NCBI GenBank assembly: GCA_964304625.1
Contig: OZ199838.1
Location: forward strand, 4,241,354-4,305,353
Direction of reading: 5' to 3'
Source of the DNA: Kudoa neothunni
Taxonomy: Eukaryota; Animalia; Cnidaria
Length of the DNA: 64,000 nucleotides
Shown here: in pieces, positions 1-64,000 of the stretch
How positions within the stretch are numbered: position 1 is the stretch's first letter
Layout of the letters: every line of letters starts with the position of its first letter
The notes under the pieces: generated by a model
Told to the model about the DNA's origin: nothing
What the model saw: the letters and a program-made list of their open reading frames with translations, nothing else
The model's database searches: none
Program-made: the position numbers and the translations under genes

Positions 1-538
1 ATGCAAAAGTGCCGAGTATAAATGAGAACCCCTATAATTAACTGAACCGAATAAAAATGTATGTTATGATCAAAGTTGTAATTAGTGTTTATTTTTGGGA
101 TTTTCTTATTAATTTATATTTTCCAACAATTAGTTAATTCTTATTTGCACCCAATTACTTTTGCGTCACCCTAATTAATATTTAAAGATGAATCTAAATT
201 GTATAATTTAATCCATTATGATTATACTTTAGGTAGAAAGAAAATATGTACAGGCATTCTAGGACCCATTAAAGTGTCATATTTTAATAAATGATTAACA
301 TTAATGAATATTATAAAAATATATCAACAATATGATACCTCCCTAATTATTAAAAACTACCACGTTTTGGTAAGTACTAACGTGAATCCATAAAACTATC
401 CTTTGACGTCATCGGAATCTTTTTATATAACATGAGGAAAATAAAAACTATAACGTTCTCCTTATATATTTTATTTATTCATACCATTATAATTACTTTA
501 TTGTTATATAATAAGATAACGTTTGATATTACGCTTAA

Positions 539-3025
539 CCCTCCAACGGATGAAAAAACGACCACCCTCCAACGGGCTTTGGGGTAAAAAAGACCCCAGA
601 TTTTTTTTAATTTAATGTATGCAGAAAATTATTATAAACTTATGAGGGAAATATGGGAAAATTCTGCCTAAGTAACGCTGAGAAAATAATCAATTACTTC
701 ATAATTAATCTTCAGTAATCCTCTTCGGCAAGATTAAGCAGATATCGCGATAAATCGTTTTTATAACGTATAATATGTTTAGTCTTATTTGAAATAATGA
801 AAAATAACATTTTAGTAAAAAATAAAAGATAAAATATTTTCAAGGGTCCCTAATAAATTTGGTTTATATTAGCTAGCAATTTAGACATTTATTTGACGAA
901 TGGGCGCGACAGTAGAAACTTCCACATTTTGAGCATTTGGATGAGGTTTTCTTATCGTTTTCACGAGGACAATGTTCACATCTTCGTTTAGAAGTATTTG
1001 AATCTGCAAAGTTGTATGTTTCCATAGAAGTTGGATGAGATCTTTTTGAACATTTTTTCATTTGGGAATTTCTCTCCAAAAGAGGTTTATACAACTCTCC
1101 AGCCATTTCTTTCAGAAAATCACGTCTCAATTTTGTGGAATCGTTAAATATGTGTTTATATAGACAAAATGAATTTATCAAAGTCAAATCCAACATATTA
1201 TAAAAGACCACCATGGGCCAGCGTCGATTAAATCTGCGGACCGAAACGGAAGCCAACATCCGATCCACGGTATCTACTCCTCCTTTGGAACCATTATAAT
1301 CCACCATTGTTTCAGGCTTTTGTTTATGTGTATCGTTGGTTATGTTGGTGTTGGTTGTTCCTGAGGATAGGAGAATCACCGCTCTTCTTTTTTTGTTGAC
1401 ATATGAAGTGATCATATATTTATCAAAAAATATAAACATAGTGCTGAATAAGGAACGATTTCTAGACGGAAGAACACACGGTGGTAAATCTCTCTTATTG
1501 TGTCGAATTGTTCCAAGATATGTCAGACGTTTGTCTAACAGCTTCTCGGCTAGTCTAAGGGAAGAGAAAAAATTATCTGCAACTATAGTTCTTCCTGAGT
1601 TATACAAGGGAGCTGTAAGGGAAAGCACAATATTCTCACCAACACCACAGTTTTGGCTAGCTTGAGTTCCGTTCTTTCCTAGATAGGGAGAAATGTTTAC
1701 AACATATTTGTGGACTGGATCGACAGCTAGGAAAAACTTTAGGTCATATTTCGCCGGCTTCATCGGCATATATTGTCTAAATGAGCATCTTCCTCTAAAC
1801 GAGACTAACTGCTCGTCAACGGTAACATTTTCACCGGGGAAAAAACATATAGGTAGAGTCTGGATCCACATGTTCCATATGTTGCGAATTGGACAAAATT
1901 TATCCAATTCTCTTCTTTCAGATCTGGTGCTTGGATTATCAAAATGAATACATCGTAGAATTTGGCGAAAACGATTAAATGAAAAGATTTCGCGATACAT
2001 CTCTCTCCCTTCCTTTATACTAAACATTTCTAAAAGAGGTTGCTCTCTGTCTTTGTAGACAGCCATCAAAATTAGTGTTCCGAAAAATCCTCTTAATTCA
2101 ACGTCGTCTAAATCATTCCATAAATCAGAAAAGTGTAATTTCCCGTGAACGTTTGTTTGTTTTATTATTTCCTGGCAAATTTCATCAGTGAAGAATATAA
2201 AAAAACAGTCCAACACGTTTTTGACTCTTTGTATGCAATAAGCTGTTGGCCCAGGTCGAGGATTCATGATATTCTCCTTCAGCATTTTTGATGGAGGTGG
2301 CTTATTCAATGTCCAAAGTATTCCGCTTTTGCTTGTCGTAGAATCCGCAGGATGTTCGCAATCTGATGTATCATCGGATTCTTCGGAATATTCAAGAACG
2401 GTTTCATCAATGTCGCTACTTAAAGGTTGATATTCATCGCTAAAATCCTCAGATGGTGCCATGATTATCTCAATGTGCGCAACAAACGATAAAATTGGTG
2501 TATATTTCGCGTTAACTCTCATATACGGTCCTAAGGCTTAAATTATCTATAGCTTATTTTGTAGGGGATTATTTATTGCTAGTACACGGAGGTAATATGT
2601 TAATTTTGTTTGTATTTAGCTAATAAACATTGACCTTGCGGTATTCATATAAACGATGGTTACGATATGTTGCGATTACATACTTAATCGGATTACGGCG
2701 GATTATATTGATTAATAATTGCTGAATTTGACAGTATTTATTAGGCAGATTTTTTTTTAAATTTCCAAATCATCTTATAATAATTTTCTACATACGTCAA
2801 ATCAAAAAAAATCTGGGGTCTTTTTTACCCCAAAGCCCGTTGGAAGATAAAAATTTTGTTCGATAAGAAATAATCAATATTCCACATAAAGATTTTTATA
2901 AATCTATTTATTAAAATAATTTAGGAGAATAGACGAAATTTTAAGTATCCCAGATAATTATAAAATATTCTATGGACAAATTAAAATCGTTTTGGGGTCT
3001 AAAAGACCCCAAGCCCGTTAGAGGG
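539..3025 (-). mobile_element. Full-length piggyBac DNA transposon (PB1)
   Basis: TTAA at 535-538 and 3026-3029. Termini CCCTCCAACGG and CCGTTAGAGGG (1 mismatch). Long subterminal inverted repeats (~565-640 vs ~2775-2846). Palindrome GGGGT-N7-ACCCC at 581-597, 2815-2831 and 2994-3010. Confidence 0.95.
873..2522 (-). CDS. piggyBac transposase, uninterrupted ORF (likely start ATG 2462)
   Basis: Acidic N-terminus, DDD triad (VTVDEQL, VADNFF, GGVDTVD), RRWP motif, and C-terminal Cys-rich domain CEHC...CSKC...YCRAH...CLNC. Confidence 0.95.
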   Translation of the reverse strand: MRVNAKYTPILSFVAHIEIIMAPSEDFSDEYQPLSSDIDETVLEYSEESDDTSDCEHPADSTTSKSGILWTLNKPPPSKMLKENIMNPRPGPTAYCIQRVKNVLDCFFIFFTDEICQEIIKQTNVHGKLHFSDLWNDLDDVELRGFFGTLILMAVYKDREQPLLEMFSIKEGREMYREIFSFNRFRQILRCIHFDNPSTRSERRELDKFCPIRNIWNMWIQTLPICFFPGENVTVDEQLVSFRGRCSFRQYMPMKPAKYDLKFFLAVDPVHKYVVNISPYLGKNGTQASQNCGVGENIVLSLTAPLYNSGRTIVADNFFSSLRLAEKLLDKRLTYLGTIRHNKRDLPPCVLPSRNRSLFSTMFIFFDKYMITSYVNKKRRAVILLSSGTTNTNITNDTHKQKPETMVDYNGSKGGVDTVDRMLASVSVRRFNRRWPMVVFYNMLDLTLINSFCLYKHIFNDSTKLRRDFLKEMAGELYKPLLERNSQMKKCSKRSHPTSMETYNFADSNTSKRRCEHCPRENDKKTSSKCSKCGSFYCRAHSSNKCLNC

Positions 3026-3029
3026 TTAA

Positions 3030-5211
3030 CCTGATTTTGAAAGAATATATTGGTGTCTGTTGTCTTGTGTATCTTGATGATATAATTATATTCAGTAAAG
3101 ATTTGGAAACTAACAAAAATGACGTGAGGAAAATTGTTACATTATTAGAGTTGTATAACTTGAAAATTAATAACGAAAAATCAGTTTATTACAAAAGCGA
3201 AGTTACATTTTTGGGACATGTTATCAATGCTGATGGAATCAAACCAGATAAAAATAAAGTGAAAGCAATTAAAAATTGGCCTACCCCAACGAAAATTGTT
3301 GAATTACAATGTTTCCTTGGTTTGCTTAACTATTATAGAAGATTCATTGATAAATTCTCTAAAATTTCGAATCCTCTGTGTCGTTTGTTACGGAACGACG
3401 TACCGTGGAATTGGTCGCCAGAATGTCAAAAATCATTTGATATGCTAAAAAAGAAATTAATGGAATGTGTATTGTTGGCACATCCGAATTGGAATGAATC
3501 ATTTATTTTGGATACTGATGCCAGTAATCAATCTATTGGAGCAGTTTTGTCGCAAGTAATTGATGGGGAGGAGCGAGTGGTCGCTTTCGCTAGTAGATCG
3601 TTATTAGATCGAGAAAGGAATTATAGTGTTACGAGAAAAGAACTCTTGGCTCTGGTTCATTTTATAAATCATTTCAAATTTTACCTCCATGGAAAAAAAT
3701 TCTTAGCGAGAACTGACCACCATGCGTTGAAGTGGCTATTGTCTTTTAAAAAGCCAGAAGGTCAGGTAGCTAGATGGTTGGAGCATTTGAGTCAATACGA
3801 ATTCGATGTTGTTTACAGAGAAGGTAAGATGCATGGAAATGCAGATGCTTTATCTCGAGTTCCTGAAATAACCCAAGCTTTGGCTCTATCGATACAAGGA
3901 TTATCAAATGATGTTATTATCAATAGACAACGCAATGACGCCATTCTGAATAAAATTATCGGCTGGATTGAGAGTAATCGAATGCCAAAGGTTCCTAAAG
4001 AGTTGGATAAACGGATACAAACATTATGGCTGTTGAGGAAATGCTTACGCTTGGATAATAGTATTCTATGTAGAGAATTTGTTGACCCTAAAACAAAGGA
4101 AGTTACATTACGTGTTGTGATACCTGAAAGCTTAAAATCAATGATATTGGAGTTGGCACATGATAATGTTACAAGTGGTCATCTAGGACATGAAAAAGTT
4201 GCCCAAAATATACGCAGAAACTATTATTGGCCATTACAAAATGTGGATATAAAAAATTGGTGTCAATCCTGTGAAATATGCGCTCGGAGGAACCGACCCA
4301 CCAGAAAGTTTGTATCAGAAATGGATACAAGTGTGTCAAGTTATCCGATGGAACGGATTGCTATTGATATGGTTGGACCGTTACCCACTACATATAAGGG
4401 GAATCGATTCATTTGTGTAGTTCAAGATTATTTTACAAAATGGGGAGAAGCCATTCCTATGAAGGACCAAGAAGCACATACTGTGGTCAGGAAGTTAACG
4501 GGTGCTGTATTTTCAAAATTTGGACTCCCATCGGTAATTCACACTGACCAAGGAACAAATTTTGAATCGAAACTTTTTCAAAATATGTGTAAAATGTTCG
4601 GCATATCAAAAACAAGAACATGTGCATTTAACCCAAAATCGGATGGGATGGTAGAAAGACTGAATCGAACGTTGATTGATATGGTGAGCAAGCTTGTCCA
4701 TAAGGACAACGAGTGGGATACCTTATTACCTACAGTGATGATGGCTTACCGATCATCAACCCATAGTTCAACTGGATATTCTCCAAATTATTTGATGCTG
4801 GGAAGGGAAGTACGAACACCACTTGAAACGATATCTCAACTAAACGCACATAATTATTCACATGATGACTATGTTAAATGCATTGGAACTGATCTGAGAC
4901 TGGCGAAACAAATTGCATTGGATAACCTCAAAGTTAATTTGGGCAGGACTAAGACTGCCTACAATAAAAAAGCCTATGGAAAACTTTATAACCCAGGTGA
5001 AAAAGTTTGGTTGGTCATTAATAATAGACAAAGTAAATTGGAACCATATTACAAAGGCCCCTACGTAGTTAAAGAAAAATTGTCTGACTCTGTCTATAGA
5101 CTAGAGGGACAAGGTAAAGTTTTGGTGACTAATTTTGATAAATTAAAACCCTTCATTCAACGACAGTTGATAGAAGACAGTTTTGAAGAGGATGCAATGT
5201 TACCAAGGTGA
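3030..5211 (+). mobile_element. Ty3/gypsy LTR-retrotransposon pol fragment (C-terminal RT, RNase H, integrase); no gag, protease or LTR seen
   Basis: YLDD; RNase H (LDTDAS, YSVTRKE, TDH, ADALSR); HHCC finger; integrase core (AIDMVG, HTDQG, VERLNR); GPY motif. Domain order RT-RH-IN. Confidence 0.95.
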
Positions 5212-5289
5212 TTATTAGTAATCAACCGTTTAGTATTCCTAGTTCGATATATATCGTAGCTTTTAATAATATGGCCTCTATGCATGCAG

Positions 5290-8200
5290 CTAACAGGGAG
5301 TTTGGATTTGATGTTATTTCCGTTTCATTGGATTGGGAATCTAGGTCAATGTGGTCTGGTACGACTGGTTTTTCAAAAGTAAAAAACTCGACAATTGAAG
5401 AAGCTGAAGCTTGGCACCAGACCGGCTTTGGATCAGTAATTTCCCTAACACATTTCTTGGTATTTAGCTTGAAGAGGGATCTGAGTCTGATTGCTTCGTT
5501 ACTGGACCAGGGATTTTTCTCAGAGTTGTTGTTTTGATTGGTATTTTGAGGAGGGTAGTTCAAGTTTTCCTGCAATTTTGCATTAGGATTTGAGGTGGGA
5601 TTTGGTCTTCATTCGGAGGAATGTCAGGTTGTTTCTTGCTGGATTTGTTGGTTTTAAAAGGGAGGTTATTCTTGGCAGATGTAGGGTTGTTATTTGCATT
5701 TTGTGGTTTTAAAGGTGGCTTAGGGACAAAGTATTGGTCTAAGAGTTTTGCGTGTTTAGTTGATATTTTGATAAACTCTTCATAGAAATCGTCAACATCA
5801 AAGTCTTTATCTCCAAGTTTAACATTTAGGGCGAGCAACTCATCCACACAGTTCTTGAGTTTCTCAGAACGTTTCTCTTTTTGGAGCAATAGTCCTCAGT
5901 AGATTTGATTGTTTTATCATCCGTATCGTTGTTGGGGGGGGGGGGGGGGGGTTGGGAAGATTGTTGTGACTTAGAAACATTATCATTTATAAGGATATCA
6001 TCAGCATCTTCAGTTTGTTCGTAATTTTGAGATGGGATGCTTGTAACAGTGACAGATGAGTTGGATTTCCTAGATTTCCCAGATTTCGTAATATTAGGAC
6101 GTTCCACAGGTGGCAATTTGTATTTTGATTTGTTTTTTCTTAGGATGGAATCAATTACGACATTATCACCGGATATGGGGGTTTGAGAAGCTTGAGGGAT
6201 GTCAATTAGTGTTGCTAGTGGAGAATTTTCAATGACTTCAGTATTTGTAGTATTTTTGGGATTTAAGGCCGATTCCAAATTAAACATGGGATTGGAGCTA
6301 GGTAACTCTTCAACTGTGTGTCCCACTGATTTTAGGGCATTATAAAGATCATCAAATTGTTGAGAGTCTATCAATGGGTCATTTCTATAGCCACCTTCTG
6401 ACATGTTGTCAGCAATTGTTGTAACATCTTGATTTTGTGAGGAAAATTGGGTTGTTTCTGTATCTTCAATAACAATAGCCGCATCAGTACTCTTGTTGGG
6501 ATTTATCATGTAGAGGTTCTTCTGTTTTGATATAAAATCATTAACATCTTGAGAGTTTAGAGGGATAGATTGACTTATTGTAATAGGAGGGTCATCATCC
6601 GATTTTCTTGAGAATTTGATTTTCTTCGCCTTGGGATGGTACAGTATTGAGGTGTTTGATTTGCTACTGTTTGGAACATTGTTGGACGGATTTTGACGCT
6701 TTTGAGCATTTGCAGAATCTTCGGTAAGAGGCTCAAGAGACGAAGCTGGTTGCTGATTTAAGTTTGGCTCATTTAACTTAACATTAGTATTTTGCGGACG
6801 GATATTAAGTTTAGAAATTATTGTAGGCACAAACTTGCGCTTTTTAGAGTGCGAATTAGTATTATTGGTACATTTAGCATTAATTGAATTAGACGATTTA
6901 GATAGTTTGGCTGAATTCTTAACATTACCTGGTTTTGGCGCTTTGCTGATAGAATTTGCGGACTTTATTGGATTTAAAGACTCAGTTGGCTTGGAATTCT
7001 TCTTCGTTTTAAGAGATTTAGCGGCTTTTACATTAGATTCACTTAAATTGGTACGATTATTAAGATTAACATTATTATTGCTTAAATTATTTAGTTTGGA
7101 AGAATCATTAGTGTTAACTGAGTTAATTGTATTAACAAAATTAAAACTATCACTATTTAAATCACTTATTTTAAGGGAATCGTTAGAATTTGCCAAACTA
7201 TCGGGGTTATCATTTAAAATAATCATTTTAGAAGAGAAGTTTGCGTTAGAATTAGAATTAGAGGGACTAGTTAAACTAATTGTATTTTCTAGATTGGCAT
7301 TCACATTATTAGAAGTGTTAGAAACATTATAATTAACATTTTCGGCAGTATTAACTAGATTATTAGTTGAGTTAACTAGATTAGTTGTACTAAAAGTAAA
7401 AATATTAGAATTTAAATTGTTAGAATTAGAAAGATTATGCAAAGTAATAGAATTAGTAGTGTTTTTAGTTTTAATAATCTTATTTAAGTTTTCTGAGGTG
7501 CTCGGGTTGTTATTAGAAGTATTAAAAGTAAAGTAAAAGTAAAAGAGTTAAAATTTTGCTGGTCAATGCCATCATTTTTGTTAAAGTCACGTGAAATTAA
7601 CTCCAATGAAGTATTGGCTAGCTGCGCGTTGTCCGAATTATCGTTAGATTTAACATTAAAATTAGAATCGGACTTGGTTGCTGTTTTTAAAGGTTCGTGA
7701 ATGTTAGAATTAGTTTTATTAACACTAGAACTAGAATTAAAAGAGTTAAAAGATGACAAATAGTTGTCATGGTTAAAATTGTTAGAAATTAAATTGGAAT
7801 TTAGATTAAGATTAGGATTAGCGCCGACAGTAGGATCACCTAGATATTTTAAAACTAAATTATCATATGCGGCTTTATCAAATTGCTTATTATTAAAATT
7901 AGAATTAGGTGCGATATTATTAATGTTAGTGTTAATATTAAAATTATTTTTAACATTACCAGTATTAAAATTAGATTGCGTGATTAATATTGGCTCAGAC
8001 TTACTGGGGATTAATGGTTTAAAACTGGTTGGCCATTCATCATCCGAAGAGATAGAATGATCATCATCAGAATCATTTAAAATTGAAATTGACGGTTTTA
8101 AAGTAGTATAACTGGTAGGATATTTCTCAACTACCGTGTATTTAGTATTTCATACAAAATATTAATATCTTTAATCTTATCAACCTTATTGTTATTACTA

Positions 8201-9587
8201 TCATTAAAATTTGAATTAAGATTAGAATTTGAAGTTTTTTCATTAATATTAGCGCAGATGTCCTCCAATATGTCAACATCATTGACGTTTTCATAATTTT
8301 CGGCATCACAATCACTATTATAATTAGAATCTGGCGAACTTTCAATGATATTATTAACATTAATATCAATATTATCATTAGAATTATTATTGTTAAGTGA
8401 AACGTGAGGATTTAGAGATTTAACAACATTGTTAAGATAAAAATAATCAATATTATCATTTGCGTCGTTATTATTATAAGAATCTGGCGTAACAGGCATT
8501 AAATGAGAGTCTAAAGAGACATTAAGTGGGTTTACTGGGACATGTAAAGGAGAATCTGGATTTAAAATAGGAGTAGAGCTGGCATTTAATGTAAAATTAG
8601 GTAAAATAACTCCAACCGGCTGACGCGGCGGAGACGACTTAATCTTCGGGAAGCAGGCACTAACACATACTTCCGCATAAGGAAATGGATTTTCGGGGAA
8701 TTCTGACTTATGCTCATTTTTAGATTCATTAACTAAACTATTTTAATCGTTTAAATTAGAATTAGAATAAACTTGCTCAGCTATTGAATAGGTATTAAGA
8801 TGGGTATTAGGATTAAGATTAGAATTTAAAGAATTATCGTTAGCTTGCTGATTAAAAAGATTAGAATTAATATCAGTTGGAACAGTATTAAAAGAATTAA
8901 TATTAGGAATATTAAGATAACTACTTGCTGAATCATCAGGAACGAGGTTAATATTATGATTAATTTTAGAATGTTCTGGAGTCAGATTTAGATTAGGATT
9001 AAGATTAAGATTATGCGCGGATTTAGATAAAACATTTTCAGAGTTTTTAACAACTTCTGAAGCAACTGGAGAAAAATTATAGTGCAATTTAAGGTAGTCT
9101 AAATATTTCTGACTCAATTTAGGAAATAGCTTAAGATCCGCCTCAATGTAGATCGAGCCATCCTTTTCCAAGAGCCTCTGGGAAGTCCCCAGAGTCAATT
9201 TCAGCCTGAAAAACCTCGTAAAGTTCATTCAGGATGACTGACCGGCTTAATAAATTCTTATTAAATGCCTCATTCAGGCGTCTACGACGGGGGCGATTAT
9301 CTTCAGGCACTGATTCCAACTGAAGGGAATAAATTTTTAAACGTTCAGCGTTACGAACGTATTTAGCAACTATTTTACAAGCTAACGGTAACTTGTGTGA
9401 TTTATCTTTCACTTGTAAATAGGCTGTATAGAAGATTAACATGCACCGAGGCATGTTTTCGGTGGAAAACCCACTTAACTTACTCATATGAAATTAAAAG
9501 TAGCGTCGATAGATTGCATGTATGATGAATAATATGAATTACCTGTTTAGGAGAGAAAATGGAGCCTGGTTGCAAAAAATAAAAACT
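5290..9587 (-). mobile_element. Non-LTR retrotransposon copy E1: 5' part only, frameshifted, truncated before the RT core
   Basis: ORF pieces from ATG 9487 are colinear with and homologous to E2 (MSKLSGFSTENMPRCML, QAEIDSGDFPE, HSKKRKFVPTII, KNKSKYKLPPV, EAIRLRSLFKLNTKKCVREITDPKPVWCQASA). The left boundary against the gypsy sequence is approximate. Confidence 0.85.
5934..5952 (+). repeat. G19 homopolymer (poly-Pro on the minus strand inside E1)
   Basis: Directly visible run of 19 G. Confidence 0.9.
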
Positions 9588-9623
9588 ACAGCGAAACCAA
9601 GTTTCGATCTTGGGACCTCAGGG
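9588..9623 (-). repeat. Exact 36-bp copy of the tRNA-iMet 3' half (positions 39-73 plus T) at the E2/E1 junction
   Basis: acagcgaaaccaagtttcgatcttgggacctcaggg is identical to 17120-17155. Confidence 0.97.
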
Positions 9624-9739
9624 GTAGAAATAACAAATACTAATGCTAATTCAGTTATAACTATTCAACAGTTTGAGTTTTGAGGGATTTTGCAAGTTGG
9701 ATGGAATTTGATGGGATATTGAGATTGGTGAATTCCTAA

Positions 9740-12700
9740 TCAGTGCGAAGCGTTGCCAGATACGTGGTGTTTGTACACCGAGTGGCTCGCTTCCAGAATT
9801 GTGGTGGTGATCTGTTTCTTCAGCCTTTTGGTCATCTTTTTGGAGAATATAAGCAGCTTGAAGACTTCAGTATTCGAGGCCAAGTGAGAACCAAGGGAAC
9901 CAAAGATTAGGGCTTTAGATTCCACGGTGAAACCAAGTTTCTCCAAGAAAAGCTTCTCATCAGCATAGGTGGTTGATTTGTGCTCTCTGACTTCTAAAAG
10001 TCGTTCGTTCGAGGATTCAAATGGAATGGACAGATCTATCATCAGCACGGATTGTTTCCATTCGTTCATTAAGACGAGATCAGGTCGACGAGGGAAACCT
10101 TCAATAAACGTAGAGTCCACGAAGAGACGTTGGTTTTTCTTGATTTTCAGTTTGATTTTTTCAGCAATGAGATTGAGGATTTGATTGTGGCGGGACATGA
10201 TTTGTTCCGTGTTGAACTTGCATCCATTGAGTATGTGTGAAGTGGTTTCGTGTGCCATTGGACAATGACGGCAAGACGTGATGTTGGTTTTCTTGATTTT
10301 GTACATATTCATCATTGTTGGGAGTAAATTCAACCAGCATGTAATGCAAACTGAGCCGTACTTACTTTAATATGCCCAAAATGGATCCATGTGTTGGAGC
10401 ATTTATCATCCGCAGACGAACAGCAGGCCTTCCCTTGATCAGGTAGTGACTTCCATGAGACAAAATTGCGATTTTGGAGATGCCAGCGAAGTTTTTTAAT
10501 GAGGGTTGGACGGACGTTGGAGATGAAAGCACTAGGAGGACGTTGTAGGGATGTGTTATCGAGTTCCAAATTATAATCCGTGTCGCGGTCGCATTTAAAC
10601 CTGACTTTAATTTGTTTCCTATACGGTCGTAAACTGGAGAAGAGTGTGGTGATATCCTTATTATTGACAGCAAGTTTGTCGTCAGAATTGAGGAAATCAG
10701 CGGCATTAGGAAGGTTAGAGTTTTTGGGGATACGGCTCTAATGGACTTGTGTAGTGAATCAATGGCCAAATTGTGAACATTATCATCAGCACTTTGGATT
10801 GTTTAGAGCGGAAGAGACCCGTAGTGCTCTATAATCGTCTACTATATTCCTTAGACCAAGGCCACCCAACTTAGTGGGGGTGTAGAAGAATGACTTATTA
10901 ACTGCCGTAGGAAACTTAAACCAATTACATACATGAGAATTTATAAATGAATTAAGTGAGTTTAACTCTTCAATACGGAGTTGAGTAGTTTTCATACGGA
11001 AGTCTAACATTGGAAGGAGATAGATTTTCAAAATGTGTAATTTCATGTAAGGGAAAGAGAAACGAATTTGAAATTTTTGTTAGTTTGTCTTTGAAAACAG
11101 AAATTTGTGGTTTTAAATCTTGGAAGGATTGTAGATTTTTGTTAGTTCCAAGATACTTATAAAATTGCACATTTGTCATATCAGGTATAGGTTGATCATT
11201 TAAAACAAGGGGAGAGAAGAAGGCTGGATCATTAATTATCAGTTGTTTAGTCCTAGAATGGTATTTTGCTTGTATGGACCTGCACTTTGATGTATTAGTC
11301 TTCATTTCCACAATCTTCAAATAATTCTCAAATTCTTTCAGCACTTTCTCCGCCTTCTCTCTGGAATCGGACACAAAAACCAAATCATCAGCGTAGGCGA
11401 GAGTGGAAATTGCAGGACCGTCTTTAATGTTGTATCCAACGTCGTGCTCTTCCATTAAAATTAAAAATGGATCGATCACCAGATTAAAAAGCAGCGGTGA
11501 CATTGGACACCCTTGTCTTACTCCCCTACCATTCATAGTGTGATTAACAGTATTTTGGTTCTGGTCTCTCACCAGGTTGTAGGAGTTGGAGTAAAGGAAA
11601 CGAATTAAGTGGATAACATCTTGAGAAATACCTCTAACACTTAGTTGATGTAAAATAAGCCAGTGGGGGACAGAATCGAATGCCTTGCGCAAATCGATCC
11701 ATGTTAAATGAAGGTTGGATTGTCTCCTACGGAAATCGTTTAAAACTTCTTGGAGGGTGAAGGCGTGTTCAACACAACCTTCACCAGGTTGGAATCCTTT
11801 CTGGCTTGGGTAAAGTTCAATCTCTGGTCGAATGCGGGAATAAAGGGCGGACATAAAGATGCGGTACAATGTTTGCGTTATACAGATCGGACGATAGTCT
11901 AATGAGGAAGATGGGTCAGGATTTTCAGTTTTAGGGATTAAGATCATTCTTGATTCCAACCAGCGCTTCGGTACTTTGTTGGCAGAGATGAATTTATCGA
12001 ACATAGGAAGGAGAATGGATTCAATATTCGGGATAGACTTCCAAAACTTCATATGGATGCCGTCCGTACCTGAAGAAGTGTCAGCCTTGGCTCTCTGGAC
12101 AGCACTCAAGACATTTTGAATGCCAACGCTAAATGGCGAGGGGTTATCTGGATATATTTGAGTTAATTGTGGATCAGAAGAGGAAGAGGAAGGATTTATT
12201 GAGTTTGGAGTTTTTGGGTGAATATCGGCATTGCCATCAAAGTCAAACTCTTCGGAATCTGTGCAGAAGCCATTTTTTTGATTGTTATTGTTAGAAGGAA
12301 GGGGGTCGTTAGAAACATTAATGAGAACAGATTTATCGGGATTTTGTGGTGAGGAATTAATTTTTGAGTTTGAAACAGGTCTGATACCAGTGATGTAGGA
12401 CTGGGAGGCAAGATGCTCTGGAACGGTTGGAGTGTCAAAGGTAAGCGAGTTTACAATGTCTTCTGCAGATGCCTGGCACCATACGGGTTTCGGGTCAGTA
12501 ATTTCCCTCACACATTTCTTCGGATTAACTTTAAAAAGGGCCCTCAGACGAATAGCTTCATCTGTATTCCATGGACCCTTTTCGGTGGTATCTTCCTTAG
12601 GATTTTTATTAGTGACGGGAGGAGAGTTGTTATCAACAGCATTGTCAGGCTCAACAATGATAATTTCATCAGAACCATTATTGGTGTTTGAACTAGGATT

Positions 12701-15700
12701 ATTTTGGGAGTTGTGTGATTTTTTTGAGTTAGGTTCAAAAGGAAGGTGAGTTTTGGGAGGGTTATTGGGAAGATTATTTTTTGGTTTAGGAATAAAATGA
12801 AGATTCAAAGACTTAGCTTAGCATGGATAGTGGCAAGACGAATAAAATCATCATAATAGTCATCAATGTCTATATTGTTGTCGCCAAATTTAACGTTTAA
12901 TGCAATTAATCATTTGCACAAGCTTTTAATTTGTCGGCGCGTTTTTCTTTATCATCCACATAGTCTGGGTCATCTTTGTTTTTATTGGATTTTATATTTT
13001 GCTGTGAATTTGGACATTGGGATTTAGTTTTGGAATTTACATCATCCACAAGAATATCGTCATAGATCTCAGTTTTACGCCTATCCTGTGACGTAATGAC
13101 TGGCTTTTTCTTTGGTTTTTGGACTGACGAAACTGAAGGACATTGAGAAGTACAAAAATTGTCTGGATGAGCTTTAGTTGATCTTTTCGTTGAGATTGGT
13201 GGCCTGTTAACGGGAGGTAGTTTGTATTTTGATTTGTTCTTGTTTAAAATTGAATCAACTAGAATGACATCTTGCGACAAAGGGGTTGAAAAAGATTCTA
13301 AATGTTTCGGGACCTTTTCATTATAAACCGGATTTAATGCTGATTTTAGGTTAAACATTGGATTGGGACTATTAAAATTAACACAGGAAAGATCATTATT
13401 AGTATAAGAATGTTCAATAATTGGAATATCGGATTGATTATCTGAGACTAAAGGGAATTCCTCACTACAAACATATCCTGCTGATTCTAGAGCTTTTCCT
13501 AATTCCACAAAATCTTGTGTGGTACAATAATTTGGATTATCTTGTTCATCACTATCGTTACTCAGGGATTCGATATTTATTGGTAATTGTTTAGATGAAT
13601 CAGGAACTATAGATATAGATATAGATTGGGATGGTGGGGATGAATTTTGGGAATCAAGGGTGGTAATTTTATTAAAAGGATCAACATTCTTTTGCTCGCT
13701 GATAAAATCATTAATTTCTTGTGAATTAAGTAAGATAGGTTGAGTTAGAGGAGAATTTTCATCATCCGAGTCTCTTGTGAATTTAATCTTTTTAGCTTTC
13801 GGATGATCAAGATGGAAAAATTTGATGTGGTATCCAAATCAATGTTCTTGTCAGAATAAGTCCTCTTTTTAGCGCTTTTAGACTTTAATTGAGGTTCAAG
13901 TGTCGAAACTGGTTGCTGATTTAACTGATTATATGCATTGTTGTTTTCATTATTCATCTCATTATTACTGTTATTATTATTTGCATTTTTATTTTTTTTA
14001 GTTGACTGAGAATTAAGTTGTTTAGTGATAATTGTTGGGACAAATTTGCGCTTTTTAGAATGTTTGGTTGATAGGTTGTTTGATTTAGAACTATTTTTAA
14101 TAGCTGAGGAATTAACAGGTGATTTAATTAAATTAGATTTATTATTCTCGGTTATTTGTTCAGAAGTATTGTGTGATTTAGTGTTTGTAGTGTTGACATT
14201 ATTCGTCGACTTTTCATAAAAGATGGCAATATCTTCATTAATATCAGTTAAATTCTCAATTTTTTCCTCATCCGAAATATTATTAATGTAGTTAAAATTA
14301 CTATTATTATCATTATTATGTGAGGAGTTTGATACGACTGAATTAGAAATTAAATCTACATTGATGTTTTTAGAATTTGAAGAGTTGTCAGCGTTTTTAT
14401 CATTATTATCGGTTAATGAGGTATTATCATGAGGATATGGTTTATTATTTAGTGAGATATCAGAATTAGCATTATTATTATTATTTAGATCAGAGCTGGA
14501 TGAGCTCTCGGTAGTATAATTGTTATTAAAATTAGAGCTAGATGGGCTCTCGCTGCTATTAATGTTATTAGCATGTTTAGAGGAAGTATGGATCAAAGTG
14601 GAATTAGAATTATTAGTTTCAACTGAGTTAGAAAGTGGATTACAGTTATTGCCAACCGGATTGGTTAAAATCTCGTTAGAACTTGTTATTTGGTCATTTG
14701 AGTTAATTTTAGAGTTATTATTATGATCATGCTGTTTATTTAGATTAGTTATACTTGGTTTATTGTTAAAATTATTGGGATTTGTATGACTTGTTAGATT
14801 AGAATCATCAACGATGGTCGAACGATTGTTAACGAAGTTAGTAGAACGGGAATTTTTAGAATTTAAGTCAAAGTTATGGTTAGGATTAGTATTACAGTTA
14901 GATTCAACAGCAGTAGTTGATTTATCGTTCATTACATTCTCAGTTGAGTTATCATTAATAGTAGGATTAGTTAAAATGTTTATTTCATTAGAATTAGTGT
15001 GATTACTAGTGTTAGAGTTATTAGTAGGAGTATTAATGGTTGAATGGGTTGATAAAGTAGGATTAAGATTATTGTTAGAATCTTGATGTAAAGTTGCTTC
15101 ATTGGCAATTGATTGTTGTAGTTTAATAAAAGAATCCAGTAAAGCACAATTATCCTCTTGTGAGGAAACTGTACTTTCTTGTTTTAAGGGAGAATTTTTA
15201 AGATTAAGTTCATTGAGTTGAATATCATTTGGCGCAGTGTTAATATTAGGAGATAATTTCTCACTAGCAACTATTGATTCATTATTGTTTCCTGTATTAA
15301 TTTTAATTGAATTACATATCAAGGAAGGGTTAGTCTTCTTTGAGGAAAAAGATGAAAGGTAGTTAGTATGATCCGGTTGATTGTTTACATGATTAATATT
15401 AGATGAATCATTGTTATTGTTACTAAAGGTATTATCATTCAAATATTTTTTAACTAGGTCATCATATGCTGATTTGTCAAATTGTTTATTTGCATTTGTA
15501 TTTGTGTTTATATTAAGATTTAGATTTGGATTTAAGTTAGTTGGATTAATGGAGTTTTTATGAGTATCTTTAGGTAATGTATTAACATTTGAATTATCAC
15601 TATAATTATCTGGTGATTGTTGTGATATAGATTCAGTTTTAAGTGGTTTAAACGAAGGAAGTGGCCATTCGTCGTCTGATGACGCTTCATCACGACACGA

Positions 15701-17008
15701 AAACGAAGGTTCACTGTCCGAATCGTAAACTTTAATATATTGTGTGTTAATTTTTGAATTATCATTATCGTTATTTGGATATGATTTAACTATTGTGTAT
15801 TTTTTATCTGAAGCTATATTGATATATTTAATCTTACGATTAGAAAAGTCATTATTAGAAGTAGGAGTAGAATTGTTATTATTATTAGTGGATAAAGTTT
15901 TTGCGCGCATTATTTCATTAATGTCTTCGAGAATCGTTACATCATCTACCTCTTCTTCCATAACAGAGTTGTCAGAGTTTAAATTATCATCATTAAAATT
16001 TCCATTATTAAAATTGTTATGATTTAAGTCATAGATTGGCTCAATATTTAAATACTCTGAAAGATCGTCAATACAACAATCATCAACAGTATTTTCAATA
16101 TCAGCATTAGTAGCATTAGTAGCATTAGAAGGTGAATTAATGTTAGTGTTAGATTTAATTGGTAAATTATTTAAATTTGAATTTTCTGGAATAACTCCTG
16201 AACATGGTTGATTGGGTAGTGATGATTTATATGCATCTGGATAACATTTATTAAAGCAGTATCCGGCGAATGTGAAAGGATTATTGGTTAAATCAACAGA
16301 GCGAGTCTCAATAATTGCGCCTACTAATGAGTTTTCATAATTGGTTTTATTAATGTTAGTATTATTATCGTTAGTGTTATTATGTGAGTTAGAGTTAGAG
16401 TTAGAACTAGAATTTGGATTAGTATTAAGGGATGTGCAAGTAGGGGATAGCGAATTGACAAAAGTTCCCACAATAGGGTCATTATGGGTTTGCAAATGAT
16501 TGTTAATGTTTACTATTGGATTAGTTATATTAAGTGGATTAATTCTAGAAAATTTAATGTTTTTAGAAGAATCTAACAAACTAGGATCAAAGTTGTAATG
16601 CAATTTAAGATATTCAGAATATTTGTGATTTAATTTAGGAAACATTTGCAAATCCGACTCGATGCAAATGGAGCCATTCTTTTCTAAAAGTGACTCTGGA
16701 AAGTCTCCAGAGTCAATTTCAGCCTGAATTACGTCAAATAACTCATTCAGGATGACTTCACGACTTAACAAATTCTTCTTAAGAGCATCATTTAAGCGTC
16801 TACGTCGAGGTCGATTCTCCGATGGCGTTTGTTCCAGCTGTAGCGCATAGATTTTAAGGCGTTCAGCATTTCTAACGTATTTAGCTACTACTTTTCAAAC
16901 TAAAGGCAGCTTATGGGACTTGTCCTTAACTTGTAAATAATAGGCAGTATAGTAAATCAACATGCATCTGGGCATGCTTTCTGTGGAAAACCCACTTAAT
17001 GCGCTCAT
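9740..17008 (-). pseudogene. Disrupted single ORF of E2 (~2,400 codons): novel N-domain, Asn/Ser-rich region, RT, CCHC, REL endonuclease
   Basis: ATG 17008 (MSALSGFSTESMPRCML) is in frame with ORF 13745-16771 through one TGA at 16895-16897, where E1 has Cys. Further frameshifts or stops separate ORFs 12906-13508, 10970-12808, 10786-11046, 10330-10569 and 9740-10333. Confidence 0.85.
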
Positions 17009-17105
17009 AGTGATTATAATTTAGCAGCAATAGAAAGAAGACACAAGGATAAACGAATTACTTGTAACCAAAGAGCAAAAAAAGTACAGCAAAAATGCAA
17101 AAATC

Positions 17106-17111
17106 GAAAAA
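17106..17111 (-). terminator. Pol III oligo-T terminator about 10 nt after the tRNA, within the E2 5' end
   Basis: Minus strand reads GCTG TGAAATTCG TTTTT. An equivalent TAG TTTTT follows the half-tRNA in E1 (9581-9585). Confidence 0.6.
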
Positions 17112-17120
17112 CGAATTTCA

Positions 17121-17192
17121 CAGCGAAACCAAGTTTCGATCTTGGGACCTCAGGGTTATGAGCCCTGCGCGCTTCCTCTGCGCCATCTCGCT
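17121..17192 (-). tRNA. tRNA-iMet: Initiator tRNA-Met (CAT)
   Basis: AGCGAGA TG GCGC AGAGGAA GCGC G CAGGG CTCATAA CCCTG AGGTC CCAAG ATCGAAA CTTGG TTTCGCT G folds into a full cloverleaf. Eukaryotic initiator hallmarks are present: A1:U72, three G:C pairs at 29-31/39-41, A54 and A60. Confidence 0.95.
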
Positions 17193-17218
17193 CTTTGTTT
17201 GGGACGATGTATTCTTTG

Positions 17219-17226
17219 TTTATATA
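17219..17226 (-). promoter_or_regulatory. TATA box upstream of tRNA-iMet
   Basis: TATATAAA at -34 to -27 from tRNA position 1, where TFIIIB/TBP binds. Confidence 0.55.
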
Positions 17227-18519
17227 CTCAAAAATACTGTTCTAATAATTGGTCTCCTAAGTCTATTTATAAACTTTTTGAAAATTTTTCTTGCTGTATT
17301 TTCGATCTATGCTTTATAATTAGATATATTTATACGCAATAATTGACTTTTTTATGTATATTTGTTCTTTTTATTCTTGATTCAAGTTGGTTGTATGCTT
17401 TTCAATATTCGTAAATTAAGTATTATATGCTCGCATAAACAAAAGTACTATTTTTTCACTAATTATAATGATAAACAATAGTAAAATCAATAATCGTCTC
17501 TATCCATACAGTTTAATGAAACTCACAGCCAATGTAGAATTACTTCATTCTCTAATTTGCGTAAAATGGTTCATTATAAAAAGATATTCATCAAAACAAT
17601 TGTTTCTTCGCAACAATGGTAATATTTGATGAATAATTCAGTGTTAGTCACAATTATCTAGTGATAATAATTACCATCAATCGCATTAATCAATAAAATT
17701 ATTTATCCCAGAAAATTCATTCAATTCTAATTATAAGATATTATTTCTTTTTCCTCTTACATTTCCTCAAAAATAATATCATGTTAGCCATTTACACCTG
17801 CATTAGTCATAGAAATGAAAGATCGATTAAACCATACAATGAAAATAAGATAAAAATTTAAAACGAAGATTTCTGATCATCAGAAAACCAACAAGGAGGT
17901 GGTATCAAACTATCAGATGATTTATCTTTCATAATAAAATTATGCATTATGATGCTTAGAATGATAAAGTTCAGTTTCTCCTCCAATTCGTTAAGTCTAA
18001 CTAACAACCATTAATATAATTCGTGCAAGGCTTCCCGATATATATTATTTCGAAAATCTCGATAATTTTAATCTTCAGTGAATTTGTTAATTTTGATCAA
18101 TCTTATAGGATACGACAGACCCCTTTCCAATATCTCGGCAGCCTTCCTTAAGTAAGAACCGGCGATATGTGGAATGTAGGGGTCGAGAGAAACTTAACCA
18201 TATGAGAAAATGCGCTGGCGAATACAGCTTTCACTATAATTTTAAATCATGTAGAACAAAATATTTGTCGCGAAGAAATACACTCTCAACATTATCTAAA
18301 TCATGTCCTTAAATTATTCCATCTGCGTTGTGTTAGAGGGTGCTGAACAACTATTCTAATGAAAGCATTTTAAATGGCTTTAAATTCAACGATATTTTCC
18401 TAAAACAATTTATCCGGGGTATATTTTTAAGTCATTCCTTCTAAGTCCGGACAGAAAAATTATTCGGACACAGCGTGTAGTTAATAAATAGGATGAGAGT
18501 CAAATTTGTAAAAAGAACG

Positions 18520-18950
18520 TTTTGAGTGTTGATAAAACTCTCCAAAACAAGTGTTTTTCGGCGGTCGTTATAATTCATGAGGAAGGAAGAGTTATATTGC
18601 AAAAACATTAAAGGCGCCACAACATTCGAACGAATTATAACAGCCTGTATAGTAAGGAAGAATGGAGTTTTTGGTAGAGGTTCCTCACAGAACAACGGAA
18701 ACTTAACAAAATTAAAACATACATTCACCCCGGCTTCATTATCCTAACTGATTATTTCAAAAGTTACGGGACAAACCACAATTTACATAATTCATCGCAT
18801 TGTACATGACAGTATAGTATATGTGGATACTATCACAGGAGCTCGTACAAACACAACAGATGGACCGTGGGGTACTATCAAATACAAAATATCATTAAGA
18901 ACAAAATTCCAGTTACTGAAGATGGTTTTGTCAGTATTGGTAGCATCAAT
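18520..18950 (+). pseudogene. Decayed Merlin/IS1595-like transposase remnant
   Basis: Fragments LVEVPHRTTET, HPGFIILTDYFKSY and VDTITGARTNTTDGPWGTIKYKIS resemble the transposase at 23687-24190. Boundaries approximate. Confidence 0.65.
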
Positions 18951-21900
18951 AAATTTCACGATTATTTGTCATGGAGAAAAAACCATTATAAATTATGGAA
19001 TAGATTTATATCATCATTAAACAACAATAGTTAAAACTACAGTTTAATCATCATTTTCTCGATTTTTATAAAGTGTTTTCTCAATGGCACTAATTCTTTG
19101 TTAATCAAATTAGGGGGTTTATATCAAAGTTAAGCCATCCATGACTTTTGATTTAAAAGCTGGGATATAATTCGCAATCTGATTTAAGGTAGTTTATATT
19201 CAAAGAACTGCAATTCATTATTAAGAATTGCCTCATCTGCTAAATTCTATGCCAATTGAATTGGGATCAAATTGAGCGTCTTAAACCAAAATACTGTCCT
19301 TAAGACTACGAAAAAACTAATTTCCTCTTACACCACAGAATGGATATTCCCAAGATGGCACATCAACAATGTTTTTTCCAAACTTATTACTACCATTAAA
19401 TGTCTAGATTTTTCAAGCATGTATTTTTTTCTATGGAATGAAATATTATAGCCATCGACTGTGCAAAAAGATTAAACTAATTATTCAATATTTAACATAA
19501 GGTCGCTTCATTTTCCCGTGAAGCAATTATATTTTAGAATCATGAAAAAATGATTCAACATATTCTAAATGAAAAAATTTTAAATTCCCTCATGATGACA
19601 GTTCAACCGCCTCCATTTTATTTTTAAAACAAAACACAACATTAATTAACAATTTAATGATAAATAAAATTGTTTAAGTAAAGTAACAACTATAAGTCCA
19701 CTTGAGGATTTATGTATGTTTCTTGTAAAATGATGAATATAAATTCAATTATTTGTATTATTTATTCGATAGACTATAGAAATATATTATGCATATTGAC
19801 AATGAATACAAAAAACTATTAAAATAAAGCATTGGCTATTGGTACGAAAGTTTCTAATCCAATGTGGCGAATGCGCACTCGTCAATTTTAATCCCAGTGA
19901 CTCATATAATAATTGACCTATAAAGCTTATTTTTAGAATCTGCTGTATTTAATTATTTTTGGCCCCTAAGAGCGGTGGCGAAAGACCAAAAATATTTCAG
20001 TACAATCAAAATTATACCTACCTGGATATTATGATCCCTGCCAATAACCACTTCCTTTAAATAACTAGAATTTTGACCATCAATATACATACAACTTGTG
20101 TTAGTTGGTAAATGGAATAAGAATTAAACTATTTGTGCATACGACGAAGATTTTAACGAATCATGAAGAATAGGGTTAATTATTGGAAATTCGCAATAAA
20201 TTATCTATCCATGGCTTGATATATGTACTAACTAGATACAATATACTTCAGTGATATTGAAAAAAATGATAATTTTAGTAAATTCATATTCATCTGAGGT
20301 TAAGCCACTTCAAAATTTAAAATTTTAACGAATAATTTCCCGTAAAAAATTGCGTTTAAATAATGCATATATTACGTTATATTACGTTACTCGGAAAAAA
20401 TTCGTCTAGAAACTAACTCATGTTATTGTTTACATAAATATCAGAGAAATTTAGATATCACGATCCAAAAATCTTTGGATATCACTTTAAACAGTTGAAA
20501 TAAGGAATAAATATAATAAATAAATAGACAAAGATTTAAATAAAATGACCAACACACGCATATAAGCAAAAAAAGGAACAAACTAAATGAACAATATTAT
20601 TTAATATATTTCATTTGCATTACGTAACGATTAAAGAAAAAGGAGTTAGAATTTTTACGAAAAGAAATTATATAATCTAGTATAAATTGTAAATAAACCA
20701 AATTAGCAATAAATGACGCTTAATTGAACCCTGTTAACTAACTTTATAAATATTATACTTTATCTAAGAAATTCCAAAATCAAATGACCACATTCTATCG
20801 TTGAATAGATATGAAATGCAAACTAGAAGAAACTAAAAACAACACAATAATATATAAGCATATTACATTGTTTTCTCCATTATCAATGTCATCATTGTAT
20901 TTTGAATTTTGTCAACTCATTTATCAAAGCACAATAAGTGCTGATCATTGTTCTTTATTGGAAGAATACATGAGAGTTCAAAAAATAAGTGTAGTTCCTT
21001 CTGTCTTCCAAGAACGAATATTTCAGTTACGACAACTTTATGAAATGTTTCGGATAAGAAAAAAGTCATCATTATATTTAATGAGATCAGAGTGAATTCG
21101 AGCTCGATGTATTGACCAATTATATGCCCATTAAAAATAAATTCAGGGCGCCATATGGATAAATCGTCTCTTTCGAGAACGAATTTTCGGTTTCCGTGAC
21201 ATTTTCAAGTTAGCGAGGAGTTATACACATAATTGACTGTCTGTTGCAACTGTCCATTTCTTTTGATCGTTCAGCGAATAAATGACTTTGGATATTGAAA
21301 TCTAAAAAGGAATCTAACTAGATATTCACACTAGGCAATATAATATTTAATGGTCAAATGCTAATCGATTATTTACTTAATCCAGCAAAATGTTTGTATT
21401 GATTGTATATTCATGTGGGTACACTGAAACTGGCGGATAATCCCATTAAGAACACAAATATTCAAAATCCAGCTGTACAATTTACAAAAGATTTGTATTG
21501 GTAAGCAAGAATAAATATAAAATATTGTATAAGAATTCAGCTTGGTTTTACGCTAATCCTTCACGATCAGTGGAATAATGTGAATACCAATCTATGATGA
21601 GATTAAACAACGGAAGCTGGGAATAGTAATCAATGTTGTTACTAACACCATAAAGCCGACTGGAAAATCTAAGCCATCATCAGCAAATTTGCATCGTCGA
21701 CCACGTGATCCGAATTTAGTGAAATGTGACCGATTATTTATTGAGCCTATTTTAAATCATTGCGAAGCTTGCCGATTTATTATGAGATCGATGTATCTGA
21801 GACGCTTTAGACCTCACTTAAAACTTTTATACAAATTTTGGATTAACTCTTTCAGTCCTGAAAATCACGGAATAGGAATATATTGTTTTAATCGCTGATA

Positions 21901-22903
21901 AATATTTAGTTTTATAAAAATAAACAGTTTGTCGAAAATTTTGGGAATCCTCAATGAGGAACCCCATCAATTTAAATGTTGCCACAAGGCAGGGATGGCC
22001 AGACTTATCCAAATAGGGAGTCGACTTTAAGGTTTCCCAAATTTTCAAGAGCTACAAGGCATTAAAATCATTTATGTATCTCTTCCTTATTTAGAACTTA
22101 CATTTTTGGAAAATTGGTGGTAAATATTAAGATAAAATGTTGTAGAATTATATATAAATGATTTTTAATTTTTTCTTGTTCAGTTAATCGCTGGAAAACT
22201 TACATATAATTATTACAAGTATAATTTATGATGATTTTTCCAAAAAAGTAAATTAGTAGTTAATGATCTAAGAGACACTTTCTCCATAAAAAAAGTCGAA
22301 AAAATAATAAAATATTTGTCATATTTAGTCATGTATGGTAATATTATCAAAAACTAAATTAAATCTTTACGAATAAGATAATAACTCAAGAATTTAATGC
22401 TTTCGAAATTTTTTTTCCAGAGATTGTTTCTGATGTTACAAGTTTTTTCTGTTTCCATATTATCAATGAGTGATCAAACGGTAATATGGTTCGTATGTTG
22501 TTAACTCTTTACGAATTAGTTTCGTCAGGTGTTTGTTTGTGAGGGAGGAATCCGCGATGCTTTAATTTTACAGACTTCATCGTTGAATAAATAAGCTTAC
22601 AACAACAAGTTTTTCAAAGCATAGAAATAAGTTTGAGGCAAATTTCTGTTTGTTTTGAATATTTAGTTTCATGAACGTATTTTCCAAATTCGCTTAGTGA
22701 GTTGGAATTATGGACCATCTTTAAAGCTTCAATGCATGATTTATTCTTTCGACAACTGTCATTTGGTAACTGATAAACACTAGTTTTAACTGTATTCCTT
22801 AATGAAACTAGTAATAATTCTGATTTTCTTAAAATATTAAAATCATATGGTAGGTTTTAACTACCTTTTTGTAATCAAAAATATTTTCTAATTTACGATT
22901 AAA

Positions 22904-25055
22904 GGTTTCGGGTATTTTAGCAATAGAGATAGCAGTCATGGATTTTTCCCTCTCCAACGTTGGTTATTTGGTTCTGGAAAATATATATTTATTGAAGAGA
23001 GAGCATGAAAAATTAATGTTTTTTACAAAACTTAAGATTGCTTCCAAAAGAGCAGATTTATGGAAAATGTAATTTACAGATGAGCTTACAAAAAGATCAA
23101 GTAATTAATGGGTATGGCTTCAGATGTAATGGATGTCGAAGAAGATTGAGCTTCCGCAAAGGAACTTTTTCTCAATGTTCCGAGCTATTGTTATGGCGAA
23201 TATTTATGCTAATATATTTTGATGTTTTTGACATTCAAATGTCGTATAACATAACATGCTCATGAAACAATTACAAATTGGAAGGATCACATTTGATATC
23301 CGTCCCCCAAATAATCCTATAACATTATCTAGATTAACCGCGAGCTAATCGTTTGTTTTCCATCACTAACACTAATACCGCACCATGAGGATTATCGACT
23401 CACAAACACAATAAATAAGGATTAAGTCGTTATTTACAAACAACCACACAACAATGATTGCACCAAGAAAGTCATTCAATAAAATTTTAGGTGAAGAGAA
23501 AAATTCCATCAATTATCTCATTGAACGGGCATTCTTGAAGAGCCTACTAATTGCAGTAAATGTGGTGGAATCAGATTTTCGATCCACAGAAAAAATTGGC
23601 GATGTTGTGCAAAGTCTTGCCGGAAAGAAATCTCTATTTTTGACTATACGATCTTCAAGAATATTAAACTCAAAGTTAATGATTTCATGGAGTTGGCTTA
23701 TTATTGGTTAGTGGGTGTAAAAACTCTTAACTTGATCACTATCACTGATCACTCCTCTCAAACTACCACTAACTATTCCCATTATCTTAGACAAATGATG
23801 GCCGATAGTTTAGGATTTGAGGACATCATAATTGGAGGAGAAAACACAGTCAGAGAAATTGATGAGTCCAAGTTTGGTAAAATAAAGCATAACAGAGGCC
23901 ATGGTGTTAATGGAGCATGGGTTCTTGGAGATGTCGAAAGGACACTCGAAAGAAGAATGTTTCTAGTGGAGGTCCCTGATAGAACCGCTGAAACTCTAAT
24001 AAAAAAAATAAAAATCTATGTTAAACCAGGCTCAATTATCATCAAAGACTGTTTCAAAAGCTACGCCACACTTCATAATTTCTACACTCATCTCACTGTT
24101 AACCACAGTATAGAATATGTAGATAATGTTTCGGGAGCTCACACCAATACTATTGAGAGAACTGGGGTGCCATAAAATATCGAATATCTCCCAGAAATAG
24201 AACGTCATCGGTTAATGAGGATGGAACTGTTCGTATGGATCGCATTAATGAATCTCACGGTGAATTTCAATGGAGAAAAAATCAACATGACTTATGGAGA
24301 GGTTTTATGTAATCTCTAAAAATTAATCTACAATCAGATCACTCTTATCAGCGTTTTGTTGTGTTTTTTCTAAAATGTGTTTTTATAATAAATATAAGAA
24401 TTATTTTATTGAGGATTAAGGGGGCTTAGACCAAATTTCAGCCAATTGGAAAAACTATGTGAGAGAGATCTATATAGAATATTTCAATTCAAATTGCGTG
24501 ATTATGGGAGATGAAAATGTTATTGTTCAGATCGTCGAATCGAACATATGCAAGAGAAAATACCACCGAGGAAGAGTGCTAGTGAATCAGAAAATGCGGA
24601 TTGTCGGTGGTGCCGATGGAAACAACAACATTTTTCAAGTATTGACCGAAATAAGAAATCAGTCTACAATAGAATCCATAATTACTCAGTATGTTGCTCG
24701 TGAATCAATAATATGGACTGACAAATAGAGTGGTTATAACTCTCTTGAGTCTTTGGGTTACGTGCACGAGTCTGCAAATCATAGTATTGAATTCAACGCC
24801 GTTGATGGCGCGCACACAAATAAGATCGAATCTGTTTGGGGAGCAACCAAAAGAAAGTTCCGCCACGTAACCAATAAGGTGTCAGACTTGATGGGATGGT
24901 ATTTATGTTCCAACCAATTAAAAAAAATTAAAGATGAACGACTTTCTATGTGTATAAAAACAATTGATAAAATATATTTGTATTAGAATCTATTATTATT
25001 GTTATTTACAAAATTAATATCTTTCATCCGATTATTGACGGAAATACCTGAAGCC
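22904..25055 (+). mobile_element. Decayed Merlin (IS1595-like) DNA transposon, outer element
   Basis: Imperfect TIRs GGTTTCGGGTATTT and AAATACCTGAAGCC. The transposase is split into an N-terminal Zn-ribbon part (23038-23290; FRCNGC..SFRKGTF) and a C-terminal part (24433-24986; KRKYHRGR, IWTD, NHS, HTNKIESVW). Confidence 0.75.
23295..24432 (+). mobile_element. Merlin (IS1595-like) transposon nested inside the outer Merlin
   Basis: ORFs 23454-23711 and 23687-24175 carry EIDESKFG, HNRGH, WVLG, VNHS and HTNTIE. Imperfect TIRs (...CCCCCAAATAATCCT and AGGATTAAGGGGGC...). Confidence 0.8.
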
Positions 25056-25138
25056 AACCCACTGTACCGTACTTTGGCCAAGGTTTCATTTCTTCATTTG
25101 ATTAAATAGTTTAAACTTTTCAATTTTTTCCGAATTAA

Positions 25139-27364
25139 CCTTCTAAGTAGCTGAAAATTTTACACCCTCCAAATAAAAATGGGGAAGAAGTCTACCCCAG
25201 GATTTTTTTGATCAAATTTTACGAAATACTGTGTGGCATTTATTGAGTAAGTTTTAGTTAATTCCGCCAATTCAATTTTGAGTAAATGATAAAACATTCG
25301 GATTTTACATGTATACGCACGCGCATGTGTTCTTGGCTATTGCATTTTTTGTAATAAAATACTATTTGAACAGGCGATTATACATTTATTGGAATAGAAA
25401 GTGTTTAAATCTACAAAATACTTAGTATCGACGATCTCCGTAACTTTTTATTTAGTGAAATATCTTTTAGCGCCAAAAACGAAAATAAACAAATTAATCT
25501 ATTCCTTAAAACATTTATTAGAGATAGTTTTTGAATATTCTCTACAGCATGAATTTAAACAAATCGAATATTTTATTTGAGTTTTCCTGTCATTTTTTTT
25601 CTTACATAATTCAAATCTTCGGATAGAGCTATTCCTGTTATCATTCAAAAGATTATTACGCGGAATATTTGTTAAGTGGGATTCTTGCTTCCTTCTTGCG
25701 ATCAGTTTTCTTGTCAGTTCATGGGCCATCAATTTCAAAAATTTCCTCCTAATGAGTTGGGACATATATAATTCTTTATAAATAAAGAATGCATTTATTA
25801 GCGATTTATCATCATATTAAAAAACACGATTAGAGGCCAACGACGAGTAAATCTTTTAACACTGACAGATGACAGTAATCTAGCGATTGTATCCACCCCT
25901 CCTTTGACTCGATTATAATGTAGAATAATCTCAGATTTGGGTGTTCGAGGAGGACGTGCAAAGAACATATACGGGTTTATTTTTGTTTGGTTAAATACCT
26001 AAATATCATTTTTCCCCATTGAATACGAAGAATGTAAAATCATAGGGGGATATCCCCTTTGTTCGCGCTAATTGTTCCAATCATGGTCAGTTTCATCGTC
26101 AATAATTCCTCTGCCAATTCAACGGAGGTAAAGAAGTTGTCACAGGCCAGATTTTACCGGATCCTTGGAGTGGGTCTATTAACTTTAGCACAATGTTCTT
26201 CCCGGCATTTATCGCCCTATTAGCATTATTTTGTCTCCCCAAATAAACGTCAATGTTGTACACGTATGTAGATTTTGAATCAACCATCAGGAAAAACTTT
26301 ATGTCATACTTAGCAGGTTTGCTAGGCATGTATTGTTTGAAGAGACAATGCCCTCTAAATAAAACTAACTGTTCGTCCACACACATCTTCAAAGGGGCGG
26401 AAACAACGAGGTAATAAATCAACCCAATGCGTACAAAGCTCTCGTATATGACAAAATTTGTCATGTTTTTTCTAGCTTCTCTATTATCCCTGTCATCAAA
26501 ATGAAGGGATTCAGTAATTTGCCTAAATCTATTTAATGAAAAGAGATCTCGGTAAATTTTTCTCTCTTCATCGACTCCAAACAATTCTGAAATTGGTTCC
26601 TCGGGGTCTTTGTGGATTGCCATCAATAGCATACATCCGATTCTACATTATCTAATATCCTCCAGTTACCACCGAAGTAACTTTCCCCAAATTTGTTCGT
26701 AAAATTCAAAATAATTTCATGCATTGTCTGACTAAAAAATAGTCTAAATGTATCAATCATTTCGTTTGCGTTGTTAGATGCGAAAGGAGAAACACCAGGT
26801 TGATTATTCATGATATTCTCGGCCCCCGTTCTAGAGGATATAGGTTTCTTATCGGTCCACAAAGTTCCATTCTTATCAAATAATAATCACATGTCATGTT
26901 ATCGTCGATATCCGAGATATCTGAAGTAGATTCAATATAACTTGAGTAATCAACGTCAGACTCATCAAAATCGGAGAAACTATCACTATACTCAGGAGAT
27001 GAAGACATCTTTCTACTATTTCCGCGAATACACACATATAACATAACAATAGTATTTTGTTGTTTATTCAAAATCTGATCGGTAGAATTTTCTAAAATTC
27101 TCCCAATAAATATAATTCAATATTTAGAAAATTTTTATCAAACAAAAAGCTGGAGTAGATTTCTACCCCATTTTTATTTGGGAGGTGTTTTATCGTTAAT
27201 TTCCTTTATATAAAACCGAAAAAATTTTTTCCACCATTTTATGGCAGCTATTAAGAACATAGTCGATCAAAACAATTTATAAAGTTGTGTGTTCTATTTT
27301 CATGCCACAATATTGTTATGAAGTTTCTCCTGGGGTAGAAATCTACCCCATTTTACTCGGAGGG
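25139..27364 (-). mobile_element. Decayed piggyBac (PB2) with fragmented transposase at ~25499-27010
   Basis: TTAA at 25135-25138 and 27365-27368. Ends CCTTCTAAGTA and TACTCGGAGGG. GGGGTAGAAATCTACCCC palindromes. Peptides VDEQLV, QYMPSKPAKY and GGVD. Confidence 0.9.
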
Positions 27365-27383
27365 TTAAATTAACGTTAAAATA

Positions 27384-29420
27384 GCTTCCGAGGAAAATTG
27401 GGACGTAAATACACCTTGCTTTTTTTTGATAAATTGTTTAAGATATTTTAAAAAATATATTTGGAACTTTTCAGATAATTCTAATCGTTAAATAACCCTT
27501 AAATTGGCAATAACTTATTCAGTTTACTGAATTCTCAAGCGCGAAAAATAATGAGTTCTTGTGATTACAGTAGTAGTCGTTTTGATACTGATTCTTTTGA
27601 GTGTGATTCCTTAGTTGATGTTAATATATCATCAGATAATGAAGATTATATCATTATTGTATCATTAGACTCATTAGTTGATAAAATGGAGTTCTATGGA
27701 CAGCTGAAAATATTATAAATAATCGTCCAGACGTTTCTCCCTACATATCTCAAAACGTTAACAAAGCAGTTGATACTTTTAAGGTGTTATTTAATTTTGA
27801 TATGTAAAAGTTGATTTTAAAATTTACAAATCAATATGGAGAAAAAATTTTTGTTAATGCTTGGACAGAATTAGACGAAACTGAACTCGATGGCTTCGTC
27901 AGATGCTTAATTTTAATAGGCGTATATAGAGACAACCATGAACCTGTTAAGGAATCATTTGGATCTGGAGAAGGATAAAAAATATATCGTGATCTCTTTT
28001 CATTAACAAGATTTCGGCAAATTATACGAGCACTTCACTTTGATGACTAAGAAACTAACTTACTTGAGAAAAGTTAATGACAAATTTTGTCATATCGAGG
28101 ATCTTTGGAACATTTTAGTTGATTTATTTAATCGTAGCTTTCGTCCATATGAAGATCTCTGCTTCGACGAACAACTTGTTGCATTTAGAGGTCGCTGCAA
28201 ATTCAAGCAGTATATGCCGATGAAACCTGCCATGTATGGGAATAAGGTTTTTCTATTGGTTGATCCTAGATCAAAATATGTTTGCAATTTGTCCGTCTAC
28301 TTGGGTAAGCGGTCTCAGAATGACACAACAACTGTTAATGCTGGGAAAACATTGTTTTGCAACTTACGGAACCATTCATAAACTCGGTGACGAATATTGT
28401 TTGTGACAACTTTTTCACGTCAATTGAGTTATCTGATGAATTGTTAAGTAGAAAAGTTACAATTATTGGAACCATGCGTGAAAACAAACATGATATTCCA
28501 TTCTATCTACGACTTCAAAAAGACACCCTATTATATTCATCTCTTTTTGTATTTAATAACAAAAGGATGATATTAAGGTATTTACCCAAGAAGAACAAGA
28601 CTGTCTATATGCTTTATTCATCTTCAAGTAACACACACATACACTGCGACTGAAGCGCCATTTAAGCCCGACATTGTATTGCAGTATAATTTGATAAAAG
28701 GAGGAGTTGACACCAGCGCAAGGTTATTGGCTTCAATTAGTGTCAGATGAATCAATCGTTGTTGATCACTAATTTTATCTTTCAATATGATCGATATTAC
28801 CTTGATCAATGCTCTTTGCATATTCAAAGAACTTTTTTCTTCAGTACGTCGTAGAAGAAGAGATTTTTTGAAGATGATGGCTGAGCAAATGACACTTCCA
28901 TTGCTATCAAGAAAAAATCTAATAATTCAACCCTACATTTGACCTATTGTAGAACGGGAAACGACTCTTCAAGGCAGATGTCGATTATGTGAAAGAAAAA
29001 ATGACAAGAAAACTTCCTCAAAGTGTCGAGTTTGTGCTAATTTTTATTGAATAAAACATTCGTAATGTATTTGTCTTAACTGCTGTAATAAATAATACAC
29101 ACATTAGTTTGTCTATTTATCGATTTTTATGAATATGTAAAGTTCTAATGAATTGACCAGTTTTGTTTATACATATAAGGTTGAGCGTTAATTGATCCAT
29201 GTAAATTTTTCTGACCGCCAGAACATCCAGGTATATACACACACACATCAAATGTTTAACAATGTTTTCTCATTAATTACTCAAAAATTACTCCACAACA
29301 ATTTTTCTCATTATGCGGTAATAGTTACCTATTATTTTCCAATAATTTAGTTGAAAAAACCTGTGGTTTATTTACACCCCAATTTTACTCGGAAGGTGTA
29401 AATATTCATGACTTGGATGG
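27384..29420 (+). mobile_element. Decayed piggyBac (PB3) with fragmented transposase at ~27551-29097
   Basis: FDEQLVAFRGRCKFKQYMPMKP, VCDNFFTS, KGGVD and a Cys-rich tail. The right end is ACTTGGATGG|TTAA; the left end is degenerate. Confidence 0.85.
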
Positions 29421-30455
29421 TTAATTTATATTTATTTCATGTATTTTTTGCAGATTTAAATTTAACGTCAATTAACATCCATTTAATAGAAATAAACTCG
29501 TCCATTATACAAATGGACGATTGAATTTTGTAGATTTTTATGATTTCATTTATGGAACTACTCACCTAAAAAATTCAGTTGCTTAAAATTTTTTAAATTC
29601 ATTTAAAGATATGAACTAATTTTTTCTCGCATCTACATCTTTATAGAACTCATCAACGGTAATTGTTATCCTTATATTTTTTCGACTGAGTTAATTATTG
29701 GAATGTATTTTTATTTATAACATCACCGCACATTCCTTAATAGCTTTTTTATTTGCTGTGTCTAAAATTAGTCAACGGTTTCAAATATTTTTTCGAGTAA
29801 TTTTAAAATATGTTTAAATAATAATCTCATCACTGCCTGCCTGAACTGAATGAAGTTTTATGAGTTGAAATTATTAATCTAAGCTTGTTAGTAAAATTTT
29901 TGTTTTTGAATTTATAATCAAACTACAATTTTGATTATAGATTCAGACCTTAAGTATTTGACTCTCGCATATTTAATGTTTTTTTCGTAATATATACATA
30001 ATAAATAGAATATAATACAATTATATTTTTGTTTAGATTATGTTAATCCTATAGGTTTCTCCTCAACGTATTCGCCAATTGATGGAAAGTAAAATTAGAT
30101 GAGTTGTCGTTGTTTTATCGGTAAAGGTATTTTTTGTTACAGTTCAAAGTTACACTTAAGAAATTTTACAAGTTAATTCTAGTATTTTGGAAATATTTAA
30201 ATTTAATTATAAATATTCGCTAATCATATGAATATAATATATATTAAATATCCTAGGTGATTTACCTTTTGTTAATTTAATAAGTTTATCCATTATTTCG
30301 TATATGACAAAATATTTAGATTTGAATGTATCTTTTATGCATGCTTAATACTGGTTTAATTATTCGTCTTTTAATGCAGCGAACTAATCATTAAACCGCA
30401 TTGAATATTTTACTTTTTCAACCAGTTCCACTTTTTTGTTAGCTAAGTCGATTAA

Positions 30456-31834
30456 CATTCTAACGATTTTGGGGTAAATTTTACCCCACGTTTTTATCAC
30501 ATTAATGTAGAGTATCTTGTAGGTAATCAAATAATAAATTACTAGTTAAATCAAAAAGTGGATTTGAAGAAAACAATGAACAAAGTAACTAGTTGTGCCA
30601 TTGCGCATAATGCATAATTCTATATGAATGACGCGAGTGATTTCATTGAAGAATATACCTCATCTGGAGGCGAATGCAGCGATCAAGTTATCGTTGAAAG
30701 TGATATATCGGATCAAGAAATATATCCCATATGTATTAATGATAATAATTTGAAGAGTAAAAGTGGAATTATTTGGAGTTTATCAAAGTCACCTACGTGA
30801 AAAACCTGTGTCGAAGACATAATGAATTCCATCCGTGATGTTACTTTATATATTGTATCTAAGATAAAATCATTCATTGATTGGTTTTTGTTATCCTTTA
30901 CCTCAGAAATCTATAGTATTATCATAAATTACGTATGCAAAAATGTGTTTGGAAATCACTATTTCAATGATGAGTGACATGTTACCAATGAAATTGAATT
31001 TAAAGGTCATGTAAGCCTTCTAATACTAATAGCTATTCAGATAGACAAGTACCACTGATAATACTGTCATCGATGCGTCTAAAAGTTTAAAACCTCATAC
31101 CATAATGCATTACAAAGCAACCAAGAGTAGGGTTGATAATGTGGATAGAATGTTGACATCAATTTGTACCCAAAAGTTAAAAAGATGGCCGCTTATCGTT
31201 CTTTCAACATGATTGATATATCGTTGATTAATGCATTTGCATTATTCGATGACATATTTAATTCAAAGAGAAAATTGAGGAGAAACTTTCTGAGAGAGAT
31301 TTCTAAAGAATTGGACAATTCACTGTAAATAGGACCTCCAGAAAAGTTATCAAAAGAAATTAAAATAAATTTGATATTCGAATAAAGAACCAAGTTCAAA
31401 TAAAAAATCGTCACGTTGGGATTATTTTAAAAGTTCAAATGATAAGAGAAAGTCTAAATGGTGCCTTAATTGCTACAAGTTTTAATTCTCCACTCATGAT
31501 TTGAAATTCTTTTAACGTGTCAAAATTAATTGTTGTGCTTATTTTCGTTTGTTTTGTTATTTCTTAATGAGTTCTCTATTAGCCGATAATGTTATTTTTA
31601 TTTTGTAAACACTTACGGAGAACATCGATATATTCCGATAATGTCATAATCGAGATTAGTTTGAGACTATTTGGCTTAATTACTACAATATTCCAATGAT
31701 CCCACTCGTTTGAATTTGACAATATTTTGTATTCCCAAGTTAATATTTTTTACACACATCGGCGCATTAAAAAAGTGGGATAATTTTTACCCCAAAAGTG
31801 TTACAGGGGTATCGTTTTTGAGATCGTTAGAGGG
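30456..31834 (+). mobile_element. Internally deleted piggyBac (PB4)
   Basis: TTAA|CATTCTAACGAT ... ATCGTTAGAGGG|TTAA. GGGGTAAATTTTACCCC palindrome. Remnant peptides KSKSGIIWS and VDNVDRML...KRWP. Confidence 0.85.
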
Positions 31835-32059
31835 TTAAATAGTGCGTAGTATCCCTGCACAATTATATAGTGGAACAAGATAGTAGATGGTAGATATAAA
31901 AACAATTTTTAAATATATCCCTGATGTTAGATCCTATCCCAATTAATGATTTTAGCTAAATGATAAAAATGGATTCCTTGAGGTATTAGTTAATGTGTCC
32001 AATAAAAAAATGAACGCATGAGGAGATTTTTTCAAGTTATAGAATATGACCAAATCTTA

Positions 32060-33087
32060 CCTCGCTAACGAATGAGCCTTTCTGGGGATAAATTGACCTC
32101 AAAACCCCTTTTATAAAAGTTTTCAATACATACGAAAATTGGACAATTGTAATATCTAGTGTATTCTCCTAAAAAATATATTGTAATAAAAATTTGAAGA
32201 AGCATAAAAAACGATATACGAAAAAAAAACTTTTGGTGTTTCGGATCAAGTTGACCACAGGGTTTTTACTGTTATAAATGTTAATAAAATATTTAACGAA
32301 ATAAATAGTTGACTTAGATTGAATTTTGCGCGTGGGACACTGAGAAAATAAGTAAAAAATGTACATGAGTTCATACGCAATGACACGGATACATCCGTAT
32401 TATCGTGCAGTTACCACGAAATTGCCCCAAAACATGTGGACAAAAACCAAAGGGAGATTTCGATGAAAATTTTCTCATTGACTATGATAGAGATGCTAGA
32501 AAATTATTTAATGACTCTTTTTAGTACTTAAAAGTCAATTTCTGATGGTTCTGGTGATAATGATAATGACTCGAATGTGTTTTCCGAGAAGAATACTGTT
32601 TAAAACCTAAATTTCGTCCAAAGGTCGATGTAAAAAATTAATAGTTTTTACGTGCGATCAAAATTGAATTAAAATGGTTATATGTACATTTTTAATTTGG
32701 CCTTCACCTTCGAGAGAATCTCGTAAAAGTGGTCACCTGCGGTACAAGACTAATTTGTTTCTCATAATTGAGGGCGGATTTAATTTTTGAATATTTTTTT
32801 ACATTATTTTAAATCTGAAAAATTTAGTTATCTCACTAATTGGTTGCAATAAAAACCGAGTCGACAAAACTTAGACTCCGCCAATTATTCACTCGAATTC
32901 GGACTATTTCATATACGCACAGTTTAAATATTGATTAAAATACAACAGAAATATTTCAATAAATTTTTATTTAATTATACCTATGGTTACATAATTATCT
33001 ATTTCACTCAATAATGCAACAAAAACCTGGTGTCAATTTGACCCCAAAAGCATCAGGTGTATAGTTGATTTTGAGGCGCTCGGAAGG
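32060..33087. mobile_element. Non-autonomous piggyBac-like remnant (PB5)
   Basis: Right end GCGCTCGGAAGG|TTAA. Subterminal GGTGTCAATTTGACCCC is mirrored by GGGGATAAATTGACCTC near 32084-32100. Left end uncertain. Confidence 0.55.
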
Positions 33088-34189
33088 TTAAATACACATT
33101 GGAATACTTTATGTCCACCGTATATATTTTAAGCTTTATAGTATGTAATAATCATATATGTTAAAATATTTGGCGAACTAGATTAGAACCTTCATCAAGC
33201 CTTATTATTCAAAACCTTGGACAGATTATTTATTCTTTCAATTTAGTATCTAAATGTGAAAAATAGAAGTAAAATGATAAAACATTTAAACACTTTCAAA
33301 ATCGTATCACCTAAAACTGAACTTGTAAGCCTAAGGTTCATCCAACTCGGCTAATTAAGTAAATTCTCAATATCTAATGGTTGTTATGAATCACACATAA
33401 GGTACACAATATCCTTAATACGTACTATGGTTTACCGTCAAAGGATTATCAGACATCAATCATGCGACCTTAGCATCATTTTATGAAGTTCCAACTATAG
33501 ATTAAAACACGAATGATCATTTTTTAAATTTATTATCACAGAATTAAGTGGAGTAAATATTTACGGACGTATTAATGGAAAGATTAATATTCAAGTTGTG
33601 GTGTTACAATGTTATTGTATTCAAAATATCTATATAAATAAACTCCTTCAACTTGAAATTAGATCAATGGGCATTTGGATCAATAATTGATCACAAAATT
33701 CTCATATCCAATACAACAGATTTGTTTGGCTACAAAAGTTTATCGGGAAATCAATATTTTGTCCATAGTTCTGGAACTGGTCATTCCTTAGCATAATACA
33801 TTGTATAAGAATAAAAGCGATCGCCTCTAGACAACGACCGCACAGTGAGTGATTAAACAATATTTGGATGGATTAAATTTTTATAAAAGTATTACCCCGT
33901 TGAATTATGCATAGGTAATATTATCTATAATCCTTTAATTCATAAAATTTTTTGGCAAATCTAAACCAAACCAGCCACTAATGAACTTAATTATATAAAT
34001 AAGCAAAAGCGTTAAATGGACTAGAATTACACATTGAAAAACATGACCAACATCTAATTAGATTAACCACATCGTAACTAGATCGTTTCTTGCCGGAAAT
34101 TATTCGCCGAAAATAGCTGATCGGTTTAGAGATAGATTTTCGCTGTTTGATCCACCACCACAACAAATAAACATTGTTATTCGACAGAA

Positions 34190-35943
34190 ATGCACGGCGA
34201 TATACAGTATGCAAAATCAAGGAATAAACCAATCAAAGTGAAGGTTGCAAAATCGTTTGATCGAAAGTTGCCAAAGTTGGGAGTTTTTTTATTTGGAGCC
34301 AACCACACTGTGATCTAACCTATTTTTAGTGATTCTTATTTTTTTATCGGTTTAAATTTAGTTAGCCAATTTGTTAATGTTTCCTGCATCAACATTGTTG
34401 CTGCCGGAAGATTTCAAATCTTCCATCACTTTTGATATCGCATACAAGAATATATCTTCCGAAAATTTCCCAAAGAAATTCAAGTTCAAACATATGCTTC
34501 CTAATGTTTTTCGTTTGTTACGATCGAAATTTCAAATCAGAGAGGAAGATTTTCTTCATTCATTCAAGGAAGAGCCGATACCAATCCAATGTAAAAATAT
34601 GAACGCTTTTGAAAGTTTCGATCATTCGTTTGTGTTTAAAATTGTTGAGAATGATTATGTTGATGGTTTGTTGAATTTGATGCCTTCATATTTTCGGGTA
34701 ATTTCTATTTTTGTGTATTACCGTGGCTGAGACTTGTTCTTAAAATATTTCCACTTTTCAATTGCATAACAAATGATTAGTGCTATGGAGAATAATTTGA
34801 TTGCTACAGTATCTTTATCCTCTAGATTTTAAAATATTGTTTAGTATCTAAGTGAAAGAAAGTTCTGCTCGTTATTGCCGCAATACTGCTCAATTTTTAA
34901 AATCACCATCGACAACAAAAAATCGTGCATTGTTGTGATGAAAAATATAATGAGTGGTTCGATTGAAAATTTTGACTATTACAAATTAAATGTAATTTGT
35001 TTTCATCGTGATTAAATAAATGTATGTTGATTGATGATTAATTAGTGTTCTCTCGAGAAAGATCCTTCCAAAGATGTAGAAACCTCTGACGACAAAAAAC
35101 GTAAAAAGCCACCCGAGCCTGACTTACCTTTTCAAGCCCATTTTAAATTTGACTCCCCACAAAAAACCAAGGACAACATACTTGAAAAAGCTTCCCACGA
35201 TGCCAAAGTATTTTCCAACCACTTGGCTTTCCTGAATACACGTGTGATGATGAATATTTGCGTAGTTTCTCTGTGAAAACAATGTGTATGGGTGGTCGTT
35301 TTTAGCCTGCAAAACCAGCGGTCCATCGCCCGAAAAAAAATCCTCGTGCCCGGCAGGCTATAAAGCCCATGATAAAGACAAACGATTTTCATATAGTATT
35401 TTCCCCGCCCTTGTGAACGATTTCCCCAGTCTCAATCAACCCCTTGCGTCGACAGATGATACCTTTTTTGACAATTCCAACTTCTCCAAAATAAGCGGCT
35501 ACTATGTAAATACAAATGGTATTCACACAAACGTTGTAGGATGATGTTGTGATGAGAATCATATAGATCTAGCTAATCATTACTACTTTGGTTGTATGGA
35601 TATATCCAGCCATTGTAAACACGTCAAAAAATCTTTCTCTGATAAAAGCAAAAAGAAACAACAGCATGCTTCGCCTAGCACACCAGTTCAAGTAGGTTTT
35701 TGTATGGGTTTATGTCCGATGTGTTTGAACACATTCTTGTAGACTACCAAATCCGGTGATAACGAAATTCAACCCAACATAAACAACCATCATAAAACCA
35801 AGGGAAGATTGGTCGATCCAACAAAATTGGTGCAATCTATTGAGGTTTCTTTTGTCAAGACAAGCAACAGCGACTTGACAAATGTACAAAGTGATCCCGC
35901 CTTACAAGATAACTTAAATAATTCATCGAGCGATCCTGTTTGA
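34190..35943 (+). CDS. PIP4K (type II PIP kinase)-like protein, ~447 aa, 7 exons, probable pseudokinase
   Basis: Exons 34190-34309, 34362-34697, 34845-34991, 35046-35207, 35266-35518, 35567-35691 and 35743-35943 join in frame through GT-AG introns. FGANHT, LLLPEDFK, ENFPKKFKFK..PNVFRLLRSKF, LLPQY, VMKNI and YFGCMDI align with PIP4K2 motifs. Confidence 0.85.
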
Positions 35944-36028
35944 AATATTAATTTTTAACCGGTATATTTATACGCATTATCTAATGTTTTTTTAATTGTT
36001 TTCATGAGTGTATTTGGTTCAGTAAGAT

Positions 36029-36070
36029 CAGTGTTTCCCATCGGTGGGCACGAAAAAATTTTGGTGGACA
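36029..36070. mobile_element. Possible hAT-type terminal repeat remnant
   Basis: CAGTGTTTCCCA...GTGGGCAC resembles hAT/Charlie ends. No partner end found. Confidence 0.3.
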
Positions 36071-37702
36071 TGAAAATTTTTGAACGTTTAATGAATCACT
36101 TTGGTGGGTGCGGAAAACCCTGAGTATTGGTGTGACACCGATAATAGTGAGATAATTGGGCAGTATGCGACATTTTGAAGTTAATATCATAAAAAATACA
36201 GAAAGCAATGATTAATTATATAAAAATTGCAAATAATATTTAACGTGACCTTCACCCGAATAGAATCGGAATGGTTTGAATCCCAATCTTGTCTCATTTA
36301 GAATCGTATATCCTCTTTTTTCGACTAAACTTAATATAATATTGACTAATTATATATTTATATTATTTATTTTCCGTTTAATAGCTCCGTATACACGAAA
36401 GTCTTTCCTAATGAAGGTTGGATTACCACAAGTTTCATTTGACGGAATGGAGAACTAAAGATGCTATTTCTTAAGGTCAATCGATAAATTAAGTTAGGTC
36501 TTATCGAATACATTTTAGTTTTAATGGGAAAAGAAGTACATACTAATTGTTTTCAAATTTTAATGTGATAAGGAGCTTTTTTCAAAGTTATAAACATTTT
36601 AAATTTTAAAAAAATCAATACTTTTTTTCAAGAAAAGTGGGACGCGATAGAAAAACGGTCGGGAAACGCTGAGTAAGGTGATTGTCTACTGACAATGTTT
36701 TCTTTGTGCTATTTTTGTATAATTTTTTTATATAAAAGGAGACCATGTACTACTAAATTATTATTAAATGAAGACTTAATTAACAGAAATTTAATATAGG
36801 GTGGTGATCGGTTGTTTGATTTTAATATTCTGCAGTAAGTGAACGATTTATCGCGCCGATTTTGAAGAGATCTGTGAAAATATTTTGAAATAACTTAGTT
36901 TTTATGATGTCATTTAAAATCTTTTACGAATGTCATGTACTAGGTTTTTAGTAAGTTAAAATTTGTTAGGCTCATAATCTTTTAGAAATAGGAATTAATT
37001 AATTCCCACACATTCTAGAATCCATTATTGTGAGTGCGTATGGGAGAATAAAATTATGAACTTCGTTATTAAGTGAACCCCTAACTATTTCACCTTCGAA
37101 GGAATTTTCTAAAAAACTTACGTGTGTTACCATAGGGTCCATTGTAAATAGGAAGTGGCTATTGGCGTTTTAAATAATATTCTGGTGGCATTAGGTTTAA
37201 TTATATTTAAATAATTTATGATCTCTAATAACGAAGCGGTTGGCTACACGCAATTAAATATAGAAGTTTTTCTTAAAAAATATAAATGTTTTCTAATAGA
37301 TTTTTTAAGATTTAACGGTATAAACGTTCTCATAACTGACGTATTATAGGAAAAAACTAAATTTATTCCGATTAAAAATAATGTTCATAATTAACCTAAA
37401 CTGCGAACAATTCGCATACTCGTAATTTATATAACAATATGATTCTTTTCGTGTGATAAATATATTATTTTATGATTTTGGCTTAAAATAATTTTATTTT
37501 TTTCACAAAAATTATAAAAGTTTTATCATGTGTGTCAATTAATCATTACATCGTTACATACGAAACACGTAATAAAGTTCACAGTCTTAGGCGCTATAGT
37601 AGCTGAATTGATTTGTATAAGTAATACATTTTGAGATATCAGGGAGGAAATGACGAATGACGGAAGAAAACGAAAAGTCGACGATGAATTTAGCACTTTT
37701 AA

Positions 37703-38693
37703 CCCTCTAATGCCTTGACGTGGGCACGCCGTCCAGCAAAGAATATTTGCAATATACTATTCTCATAAAAATTTTGTAATTATGCTACTTTACATAATTT
37801 ATTTTGAAAAATTTTATAAACTTAAAATCAAATTTTTCCGTGTTTAAATAAGTTGTAGATGCATAAATTTTAAAAGGAATGTACATGTCCGAGCGTTTAA
37901 CTAGGTAACACTCCAGTCTAACCCTATGATTTTCTAGATAACGCATTATAATTTATAAATTTCACGACAATAACGGCTTTATAAATTGAACTAGAAAAGA
38001 AATTTAATCAAAAATTTTATTCTAAATTTGAACAATTTATCATTTAAATGTGTATTCAATTGATGCAGAAAAGTTACATTATAGGAATGGTGACGTTATA
38101 GACCTCAAAGTATTTCTTTGGGCATTGATTCTGATTGGGTTCATGAAAGAAATAAATTAACTTCTAAGTTAATTCTATATTACAATGCGACCAACGGTGA
38201 TGTTAATACTTTCAATCAGCTATTGCTATGTTATTCTACAAAAAAAGTTACTAAACGCTGGCCGATAGCTGTATTTTAAAACACAATAGACGCGGCAGCG
38301 TACAATACGTTTCAACTTCATAGGATCTGGAACCCTCAATTTCTTAGTCAATACTATTTCAGTGAAGAAAAGAATTTCTGAAAAAGAAATCAATGTGACT
38401 CTTAGAGGAATCTAATACAAATATAAAAACGAAAAGTGAAAAGACAAACGAAGAACAAGGAAAACGCAGACATTGTGGCGTTTGTAGCATATCTCCAAAA
38501 AAACGAAGCCGCACAAGATGTAGTGCAGTACGCGCGCCCGACTCACGTGTGATAAATGTTAAATAAAGTTAATATTATTTATAACATGTTTTACAAAAAA
38601 AATTATTTTTCTCTATAATTCAATGTTTTTTGGGGGTGGGCACAGTGTCCATCTCCAAGAATGCGCGTAAGCTTTTTCTCGGGTATCGGAGGG
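37703..38693 (+). mobile_element. Internally deleted piggyBac (PB6)
   Basis: TTAA|CCCTCTAATGCC ... GGTATCGGAGGG|TTGA. Remnant peptide YYNATNGDVNTFNQ...TKRWPIAVF and Cys-rich tail RHCGVC...RCS. Confidence 0.8.
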
Positions 38694-38832
38694 TTGAATA
38701 AGTGCATTGAAAAATTTAATAACAAAAAAATCCATTTCTTTTTAAATTCAGCTCAATTAAAACAATGTGAAACAAAACCAACAGTTCTAATCAATACATG
38801 TTGTTTTCTAATTTTTATGTGGGCATAAGGCT

Positions 38833-39377
38833 CTAGACTAACAACTTTTCGATCGATTGTTGACAAGTGCGTATCTGGGCTTGCAATTGAGATCCTTCGT
38901 TCGATGTTACAGTTGCGGCAATCACCGCCCTATTGACTCCACATGCTCTACCCAGAGCCACCTTAGACTTGACAAAAACATATGGCACATTCTAAAAAAT
39001 GAAATTTTAGGGAAATTTAATACACAGAAATAACCTTATCTTCGCACAACAATGGTAGATGTAGAAGAATTTCAATTGGATCGGCATCGGCAGCTAACAC
39101 AACAAATTCAGCGGTACCTCTGTTCAAACATTTGGTTGCTACATTTTCACTGAGATAAGACTAAATCATTAGGATGGAACAACTACCTTCATTAGCTCCT
39201 TTTCTCAGCTGTTTATAGCTAGTGGATTGATGTACCATCTCCAACAGCGTATTGGTAAAAGTAGCATCCGCTAGTGGATAAGCTTTAGGGTTTACGCCTT
39301 TTGAATCCTTAAATAACAGTATGGAAATGAGAAAACAAAAAAACTATCAGATTGAAAAGAATCAGACATACCTCCAT
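38833..39377 (-). CDS. SNU13: SNU13/15.5K (NHP2L1) U4 snRNP and box C/D snoRNP protein, 129 aa, 4 exons
   Basis: Exons 39377-39372, 39307-39187, 39138-39035 and 38991-38833. [10 protein letters not shown]...[62 protein letters not shown]. Start context is GCCACCATGG. Confidence 0.97.
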
Positions 39378-40555
39378 GGTGGCTAAGCTTTGCACGTTAG
39401 TCTGCGCGTGCGCATTGCGAAAGTTGGTTGGTCCACGTTTCGTTTTAAAAGAAACATTGGAAAATCAAGTTATTTCATTCGAAAATATACTTTGGTAAAT
39501 CTATTTTAATATAATACTAATGTTGAATCCTAGTTCATTACCATTACCAAGCTCGGTACCATTTATATTTTTTACATCATTTTTATGTAGATAATTAACG
39601 TGACGGACAATATTAGGTGAATTTAAGGATGCACAACAATGATGTTATATAATAACCGACTTTTTTTAAAATAATTACGTTATAAATTTACAAAACCAGA
39701 CAATCGTCGAGATTATATCAAAAAGTAGCTGTTTTAATCACAGTCGTGTCTCGATATTTCGTAATATTTTGGGCCGAGGAAAAATTACGCAATATTAAGT
39801 CGTCTACGCCCGCACAATAAATTCTATTTTAACATTTCTTACAAAATAATTCATCTACTTTATAATTTTTTATTCATATACTAATAATTTCGCGTACGGT
39901 ATCCTAAACTTGACGAACAGAAAATAATTCATTAGGATTATTGATGACAAAGTTTTTTCTGGACTTATAAAATTTTTTACTTGAGACGTTGTAACGATTT
40001 CATCGTTGTGTTCGGGACAAAGGTATTCACTTCAAAAAGTAAATTTACCCTTGATCATCTTCACCTTAAATGTAAAATTTCATTTTGTTCCAGCAAAATA
40101 ATACCATTAACGTTGCTATCTACACATATGAATATTAAAATTTTTCCATTAATCACTTTATAATGTTATTTCATCACTACATTATTTTAAAATTTTATCT
40201 TAATTTTTCAATATAAACGAAGAAAAGTCAGTTATTTTTTGTTTAAAAATAGGTGGGGTATATAACTGATTTTCTATTTAGAAAAAAGTTTTCCAGCCGG
40301 GAAATTAGTACTCTTTTTGTATATATTTTGACGTTTTATTCATTTTAAAAATAATGCCCGAAAATTTACCGATGTGTGTTTTTTCGCGCCGAAGTTTGCA
40401 CAGATACTGTAATTTAGTCTGTACATTTATGCATAATATTTTTCTCTAATTGGCGTTTAGCGGTGAATTATTCCCAGATCAATTGGTCGCACCACACAAG
40501 CAATGTTTTCGATAGAAATAGGGCCGAAATGTTTTCTAAATAATCGATTGATTAA

Positions 40556-42561
40556 CCCTCGAGGGACTTACCGGGGTCATTCGTGACCCCAATTTCGATA
40601 GTTTGACTTTTTTCACATACTGAACTAAATGAAAGGTTAAAAAATTCCGGATTCCTTAATTACAATATGTAATTGATAATTATAAAGTTATCAAGAAAAA
40701 AGTGTATTTATTGATTTAAATATTTTACTCTGAATGAATGATGTGCTCGCTACCTCATTTAAATATAGTTGTTACGAATCGATATCAAAACAATCAATAT
40801 TAAAAAGAAAGCTAATGACATTAATTTTGATCAAAAAGTGTTAGGGCATTATTGGAAGCGTAAAAGTGCATTTTTTGATTTCGCGCCGATGAACTCCATT
40901 CGGATATGGTGGTTATCCTTAGGAAGAGTCTTCAACAAGCCATGTAACGAAGGAAGGCATACATCGAATTTCTATTTTAAATCAAAAAGGGAAGTAAAAA
41001 AATCCATCATCAACTTTAAAATATATATTTATTTTTAATTAAAAATATGTTTCATAATCCCCACATCTGAACAATTATAAGCATGCTGAGGGGCGTCCCC
41101 CATGTAATAAACAATGATCAAATCATAATCTACAGTTGCACACACGTATTATAGAGCCGCACCGGAGATTGTAACAAACAAATGCTTGAGGTCTTACGCT
41201 CAAAAATTCACTTTAAACCTCAAGTACATATTCTATTATTGTCGTTCATTCCACGAAAAAGTTCTAAAATAATGGTATCTATTTATATAAGGCATTATAT
41301 CCCTTAATATACAAGTAACGTGGGGGTAATGGTATATTGAGTGATGTGAGCATTTAATAGTAACTTAGCAATGGTAGGAATCCCATCACCTAATTTTTAT
41401 TAAATTACATATAATAAGTATAAACAACTAGATGTAGTAAAAGAGTTTAACTACTTAAAAAAATGAAAAAGTCCTGGGATCAAAAATGACCCCAGTTTTT
41501 TATTTCTTCATTCGAACCATAAAAAATATTAAATTTCGGAAAATAAAAACAGGCATAATTTCCGAGTAGTAATCCTCAAAATCCTACGAAAACTGTATTT
41601 GTTAAAATCTGCAATGACAATCTTTGATCCAAATTTAATGTTTGAGCAGAGTTCACATTTATATCATGTAATAAATATTTTAATTATTATTTGCGCAACA
41701 AAATAGAATATTTAATGAGAATAAGATTAGCAAACACTCAGAATGAATTTTGCGATAATTTCGTACATCTGAAACAAACAATAACGGGTTTCTTATCAAT
41801 TTTCCGCAAAAATTTTCAAACCTTGAAACTATTGTTCATTTATTTGATGTGCTGAGTTATAGCAGAATAGATAAGGTTGAGCTCTTAGGATTTTGTGCCT
41901 CGCGGATGTTTCGTTCCATTAATAGAAAGATACAGTAACTTTGCCATTTTTTCAGAAACTTTTTCATAGCCATATTATCTCACAAGTTTTTTTGTAAAAG
42001 AAACAAGCATTTATAAATAATAAATCAATTTAATTGAAAAACATCACCATAGACCGGAATTACTGAGTGTGGATTGACCCCAATTCTCAAAATTTTCAAC
42101 TTCGCCAGATTCTTACGACATGTCCGTTGAAAAGTATTCATAATCATTCTAAAAGATTTTATTCATCATTTTAATTATTACCGGTTAAATCCATCTCAAT
42201 TACCGCTATGTTAAAAATAAAAAATGAAGTCACGTGATCACTAGCATAGGTAATAACCATATGAACTTCAAATTTAGTCATCATATAAACCTAAAATTTG
42301 ATTCATGCAATAATAATTATTTTATCTATCTATTCGATAAAAAAAATCTTGGGTAATTTTTTACCCCTAAAATTCATTGAAGTGAAAACTTGATATAATT
42401 TTTCTGATTTTATATTTTTAGTCATAATATTACAAAATCATATATTACTAACTTTTTTAGATGTTTAGAAAAAAACTCTTATCCTATGAAGAGCAAACAA
42501 ATAACGAATACAACCATAACTTTTCGTTGGGGTAAAAATTTACCCCAAATTCATTGTAGGG
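40556..42561. mobile_element. Two adjacent degenerate non-autonomous piggyBac-like elements (boundary near 41600)
   Basis: TTAA|CCCTCGAGGG...GGGGTCATTCGTGACCCC at the left and GGGGTAAAAATTTACCCC...TGTAGGG|TTAA at the right. The two ends do not match each other. Further palindromes near 41476-41493 and 42350-42367. Confidence 0.5.
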
Positions 42562-42705
42562 TTAATAACTATTATATTCATAAATGAATTTTTATGGAAT
42601 GTATTTGAGTAAACAACTTTTTATAATTCTATAATAATATTGATTACCAATAATAATTTCATAATTGGCCAAATTAATATTTTACCTTATTATATACAAT
42701 TTTTA

Positions 42706-44845
42706 ATCAGTTCGTTTCTGTCGATATTGACCCCGTATAGGTCTCATCTGAGACAATCTGAACTGATTCCGAGTTGGACGATTGAATTAATTGGCTTTCA
42801 ACTCGTACAATCGATTTGTATTTGGATATAATATTGTGGATAACATTCTCTTTTCTTCTTGTGGCATGTTTTGGAAACTACGATTGAGAATACAATGATG
42901 ATGATTGTTCTTGTTCAATGGGTGGGCCAAATAGAAATGCTTATTGGTATGAATAACATAGAAGTGGGTCAATGATTCAATGTAGTGCTCTTTGAACTGA
43001 GCATCTTTATTTTCGTCATAGCTACTACGACTCCTATTAGAGGCTCTCGTTGGTGATGAGCCTATTTTGAATTTATAAGGATATACAATGTTGACAGGGA
43101 GTTTATTTTCATTGCTTATCGATAAAAATGATATTGCAACCTTATACAGGCTAGCAAATGCACTAGATATTACAACATGGTCTATTTTTTCTAATTTTTT
43201 CAAATCGGTGAAACAGTGCAACCATTCTTGGTAACTAACATAGTCAGAGCTGTCCTTTCTTTGGAAACAATTAAATAACAACCTAAAATCACAAACTTTA
43301 AACATGACATGATAACTCATTAAATTTAGCCATATGTTTATTGTGTCTAACCAGCATCAAACGCTGTATAATTTAACGAAAATCATTTTTTTAGTTAGAA
43401 ATCATGTAATTATTAAACAAATCTATATGAACCTACAGATAATATTCTTTATTTCTAATTATCTCTTGTGTCAGCGTTTCAGTCATATTAGTGGGATTGA
43501 TAATTAAGGAATAATGATGAATTATTTCATAAATCATTTGGAGAGTAGCAATAATTCCTTTTGCCTGAAATCATGAGATTCCGATGAGATATGATTGGTG
43601 TTAGTCCAAATCAGGGTAGTATTTGGCTTTTATATAGGTTTAAATTTATTTCTTTGATAATATGATTTATTTGGTAACGTGAGGTTTCAATATAAGACGT
43701 GGGTTCTTCTTGAATCTTACAGCCCGGAGGTACAATCTCTGGAGCTCCATTTTTTGGTTTGGAGTTTTTCTCATCAAAATCAATCACATTTTTAACGGTT
43801 GTTATATAGTAGCCACCATCAGAAATATTACTTTCAAGAAGACTAAACAGAAATGTGAAATCAGAATATCCAGGATAGGACTTATAGCATTCCACAAAAT
43901 CGTCCCCATTGACTTGTAGAAACTTGTGTGAACCATATTTATTTTTTAGGTGGGAACAAAATGATATCAGTGTCAAGGTAATCACACTCACCAAATGCAA
44001 TAACATAAGGGGAGTAGTTGGGAAGTGCCATCGACAAATCACATGAAAACATCACGTCCAATGTCCTCATAAGTCTAATATATGTAGAATTAGCAGACAA
44101 ACAGAGCGCGAGTTGTACTCACTTGGCGGGCAATACACACAAAAATGAAGTCTGAAAGAATTTCATTTCTCCAATCCACATTCCCATTAATATCGATAGA
44201 ACAGCACCAACAATGAATGTTAAAAAAGTTTTATATTCGAAGTACATTCTAATAAAAACTTTTATCCAGAAGCATATGTTTGAGACGAAGCTGAAGAAAC
44301 TAAATATTTTTAGTAAGTCTAAGCGAATAACCTCATCTTTGAGTTTTGAATGAGATTAATCATAACTAAAAAATTACTATGATTTCATTTCGTTCTTTTT
44401 CAGTGTACAAAAATTTTCTATGGAATTTGTTTTTGTTGATGCAAATAGTTTCATCAAGGGAAGATATATCCTGACAAACACTCATAAATGATAGAATTTT
44501 CCTTTTCACACCAGGAATTTCTCTCCAAGCAGAGTGGGAGAAAAACAACGACAACACCGTCACCATTGAACAATATGGAAAGTAGATCAAAAGATAAATT
44601 TTAGTGTAGAATTTGCATTTCGAGGACACATAACTCAATTCTGAGGTTGCAAAGTCGATTGTGTCATTGTAAGCAGGCACACACAAGGCTTGTATGCCCT
44701 CCAACCAAAATTGAACGTACACAACCGCACTACTCAACGCCATCACATACAAAATAATATCAAATACGAATTCCCACGCAAATTTCAAATTCCTGTAGCC
44801 TTTGCTTTCTTTCTTTAACGCGATTAACATTGCCTGAAACACCAT
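42706..44845 (-). pseudogene. LRRC8/pannexin-like pore domain + OTU-like domain, paralog A (frameshifted)
   Basis: MVFQAML...LKFAWEFVFD, CVP, YVSSKC, YFPY, WREIP..KRKI.SF, FSCD, YPGYSDFTF. Introns 44377-44300, 44122-44075 and 43436-43283. +1 frameshifts at A5 (44254-44258) and G4 (44009-44012), with more near 43620-43570. The 3' end is uncertain (42787 or ~42706). Confidence 0.75.
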
Positions 44846-45498
44846 TTTGAATTTGAGATAATCTTTTTTCGCAATTGCCCACTGTGTTTGACTCTGATTA
44901 GGATAACAACTTACTAATAAGGTTAGACGATTCATTGACTGATCGGCTGATTAGTATACTTCATCAGTTTACTAATTAAGATAATTTCCACCAAAACATA
45001 ATTTTAAACATATATTTTTTGTCAAGGTTTCCATCATTATCAAACCATGTTTTTCAACTTTTACAAAGTTGACACATTTTCAAAAATTAATAAAATTACT
45101 ATTCAAATTTCTAAAACTTATCAGATCATTTGCGTTTTTTAAAATGTTAGACATACGGAATTTTGTCTCTATGTTGTCTCAGAAGGTTAACCATTGTCAA
45201 CCCTATTTTTAATGCTATAAATGTAATTTCAAGTATGAGCCATTTCCAACGCCTAAAATCAAAACAAAAACTACTCGCCAAAATTAATTGTACATTATTC
45301 TCGAAAAAAGTCGCCATTCTTACAAAATTTTAAATAAAGCCACTTAGATAAAGAAAATGAATATAGTTATTAATAAAAATATGTTAAATTATATTTTACA
45401 ATATTATAAAAAAGTAGTTATTACAACAAGTTAATCCACACTATGTTGTTCGGATAAAGAAAAACGTCGGCAGGACATGCATGCATCGTCTATTGTCT

Positions 45499-47642
45499 CT
45501 ATAAATCACTAATATCATAAGAATTCCAATCGAAGGTCACGAAAAGAGAGGTGGTTTTTTGGGGCCTTTTCACAAAGGCAGATCTTCTTTTCACATTGTA
45601 ACTATTAGTAACTGATTTTATCTTCTTTTTGTATTTATAAAGTAGATTTCTTAGTTGATGTTTTTCTTGTTCGGTGTAGTTGTCAAAGGTCTTATCGAAA
45701 ATCGTATCACGACTTTGATTATCGATGGTTCTTTTCAATACGAAATAAATATTTTTAGCTTTGACAACATAAAAATGGCGAGTATTAGTATAAGAAACGT
45801 TATCACATTCATCTTCACTATCGGCAATAGTGTACGGATGGAAAATTTCAACTGCGTTTCTCTCACATTCATTTAACGCAATTACCGTGATAGTTGCACG
45901 GTAAATGTTACAAAATGCAGACAGCACGACAAAATAGCAGAAATGAACCAACTGATCTATCGAGATAATCATTTTGTACCATTGTTTGGGGTAAATAGGT
46001 TCTTTTTTATATTTTTTAATCCTCAGACAGTTGGCATATAACCTAAATTACATAAAAAACTATCATCCAATTTACCATACACGAATTAATATTAAACAGA
46101 AAAAATTATTGTTAATCGTCACACACATATAATTTTCGTACAGTAAATATTCTTTTTGTTTAATAATTTCATTTTTTATCCGTTCAACCAACATAGTGCA
46201 ATCATCAATCACGAATAATGGTTCTATGGTATGATACAGCCCCATAAGACAACTAGTCAGACTCCAACCATCAGAATATTTTTGTGAGAATTCATCACCC
46301 GCAACCATCGGCTGAGGTGTGTCTTCGAAAGAGAACTTAGATAGTAACTCTATGTAAAAATTTTTTAGGTCTGCTGCGCTTATAAATTGAAGAGAATCGT
46401 CCTCATCACTATCAATATCAATTCCAATAGTATCATGAGAAGATAGGTTATCATCCTCAAAATCAGAAGAGTGACTAGAATGGATTGTTAATGTAGACTG
46501 AGGTTGACACAATGAGTAGTTGCTGGACGGATTATCAAACCTGATCATATTATTGCTGTCTTTCAACAACATCACTTTCATAAAGTTGTGAAGAAGCAAA
46601 CCACCATCGTAAACGTTGCTGTGAATTAAAGCAAACATAAACATGATATCATTGAATCCGGGGTAGGATTTGAATTCTTCAATCAACTCGCTAGCGTCTA
46701 CTGTTGTTATTGGATAAGGATGAAAGTAATGGCTCAAAAGAGCTCTCACCGTCAGAATTAGTATGATACAATATATCAACCAATGGAATAGCATGATAGC
46801 ATATGTTGGCAAAGCTGATGACACGTCGCAACTAAATTGATTATCGTATTTGTTGTAGTATCTAGAAAAATAAGGTGATAGTTGGAAGGTCATATCGCAA
46901 CTATTATTAGTTCAAAATGAAAATACTTTGCTTCAATTTTACAACTGAATGTCGATTGTAAGAAAGAAAGCGTGTATAGGAATGCAGAGATAATCACCAC
47001 AAACAACACGCACAACAAGGATGTAAAAGTTGTTTTGAAAATGTAATATTTGGAAAGGCTACTTTTCTCTAGCAGAAGATGAAACATTTTTAATTGGATG
47101 TGCTAACATTGAAAGAATAATTGTTAGTGGTTTCGAACAGTTTATTTGTAAAAAAACTGAAATACCTTAACTAGGTTGCACTGTTTTTGGCTAAAACTAA
47201 AATTTCGTAATAAACCACGATTCACCTCATCTCGCTCATAAAACACTTGATCCAACGACATCACTTCCAAACACAACGTTCCAAACAAATTGATTTTTGA
47301 CTGAATCCATGGGATTTCTTTCCAGAAAAAATGGGCCATCGTCAACAACAACACTGAAGCAGCAGAAAAATATGGAAAATATATCAAAAGTGCTATTCTG
47401 TACTTTAACTTGCAGCACGATGCAACAAATAACATCTCAAAGGTTTCCACCAACTCCAATGGACCGTACGAGGGCACACACCAGACTCGATTGCCCTCAA
47501 AAATATAATTCAAATACAACAATGAGCTGCATATTATAAGCAAGATTAAAAAGCTATCCACAACCCATTCCCAGGAAAATCTCATTCTTTTAAATGAACC
47601 ATCTGCACTAGAGATGGATTTTAGCATAGCAGCAAAAATCAT
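45499..47642 (-). CDS. LRRC8/pannexin-like pore domain + OTU-like domain, paralog B (intact, 4 exons)
   Basis: Introns 47165-47103, 46926-46901 (26 nt) and 46126-46043 join the four ORFs in frame. Motifs FSWEWVVD, WCVP, VASCC, YFPY, FFWKEIP...SKI..F, FSC..., FSCD and YPGFNDIMFMFALI. OTU-like SDGWSLTSCL...IKNEIIKQKE...LSAFCNIYRATITVI. Confidence 0.8.
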
Positions 47643-49009
47643 GGCTCCAACTTTCTTGATTAATGTTTTATTTTCTAAATTCAATAAAAAAATATACAGC
47701 ATAATTTTAATATTCATACCAAAAACAACTGTTCTTACCTTATCAAATATTATTCACAAAAGGTTCATTTAACCAACACATCCAATGGCAGGTAGTTTCA
47801 ACGATTATAACCAACAAAATTTAATAGGTATATTTTTAAATAACGCTATAGTTCAGTTGAGATTTCAATTTAACGGTTATCTAATAAATTCCACTATTTA
47901 TTCACTCTAATGGTATTAGTAAGCTGCGCAATTCCCGTTTTGAATGATTGTTACACGTAATGCATATAGGAGATTTGCCATCTTGACATATTCTCACCAC
48001 GCATTTAACACATTATTAAATATGATAATGTTGATCAACGATTTTAATGACACAAGCGAGACTCTTAGATGGAATTAAACAATTTATTTTTCTTATCTTT
48101 TTCTGTTTGCTGCATTCATTCACAGTAACGGGTGCATCGTTCATATTTCCGACAAAAATTTAGCTTGGTAACAATATCATTTATCGCCTGAGCGAAATCA
48201 TGATTGATTTTAGTCCGGATAAAAATTACATTGTATTTATGCTTCATACACATTAGAGTAGATTTCTAAATTTCCTTAGAGAAAAACCATTCCTACTCAT
48301 GTCGCAACTTCAGTAGGATGTAAATTATTTAATCGAATCCTGATTTAATTCGGCATTTTCATATTACATTAGCGCGAACTTCCGGTATCGTCAAAGATTT
48401 GGAATATTTTGCATTAAATATTCTTAAAGTCATTTAAAAATATTATTTAGCCCTAGAACTAGTTAAACGATAAGATTTTAAGTATCACTTCTAGCATTTC
48501 TGACTAGCGAAATTAAAATTAAGATATTTCGGGAAATTGTAAAAATTAAAAAATTGTATAACTAGATGAAAATTTAGGAAAATTAATTTTTATAGGAAAA
48601 ATTAATGTCGAAATTCCGGCATAAACTAAAATACATTATTTATAACAAACTGCTGCACAACCTCTAGATACCAATCTAAATAATTTATATAATTAGATCG
48701 AGTAAAAATACAACGTCTCCATTGGATTTATTCGTGTCAGTTCAGTTAAGGGGCGGCCTCAATGGAGTCGAAAGATACAGCCCTAATATTATAAGAAGGA
48801 ATCGTAATTTCCGATGTTGATTTTTAAAAAATTCGACGGCTAAAATCGCTTGTAATCGAACACTACGATCCCTAATTATAAGAATTTTTTCTATGTGAAA
48901 ATCATAAACAACAGCGGTTCATAATTAATTAGGTAGACGTGAATCTCTCTGTATATTTAAAACAAATATTGAAACTTTAGAGATGTACCTATCTAGTAAA
49001 GTATATTAA

Positions 49010-49888
49010 CCTTCGAAGTAGTTGAAAAATTTACACTCTTCTAATAAAAATGGGCAGAAATCTACCCCACTTTATTATTTGATAGAACTGTGTCGATTAA
49101 AATTCAGCATTGACTGACAAGATATGAGGAAAATTCATCGAGTAAATTTTGAATAAATGACTAATTATTAAGGTTATATCTCTACATGCATGCGCAAATA
49201 TTAACATTGTTACATTTCTACGGAGTACGATTGTATTTATAGGTGTATTTCTGTGTATTTTTAGTTGTAACATTTAATTCAAATTTTAGAACAGCTGCCA
49301 ATTAATTTATTTAAAAAACCCAGCGTATAACTGCGCCGAAAAACACATAATGATGGAATACAGTGCTTATTTCACAAAAAAGTTATCATATATGTTTTTA
49401 AACTCTTTCCAAAACATAACATTTGTCAAAATATTGAACAATTATATCATGTGGCTTTTTAATGCTCTCTACAACGTAGAAATAAGCAAATTGATAAAAA
49501 GTCATCGTATTTTGAATAATTGGTATAAAAATAACGAGAGAATGAGGAGCTATCGTTGTATGTTGGTGTGGAACGACACGCTTATATCGATGTTGCGCAT
49601 GCGGACTAGCATCTCTTGTACAGTGTTTTGTTATTTATTCATTATTTACTCGATAAAATTTCCGTAAATTTTTAAAAATCACATGTATCAATATTTGAAA
49701 TCGTTTTATGAAAGAAGAATGTGGGGTAGATTTCTACTCCAATTTTATTTGGAAGGTGTTTTTACACTAACTTTTTTGGTATAAAGCAAACAAAAATTTC
49801 AATTCGTTTTTCTGAAAGCTTTTATACGCTATAATATTGTTGGCAAAATTCACTTGGTGTAGAATTATATCCCATTTTATTTAGAAGG
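49010..49888. mobile_element. Non-autonomous piggyBac derivative of the PB2 family
   Basis: TTAA on both sides. The left ~60 bp resembles 25139-25198. The right end TTTAGAAGG|TTAA and subterminal GGGGTAGATTTCTACTCC match PB2. Confidence 0.85.
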
Positions 49889-49953
49889 TTAAAGTCCTAG
49901 CCTAAGGAGTATATTTACAGCCACACCAAAATGAATATATATATATATATATA

Positions 49954-51050
49954 CTAGCGCAAATGTCCCGCTTCACGTAGGCTTTCTTGTCCGCTACGCA
50001 GATTTAAGCCTTGAGTAGGTCAAAGTTATTTTAAGTTCAAAGTAAATTATAATTATCTTATCGTCCTTACTACTACAATTTTTATCGAAATGACCAGCAA
50101 TAACCCAACCATCTTCATATTCTTCTTTATTGGAGCTTATTTACATTTATAAATCATAAGTTCTTACAACTCATGTGGCGTTTAACCCTAGAAAGCTCGC
50201 CAAAAATAGTTACACAAAGGCTCAGTGGATCCCCTTTTTGATCAATTTATACTTGGACCAAAAAGGGGTCCACTGGGCCTTTGTGTAACTTTTTAAAAAT
50301 CTGATAAAAAACATACATAGAATGAACAAATTTTTTTCACTCCTGTAAATATAATTACATAAAATTTATTATTTAATTTACGTAACATTAATTTTGTAGT
50401 ATAGAATGCCCCTATAATTTTATAAATATTTAATTAAATTTTGGATCAAAAAAGGACCCACCGAACTTTCTAGGGTTAATCACTCTAACTAACCCGTCGA
50501 TGAACTAACTGATCTAAAGTTAGTTAACAATGTTTCATTTAATCATAACGTGCTAACGTCATTTTATGTTTATTTAAAAAATATTTAAAACATTTTATCT
50601 TTAATTAAACGTGAACAGTAAAAATTTATTCACGTGTATTTATCTCCCTTTTAAACAACAAATCTTCGTTTACACTAAGTCCTCGCCTACACACAAACGA
50701 ATGTTGTAGATCGTCTTAAGTACGTTCAAAAGTAGAAAAGAGTAAACTTTTAAAATTTCAGTTGTATTAAAATACAGAAAATTAGAGTTATCTACGCATA
50801 TCTCTGAACCAATTAGAAAATCATGTGCAGTGGTAATCTCATTATCATCAGTTCTAATCTGCCTACAAAAAATTTACACCACCAATTCACCACTTTATGA
50901 GCAAGTAGACAATCCCGTTATATTGTTGTTGTTCATTTGATATTTTTTAAATTACACTAACAGACTCAATAAGGAGAAAAAGCCTCTATATAAGGAGAAG
51001 ATTAATGCACACATACGGACACTACTACTGTATATATATATATATATATA
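49954..51050 (-). mobile_element. Non-autonomous Helitron-like element H1
   Basis: Minus-strand 3' end GTGAAGCGGGAC...GCGCTAG|T inside (TA)n. The putative 5' end lies in the TA run at 51031-51050, followed by a GT-rich tract. Confidence 0.5.
50186..50475. mobile_element. 290-bp piggyBac MITE nested in H1
   Basis: TTAA|CCCTAGAAAGCTCG ... CGAACTTTCTAGGG|TTAA, with an internal hairpin at 50208-50290. Confidence 0.9.
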
Positions 51051-51387
51051 AATTTCTCCATTCAACATGAAAACTAATAGTTAAAATTTTCCATCACACA
51101 CCATCAACCCAAGCTGGGTATATGCGCTGGTTCCATATAAATACACTATTTAAATTAGAAACGCTTTCGTATTCAACAAAAAAAATCGGCGGCAAATCTA
51201 AAAATTCAAAAAAACATTCGAAATTTATTCATCCTCAGTAACATGTAGAATTAAGCAAGAAACATCCTCTGTAATTTTTGCACCAATGCGGCCAACCCGA
51301 ATCAGACATCCTGACAATTTTTTCCGGACAAAATCGGCAATATGAGAATTTTTGTAAATGGAAACCTCATGTTTAATTATATATATA

Positions 51388-53414
51388 CTAGCGTAAAAGC
51401 CCCGCTTCGCGAAGACTTCCTTACCCAGCCAAGTAGGCTAAAACCTGGCGCAGACTATAGTCTTTTTGATTTTTAAGTAAATAGTGCTAATGCCTAGCTT
51501 TGTCTCGTACCGTGTGCTTGAAAATTTTGACTTTTAATTTTATTTTCGAATAGAAAAATTTTACGAAAGATTTAATCAAATTAGCACGTTAAACACTGTA
51601 AATTTCCTTTTTCTTTTTTAATTGATGCATTTTAAAACTTGTCATTATTTCTGCAATGTGATGATTTCGAAAAACAAAATTACGCAAGTATTTTCAATTC
51701 AAATATAAATAAAGGTATGGAGAGAAATTAATGAGTAATTTTGAGTTTATTTTACAAATTATTGACCAAAACTATGATGACCTTAATTTTAAGAGAAATG
51801 TAATTAGCAACTAAAGTTCATTTATTCATTAAACAAAATCATCAAGTAACTTAAATAGGACGTTCAGTTTTTTTCAAAATTTTGCGATAGAAATTAATCC
51901 TTCTAGTTATAAAATTTATTATTAGTCTACAAACGACAAAAATAATAAAATCGACCTAAGATGCGTTAGAAATAAAAATATTAATTGTTACTCCTTTTTT
52001 TCAATTTTGTTAAAGAAGTTAATGATGTTTTAAAAAGCTGTGAGCGATAACTTACGTATTCACTATTTTAACATAATTCTCCAATTTTTAAATAAGTAGA
52101 ACCTTTTTTAACAAAAATACTTACTAGTTCAAAAATATACAAATTTAATTAATAAAATACGATTAAATCCAAAATATAAAGGAGTTTTTGGTTTGAAAAA
52201 TTACAGTAATGCTTAAATATCAACTGGTTTTCTCGAAGGAGCGCACCCTTTCAAAAACAACGTACTGTTTGATTGCCCTAAAAAAATTTCTTTGTATTGA
52301 ACTATTCTTAGATTAACGAAAACTTTGCGAAAATATTGGTTAGATCGAATAGACCAATAATTTCTTATTAACTTACATGACACGTATTGAGATTGAGAGG
52401 AGACTTTATTTTGTGAAAAAGTAATCGTGAATATAAATTCATAAACTACGTATAGAATATGGTGTCGCATAGTTTCATTCAGCTTTTATTTCATAATGAA
52501 TTATTTTTAACGAAAATAATTATATATTGATTTGAATATTAAATCTAAGGTCTGGAGTAAGGAATAATTAGGTTACTAAGAACTTAAACATTATTTTAAA
52601 AATTACCTCATCAAATATAGGAACTTATTGAATTAGTTATATCAGCAGTTTTTCAAGAAAGTTTAGGAAAACGAAAATATGAGTAAAAACTTATCGAAAG
52701 ACAAATATAGTTTCAATCTCAATCGATATATTTGATAAAAAGAAATTTTCACATCTCAGGAATTCCAATGGAGCATAACTTTCATTTAAGAAATTATCAC
52801 AAAAATTTTAATATTTGAAAACTCTACACATATCAGATCCTACATCGTTTTTAGAATGCGTATAGAGACCAAAATTATTCCAAAGTGGCAACAACTTTAA
52901 CCCCAAATTATGTGTCTTATTTAAAATGATCATAATCTATTTTGATTAACTATATCTATAAAGCTTGTAAAGAGGAAAAATATCCCAAATAACTTATTTA
53001 TGCTCCAAATTTGAAGGGAAATGCAACAATTCTTGTAAATGTGACGTTAATAGTTTTATTTATCTTAAAATTACTCCTAACAGACATATGTAAAATTTTT
53101 AGAACATTCTATTCCATAATTAAGAGACTCTTTCTATATATAATGCGAAAAATTCATTTTAATTGGTTATCACTCCGAAATAAACCAATATCAATATTAT
53201 TCAGGTACATTTAATCTGCTTATTGATACAGCCAACCAGAAAATTTCTTACTTCTGATACCGATATTTATTATGTAAGCAATTATAAGTGAACTTGCGAT
53301 TTTTTTAAAGTATCATCCATCTAAATGTATATTAAAAGTTGTATTTAAAAAAAGTTTCTCCGTGGCACATGTGTACGGCTGCAAATACACACACAGACAA
53401 CAGCCTTTATATGT
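51388..53414 (-). mobile_element. Non-autonomous Helitron-like element H2
   Basis: 3' end GCGAAGCGGGGC...ACGCTAG|T. The 5' region ATATAAAGGCTG..GTCTGTGTGTG...CACATGTG resembles the H3 5' end. Confidence 0.55.
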
Positions 53415-53417
53415 ACA

Positions 53418-54538
53418 CTAGCGCGAACTGCCAGCGTGGCTTGGGAAGATTTCGCATAGAGATGTTTATTAATAGCATTCAAAAAAGATATTAATATTTC
53501 AAATTAACCTATAAATTCAATAAAGTTAAAAAAAATTTTAAGCTTTAAATTTGAACGACTGTGAATATGAAATTTAAATTATGATCATTTCTGTGCAGTA
53601 GTCTATCAATCCCGGCGTTCATTTAAAAATTTCGAGGCCCGGCACCAAAACTAAATAATTTACCGTCAGTGTCGTATTTAATTTGCATCCCCGAATTATT
53701 TAGACCCCGTTAAAATGCTACCCTAAACGTTATTTTTGGCAGGCTCCGAAAGTTTGTGCACCACTGTTTACGTGAGAAAAATAAATAGAAGAAGATATAG
53801 AGATAGAAGAAAATAAACTTTATTACTCAAATTAATATCCTTTGGCCCTGGAAGATCTTAATGCATTTTTTCGCATAAACAGCCGCAAATCGTGTCAACT
53901 TCAACATAAAAATTTTAAGTAATTGGGTTAAATAAAAGTACAGTCATCTACATTAAATTTAATCACAGAAAATTAGACTTAGCGGGTGATTTTAACGAAA
54001 TCTACGGACACAATCCTTGCATTACAACGCATCAATCAATCTGATTACAGCGTGCACTATCAACTCGCTATTATTAATGTAAATACAGACCTTTTCTCAT
54101 ATTTTAAACCATTAATGGAACTTTAACATATATTTATCAAGTCATATACGTTCAAACTCCAGACAAAAGAGGCGTATATGCGCAAAACCCCAAATACACA
54201 CGACAACATTATATAAAAAGTCAGATAGCAGAAGTTAATCAACATTTGATAGAGCGTACAAAGGGGAAAATTAACTTCAACAGACCTTCACCATGACACA
54301 GGTCGTGTTAATCCTATTGCTGAACCCAAGTAATCCGATAAACAAACTTTGAATCGACAAAATCACCATTTTCTAAACACTTTTGAGAATATTTAATGGT
54401 GTTAAACAATTTAAAGATTTTTGAAACATTATGCTTTCTAAAAAATTTCGTAAGTGTCTCTCTATAGGGAAAAAATTTTTGTCACACATGCGCACTTGCT
54501 GACACACACGAACACTTCAGCTTTATATATATAGTAGA
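53418..54538 (-). mobile_element. Non-autonomous Helitron-like element H3
   Basis: Canonical termini on the minus strand: A|TCTACTATATATATAAAGCTG ... GCCACGCTGGC...GCGCTAG|T. Confidence 0.6.
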
Positions 54539-55308
54539 TAGATATATGTATATCAAGACTAACATTTGTTTATAGAGTATAAGGAAGAATCTTAACTTAA
54601 GATGGTTATCGCTCTCAATAATACTTATTTTAATCCTTTTATTTAATCGACTAATCCGTTCAACAGATTTAACAGATTTAACACCTATAAAATCTTTTTT
54701 TATAAATGCTTTTTGAGCTTATGGGGACTTTAAAAGAATTGAAAGAATTGTCACAATATTAAAAAGCATTAAAAATACCAAAAATAGCTCTCTTTCTTTA
54801 AGTAAGGTGTTGGCGCTTGCGCGATTTTTGCAACCAAATTTATTTTCACTGTAGATTCGTGTGTATGTATGTATATATAGATAATATCTAATCAAATACA
54901 TTAATGTTTGTAAATACTTTTTAATTTTTAATTTCACGTTTAGAAAAATTAATTCAAAACAAATTTATTATGATTATTATTTTTGGCTCAATAAATAATT
55001 TTATTTTTAAACTTTTATCAGTATAATTTTGCTCATACGCACTTATTGATCTGATTTATATGTAAAACCTATTGCATTCGAAAGTTTTAAAAGAAATTTA
55101 TTATGTTACAAAAACTGAAACACAATCGAGAAAAGATATATACTTACGTATGGACAAATAATAAAGAAATATTAGCGAGGAGGCGACCAAAGATAAGAAA
55201 AAATAGAATAAATCATAAAAAAGATAGAAATGATTGTGTTCTAACTAAATTTTAAACCTATACATTTATTTCGAAATCTGATGAAATATTAAATTGGGGT
55301 TGACGATG

Positions 55309-57361
55309 TCATTGTTCCTTTGAATTGGAACTGGCTTCAGACGATAGATTTCGATAATCTATCATTAGATCCCTTCTACTTATAGCAGCTTGAATTCGAG
55401 GTACGTAGAACCCTTGGAAAGGTTTGGACGTGGTATTATTGTCATATTCATCGAGTTCACTTGAGGTGGACAGAGACGAATCGACATTTATAAGTCTGTC
55501 AAATCTTGAGAGAGGTAGAGGCGAGTCTGTGGTAATAGGAGTGACTTCGAAACGTCTCTTTTTATGTGGGGTCACAGTCTTTTCTGGTTGTTCAGGTTTT
55601 TTGATGGCTCTCACAGCAACACTTTGGTTGGTTGCAACACTCCTGATGGCCAATTTTCTAAGAAGCTTTCTTTCAGTTGGTTGTAACGCATAGTTTAGCC
55701 GGGTTTCCAACGCTAATTCGGAAGGATCAGGGAAACTCTCGGTGACATGATAGTAATGCGGTTCAAGGTAGGTCATAAAAAAGACACGACCACTTCCTGG
55801 AGAATTGTGTGGAGTGAAATCATCAATTATAAATTTGGAGAGATTTCCATGGGTTTTTCCGGCATGAATAAGCAAAATTTTGGAGTTGATTACATTGCAG
55901 ATGGCAGCAATCGAAATCCAGTCTCCCCACACATTAGGGTCTCTCACGTTTGTAATTGCACGTTCCAACTTGTGGAAAGGGTATTTGACGGGATTCTTGG
56001 TGTCGAAGCCTTCAGAAGGATGGACCACGGCAATAACATCAAGTATCAATCTAAGTACAGTTTTGGAGTAATTTACACAATACCAAACTATACTTGTAAT
56101 AAGAACGATTTTTGATCAACTCATCCACAATCAGCTCTCTGATTGATTGGTTACAAAAGTGAGTCTCAAAAACGTTACATCTTTTCACTATACATTCCAA
56201 ACAACCGTAGAGGTGGCCTTTGTTTTGTTGGTTTGGTATTTCACACAATCCAAGCTCATAAATCATGTAACGCACCACTAGCACCCCCTCGTCAAATTTG
56301 TGCAAACGAGAGAGGTATCGCTCTTTCTTTTTTATCACGTCAGGATCCTCCACAAGATCAACCTTGACTTCAGACACACCCATGCCGAAATCGTTCAAAT
56401 CAACATTTTGGCATTGCATGAGCACGTATTTCAGGGCGTGAAAAGTATAAAGACCATCGGGGAAATTGGTTCGCAGTAAAGACACACAAAATACAAAATC
56501 CTGTATGCCAGGTAATCCTTTGAATCTGTCGTAATTCTCGTCACTGGAAAAAACATCCAAATTTTTCTTGAAAGACACACTGAAAAAGGTGGCATACAAT
56601 GACAGACAAAAGATGATCAGCAACGCAAACAAATGGAATATCATCACCCCAAAGATATAGACAGATGGTGATGCATCACAACTAAACATTTGGGATGATT
56701 TATTGTATGTGGGATAATCAATAGAACATGAGTAGGTGGTGTTTCCAAAATTGGACATCCATATCCACATAATGGTCAAAAATATTGATACAAAACAGAT
56801 AAAACTTAATAGTCGGCATTTTTTCAAATACATTTTCATAATGTAACTTCGCTCAAGAAACATAAAAATAATTCGTTCGTGTAACATTTTCACTTTGTCT
56901 TTATTTTGATATTCATGATCGAATGATGGCAACACACGATTACTAGGAGAATTCTTGTGAAATGCTGGCGAAAGGGTTGCTATTTGATTGAACAAGGTGC
57001 AAAATGTGCTCAATTTGGTCACAACTGAAGGTATCTTGCTCCATAATATATGAACTATCAGCAATACTCCAAAGTTGATAAGAATAAAATATGGATAGAA
57101 AATAAGTAGACGAGGTCCGAAGGTCATTTGGCATTTGGAACTGATGTATCTTGATTCACTCAAACTGAATCCACTTGTGTCATCGGAGCTAGGCACACAC
57201 ACCAATCCTCCAGCCTCAATTATTGTTTGAGACCAGGCTACAAAACCAATAGTAAACAAAGCCGCCAACGTTATCTCAATAAATAGTTCGGTCCATGATC
57301 GAAATTTCTGTACTGCAGGATGCACAGAGGTGTACTTTTGAAAGCTTGATAATGTGTCCAT
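55309..57361 (-). CDS. LRRC8/pannexin-like pore domain + OTU-like domain + Ser/Thr-rich tail, paralog C (intact, 669 aa, 2 exons)
   Basis: A 43-nt GT-AG intron (56093-56051) joins the two ORFs (YYK|LILD). FRSWTELF, LVCVP, YISSKC, FYPYF, LWSKIP...KL..F, CSID, FSCD and LPGIQDFVF follow LRRC8 order. OTU-like IRELIVDELIKN, WGDWISIAAICNVINSKILLI and EPHY. Confidence 0.85.
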
Positions 57362-60300
57362 ATGTTACGATGTTAGGAGGTGACCGATCTTACTACTCTT
57401 GAATATTTTAATGCATATACATATATACCAATATAGATATGGGTGTATATAGATGGATCTAATACACGGCAATTTCAGCACAAAAATCGATGCTATCTAT
57501 GGCAACGTTTGTCTTAAGGTAACAACAATCTCCAAGCTAGAATCCACCACTAAATCCTCAACCAATTCGGTAATTTCGACAAATCCAATTTTAATTCCTA
57601 TGAATGAAAAGCTTATTTACGGGTGATCGTTAACGTATTCTAAATAATAAAGCGTGTGACATGCGCATAAATATCAAATTTACTTTGCAATATTCACTCC
57701 TGAGAATTCCTAAATTTTGTGAAACCACCCGCAGCATCTGATCCTTTTTCGATCTAATGTTGCGCATCAATCAAATTAAAATGAGTCTAAAACTGTGAAG
57801 CAAAAGCATTGGGGATTGCATGATTTTTGGCAAGTCTCTCGATAACAATGAGCACAGGAGGAATTTTTTTCGATATTTAATTAAAACGTTTTAATGATTG
57901 TTGTACTAACAATTCTCAGAGTTGTAGGATTGATCCATTCAAATACCCTTTTTAATATTTAATCACCTTTTATGGAATCCAATAATGAAATCATCTCATA
58001 AAAATACTTAATGTGTATAGTGATGTCAATATAATGTATTCTTTTTGCTTTGATCGGCACCACCACTACAGTTGAGCAAAGATTCACGTTTATCTATCTC
58101 AGTTATGCTATAGTCCCAAGTATCTGTACATATAAAGATGTAAATACTATTTACATTGCGTAAGATAGCCTAATTATTTATGTTTGTATTTTACAATTGA
58201 ATTCGGTTAGAATCGATTTTAATCTAGCATTTCATTCAAAATTTTAAAGTTTTTTTATCGAAATCCATTTGGTATTTGAGGATATTAGCAATGAAAGTGA
58301 AAAGTAAAATTTATTAATATTATGATATGGGAGACATTAATTTAAAAGATTAAAAAAATATTCAAATCTAGTTATTTTATAAGAGAAAAGGTAATTGAGT
58401 CTTAAAATTAAAATATGACCAATATTATTTTAATTTTTGGAGTAAGGTAATGGTTGGTAAGAAAAATCATATAAAAACAGAAGAATTAGCCGATTTTTTT
58501 ATTTGAATACGAGAAACGTCATAAAATAATTCTACAAACTAAATCCACCAAAAGATGTTTCTAGGTCTACTAATAACTGAAATAATTTTATTTTTTAATA
58601 CTAAAAATTTGTGGATTCATAATCCTTTTCGATTTGAATATCTTAAGATTATCGAAAAATGGCGATTTTATTTGATAAATACAATATTTTTGTTTTTTTT
58701 ATTTAAGAATCTTTTTGAAAATTATTATTTTTTATTTATAAAAAAATTTCTGTGTAAATTTTTAAAGTTAAATATTTACCAGAGAAAATCTAAATTACAA
58801 ACAATCTCATCGTGAATAATTGAATTCTATGGAATAGATAATCGGATAAAAATTTCATAAATTGCCGTTTTTTAATTAAATAACTTTAAAATTTTTAATT
58901 TATCACATAAATACATTTAAAAAGTTACATATTTTTAGACAAAATATATTCAACAATAATTTACATCGCGCGCGTGCGCCAACATCAGATTATTAATTTA
59001 TTCCAAATCCGAGTTTTTTATAAGAAAACCTATTAAATAGAAGGATTTTATTTTCCATGTTAATTTAAAAAATTTAGGACGAATCATAATATTAATTAAT
59101 GAGAAAAGTAGCGATGAAAGTATTCATTAAAGTTTATTCTCTGTATGACTGTAAATTCAATTATTTACCCATGAGCTGAAAAAATTCCTTGTTTGACTAT
59201 CAAAACTTTAGACAATCGTATCTAATACGCTTGGTTACATTTACGAATTCGCAAACGCAAAATCTAACATTATTGGATTGTATGGTGACAGATCCTCCAT
59301 CTGTTAAATCGGAGAAAATTATTTTTTTATAATTTATCATAAAAATAATTGTACTCTCCGATATCATTTGAGTAAGTGTTAGATTTGAACTCCATTTCCT
59401 ACACGGGCTACACGTTGATTTTGAGATATCGTATTTAAGATGGTTTATCAATCGTGTTCATATGGAAGTTTTTTTAAAGTTCAACCCTCAATATTTTTAT
59501 TATTGTTAGATTTCGTAGAGAATATTTGAAATTACTTTCCCAATTTTATGTTTTAATTATACTTTTTAATTTAATAGTTAAGTAATGGATAGTTATTGTT
59601 TTATAGATATTTGATACAGCGAGACATATGAAGTACATTTTTCAAACTTTTTTTAAAATTAGTAATATCCTAAGAAATTAATTATTGATATAGGGTTATA
59701 TTCTAAAAACTTTGAATAAATATTACATAAATTTGATAATGAATTTACATATGATAAAATGCAATTTATCGATGTGATCCAACCGCCTGGTGACTATTCA
59801 AAGAATAGAGATCACAATATAATTCACATAAATATAATTGTTTCCAAATTTATTAACTATATATCGAAAAGTTCGTGTTTGACCTCCATGACTGCAATGA
59901 TAATTATAACATTAGTAATAAAAAAGGATGTAATTATTTACATAAATTTATCCCGCGAAAAGTTTTACAGAAGATTTAAACTAATTTGGAGAAATAATAA
60001 AATTCCGAGGAGGTATAAAAATGTTCAGACAATGTAAATACACTCTTATATATGCAATAAAAGAACTAAAAAAAATATTAAAACATGATCAAATAAAAAA
60101 GTATTTGTTTTCTTTTACAAATCGAAATAATGATGAGTAAAACGGAGAATTTTGTGTATTGTGATTAAAATAATAGACTCAGTCTACAATTTACGTTCCA
60201 GTTTGTCTCACGGCGAAATATTTATATTGAAAACAAAAAAATCAAAATAGAAAAACAACTGTCACAAAGGAACATTTAGAATATTTTATTAAAAAGTATA

Positions 60301-61535
60301 AGAAAGGTTGGTCACCAAGGGGGTGTAATCGACTGTAAAATAATTACTGACGTCTTTTTGAGATAGATGAGGTTTTCACATACGCATTTGAGGTATGTTT
60401 AATAAATATGAAATAAAAATATCGGCACGTGATTTATAAAATTTCCACCTTTTTAGAAGTTTAATTTTGGAATTTTTCCATTAATTCACTACTGTCAAAA
60501 TTTATCAATTTAACCGTAATTATTTTGAATCATTTCCTATTTTTATGACACATTTTTTATAACAGCGTCCCATGAAAAATCCTTGTTATTCGAATAATGG
60601 ACGATTGCTATAAATTTTCGAATAATTAAAATTTCTTGATATTCAAATTCAAAAATAAATAAATGAGGAAATTAAAATTTTCATCCTAATGTAATATCAA
60701 ACCATCCAAATAAATTTCGAAAACGTGCCAATTAAGTGCTCTCTTGTCAACTTCTCATTAAATTGCAAAAAATGACGAAGAATTTTGAATTAATAAAAAT
60801 TTAATTCCTTAAAAGTTGGATTTAAAAACTTTTATCAAATTTTAAGATATATTTCTCAAGCAGAAAATAAGAACATATTCGATGATGTACATTATATCAT
60901 AGATATAGCTTCAATTAACGCTTATTTATTATATATCCACGTGTATTCTGTTCTTAAATAAGAACGACTTTAAGATTAAAATAAATTTATATAGCTAGTT
61001 AAATATTAATTATAACTGTTTAAAATTATATGTATTTATAAACATTCCTAAAAGCGGTCATGATTCCAGACTTATTATAACAAATGATTCACAATAATTA
61101 AATATCTCCCTATCAGAACAATCACCACATATTACAAGAATCTACCCAACAAAGAATGTTTTTATAGATTCTCCAAATTCATCAAATACTAAATAAATAC
61201 AATAAGGTATCGATATTGCGAGGTTTCACATAGGGTAGTTGGCGTTTGTTACCACTTTTTTATTCAACATTGTAAATTTGTTGGTGTATATAATCTAATC
61301 TTTTTGGGGTAATCTAGGAGCAGATGGCGACAAAACCTAGTCATGTTGTATATGCTCTACATTCTCAATTTTAATTTAATCCAACTTAATGCATATTTTA
61401 AATATTGAATGATAAGGAACCAATGTCAAAAAAGTTATATTAAAGAATCACAATTTTCACGAGTCGGGGGTCGTCGGCGATGCTAATAACACTGCACGTG
61501 GCTGTTTTTTCTAATATAGTTGTGTTGTTGTACTA

Positions 61536-61577
61536 CAGTCGGTAACCACTAATCGCAATCCCCTCGGGGCCGGGGGA
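61536..61577. mobile_element. Possible pogo/Tigger-type terminal repeat remnant
   Basis: TA|CAGTCGGTAACCACTAATCG...CCCCTCGGGGCCGGGGG. No matching partner found. Confidence 0.3.
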
Positions 61578-62641
61578 AAATTACGAATTACATGCCAGTG
61601 GCGTCGAATTCGTAAATCTTCACACGCCTGTGCGGTAAGGTACAATGGAAACTGACTTTTATTGATTCATCGATTTAAGAATATTCATAATTTAGATCTA
61701 AACCAACAATTAATTTTTATAATAGAAGTAATAATATTAAAAAATTTTGGGTTCCATTTAATGTACGGAAAACAATTTATTGGAAACAAAAGTAACCATG
61801 TTTAGGAATCACTTAGGAGGCGTTAACTGACAGAACAGCGTGGTCCCGTCGACATATTATATTTGATCTTTCTTAAAATTTTCAAGAATTTTAAGAAGTT
61901 GAGTGTTCTAATCCGTAATGATTCTTATGGGTACCGTGCTAGCTTCGCCACGGAAACTGATTTTTTTTATGTTAAACCTATTTTTAAGGCCACGGAACTA
62001 TCTATAGCTAACATTTTTTAAATCATTTTCAGAAGAATCGATCTCATTTCTTTTGTTAATTATTTCCATGGACGACAATTCGATACTTTTCGATTTCATC
62101 CAAACGAAGCACTCATTCACACGTTGATCAGCGTCTCTAGCTTTTCCTTTCCGCATTGATCTTCGTTTAGCTAGAACCAGTTGACTTTCAAATGCCTGTT
62201 TAATTTGAATCTTTTTCTATAATGCCATTTAAAGTTTAAATATAACCTATTTTGAAGTGTTGAATAGTCTCCGCCTTTCTATTTAAGGCCGTAAACTATC
62301 ATAATATTTAATTATATTTCTCTGTAAGTATTATGAATTTGTGAATTCTTTTTTCGGACATTTAGAAATAATTACGGATTTTCGGTTATTACACAGTTAT
62401 GAAAAAATTTATTCCACAAAACAAAAACGTTACTATTATATTTAATTAAGAACTCGTAATAAATGTTATTTGATAAATTCAACCGGATGGATAAAGTTTT
62501 AAGGAAAGTTACGAATTAACGGTCATCTACTGTATATTTAATGAAATTTTTCTTATTTTCGTACATATATTCTATTTATGTGATTTATTAAGTCCAAACA
62601 TTAAAACTCGTGGTTTTGTCACATTGAATAACGTTCTAACG

Positions 62642-62676
62642 CAGTGTTTGGCAACTTTTTTCTACCGCGCCCCACC
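62642..62676. mobile_element. Possible hAT-type terminal repeat
   Basis: CAGTGTTTGGCAACTTTTTT...CGCGCCCCAC. Confidence 0.35.
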
Positions 62677-63043
62677 TTCAAATGTATTGATTTTTTAATC
62701 TAAACTGCTTATAAGTTGGAATAAAGCTTCACGTCACATGAAAATTTGAAAGTTATCAATTAATATTTCTATCCTCGTTAGAATTAAAATTAATTCGATC
62801 AGATCTAATTTAATTTATCGATTGACTTTAAAATTTAACACTTTTATTTCTTCATTCCGTCAAAATACAATGATAATGAACTTTTGGAGGATATCCTTCT
62901 CTATATTGCACCCTTTTATACCATAGTCGATTAAAATAATTCAAAAAATTTGTTATTTTTTAGATTACTCTTTTATGTGCATTTTTTCTTGTCTACGAAT
63001 TATTTTTATACTGAATCAAAAATTTAGCGACAGTAGTGTAATA

Positions 63044-63067
63044 CAGTAAAACCTCGATATAGCGAGG
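63044..63067. mobile_element. Possible pogo/Tigger terminal repeat
   Basis: TA|CAGTAAAACCTCGATATAGCGAGG. Confidence 0.45.
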
Positions 63068-63389
63068 TTTTGAGGGAATGTAATTCACCATTTACCATGC
63101 AATAACAATAGTAAGGCTCCTCGAATTATCGAGGACTCACGCACGCGCACACAATCCTTATATTTCAATTTTTTGACGAAATTGGTATCTTTTTTTGGTT
63201 TTTTTGCCTTTCAAATATTTTTTTATAAAAGATCCATAACAGGATGTAGAGAAAGAGTGAGTAAGGCCGAAGGGTTTTCTAATTGTATTGGTCGAAACTT
63301 TTAGTTGTTACGTCGAAACTGTTTGTTTTCGAAATAAAAGTCGAGGTCTCTATCGAACACACGAATTTTTAAGTTACTTATATCTAGGG

Positions 63390-63456
63390 CAGTAGTGGGC
63401 ACAACTTTTAGGAGTGCGGGCCATATTAGCGCATTTGAGAAGCTTTGAGGGCCGCA
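63390..63456. mobile_element. Possible hAT (Buster-like) left end
   Basis: CAGTAGTGGGCACAACT followed by subterminal GCGGGCCA and GAGGGCCGCA. Confidence 0.4.
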
Positions 63457-64000
63457 ATGTTTAATACGCGTTTTTTGAGAATTTAAATACTTGTGATTGG
63501 TTTTTATAACATTTTTAGTACAATAAAAAAAATAAGTATATAAATTAATCTAAAAACCCTTCCAATCAGTAAAACTTAATAAGGAATTAAATAGATTTTT
63601 TAAATATAGAAATTTTGTGATTGGCATATTATAGTAACGATTGAAATAATTACCGTTAAACTTAATAAACTTTAACTCTAACTGAAATTATGAAAATTTA
63701 ATATTATTCATGAAGTAGACATTAAATTTTTAAACAATAACTTAGATATAATTATTTCATAATTAGTTTAAACATGGCATTCAATATGATATATCGTACT
63801 CTAAAATAAGCCTAAGTTATAAATATGAGTATAATAAATTTTGCCCAAAAAATTACATTTATGATATTTTAGATTATACAAAATATATTGTGAACTAAAT
63901 GTCACCAACGCATAGATGTAATTTTCTTAAAATTTATTACGAAAGATATCAATTCCAAAGTATGATCTAAATAACTTAAAATTACAAAAATCGTAATTTT

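What the first reader, a model, noticed from the sequence alone, without database searches (positions are those of the whole stretch)
5290..17192. Site-specific RLE non-LTR retrotransposons that insert at the initiator tRNA and leave it intact
Seen (minus strand): complete tRNA-iMet (17192-17121), then element E2 (7.5 kb; RT + CCHC + REL endonuclease), then an exact copy of tRNA positions 39-73 (9623-9589), then a diverged relative E1. The E2 3' end has no poly(A) and joins exactly after the anticodon loop (CATAA|CCCTG). Both elements begin with an oligo-T Pol III terminator within ~10 nt of the tRNA end. Established: RLE elements such as R2/R4 (rDNA), NeSL and CRE/SLACS (SL RNA genes) and Utopia (U2) target multicopy RNA genes. 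Inference: this family cuts tRNA-iMet at 38/39 and regenerates a complete, re-targetable tRNA with its own terminator, so elements stack in tandem at no cost to the host, much as phage integration restores tRNA genes. Either a ~35-bp target-site duplication or an element-borne half-tRNA would give this layout. I do not recognise an RLE family with this target.
Basis: partly seen in the sequence, partly recalled or inferred. Interest (0 to 1): 0.92.

Follow-up and report, generated by a model that had tools for sequence, protein, structure and literature searches.

The report
Retrotransposons that rebuild initiator tRNA gene
Two jumping genes sit one behind the other directly after this small animal genome's only initiator-tRNA gene; they entered at the anticodon loop yet left a complete tRNA gene in front of them, and they belong to a family that does the same at 15 or more other tRNA genes, which shows that a site-specific parasite can live in an essential single-copy gene.

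Summary
On the minus strand lie an intact initiator tRNA gene (17192-17121), the 7.5-kb element E2 (RT, CCHC, restriction-like endonuclease; no poly(A)), an exact copy of tRNA 39-73 (9623-9589), and a diverged relative, E1.

Two corrections: E1 is a 3'-truncated remnant without RT, and E2's reading frame is broken in several places.

The layout is not chance. All 18 clusters of related RT genes in this 40-Mb genome were checked. Fifteen have a same-strand tRNA gene 1.6-4.7 kb upstream. In every locus I could read (Gln, Asn, Cys, Ser and six more), elements are separated by tRNA 3' halves that start at positions 36-39 and are followed by T-runs.

The iMet anticodon arm occurs once in the genome, so the target is a single-copy essential gene.

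E2 nests among tRNA-Asn-targeting elements, which implies a target switch. The family is sister to a clade with at least one U2-snRNA-flanked, Utopia-like member and lies outside named R2.

tRNA-specific RLE families were already reported (NeSL-1_TV, LIN15_SM, LIN25_SM). I found no description of this family or of target-restoring insertion into single-copy tRNA genes.

This scan has already reported the same family at other tRNA genes of this genome.

Whether the duplication comes from staggered nicks (favoured) or an element-borne half stays open.

The parts
17121..17192 (-). Intact initiator tRNA-Met(CAT) gene, the target; apparently the only one in the genome
   Evidence: ARAGORN; Rfam 59.2 bits; initiator marks read; unique in the genome
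17009..17120 (-). E2 5' leader: +1 T, 8-nt spacer, then T5 (17111-17107), CGA, T5 (17103-17099), GCA, T5 (17095-17091). Acts as an element-borne Pol III terminator for the rebuilt tRNA
   Evidence: Sequence; leader alignment A1; same T5-CGA-T5 motif in Asn-targeting relatives
13745..17008 (-). E2 N-terminal coding region: likely ATG at 17008-17006, a short conserved N-terminal peptide, then an early frame break and a 1008-aa N-rich open frame (13745-16771). No Pfam domain
12906..13508 (-). E2 open-frame piece (200 aa) between the N-terminal region and RT, in another frame
10970..12808 (-). E2 reverse transcriptase open frame (612 aa)
   Evidence: RVT_1 E 3e-33; 41% identical to the intact Gln-lineage protein, residues 904-1344
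10342..11055 (-). E2 thumb/linker region, shifted into another frame (frameshifts near 11045 and 10340)
   Evidence: tblastn of the intact relative against E2
9740..10333 (-). E2 C-terminal CCHC zinc knuckle and restriction-like endonuclease
   Evidence: Translation; 44% identical to Gln-lineage residues 1578-1770, a region that aligns to the CCHC+RLE part of solved R2 proteins
9624..9739 (-). E2 3' UTR, no poly(A), ends ...TTTCTAC; single copy in the genome
9588..9623 (-). Exact copy of tRNA-iMet positions 39-73 plus the following T: the duplicated 3' part of the target
   Evidence: 2x-depth unitig and one bridging contig
5306..9587 (-). E1: older diverged relative (73% nt identity in the first 560 nt). 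Own T5-A-T6 leader (9585-9574), N-terminal coding region only; 3'-truncated before RT
   Evidence: blastn/tblastx E2 vs E1; ORF list; no RT hit

Best explanation
E2 and E1 are two independent insertions of a tRNA-iMet-specific lineage of restriction-like-endonuclease (RLE) non-LTR retrotransposons. They belong to a family in which each lineage is specialised on one tRNA gene.

Inferred mechanism. The element protein nicks the antisense strand of the tRNA gene at the 3' edge of the anticodon loop (38/39 for iMet; 36-38 for other tRNAs). It then primes reverse transcription of the element RNA from that nick (TPRT, as in R2). The stretch from the nick to tRNA position 73 ends up on both sides of the insert. 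The upstream gene is therefore complete again, and the old 3' half is left behind the element.

The element's 5' end begins with its own oligo-T runs, which give the rebuilt tRNA a Pol III terminator. The complete gene at the head of the array can be hit again, so elements stack head to tail with the newest next to the tRNA.

I favour (about 55%) a second, sense-strand cut at 73/74, which gives a 35-45-bp target-site duplication. The alternative (about 30%) is that the RNA carries the 3' half at its 5' end and joins by homology.

Shown: the layout, the domains, the family-wide association with tRNA genes, the single-copy target, the element-borne T-runs and the phylogeny. Inferred: the cut sites, TPRT, the order of insertions and the harmlessness to the host.
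For: - Anatomy at the stated coordinates.
- The 36-nt half is 36/36 identical to the tRNA, while the adjoining E1/E2 sequence is only 73% identical. The half was therefore copied from the gene at E2's insertion and not inherited from an old tandem duplication.
- Genome-wide, 64 RT matches fall into 18 clusters. Fifteen have a same-strand tRNA 1.6-4.7 kb upstream, and 15 of 38 scored tRNA genes are occupied. Chance expectation is about 0.003 per cluster.
- Gln, Asn, Cys and Ser show the full layout with exact junctions. The Ser half is 45 nt because it includes the variable arm. Further halves lie at six other loci, and distal halves and elements are more decayed.
- Two other organisms show the same layout with their own tRNA-Gln and tRNA-Asn halves, including compensatory T-stem differences.
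- The RT and CCHC+RLE regions align to solved R2 proteins at E 1e-76 to 1e-55. The Gln lineage has intact 1748-aa ORFs.
- The initiator anticodon-arm pattern is unique in the genome.
- E2 nests in an Asn-targeting clade (SH-aLRT 96) and shares its T5-CGA-T5 leader. The two targets are alike around the nick (TAACC...AGGT).
- Long TSDs occur in related elements: R9 makes an 'exceptionally long' TSD (title cited in PMC13580325), and reptile Utopia makes 20 bp.
Against: - The iMet lineage itself gives only two insertions, both defective. E2 has frameshifts and E1 is truncated, so activity is not shown.
- No empty site, array terminus, RNA 5' end or cleavage assay was available, so the cut positions and TSD versus borne half are unproven.
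- A sense-strand cut would have to follow the tRNA 3' end at 35, 36 or 45 nt from the first nick, and at 159 nt in the U2-flanked sister element.
- In that sister element the two U2 3' parts differ mostly by compensatory stem changes. This fits an element-borne part or gene conversion better than a simple TSD.
- No DNA-binding domain was recognised in the N-terminal ~900 aa.
- The read runs laid on the junction come from a single sample and study, possibly the one the assembly was made from.
Confidence: 0.85

Rival explanations
1. Element-borne half. The transposition RNA starts at or upstream of tRNA position 38 and so carries 39-73 plus the terminator at its 5' end. Both DNA strands are cut near 38/39. 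The end of the cDNA pairs with the target, and the upstream gene becomes a chimera of host 1-38 and element-borne 39-73. This is the eukaryotic counterpart of phage attP sites that carry a tRNA 3' end.
For: - The duplicated part always ends at the 3' end of the RNA gene whatever its length: 35-38 nt, 45 nt for Ser, and 159 nt for the U2-flanked sister element.
- In L051 the two U2 3' parts differ mainly by compensatory stem changes.
- Every half read is followed by a complete canonical leader; no 5'-truncated copy was seen.
Against: - Oligo-T runs and a leader of only 60-115 nt lie between the half and the start codon. No promoter or ribozyme that would give an RNA 5' end at position 38 was found.
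- The first hop to a new tRNA (Asn to iMet) would build a chimeric, probably dead, copy of a single-copy essential gene. Yet the family has spread over 15 or more tRNAs.
- In L048 the first base after the tRNA end differs between neighbouring copies, and in L055 the bases just after it differ. That is where a 5' junction would lie under the TSD model.
Confidence: 0.3
2. No repeated targeting. One ancient insertion was followed by tandem duplication or unequal crossing-over of a [half-tRNA + element] unit, and the copies then diverged.
For: Identical neighbouring copies exist in some arrays (Gln e1, e2 and e5; the two Cys copies are identical for at least 400 bp), so recombination may add copies.
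Against: - E1 and E2 are 27% diverged, but the half between them is 36/36 identical to the gene.
- Arrays mix distinct lineages: Asn e1/e2, and C2 1.0 Mb 'd' versus the rest.
- Fifteen different tRNA genes carry elements of one family, which needs many independent site-specific insertions.
Confidence: 0.04
3. Tethering to the Pol III machinery, as in Dictyostelium TRE or yeast Ty3. The element lands next to any tRNA gene, and the downstream half-tRNA is a tRNA-derived 3' tail of the element.
For: All insertions are next to Pol III genes, and no sequence-specific DNA-binding domain was recognised.
Against: - Junctions are exact to 1-2 nt, inside the gene, at the same tRNA position in every lineage.
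- Each lineage keeps to one tRNA, also across species.
- The half always matches the local tRNA, not the tRNA of the nearest relative.
- The enzyme is an R2-type RLE, not an APE or integrase.
Confidence: 0.04
4. Assembly artefact: the 36-nt repeat misjoined E2 and E1.
For: The repeat is longer than the 31-nt word of the contig graphs, so most contigs stop in it.
Against: One contig of run X3 bridges 9427-9669. Depth on both sides is single-copy and the repeat is at 2x, as expected. The same layout recurs at many loci and in other organisms' assemblies.
Confidence: 0.02

Closest known systems
Utopia (U2 snRNA gene-specific RLE non-LTR retrotransposons, NeSL clade; Kojima & Jurka 2015, PMC4640811)
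   Same: - Single ORF with RT, C-terminal zinc knuckle and RLE; no poly(A); insertion at a fixed nucleotide of a small RNA gene; tandem arrays.
- In Phytophthora the authors found intact U2 genes, not 1-38 fragments, upstream of elements whose 3' side abuts U2 from nt 39.
- The sister clade of this family contains an element (L051) with a full U2 upstream and U2 39-end(+7) downstream.
   Different: - The target here is tRNA genes, one lineage per tRNA, in a genome where the targets look single-copy.
- The authors explained the intact upstream U2 by deletion in a U2 array, not by restoration.
- No N-terminal zinc fingers were detected here.
- Whether the family falls inside Utopia/NeSL as defined in Repbase could not be tested, because no reference sequences were available.
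tRNA gene-specific NeSL-related families NeSL-1_TV (tRNA-Pro, Trichomonas), LIN15_SM (tRNA-Arg) and LIN25_SM (tRNA-Glu) (planarian; PMC4640811, text and S6 Fig)
   Same: RLE non-LTR retrotransposons inserted at a fixed place inside tRNA genes, with the 3' junction followed by the tRNA 3' part and T-runs.
   Different: - Other tRNAs and other hosts, presumably with multicopy tRNA genes.
- In the LIN15_SM junctions shown, the retained tRNA part still includes the anticodon, so the site is upstream of the anticodon. Here it is on its 3' side.
- Restoration of the gene and a radiation over many tRNAs were not described.
R2 (28S rDNA-specific) and its relatives R8 and R9
   Same: - The best-matching solved structures are R2 proteins, over RT, thumb, CCHC and RLE.
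- The TPRT logic and the lack of poly(A) are shared.
[quoted passage not shown]
   Different: - The target is not rDNA.
- The family lies outside the named R2 proteins in the tree.
- No ZF/Myb and no HDV-like ribozyme were detected.
- As of 2016 only R8 and R9 were known as R2-superclade lineages with other targets.
Phage and integrative-element integration into tRNA genes; Dada DNA transposons; SLACS/CZAR
   Same: - Phage attP sites carry the tRNA 3' end so that the gene is restored (established knowledge).
- Dada transposons insert at fixed sites in tRNA and snRNA genes (PMC3706591).
- SLACS makes a long (49-bp, from memory) duplication in the spliced-leader gene.
   Different: - Phages use tyrosine recombinases.
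- Dada uses a DDE transposase with 6-7-bp TSDs in multicopy genes and does not restore them.
- None of these is an RLE/TPRT element at single-copy tRNA genes.

Membership tests
RLE-type (R2/NeSL group) non-LTR retrotransposon | Reverse transcriptase of the non-LTR type | tested here: met
   RVT_1 E 3e-33 in E2; RT aligns to R2 and LINE-1 ORF2 structures in the intact relative
RLE-type (R2/NeSL group) non-LTR retrotransposon | C-terminal CCHC motif followed by a PD..(D/E)xK restriction-like endonuclease; no APE domain | tested here: met
   E2 ORF 9740-10333 reads CRHC..H....C and RRPDL..IDLS..E..K. The homologous region of the Gln element aligns to the R2 CCHC+RLE. No Exo_endo_phos hit
RLE-type (R2/NeSL group) non-LTR retrotransposon | Insertion at one defined nucleotide position of a repeated or RNA gene target | tested here: met
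   3' junctions at tRNA positions 36-39 in five tRNA types and more; 15 of 18 clusters sit behind tRNA genes
R2 in the strict sense | Target is the conserved site in 28S rDNA | tested here: not met
   Target is tRNA-iMet
R2 in the strict sense | N-terminal zinc finger(s) plus Myb DNA-binding domain | tested here: not met
   No ZF or Myb family at E<0.1 in intact relatives. The N-terminal ~900 aa are poorly conserved. Pfam sensitivity only; no fold was predicted
R2 in the strict sense | HDV-like self-cleaving ribozyme at the 5' end | tested here: not met
   No ribozyme family in the leaders at permissive thresholds. The leader is only 60-115 nt
R2 in the strict sense | RT groups with R2 in a phylogeny | tested here: not met
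   The family plus a sister clade (SH-aLRT 99) lie apart from the named bird, fish and insect R2 proteins. Quick tree, no Repbase references
Utopia / NeSL clade | Insertion between nt 38 and 39 of U2 snRNA genes (Utopia) or in spliced-leader genes (NeSL) | tested here: not met
   Target is tRNA. A sister-clade element (L051) does sit at U2 nt 38/39
Utopia / NeSL clade | RT groups with Utopia/NeSL reference sequences | tested here: inconclusive
   It is sister to a clade holding one U2-flanked element. No Repbase Utopia, NeSL, R5/LIN, R4, CRE or HERO sequences were available
Utopia / NeSL clade | One to three N-terminal zinc fingers, or a Ulp1-like protease in nematode members | tested here: not met
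   No such Pfam hits
tRNA-proximal retrotransposons tethered by Pol III factors (TRE5/TRE3, Ty3) | APE or integrase; insertion at a variable distance outside tRNA genes of many kinds | tested here: not met
   The enzyme is an RLE; junctions are exact, inside the gene, with one tRNA per lineage

The most novel reading that the evidence does not exclude
A whole radiation of TPRT retrotransposons lives only in single-copy essential Pol III genes. Each insertion carries a portable repair kit: the gene's 3' part, or a duplication of it, plus an element-borne terminator. The occupied gene therefore stays functional and re-targetable. The elements would then behave like retro-homing selfish genes at essential loci, spreading from occupied to empty alleles, and can switch between tRNAs with similar anticodon-arm sequences (Asn to iMet). 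If the 3' half is carried on the RNA and joined by homology, this would be a natural RNA-templated 'cut, insert and repair the target' system in an animal.
Probability: 0.35. Interest if true: 0.9.

Novelty: new variant of a known kind. Interest (0 to 1): 0.8.

Why it matters
The accepted view is that site-specific transposons survive by choosing multicopy targets, so that a broken copy costs little (PMC3706591, PMC4640811, PMC5035012). Here the target looks like the only initiator-tRNA gene of an animal genome, and 15 of the 38 tRNA genes scored carry the same kind of guest. That can only work if the gene is rebuilt.

This arrives by reverse transcription at the same outcome that phages reach with integrases at bacterial tRNA genes.

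It also offers:
- a set of naturally retargeted R2-like enzymes with many different, short, conserved target sites, which matters for the current effort to use R2 proteins for gene insertion;
- a way to study how such enzymes change target, since the Asn and iMet lineages are close relatives;
- a test case for how selfish elements persist at a single locus.

It also corrects the picture that LINEs are nearly absent from myxozoans, if the host is indeed a Kudoa.

Tried and rejected
- **Ribozyme in the leader.** Rfam at gathering and at permissive thresholds found no ribozyme or other RNA family in the element leaders. The conserved leader motif TCTAACGATG is better read as start-codon context.
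- **Array termini.** I looked for a terminal half followed by native flank, to separate TSD from a borne half. At L041 and L043 the flank behind the last half is again an older element's 5' end.
- **Native trailers.** Those of unoccupied tRNA genes could not be fetched, for the same reason.
- **Host identity.** HSP70 gave only 'divergent animal'. The name Kudoa neothunni comes from an earlier scan note and is merely consistent with what I saw.
- **Sister-clade arrays.** L052, L053 and L054 are tandem, with spacers that end in T-runs in L052 and L053, but their target was not identified.
- **Literature.** Fell et al. 2025 (Nature), which surveyed site-specific retrotransposons, is not held, so I cannot exclude that it lists tRNA-associated families.
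- **Frames.** Only its unbroken RT frame was used in the trees.


Full report
**Observation.** ARAGORN and Rfam find one tRNA in the window, tRNA-Met(CAT) at 17121-17192 on the minus strand. Its sequence has the eukaryotic initiator marks: A1:U72, three G-C pairs closing the anticodon stem, and the T-loop ATCGAAA (A54, A60).

- An exact copy of positions 39-73, plus the next T, lies at 9623-9588.
- Between the two lies E2 (17120-9624, 7497 bp). It has an RVT_1 domain in ORF 10970-12808. ORF 9740-10333 has a CCHC knuckle and PD..D/E..K-type motifs. Its 116-nt 3' UTR has no poly(A).
- After the half comes E1.
- Both elements start with oligo-T runs: T5-CGA-T5-GCA-T5 from 9 nt after the tRNA's last base in E2, and T5-A-T6 from 3 nt after the half's last tRNA base in E1.

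**Corrections.**
- E1 matches only the first ~4.8 kb of E2 and stops at about 5306. It has no RT. It abuts a Ty3/gypsy pol fragment without LTRs (3037-5211, +) and a piggyBac-like transposase gene (873-2522, -). The far end of the array is therefore lost.
- E2 is full length but not intact. An intact relative's protein maps onto it in three different frames downstream of the RT start, and there are further breaks upstream. One read contig differs from the assembly by a T at 11135, so some breaks could be assembly errors.

**Is it real?**
- The tRNA sequence occurs once in the 40.26-Mb, four-contig genome, plus the one half. The initiator-type anticodon arm, allowing one mismatch, also occurs once.
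- In run X1 the 36-nt repeat is a separate unitig at twice the depth of its flanks. A 265-nt contig of run X3 bridges 9427-9669.
- All four runs come from a single sample and study, possibly the one the assembly was made from. This shows consistency, not independent confirmation.

**Is it chance?** No. The E2 RT finds 64 matches in the genome, which fall into 18 clusters. Fifteen clusters have a same-strand tRNA gene 1.6-4.7 kb upstream of the first RT, and 15 of the 38 tRNA genes scored are occupied.

Wherever I hold the sequence, the layout is the same: full tRNA, element, exact 3' half, next element.
- This holds for Gln (an array of nine), Asn, Cys and Ser.
- The half starts at standard position 38 in Asn, Cys and Ser, at 36-37 in Gln, and at 39 in iMet.
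- The Ser half is 45 nt because it includes the long variable arm.
- Halves of six further tRNAs separate or follow elements in the minus-strand arrays.
- Distal elements and halves are more decayed than those next to the tRNA. This fits insertion at the head of the array.

Contigs from two other samples carry relatives with the same layout:
- ERZ795007 has relatives 64-80% identical to the Gln lineage.
- ERZ28624939 has a relative 54% identical to E2.
- Each has that organism's own tRNA-Gln or tRNA-Asn half, with compensatory T-stem differences.

**What the elements are.**
- The Gln lineage has intact 1748-aa ORFs.
- RT, thumb, CCHC and RLE align to solved R2 proteins at E 1e-76 to 1e-55.
- The N-terminal ~900 residues are poorly conserved between lineages and hold no recognisable zinc finger or Myb.
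- The leader between the tRNA end and the likely start codon is only 60-115 nt: T-runs, then a conserved TCTAACGATG-like start context.
- No ribozyme was found.

In trees (quick searches, SH-aLRT support):
- The family is monophyletic (100).
- It is sister (99) to a clade of unnamed proteins.
- Both lie apart from named bird, fish and insect R2.

One sister-clade element (L051) has a complete U2 snRNA gene upstream, and U2 from nt 39 to its end plus 7 nt downstream. That is the Utopia site and the same architecture. The closest described relatives are therefore Utopia-like elements rather than R2 proper, but without Repbase references the clade is not fixed.

**The iMet lineage.** E2 groups with three tRNA-Asn-targeting elements from two species (96), as sister to Asn e2 (93). 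It shares their T5-CGA-T5 leader.
- The terminator therefore travels with the element.
- The iMet specificity arose by a switch from tRNA-Asn.
- The two targets are alike around the nick: 11 of 17 positions between 32 and 48, including TAACC and AGGT.
- E1 and E2 are 27% diverged in their alignable 5' 560 nt, yet the half between them is 36/36 identical to the gene. They are two separate insertions at the same site, and the half dates from E2's arrival.

**Mechanism.**
- Shown: the duplication of the tRNA part from the junction to position 73, the complete gene in front, the element-borne T-runs, and the RLE and RT domains.
- Inferred, by analogy with R2: an antisense-strand nick at 38/39 and TPRT.

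The open point is how the upstream copy of 39-73 arises.

I favour a sense-strand cut at 73/74, which gives a long TSD, for these reasons:
- Related elements make TSDs of variable and sometimes great length.
- A target switch then rebuilds the new tRNA automatically.
- The bases just after the tRNA end vary between lineages and even between neighbouring copies, as 5' junctions do.

Against it:
- The duplicated part always ends at the 3' end of the RNA gene, whether that is 35, 45 or 159 nt away.
- In L051 the two U2 3' parts differ mostly by compensatory stem changes.

Both points fit an element-borne 3' part, or gene conversion.

**What is known.**
- Kojima & Jurka 2015 (PMC4640811) already list RLE families specific for tRNA-Pro (NeSL-1_TV), tRNA-Arg (LIN15_SM) and tRNA-Glu (LIN25_SM).
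- They also noted intact U2 genes upstream of Phytophthora Utopia copies, which they explained by deletion.
- Kojima et al. 2016 state that only R8 and R9 had other targets in the R2 superclade.
- A 2026 R2 review does not mention tRNA targets.
- A 2026 myxozoan genome preprint calls LINEs nearly absent from Myxozoa.
- I found no description of this family, of an iMet target, or of restoration of single-copy tRNA genes. Fell et al. 2025 is not held.

**Host.** HSP70 places the genome among animals, with no close relative (at most 78% identity). An earlier scan note names Kudoa neothunni. Three chromosome-size contigs plus an 18.2-kb fourth contig fit the Kudoa mitochondrial size range (15.9-19.4 kb) and the reported chromosome-scale assembly. 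I did not verify the name.

**Earlier findings.** The scan has already reported this family at the Cys, Gln, Lys(CUU), Lys(UUU), Asn and Trp genes of the same genome. I re-derived the Gln, Asn and Cys layouts myself. Their readings agree with mine, except that some state the borne-half model as fact, which I regard as unproven.

**Verdict.** This is a real, non-random and well-supported feature. It is a new variant of a known kind: a site-specific RLE retrotransposon with a new target and a target-restoring design at single-copy genes. It is of high interest. The iMet copies themselves are decayed.

Noticed in passing
L051:4474-10097 (ENA ERZ25072490 contig): A sister-clade element has a complete U2 snRNA gene upstream (Rfam 145.7 bits) and U2 nt 39-end plus 7 nt repeated behind it. 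The two U2 3' parts differ mostly by compensatory changes in two stems, as if they came from two functional U2 variants.
   Followed up: partly
L052:6265-6502, L053:5866-6206, L054:4238-5001: Other sister-clade elements also stand in tandem. In L052 and L053 the spacer ends in ...AAACCCCAC...(C)AC TTTTTTT just before the next ATG. The target gene was not identified, and no Rfam or tRNA hit was found.
   Followed up: partly
window 873-2522 (-), 3037-5211 (+), 23687-24175 (+), 26099-26632 (-): Other mobile-element genes lie around the array: an intact-looking piggyBac-like transposase (DDE_Tnp_1_7, E 3e-70), a Ty3/gypsy pol fragment without LTRs that truncates E1, an ISXO2/IS1595-like DDE fragment, and a second piggyBac-like fragment.
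   Followed up: partly
window 7737, 8895, 9293, 9744, 11135: Read contigs differ from the assembly: 9 nt left out at 7737 (X1); ATG put in after 8895 (three runs); G>A at 9293; T>A at 9744; T put in after 11135 (X3). These are either assembly errors or polymorphism, and some of E2's frame breaks may be of this kind.
   Followed up: no
G000 C2:1008656-1036549 (L021 versus L012, L019, L037): One array holds two distinct lineages. Element 'd' groups with the Ser and C1 15.57-Mb lineages, and the others form their own clade. One tRNA gene can therefore be targeted by unrelated lineages.
   Followed up: partly
G000 C1:3000801-3009346, C2:1815662-1819449, C2:7764717-7773761: Three decayed RT clusters have no tRNA in the scored list upstream. 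Either the tRNA was not scored (only 63 of 2556 candidates were), or these are arrays whose tRNA is gone.
   Followed up: no
Leaders of all lineages (alignment A1), e.g. L045:4395-4412: A conserved motif, TG.TGATTCTAACGATG, ends in the likely start codon. It is followed by a conserved N-terminal peptide (C..L...V..YY..YLQ.K-like). The 5' UTR is therefore very short for an element that needs its own promoter.
   Followed up: partly

Follow-up and report, generated by a model that had tools for sequence, protein, structure and literature searches.

A predicted cnidarian protein family in which an LRRC8-type pore domain continues into a catalytically dead OTU-like fold

The 64,000-nucleotide stretch analysed here (the window), from the genome of the myxozoan fish parasite Kudoa neothunni, carries three co-oriented tandem paralogues on its minus strand, which follow one another in the order C, B, A in the open reading frame lists (Table 1), and a fourth paralogue, D, sits on a different contig of the same genome. 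A first-pass annotation of the window had described a family of three genes; the genome has four, and clustering of the whole family at 50% identity gives 38 or more clusters. Exon 1 of C encodes an LRRC8-type pore domain (residues 1-~325) and, beyond a linker, the N-terminal half of a pseudo-OTU domain (residues ~353-422), and in exon 2 the second half is followed by conserved post-OTU helices and then a low-complexity tail. The intron between them had been placed correctly in the first-pass annotation, with consensus ends and an in-frame join, and an intron occupies the matching place in A and B, after K-E-Y-x-L. Between C and B lies a dispersed repeat outside the gene family, present in more than 40 copies genome-wide at 71-87% identity, which accounts for some 3 kb of the 7 kb separating the two genes; in a related species the spacing between C and B is about 230 bp.

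Table 1. Coordinates of the gene models and other features, as positions of the window.
Feature	Position	Strand	Description
Paralogue C	57361-55309	-	669 codons after exon joining
C exon 1	56094-57361	-	422 codons plus 2 nt; from ORF, profile matches and AF2 model
C intron	56051-56093	-	43 nt, GT..AG; inside pseudo-OTU domain; joins exon 1 to exon 2 in frame
C exon 2	55309-56050	-	Second pseudo-OTU half, exon residues 1-~104; TGA stop 55311-55309
C His383 codon	56213-56215	-	OTU catalytic Cys position; NKGHLY aligns to DGNCLF
C EPHYY His codon	55758-55756	-	Exon 2, second pseudo-OTU half
Paralogue B	45499-47642	-	651 codons; TAG stop 45501-45499
B exons	47642-47166, 47102-46927, 46900-46142, 46042-45502	-	Introns of 63, 26 and 99 nt
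Paralogue A	42787-44845	-	Exon 1 44845-44378, intron 44377-44332, exon 2 44331-44123
Paralogue A, later parts	Intron 44122-~44075; exon 3; intron 43436-43283; last exon 43282-42790	-	Frameshift in exon 3; TAA stop
CCCC run in A	44009-44012	-	Apparent +1 frameshift
Dispersed repeat	~51370-54550		Transposable-element-like; between C and B

The models of A and B raise the question of whether all of the tandem copies are functional. In A, the splice junction ahead of exon 4 is uncertain, a canonical donor is absent after one conserved segment, and the apparent frameshift lies between the conserved FSCD..ALPNYS stretch and TM4, where it may have arisen in assembly or may be a genuine mutation that disables the gene. 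The A and B branch of the tree is very long, at 2.29 changes per site, and a scan of the window with a profile of the family C-terminal domain left the OTU-like halves of both genes undetected. These observations would fit a scenario in which tandem copy A, and perhaps also B, is decaying and C and D alone are functional. Against this, the B model is complete and open with GT-AG introns, and B has an orthologue in a related species whose exons are laid out alike and whose identity to B is 48-55% in the pore domain and 34-35% in the OTU-like part; the exon segments of A are free of stops, A retains the pore motifs, and its frameshift falls in a homopolymer where the assembly may be at fault. 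Decay seems to us quite possible but on balance unlikely. The pore domain of B is intact while its OTU-like part has strongly diverged, and the OTU-like halves of A and B gave two colinear hhalign matches to the family C-domain profile (P ~1e-4). The original proposal of an OTU-like domain in all three paralogues therefore holds for C, and extends to the very degenerate sequences of A and B only tentatively.

The N-terminal half of these proteins is, in both sequence profile and fold, nearer to LRRC8 than to pannexins or innexins, as the first reading had suggested. Exon-wise alignment recovered in A, B and C every motif that had been listed for them, namely the N-terminal F/K-x-x-W-E/W, CVP, Y/F-x-S/A-S-x-C, F/Y-PY, W-x-x-IP-x4-K-L/I-x-x-F, two more extracellular Cys and P-G-x-x-D-F/I-x-F. 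A family profile built from public homologues only, with the window sequence left out, was run against the 967 stop-to-stop segments of the window and matched segments of C, B and A only, in colinear order, with E-values from 1.5e-102 (C exon 1) down to 1.8e-4. When the PDB was searched with a profile of the paralogue alignment, all 26 matches were to LRRC8A, LRRC8C or LRRC8D (best E 3.3e-11), with a colinearity that starts at the N-terminus and reaches the PDVKNDF motif, and the C orthologue (~70% identical) searched alone likewise returned LRRC8 only. The anticipated match to Pannexin_like (PF12534, cut-off 25 bits) was obtained for the C orthologue (26.8 bits) and for 29 of 32 family representatives (best 8.5e-16), but C alone fell below the cut-off at 13.5 bits. 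The AF2 model of C residues 1-330 (pLDDT 79.7, pTM 0.78) has an N-terminal helix, four transmembrane helices, two extracellular loops and cytoplasmic helices after TM4; its top 50 Foldseek matches were all LRRC8, and VIA-align superposed it on LRRC8A with a Z of 19.4 over 287 residues, the match spanning residues 15-325. The extracellular cysteines of C (Cys55, Cys77, Cys212 and Cys228) are invariant or nearly so across the family alignment.

What follows the pore domain differs from LRRC8. As had been claimed, there are no leucine-rich repeats: a search for LRR families in all exons of A, B, C and D and in 32 family representatives gave no match, whereas the true LRRC8 matches from the same search do carry LRR_8, LRR_4 and LRR_14. 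Exon 1 of C by itself extends from the pore into the helix of the OTU Cys box, and the D orthologue of a related species (69-74% identical) is a single intronless open reading frame of 636 aa that contains both pore and OTU and spans the first two introns of D. From these reading frames, the pore domain almost certainly continues in frame into an OTU-fold domain, which takes the place of the LRRs of vertebrate LRRC8.

Such an arrangement might serve as a membrane-anchored scaffold in the ER or another organelle, with the LRRC8-like domain acting as a non-conducting oligomeric anchor for the pseudo-OTU, somewhat in the manner of OTULINL/FAM105A. The pseudo-OTU does also match FAM105A (Z 8.2), and the pore-constriction position that aligns with Arg103 of LRRC8A is not basic in the C lineage but Leu, as in LRRC8C. 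Nevertheless, the hallmarks of the pore are kept family-wide (YPY, four extracellular Cys and, in the N-terminal pore helix, K-x-W-W-D/E), the superposition on LRRC8A covers nearly the whole N-terminal half, and conservation of the extracellular loops would not be expected in a mere anchor; we consider a pure scaffold improbable. It is more improbable still that the family belongs with the gap-junction and hemichannel proteins as a set of divergent innexins or pannexins: the four-helix large-pore fold is common to all of these and VIA-align gave pannexin-1 14.2, pannexin-2 13.4, innexin-6 13.0 and connexin 12.7, but LRRC8A outscores the best pannexin by 5 Z units, the PDB profile search yields LRRC8 only, and Innexin (PF00876) was matched by none of the exons or the 32 representatives.

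The C-terminal domain was modelled on paralogue D (exon 3), and the fold of C was assigned via the family C-domain profile. The AF2 model of D exon 3 (pLDDT 79.9) found OTU domains in all of its listed Foldseek matches, yeast Otu2 being first (E 2.3e-6, TM 0.76 by target length), and the VIA-align ranks 1-32 were all OTU-fold, with OTUD3 at Z 14.4 (137/141 residues aligned), OTUD1 at 14.2 and Otu2 at 13.8; of 30 ESM-Atlas feature matches, 27 were OTU clusters. The family C-domain profile covers C on both sides of the intron (profile positions 3-109 before it, E 2.7e-19; 117-263 after it, E 4.7e-22), and the OTU-like motifs quoted earlier, NKGHLY with His383, WGDWISIAAICNV and EPHYY, are all present in C, so that the OTU layout initially read from the sequence is upheld. 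The expected match to Pfam OTU (PF02338, cut-off 23.3) came out marginally for D at 23.4 bits but failed for C exon 2 at 14.6, with exon 2 of the C orthologue at 21.3; 4/32 representatives matched at E<0.01 (best E 3.4e-4) and 0/32 scored above the threshold. A search of the PDB with the family C-domain profile gave no significant match, OTUD3 appearing at E 0.86. Between C and its orthologue, identity is 73% in the pore, 69% and 57% in the two OTU halves and 32% in the tail. Comparison between species shows the OTU domain of the C and D lineages to be almost as well preserved as the pore, and purifying selection is apparently acting on it.

The active site, on the other hand, has been lost. 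Alignment gave the same Cys-box readings as those first made from the sequence (NKGHLY in C, DGWSL in B and KGII in A), and the nucleophile position, whose residue opens the helix following the strand-loop in the D model, is occupied by His in C and D, Ser in B and Gly in A. In the family C-domain alignment none of 17 relatives has Cys at this position (six His, three Ser, two each of Gly, Asn and Thr, one Arg and one Asp), in agreement with the original assertion that the catalytic Cys is missing. C and D retain the His of the His box (EPHYY), as do only 5/17 relatives, and the orthologue of D has Tyr. With Cys absent from the nucleophile position throughout and the catalytic His unconserved, the OTU domain, judged from the alignment, cannot act as a cysteine protease. 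That it is an active hydrolase with another nucleophile, for instance the Ser of B or the His-His of C and D, is hardly credible: C, D and a few relatives do keep His at both former catalytic positions, yet both boxes vary freely, with Tyr replacing the His-box His of D in a 74%-identical orthologue and Asn replacing the Ser of B in its own, and there is no conserved catalytic arrangement.

The combination of pore and OTU, which the first-pass annotation did not know from elsewhere, has named members in five cnidarian genera, and the family extends across Cnidaria, with corals, hydroids and other myxozoans among its holders. Entries matching the profile of the paralogue alignment at E 1e-71 to 1e-26 come from Thelohanellus kitauei (KII71417/A0A0C2NBR2, KII69696/A0A0C2MR42, KII66798 and KII73185), Myxobolus squamalis (KAF1743461), Hydractinia (XP_057316428, "LRRC8C-like"), Dendronephthya (XP_028409967) and Aurelia (Seg1165.1), and by alignment the full-length entries bear the same C-terminal domain. 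These relatives carry automatic annotation, as "LRRC8-like" or unnamed, in which the pore half alone is recognised, and a description of a family joining pore and dead OTU was not found in the searchable papers. A quick tree rooted on LRR-bearing LRRC8 places the family in its own clade (SH-aLRT 94). Its D-type class is common to Kudoa and other cnidarians, the C-type and the fast-evolving A/B-type classes are restricted to myxozoan-labelled sequences, and the Aurelia-type clade consists of models of ~350 aa lacking the full C-terminal domain.

Considering these results as a whole, we regard it as likely that the family represents a cnidarian LRRC8-type pore with a dead OTU, a hexameric or heptameric large-pore channel whose OTU ring would be a regulatory or binding module. 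By analogy, the proteins would assemble as LRRC8 or pannexins do, and we lean towards the view that they do form channels. The pseudo-OTU domains would then form a cytoplasmic ring beneath the pore, where VRAC has the LRR ring that regulates its gating. We incline, to a similar degree, to see in the pseudo-OTU a regulatory or binding module. That ubiquitin specifically is its ligand is a tentative idea that we would rather doubt, a ubiquitin-like protein also being a candidate; alternatively, the inactive fold may bind no ligand and have a structural role only. The old, distinct classes suggest non-redundant subunits, which perhaps form heteromers.

A bolder proposal, and one that we offer as speculation with the odds well against it, is that the family represents a second, independent build of a regulated LRRC8-type large-pore channel, in which the dead-OTU ring would read a cytosolic signal and pass it on directly to pore gating or surface expression. 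Ubiquitin or a ubiquitin-like modifier might be the signal, as might a metal or small ligand that the two His residues of the former active site would hold in the C and D lineages. If this were true, the LRRC8-type pore would predate chordates and its cytosolic sensor would have been swapped at least once.

With regard to known systems, vertebrate LRRC8A-E (VRAC/SWELL1) share with the Kudoa proteins a homologous, colinear pore, comprising the N-terminal helix, TM1-4 and the loops EL1 and EL2 with four Cys, as well as cytoplasmic helices ending in P-x-x-x-D-F-x-F and the keeping of several paralogues per genome; the Kudoa proteins differ in having an OTU fold instead of leucine-rich repeats, and identity is only 13-16%. 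Pannexins and innexins resemble them in superfamily fold and topology (Z 13-14), but show no sequence-level match and are without the LRRC8-specific cytoplasmic helices and motifs. For the C-terminal half, OTUD1, OTUD3 and Otu2 (OTUD6) have the same fold almost from end to end (rmsd 2.7-3.5 A over 137-148 aligned residues), and the positions of the "Cys box" (strand-loop-helix) and of the "His box" (terminal beta-hairpin) agree, whereas the cnidarian domain lacks the catalytic Cys, varies at the His, and sits between a preceding channel domain, to which it is fused, and additional conserved helices. OTULINL/FAM105A is associated with membranes and is likewise a catalytically dead OTU fold, matched by the D model as given above; it belongs to a more distant OTU subtype and has no channel fusion, so its resemblance to the cnidarian proteins is conceptual and not one of close kinship.

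We note that each of the motifs by which the first-pass annotation had recognized an LRRC8-type N-terminal half is present in A, B and C, the three paralogues in the window, in an exon-wise alignment of the pore (A4), and that the assignment is upheld by profile and by fold. The exons of these genes and of a fourth paralogue, D, were analysed singly, with natural full-length homologues (the D orthologue P0002 and others) standing in for the spliced proteins. Single exons gave faint but colinear matches to PF12534, whereas P0001, the C orthologue of a related species, passes the Pfam threshold (26.8 bits against 25) and alone matched only LRRC8C and LRRC8D among all PDB sequences. With E up to 10, the A4 profile matched 26 PDB sequences, all LRRC8A, C or D (best 3.3e-11), in three colinear stretches from the N-terminal K-P-W-W-D-V region to the P-D-V-K-N-D-F-A-F motif. 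For an AlphaFold2 model of C residues 1-330 (pLDDT 79.7, pTM 0.78) the best 50 Foldseek matches were all LRRC8 chains, and a Foldseek-independent fold search of 48,161 chains placed LRRC8A at the top (Z 19.4, 287 residues aligned), followed by pannexin-1 (Z 14.2), pannexin-2 (13.4), innexin-6 (13.0) and the connexins (at most 12.7). That the family might be a divergent innexin rather than of LRRC8 type is unlikely, since both the A4 search of the PDB and this fold search weigh against it. No exon of A, B, C or D matched the Innexin or LRR families of Pfam. A six-frame search of the whole genome gave no Innexin (PF00876) match, but control genomes were equally blank, which makes that search uninformative on innexin absence.

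For the C-terminal half D was chosen for folding because it carries the whole domain in one exon, and its AF2 model (pLDDT 79.9, core about 90) has the OTU fold. Foldseek against the PDB returned only OTU domains among the matches listed, the best being yeast Otu2 (E 2.3e-6, TM 0.76 by target length), then OTUD3, OTUD5, OTUD2, OTUD1, A20, Cezanne and viral OTUs. The Foldseek-independent search gave OTUD3 (Z 14.4, 137/141 residues), OTUD1 (14.2) and Otu2 (13.8), ranks 1-32 being OTU-fold domains throughout, the inactive FAM105A included (Z 8.2). D also passes the Pfam OTU model narrowly (23.4, threshold 23.3), and 27 of 30 ESM-Atlas feature neighbours were OTU clusters. An alignment of D with 16 full-length relatives (A8) delimits a conserved domain, about 180 aa long, with two conserved helices behind it; as a profile it had no significant match in the PDB (OTUD3 at E 0.86), and D exon 3 alone found nothing among PDB sequences. 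Because the sequence match of A8 to the PDB is not significant, the OTU assignment rests on the fold, the borderline Pfam score and the language-model features.

Across 967 window segments, hmmsearch with A8 gave two matches only, both in C: the tail of exon 1 (A8 positions 3-109, E 2.7e-19) and exon 2 (positions 117-263, E 4.7e-22), colinear across the intervening intron. Genome-wide, the A8-type domain was found in C and D only, and in the window search the C-terminal parts of A and B went undetected by A8. By hhalign, A9 and A10, small alignments made from the two halves of the A/B domain, fell at the correct colinear positions of A8 (P 1.2e-4 and 1.7e-4, probability ~50%). An intron within the domain, after K-E-Y-x-L or S-Y-Y-K, lies at a homologous position in C, B and A (exon ends at window 56094, 46142 and 43437, respectively) and is absent from D and its orthologue; the shared position indicates that the domains of A and B are homologous but degenerate. 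The OTU-like half claimed for all three paralogues thus stands for C, through A8 and the fold of D, and in A and B goes only as far as weak hhalign matches.

In C one ORF takes up all of exon 1, from the start codon past the pore domain and into the OTU Cys-box helix; on this continuity, and that of the intronless P0002, a reading of the pore and OTU parts as two separate genes is rejected. Between C and its orthologue identity is 73% in the pore, 56% in the linker, 69% and 57% in the two OTU halves, 36% in the post-OTU region and 32% in the tail; for B and its orthologue the figures are 48-55% in the pore, 34-35% in the OTU-like part and 21-27% in linker and tail. The pseudo-OTU domain is conserved in both the C and the D lineages.

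The absence of a catalytic Cys, as first reported for A, B and C, extends to the family at large. In the D model the residue at the OTU Cys position, which opens the helix behind the strand-loop, is His85, and the corresponding column of A8 (n=17) holds His six times, Ser three times, Gly, Asn and Thr twice each, Arg and Asp once each, and Cys never; hhalign-based alignments put Ser there in B, Asn in the B orthologue and Gly in A. An active DUB is therefore unlikely, the more so as the His box is variable (His in 5/17). His stands at both former catalytic positions in C, in D (exon 3 residues 85 and 221) and in some relatives, and the pair could form a metal or ligand site.

The family is spread across Cnidaria. 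A word-index protein search found one relative only; an exhaustive profile search, needed for the family, gave 93 matches among 1.84 billion representatives. Of these, 38 had E<1e-10 and were proteins of about 300-730 aa, and 32 of the 38 were scanned (PF12534 in 29, weak OTU in four, an LRR family in none). Leucine-rich repeats, said to have been replaced in this family, are accordingly missing from these relatives as from the exons; the weaker profile matches were true LRRC8 with LRR_8, LRR_4 and LRR_14. Among named relatives the closest come from two myxozoans, Thelohanellus kitauei (four proteins, two of them named "LRRC8 pannexin-like TM region domain-containing protein" in UniProt) and Myxobolus squamalis (one), and further members occur in Hydractinia (XP_057316428, "LRRC8C-like", 568 aa), Dendronephthya (XP_028409967, 613 aa) and Aurelia (a transcript model, 346 aa). 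Taxon labels cover a minority of the members, and non-cnidarian ones are possible.

A quick maximum-likelihood tree, rooted on LRR-bearing LRRC8 with no pannexin/innexin outgroup, united the LRR-less family in one clade (SH-aLRT 94). D-type proteins and T. kitauei KII69696 group together, and their wider grouping with a Hydractinia clade is weakly supported (SH-aLRT 80). Another clade (support 95), of myxozoan-labelled or unlabelled members only, comprises the C-type, the A/B-type and a Thelohanellus/Myxobolus pair; within it A and B, entered as exon-1 fragments only, pair as sisters, and their branch is very long. A review gives the origin of chordates as the presumed birthplace of LRRC8 and mentions LRRC8-like genes of Nematostella, for which horizontal transfer was tentatively proposed (PMC9399500, which cites Abascal and Zardoya 2012); "Lrrc8a" stands as an automatic gene name in a Nematostella study (PMC10491807). 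Among named entries we find the LRRC8-type pore in an octocoral, a hydrozoan, a scyphozoan and three myxozoans, a spread that argues for vertical inheritance within Cnidaria.

The supposed three-gene family has a fourth copy in the genome: D came to light on another contig (C2, locus L003) when all 40 Mb of the assembly were searched in six frames. Its orthologue P0002 is one intronless ORF of 636 aa on contig L008 (L008:245-2155 against L003:250-2259), which spans the first two introns of D exactly and whose tail points to an additional short exon downstream in D; D has at least two introns and probably three. Either introns have been lost or gained since these close relatives diverged, or the L008 contig is a cDNA. 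On Logan contig L001, which derives from a different sample (SRR31175926), P0001, 70% identical to C, is directly followed by a B orthologue, so the C-to-B order predates the split of the two species.

The DNA of the window is AT-rich and eukaryotic, with very short introns. The sole predicted intron of C lies where the first-pass annotation had put it, and its removal would join 422 codons plus 2 nt in frame to 246 further codons, 669 in all. B is modelled with 651 codons and three GT-AG introns (63, 26 and 99 nt); at the place of the 26-nt intron its orthologue on L001 shows a gap of much the same small size (~30 nt). A has at least four introns, and one of its junctions shows no canonical donor behind a conserved-looking segment. 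The apparent +1 frameshift of A falls between TM4 and the conserved Cys motif of the second extracellular loop, and could reflect either a pseudogene mutation or an error in the assembly. Of the 7 kb that separate C from B, about 3 kb are occupied by a dispersed repeat (~2-3 kb; copies 71-87% identical, on three contigs); the C-B distance in the related species is ~230 bp.

Coordinates of the paralogues and associated features in the window
Feature	Position	Strand	Basis or remark
Paralogue C	57361-55309	minus	open segments
C, His at Cys position (NKGHLY)	56213-56215	minus	A8 alignment
C, sole intron	56093-56051	minus	43 nt, GT..AG ends
C, His at His box (EPHYY)	55756-55758	minus	A8 alignment
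Dispersed repeat, C-B spacer	roughly 51,370-54,550		>40 genome copies
Paralogue B	47642-45499	minus	open segments
B, 26-nt GT-AG intron	46901-46926	minus	B gene model
Paralogue A	44845-42787	minus	open segments
A, CCCC run	44012-44009	minus	apparent +1 frameshift between two conserved segments

By analogy with LRRC8 and the pannexins, we suggest that these proteins would form oligomeric large-pore channels, in which the pseudo-OTU domains would make up a cytosolic ring serving as a module for regulation or binding. One candidate role of the domain is to bind ubiquitin, and the old subunit classes might combine as heteromers. Myxozoan genomes are reduced, and the keeping of four copies in a 40-Mb assembly of such a lineage suggests that the putative channel matters to the parasite.

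LRRC8/VRAC usually figures as a novelty of the chordates, in which a pannexin-like pore was joined to leucine-rich repeats. Among the papers searched, none combines LRRC8 with an OTU domain. As a natural domain swap that brings in a different cytosolic module, the family would make it possible to test directly how the cytosolic ring affects gating in channels of this class, and it extends the small set of OTU pseudo-enzymes by a member fused to a putative membrane channel.
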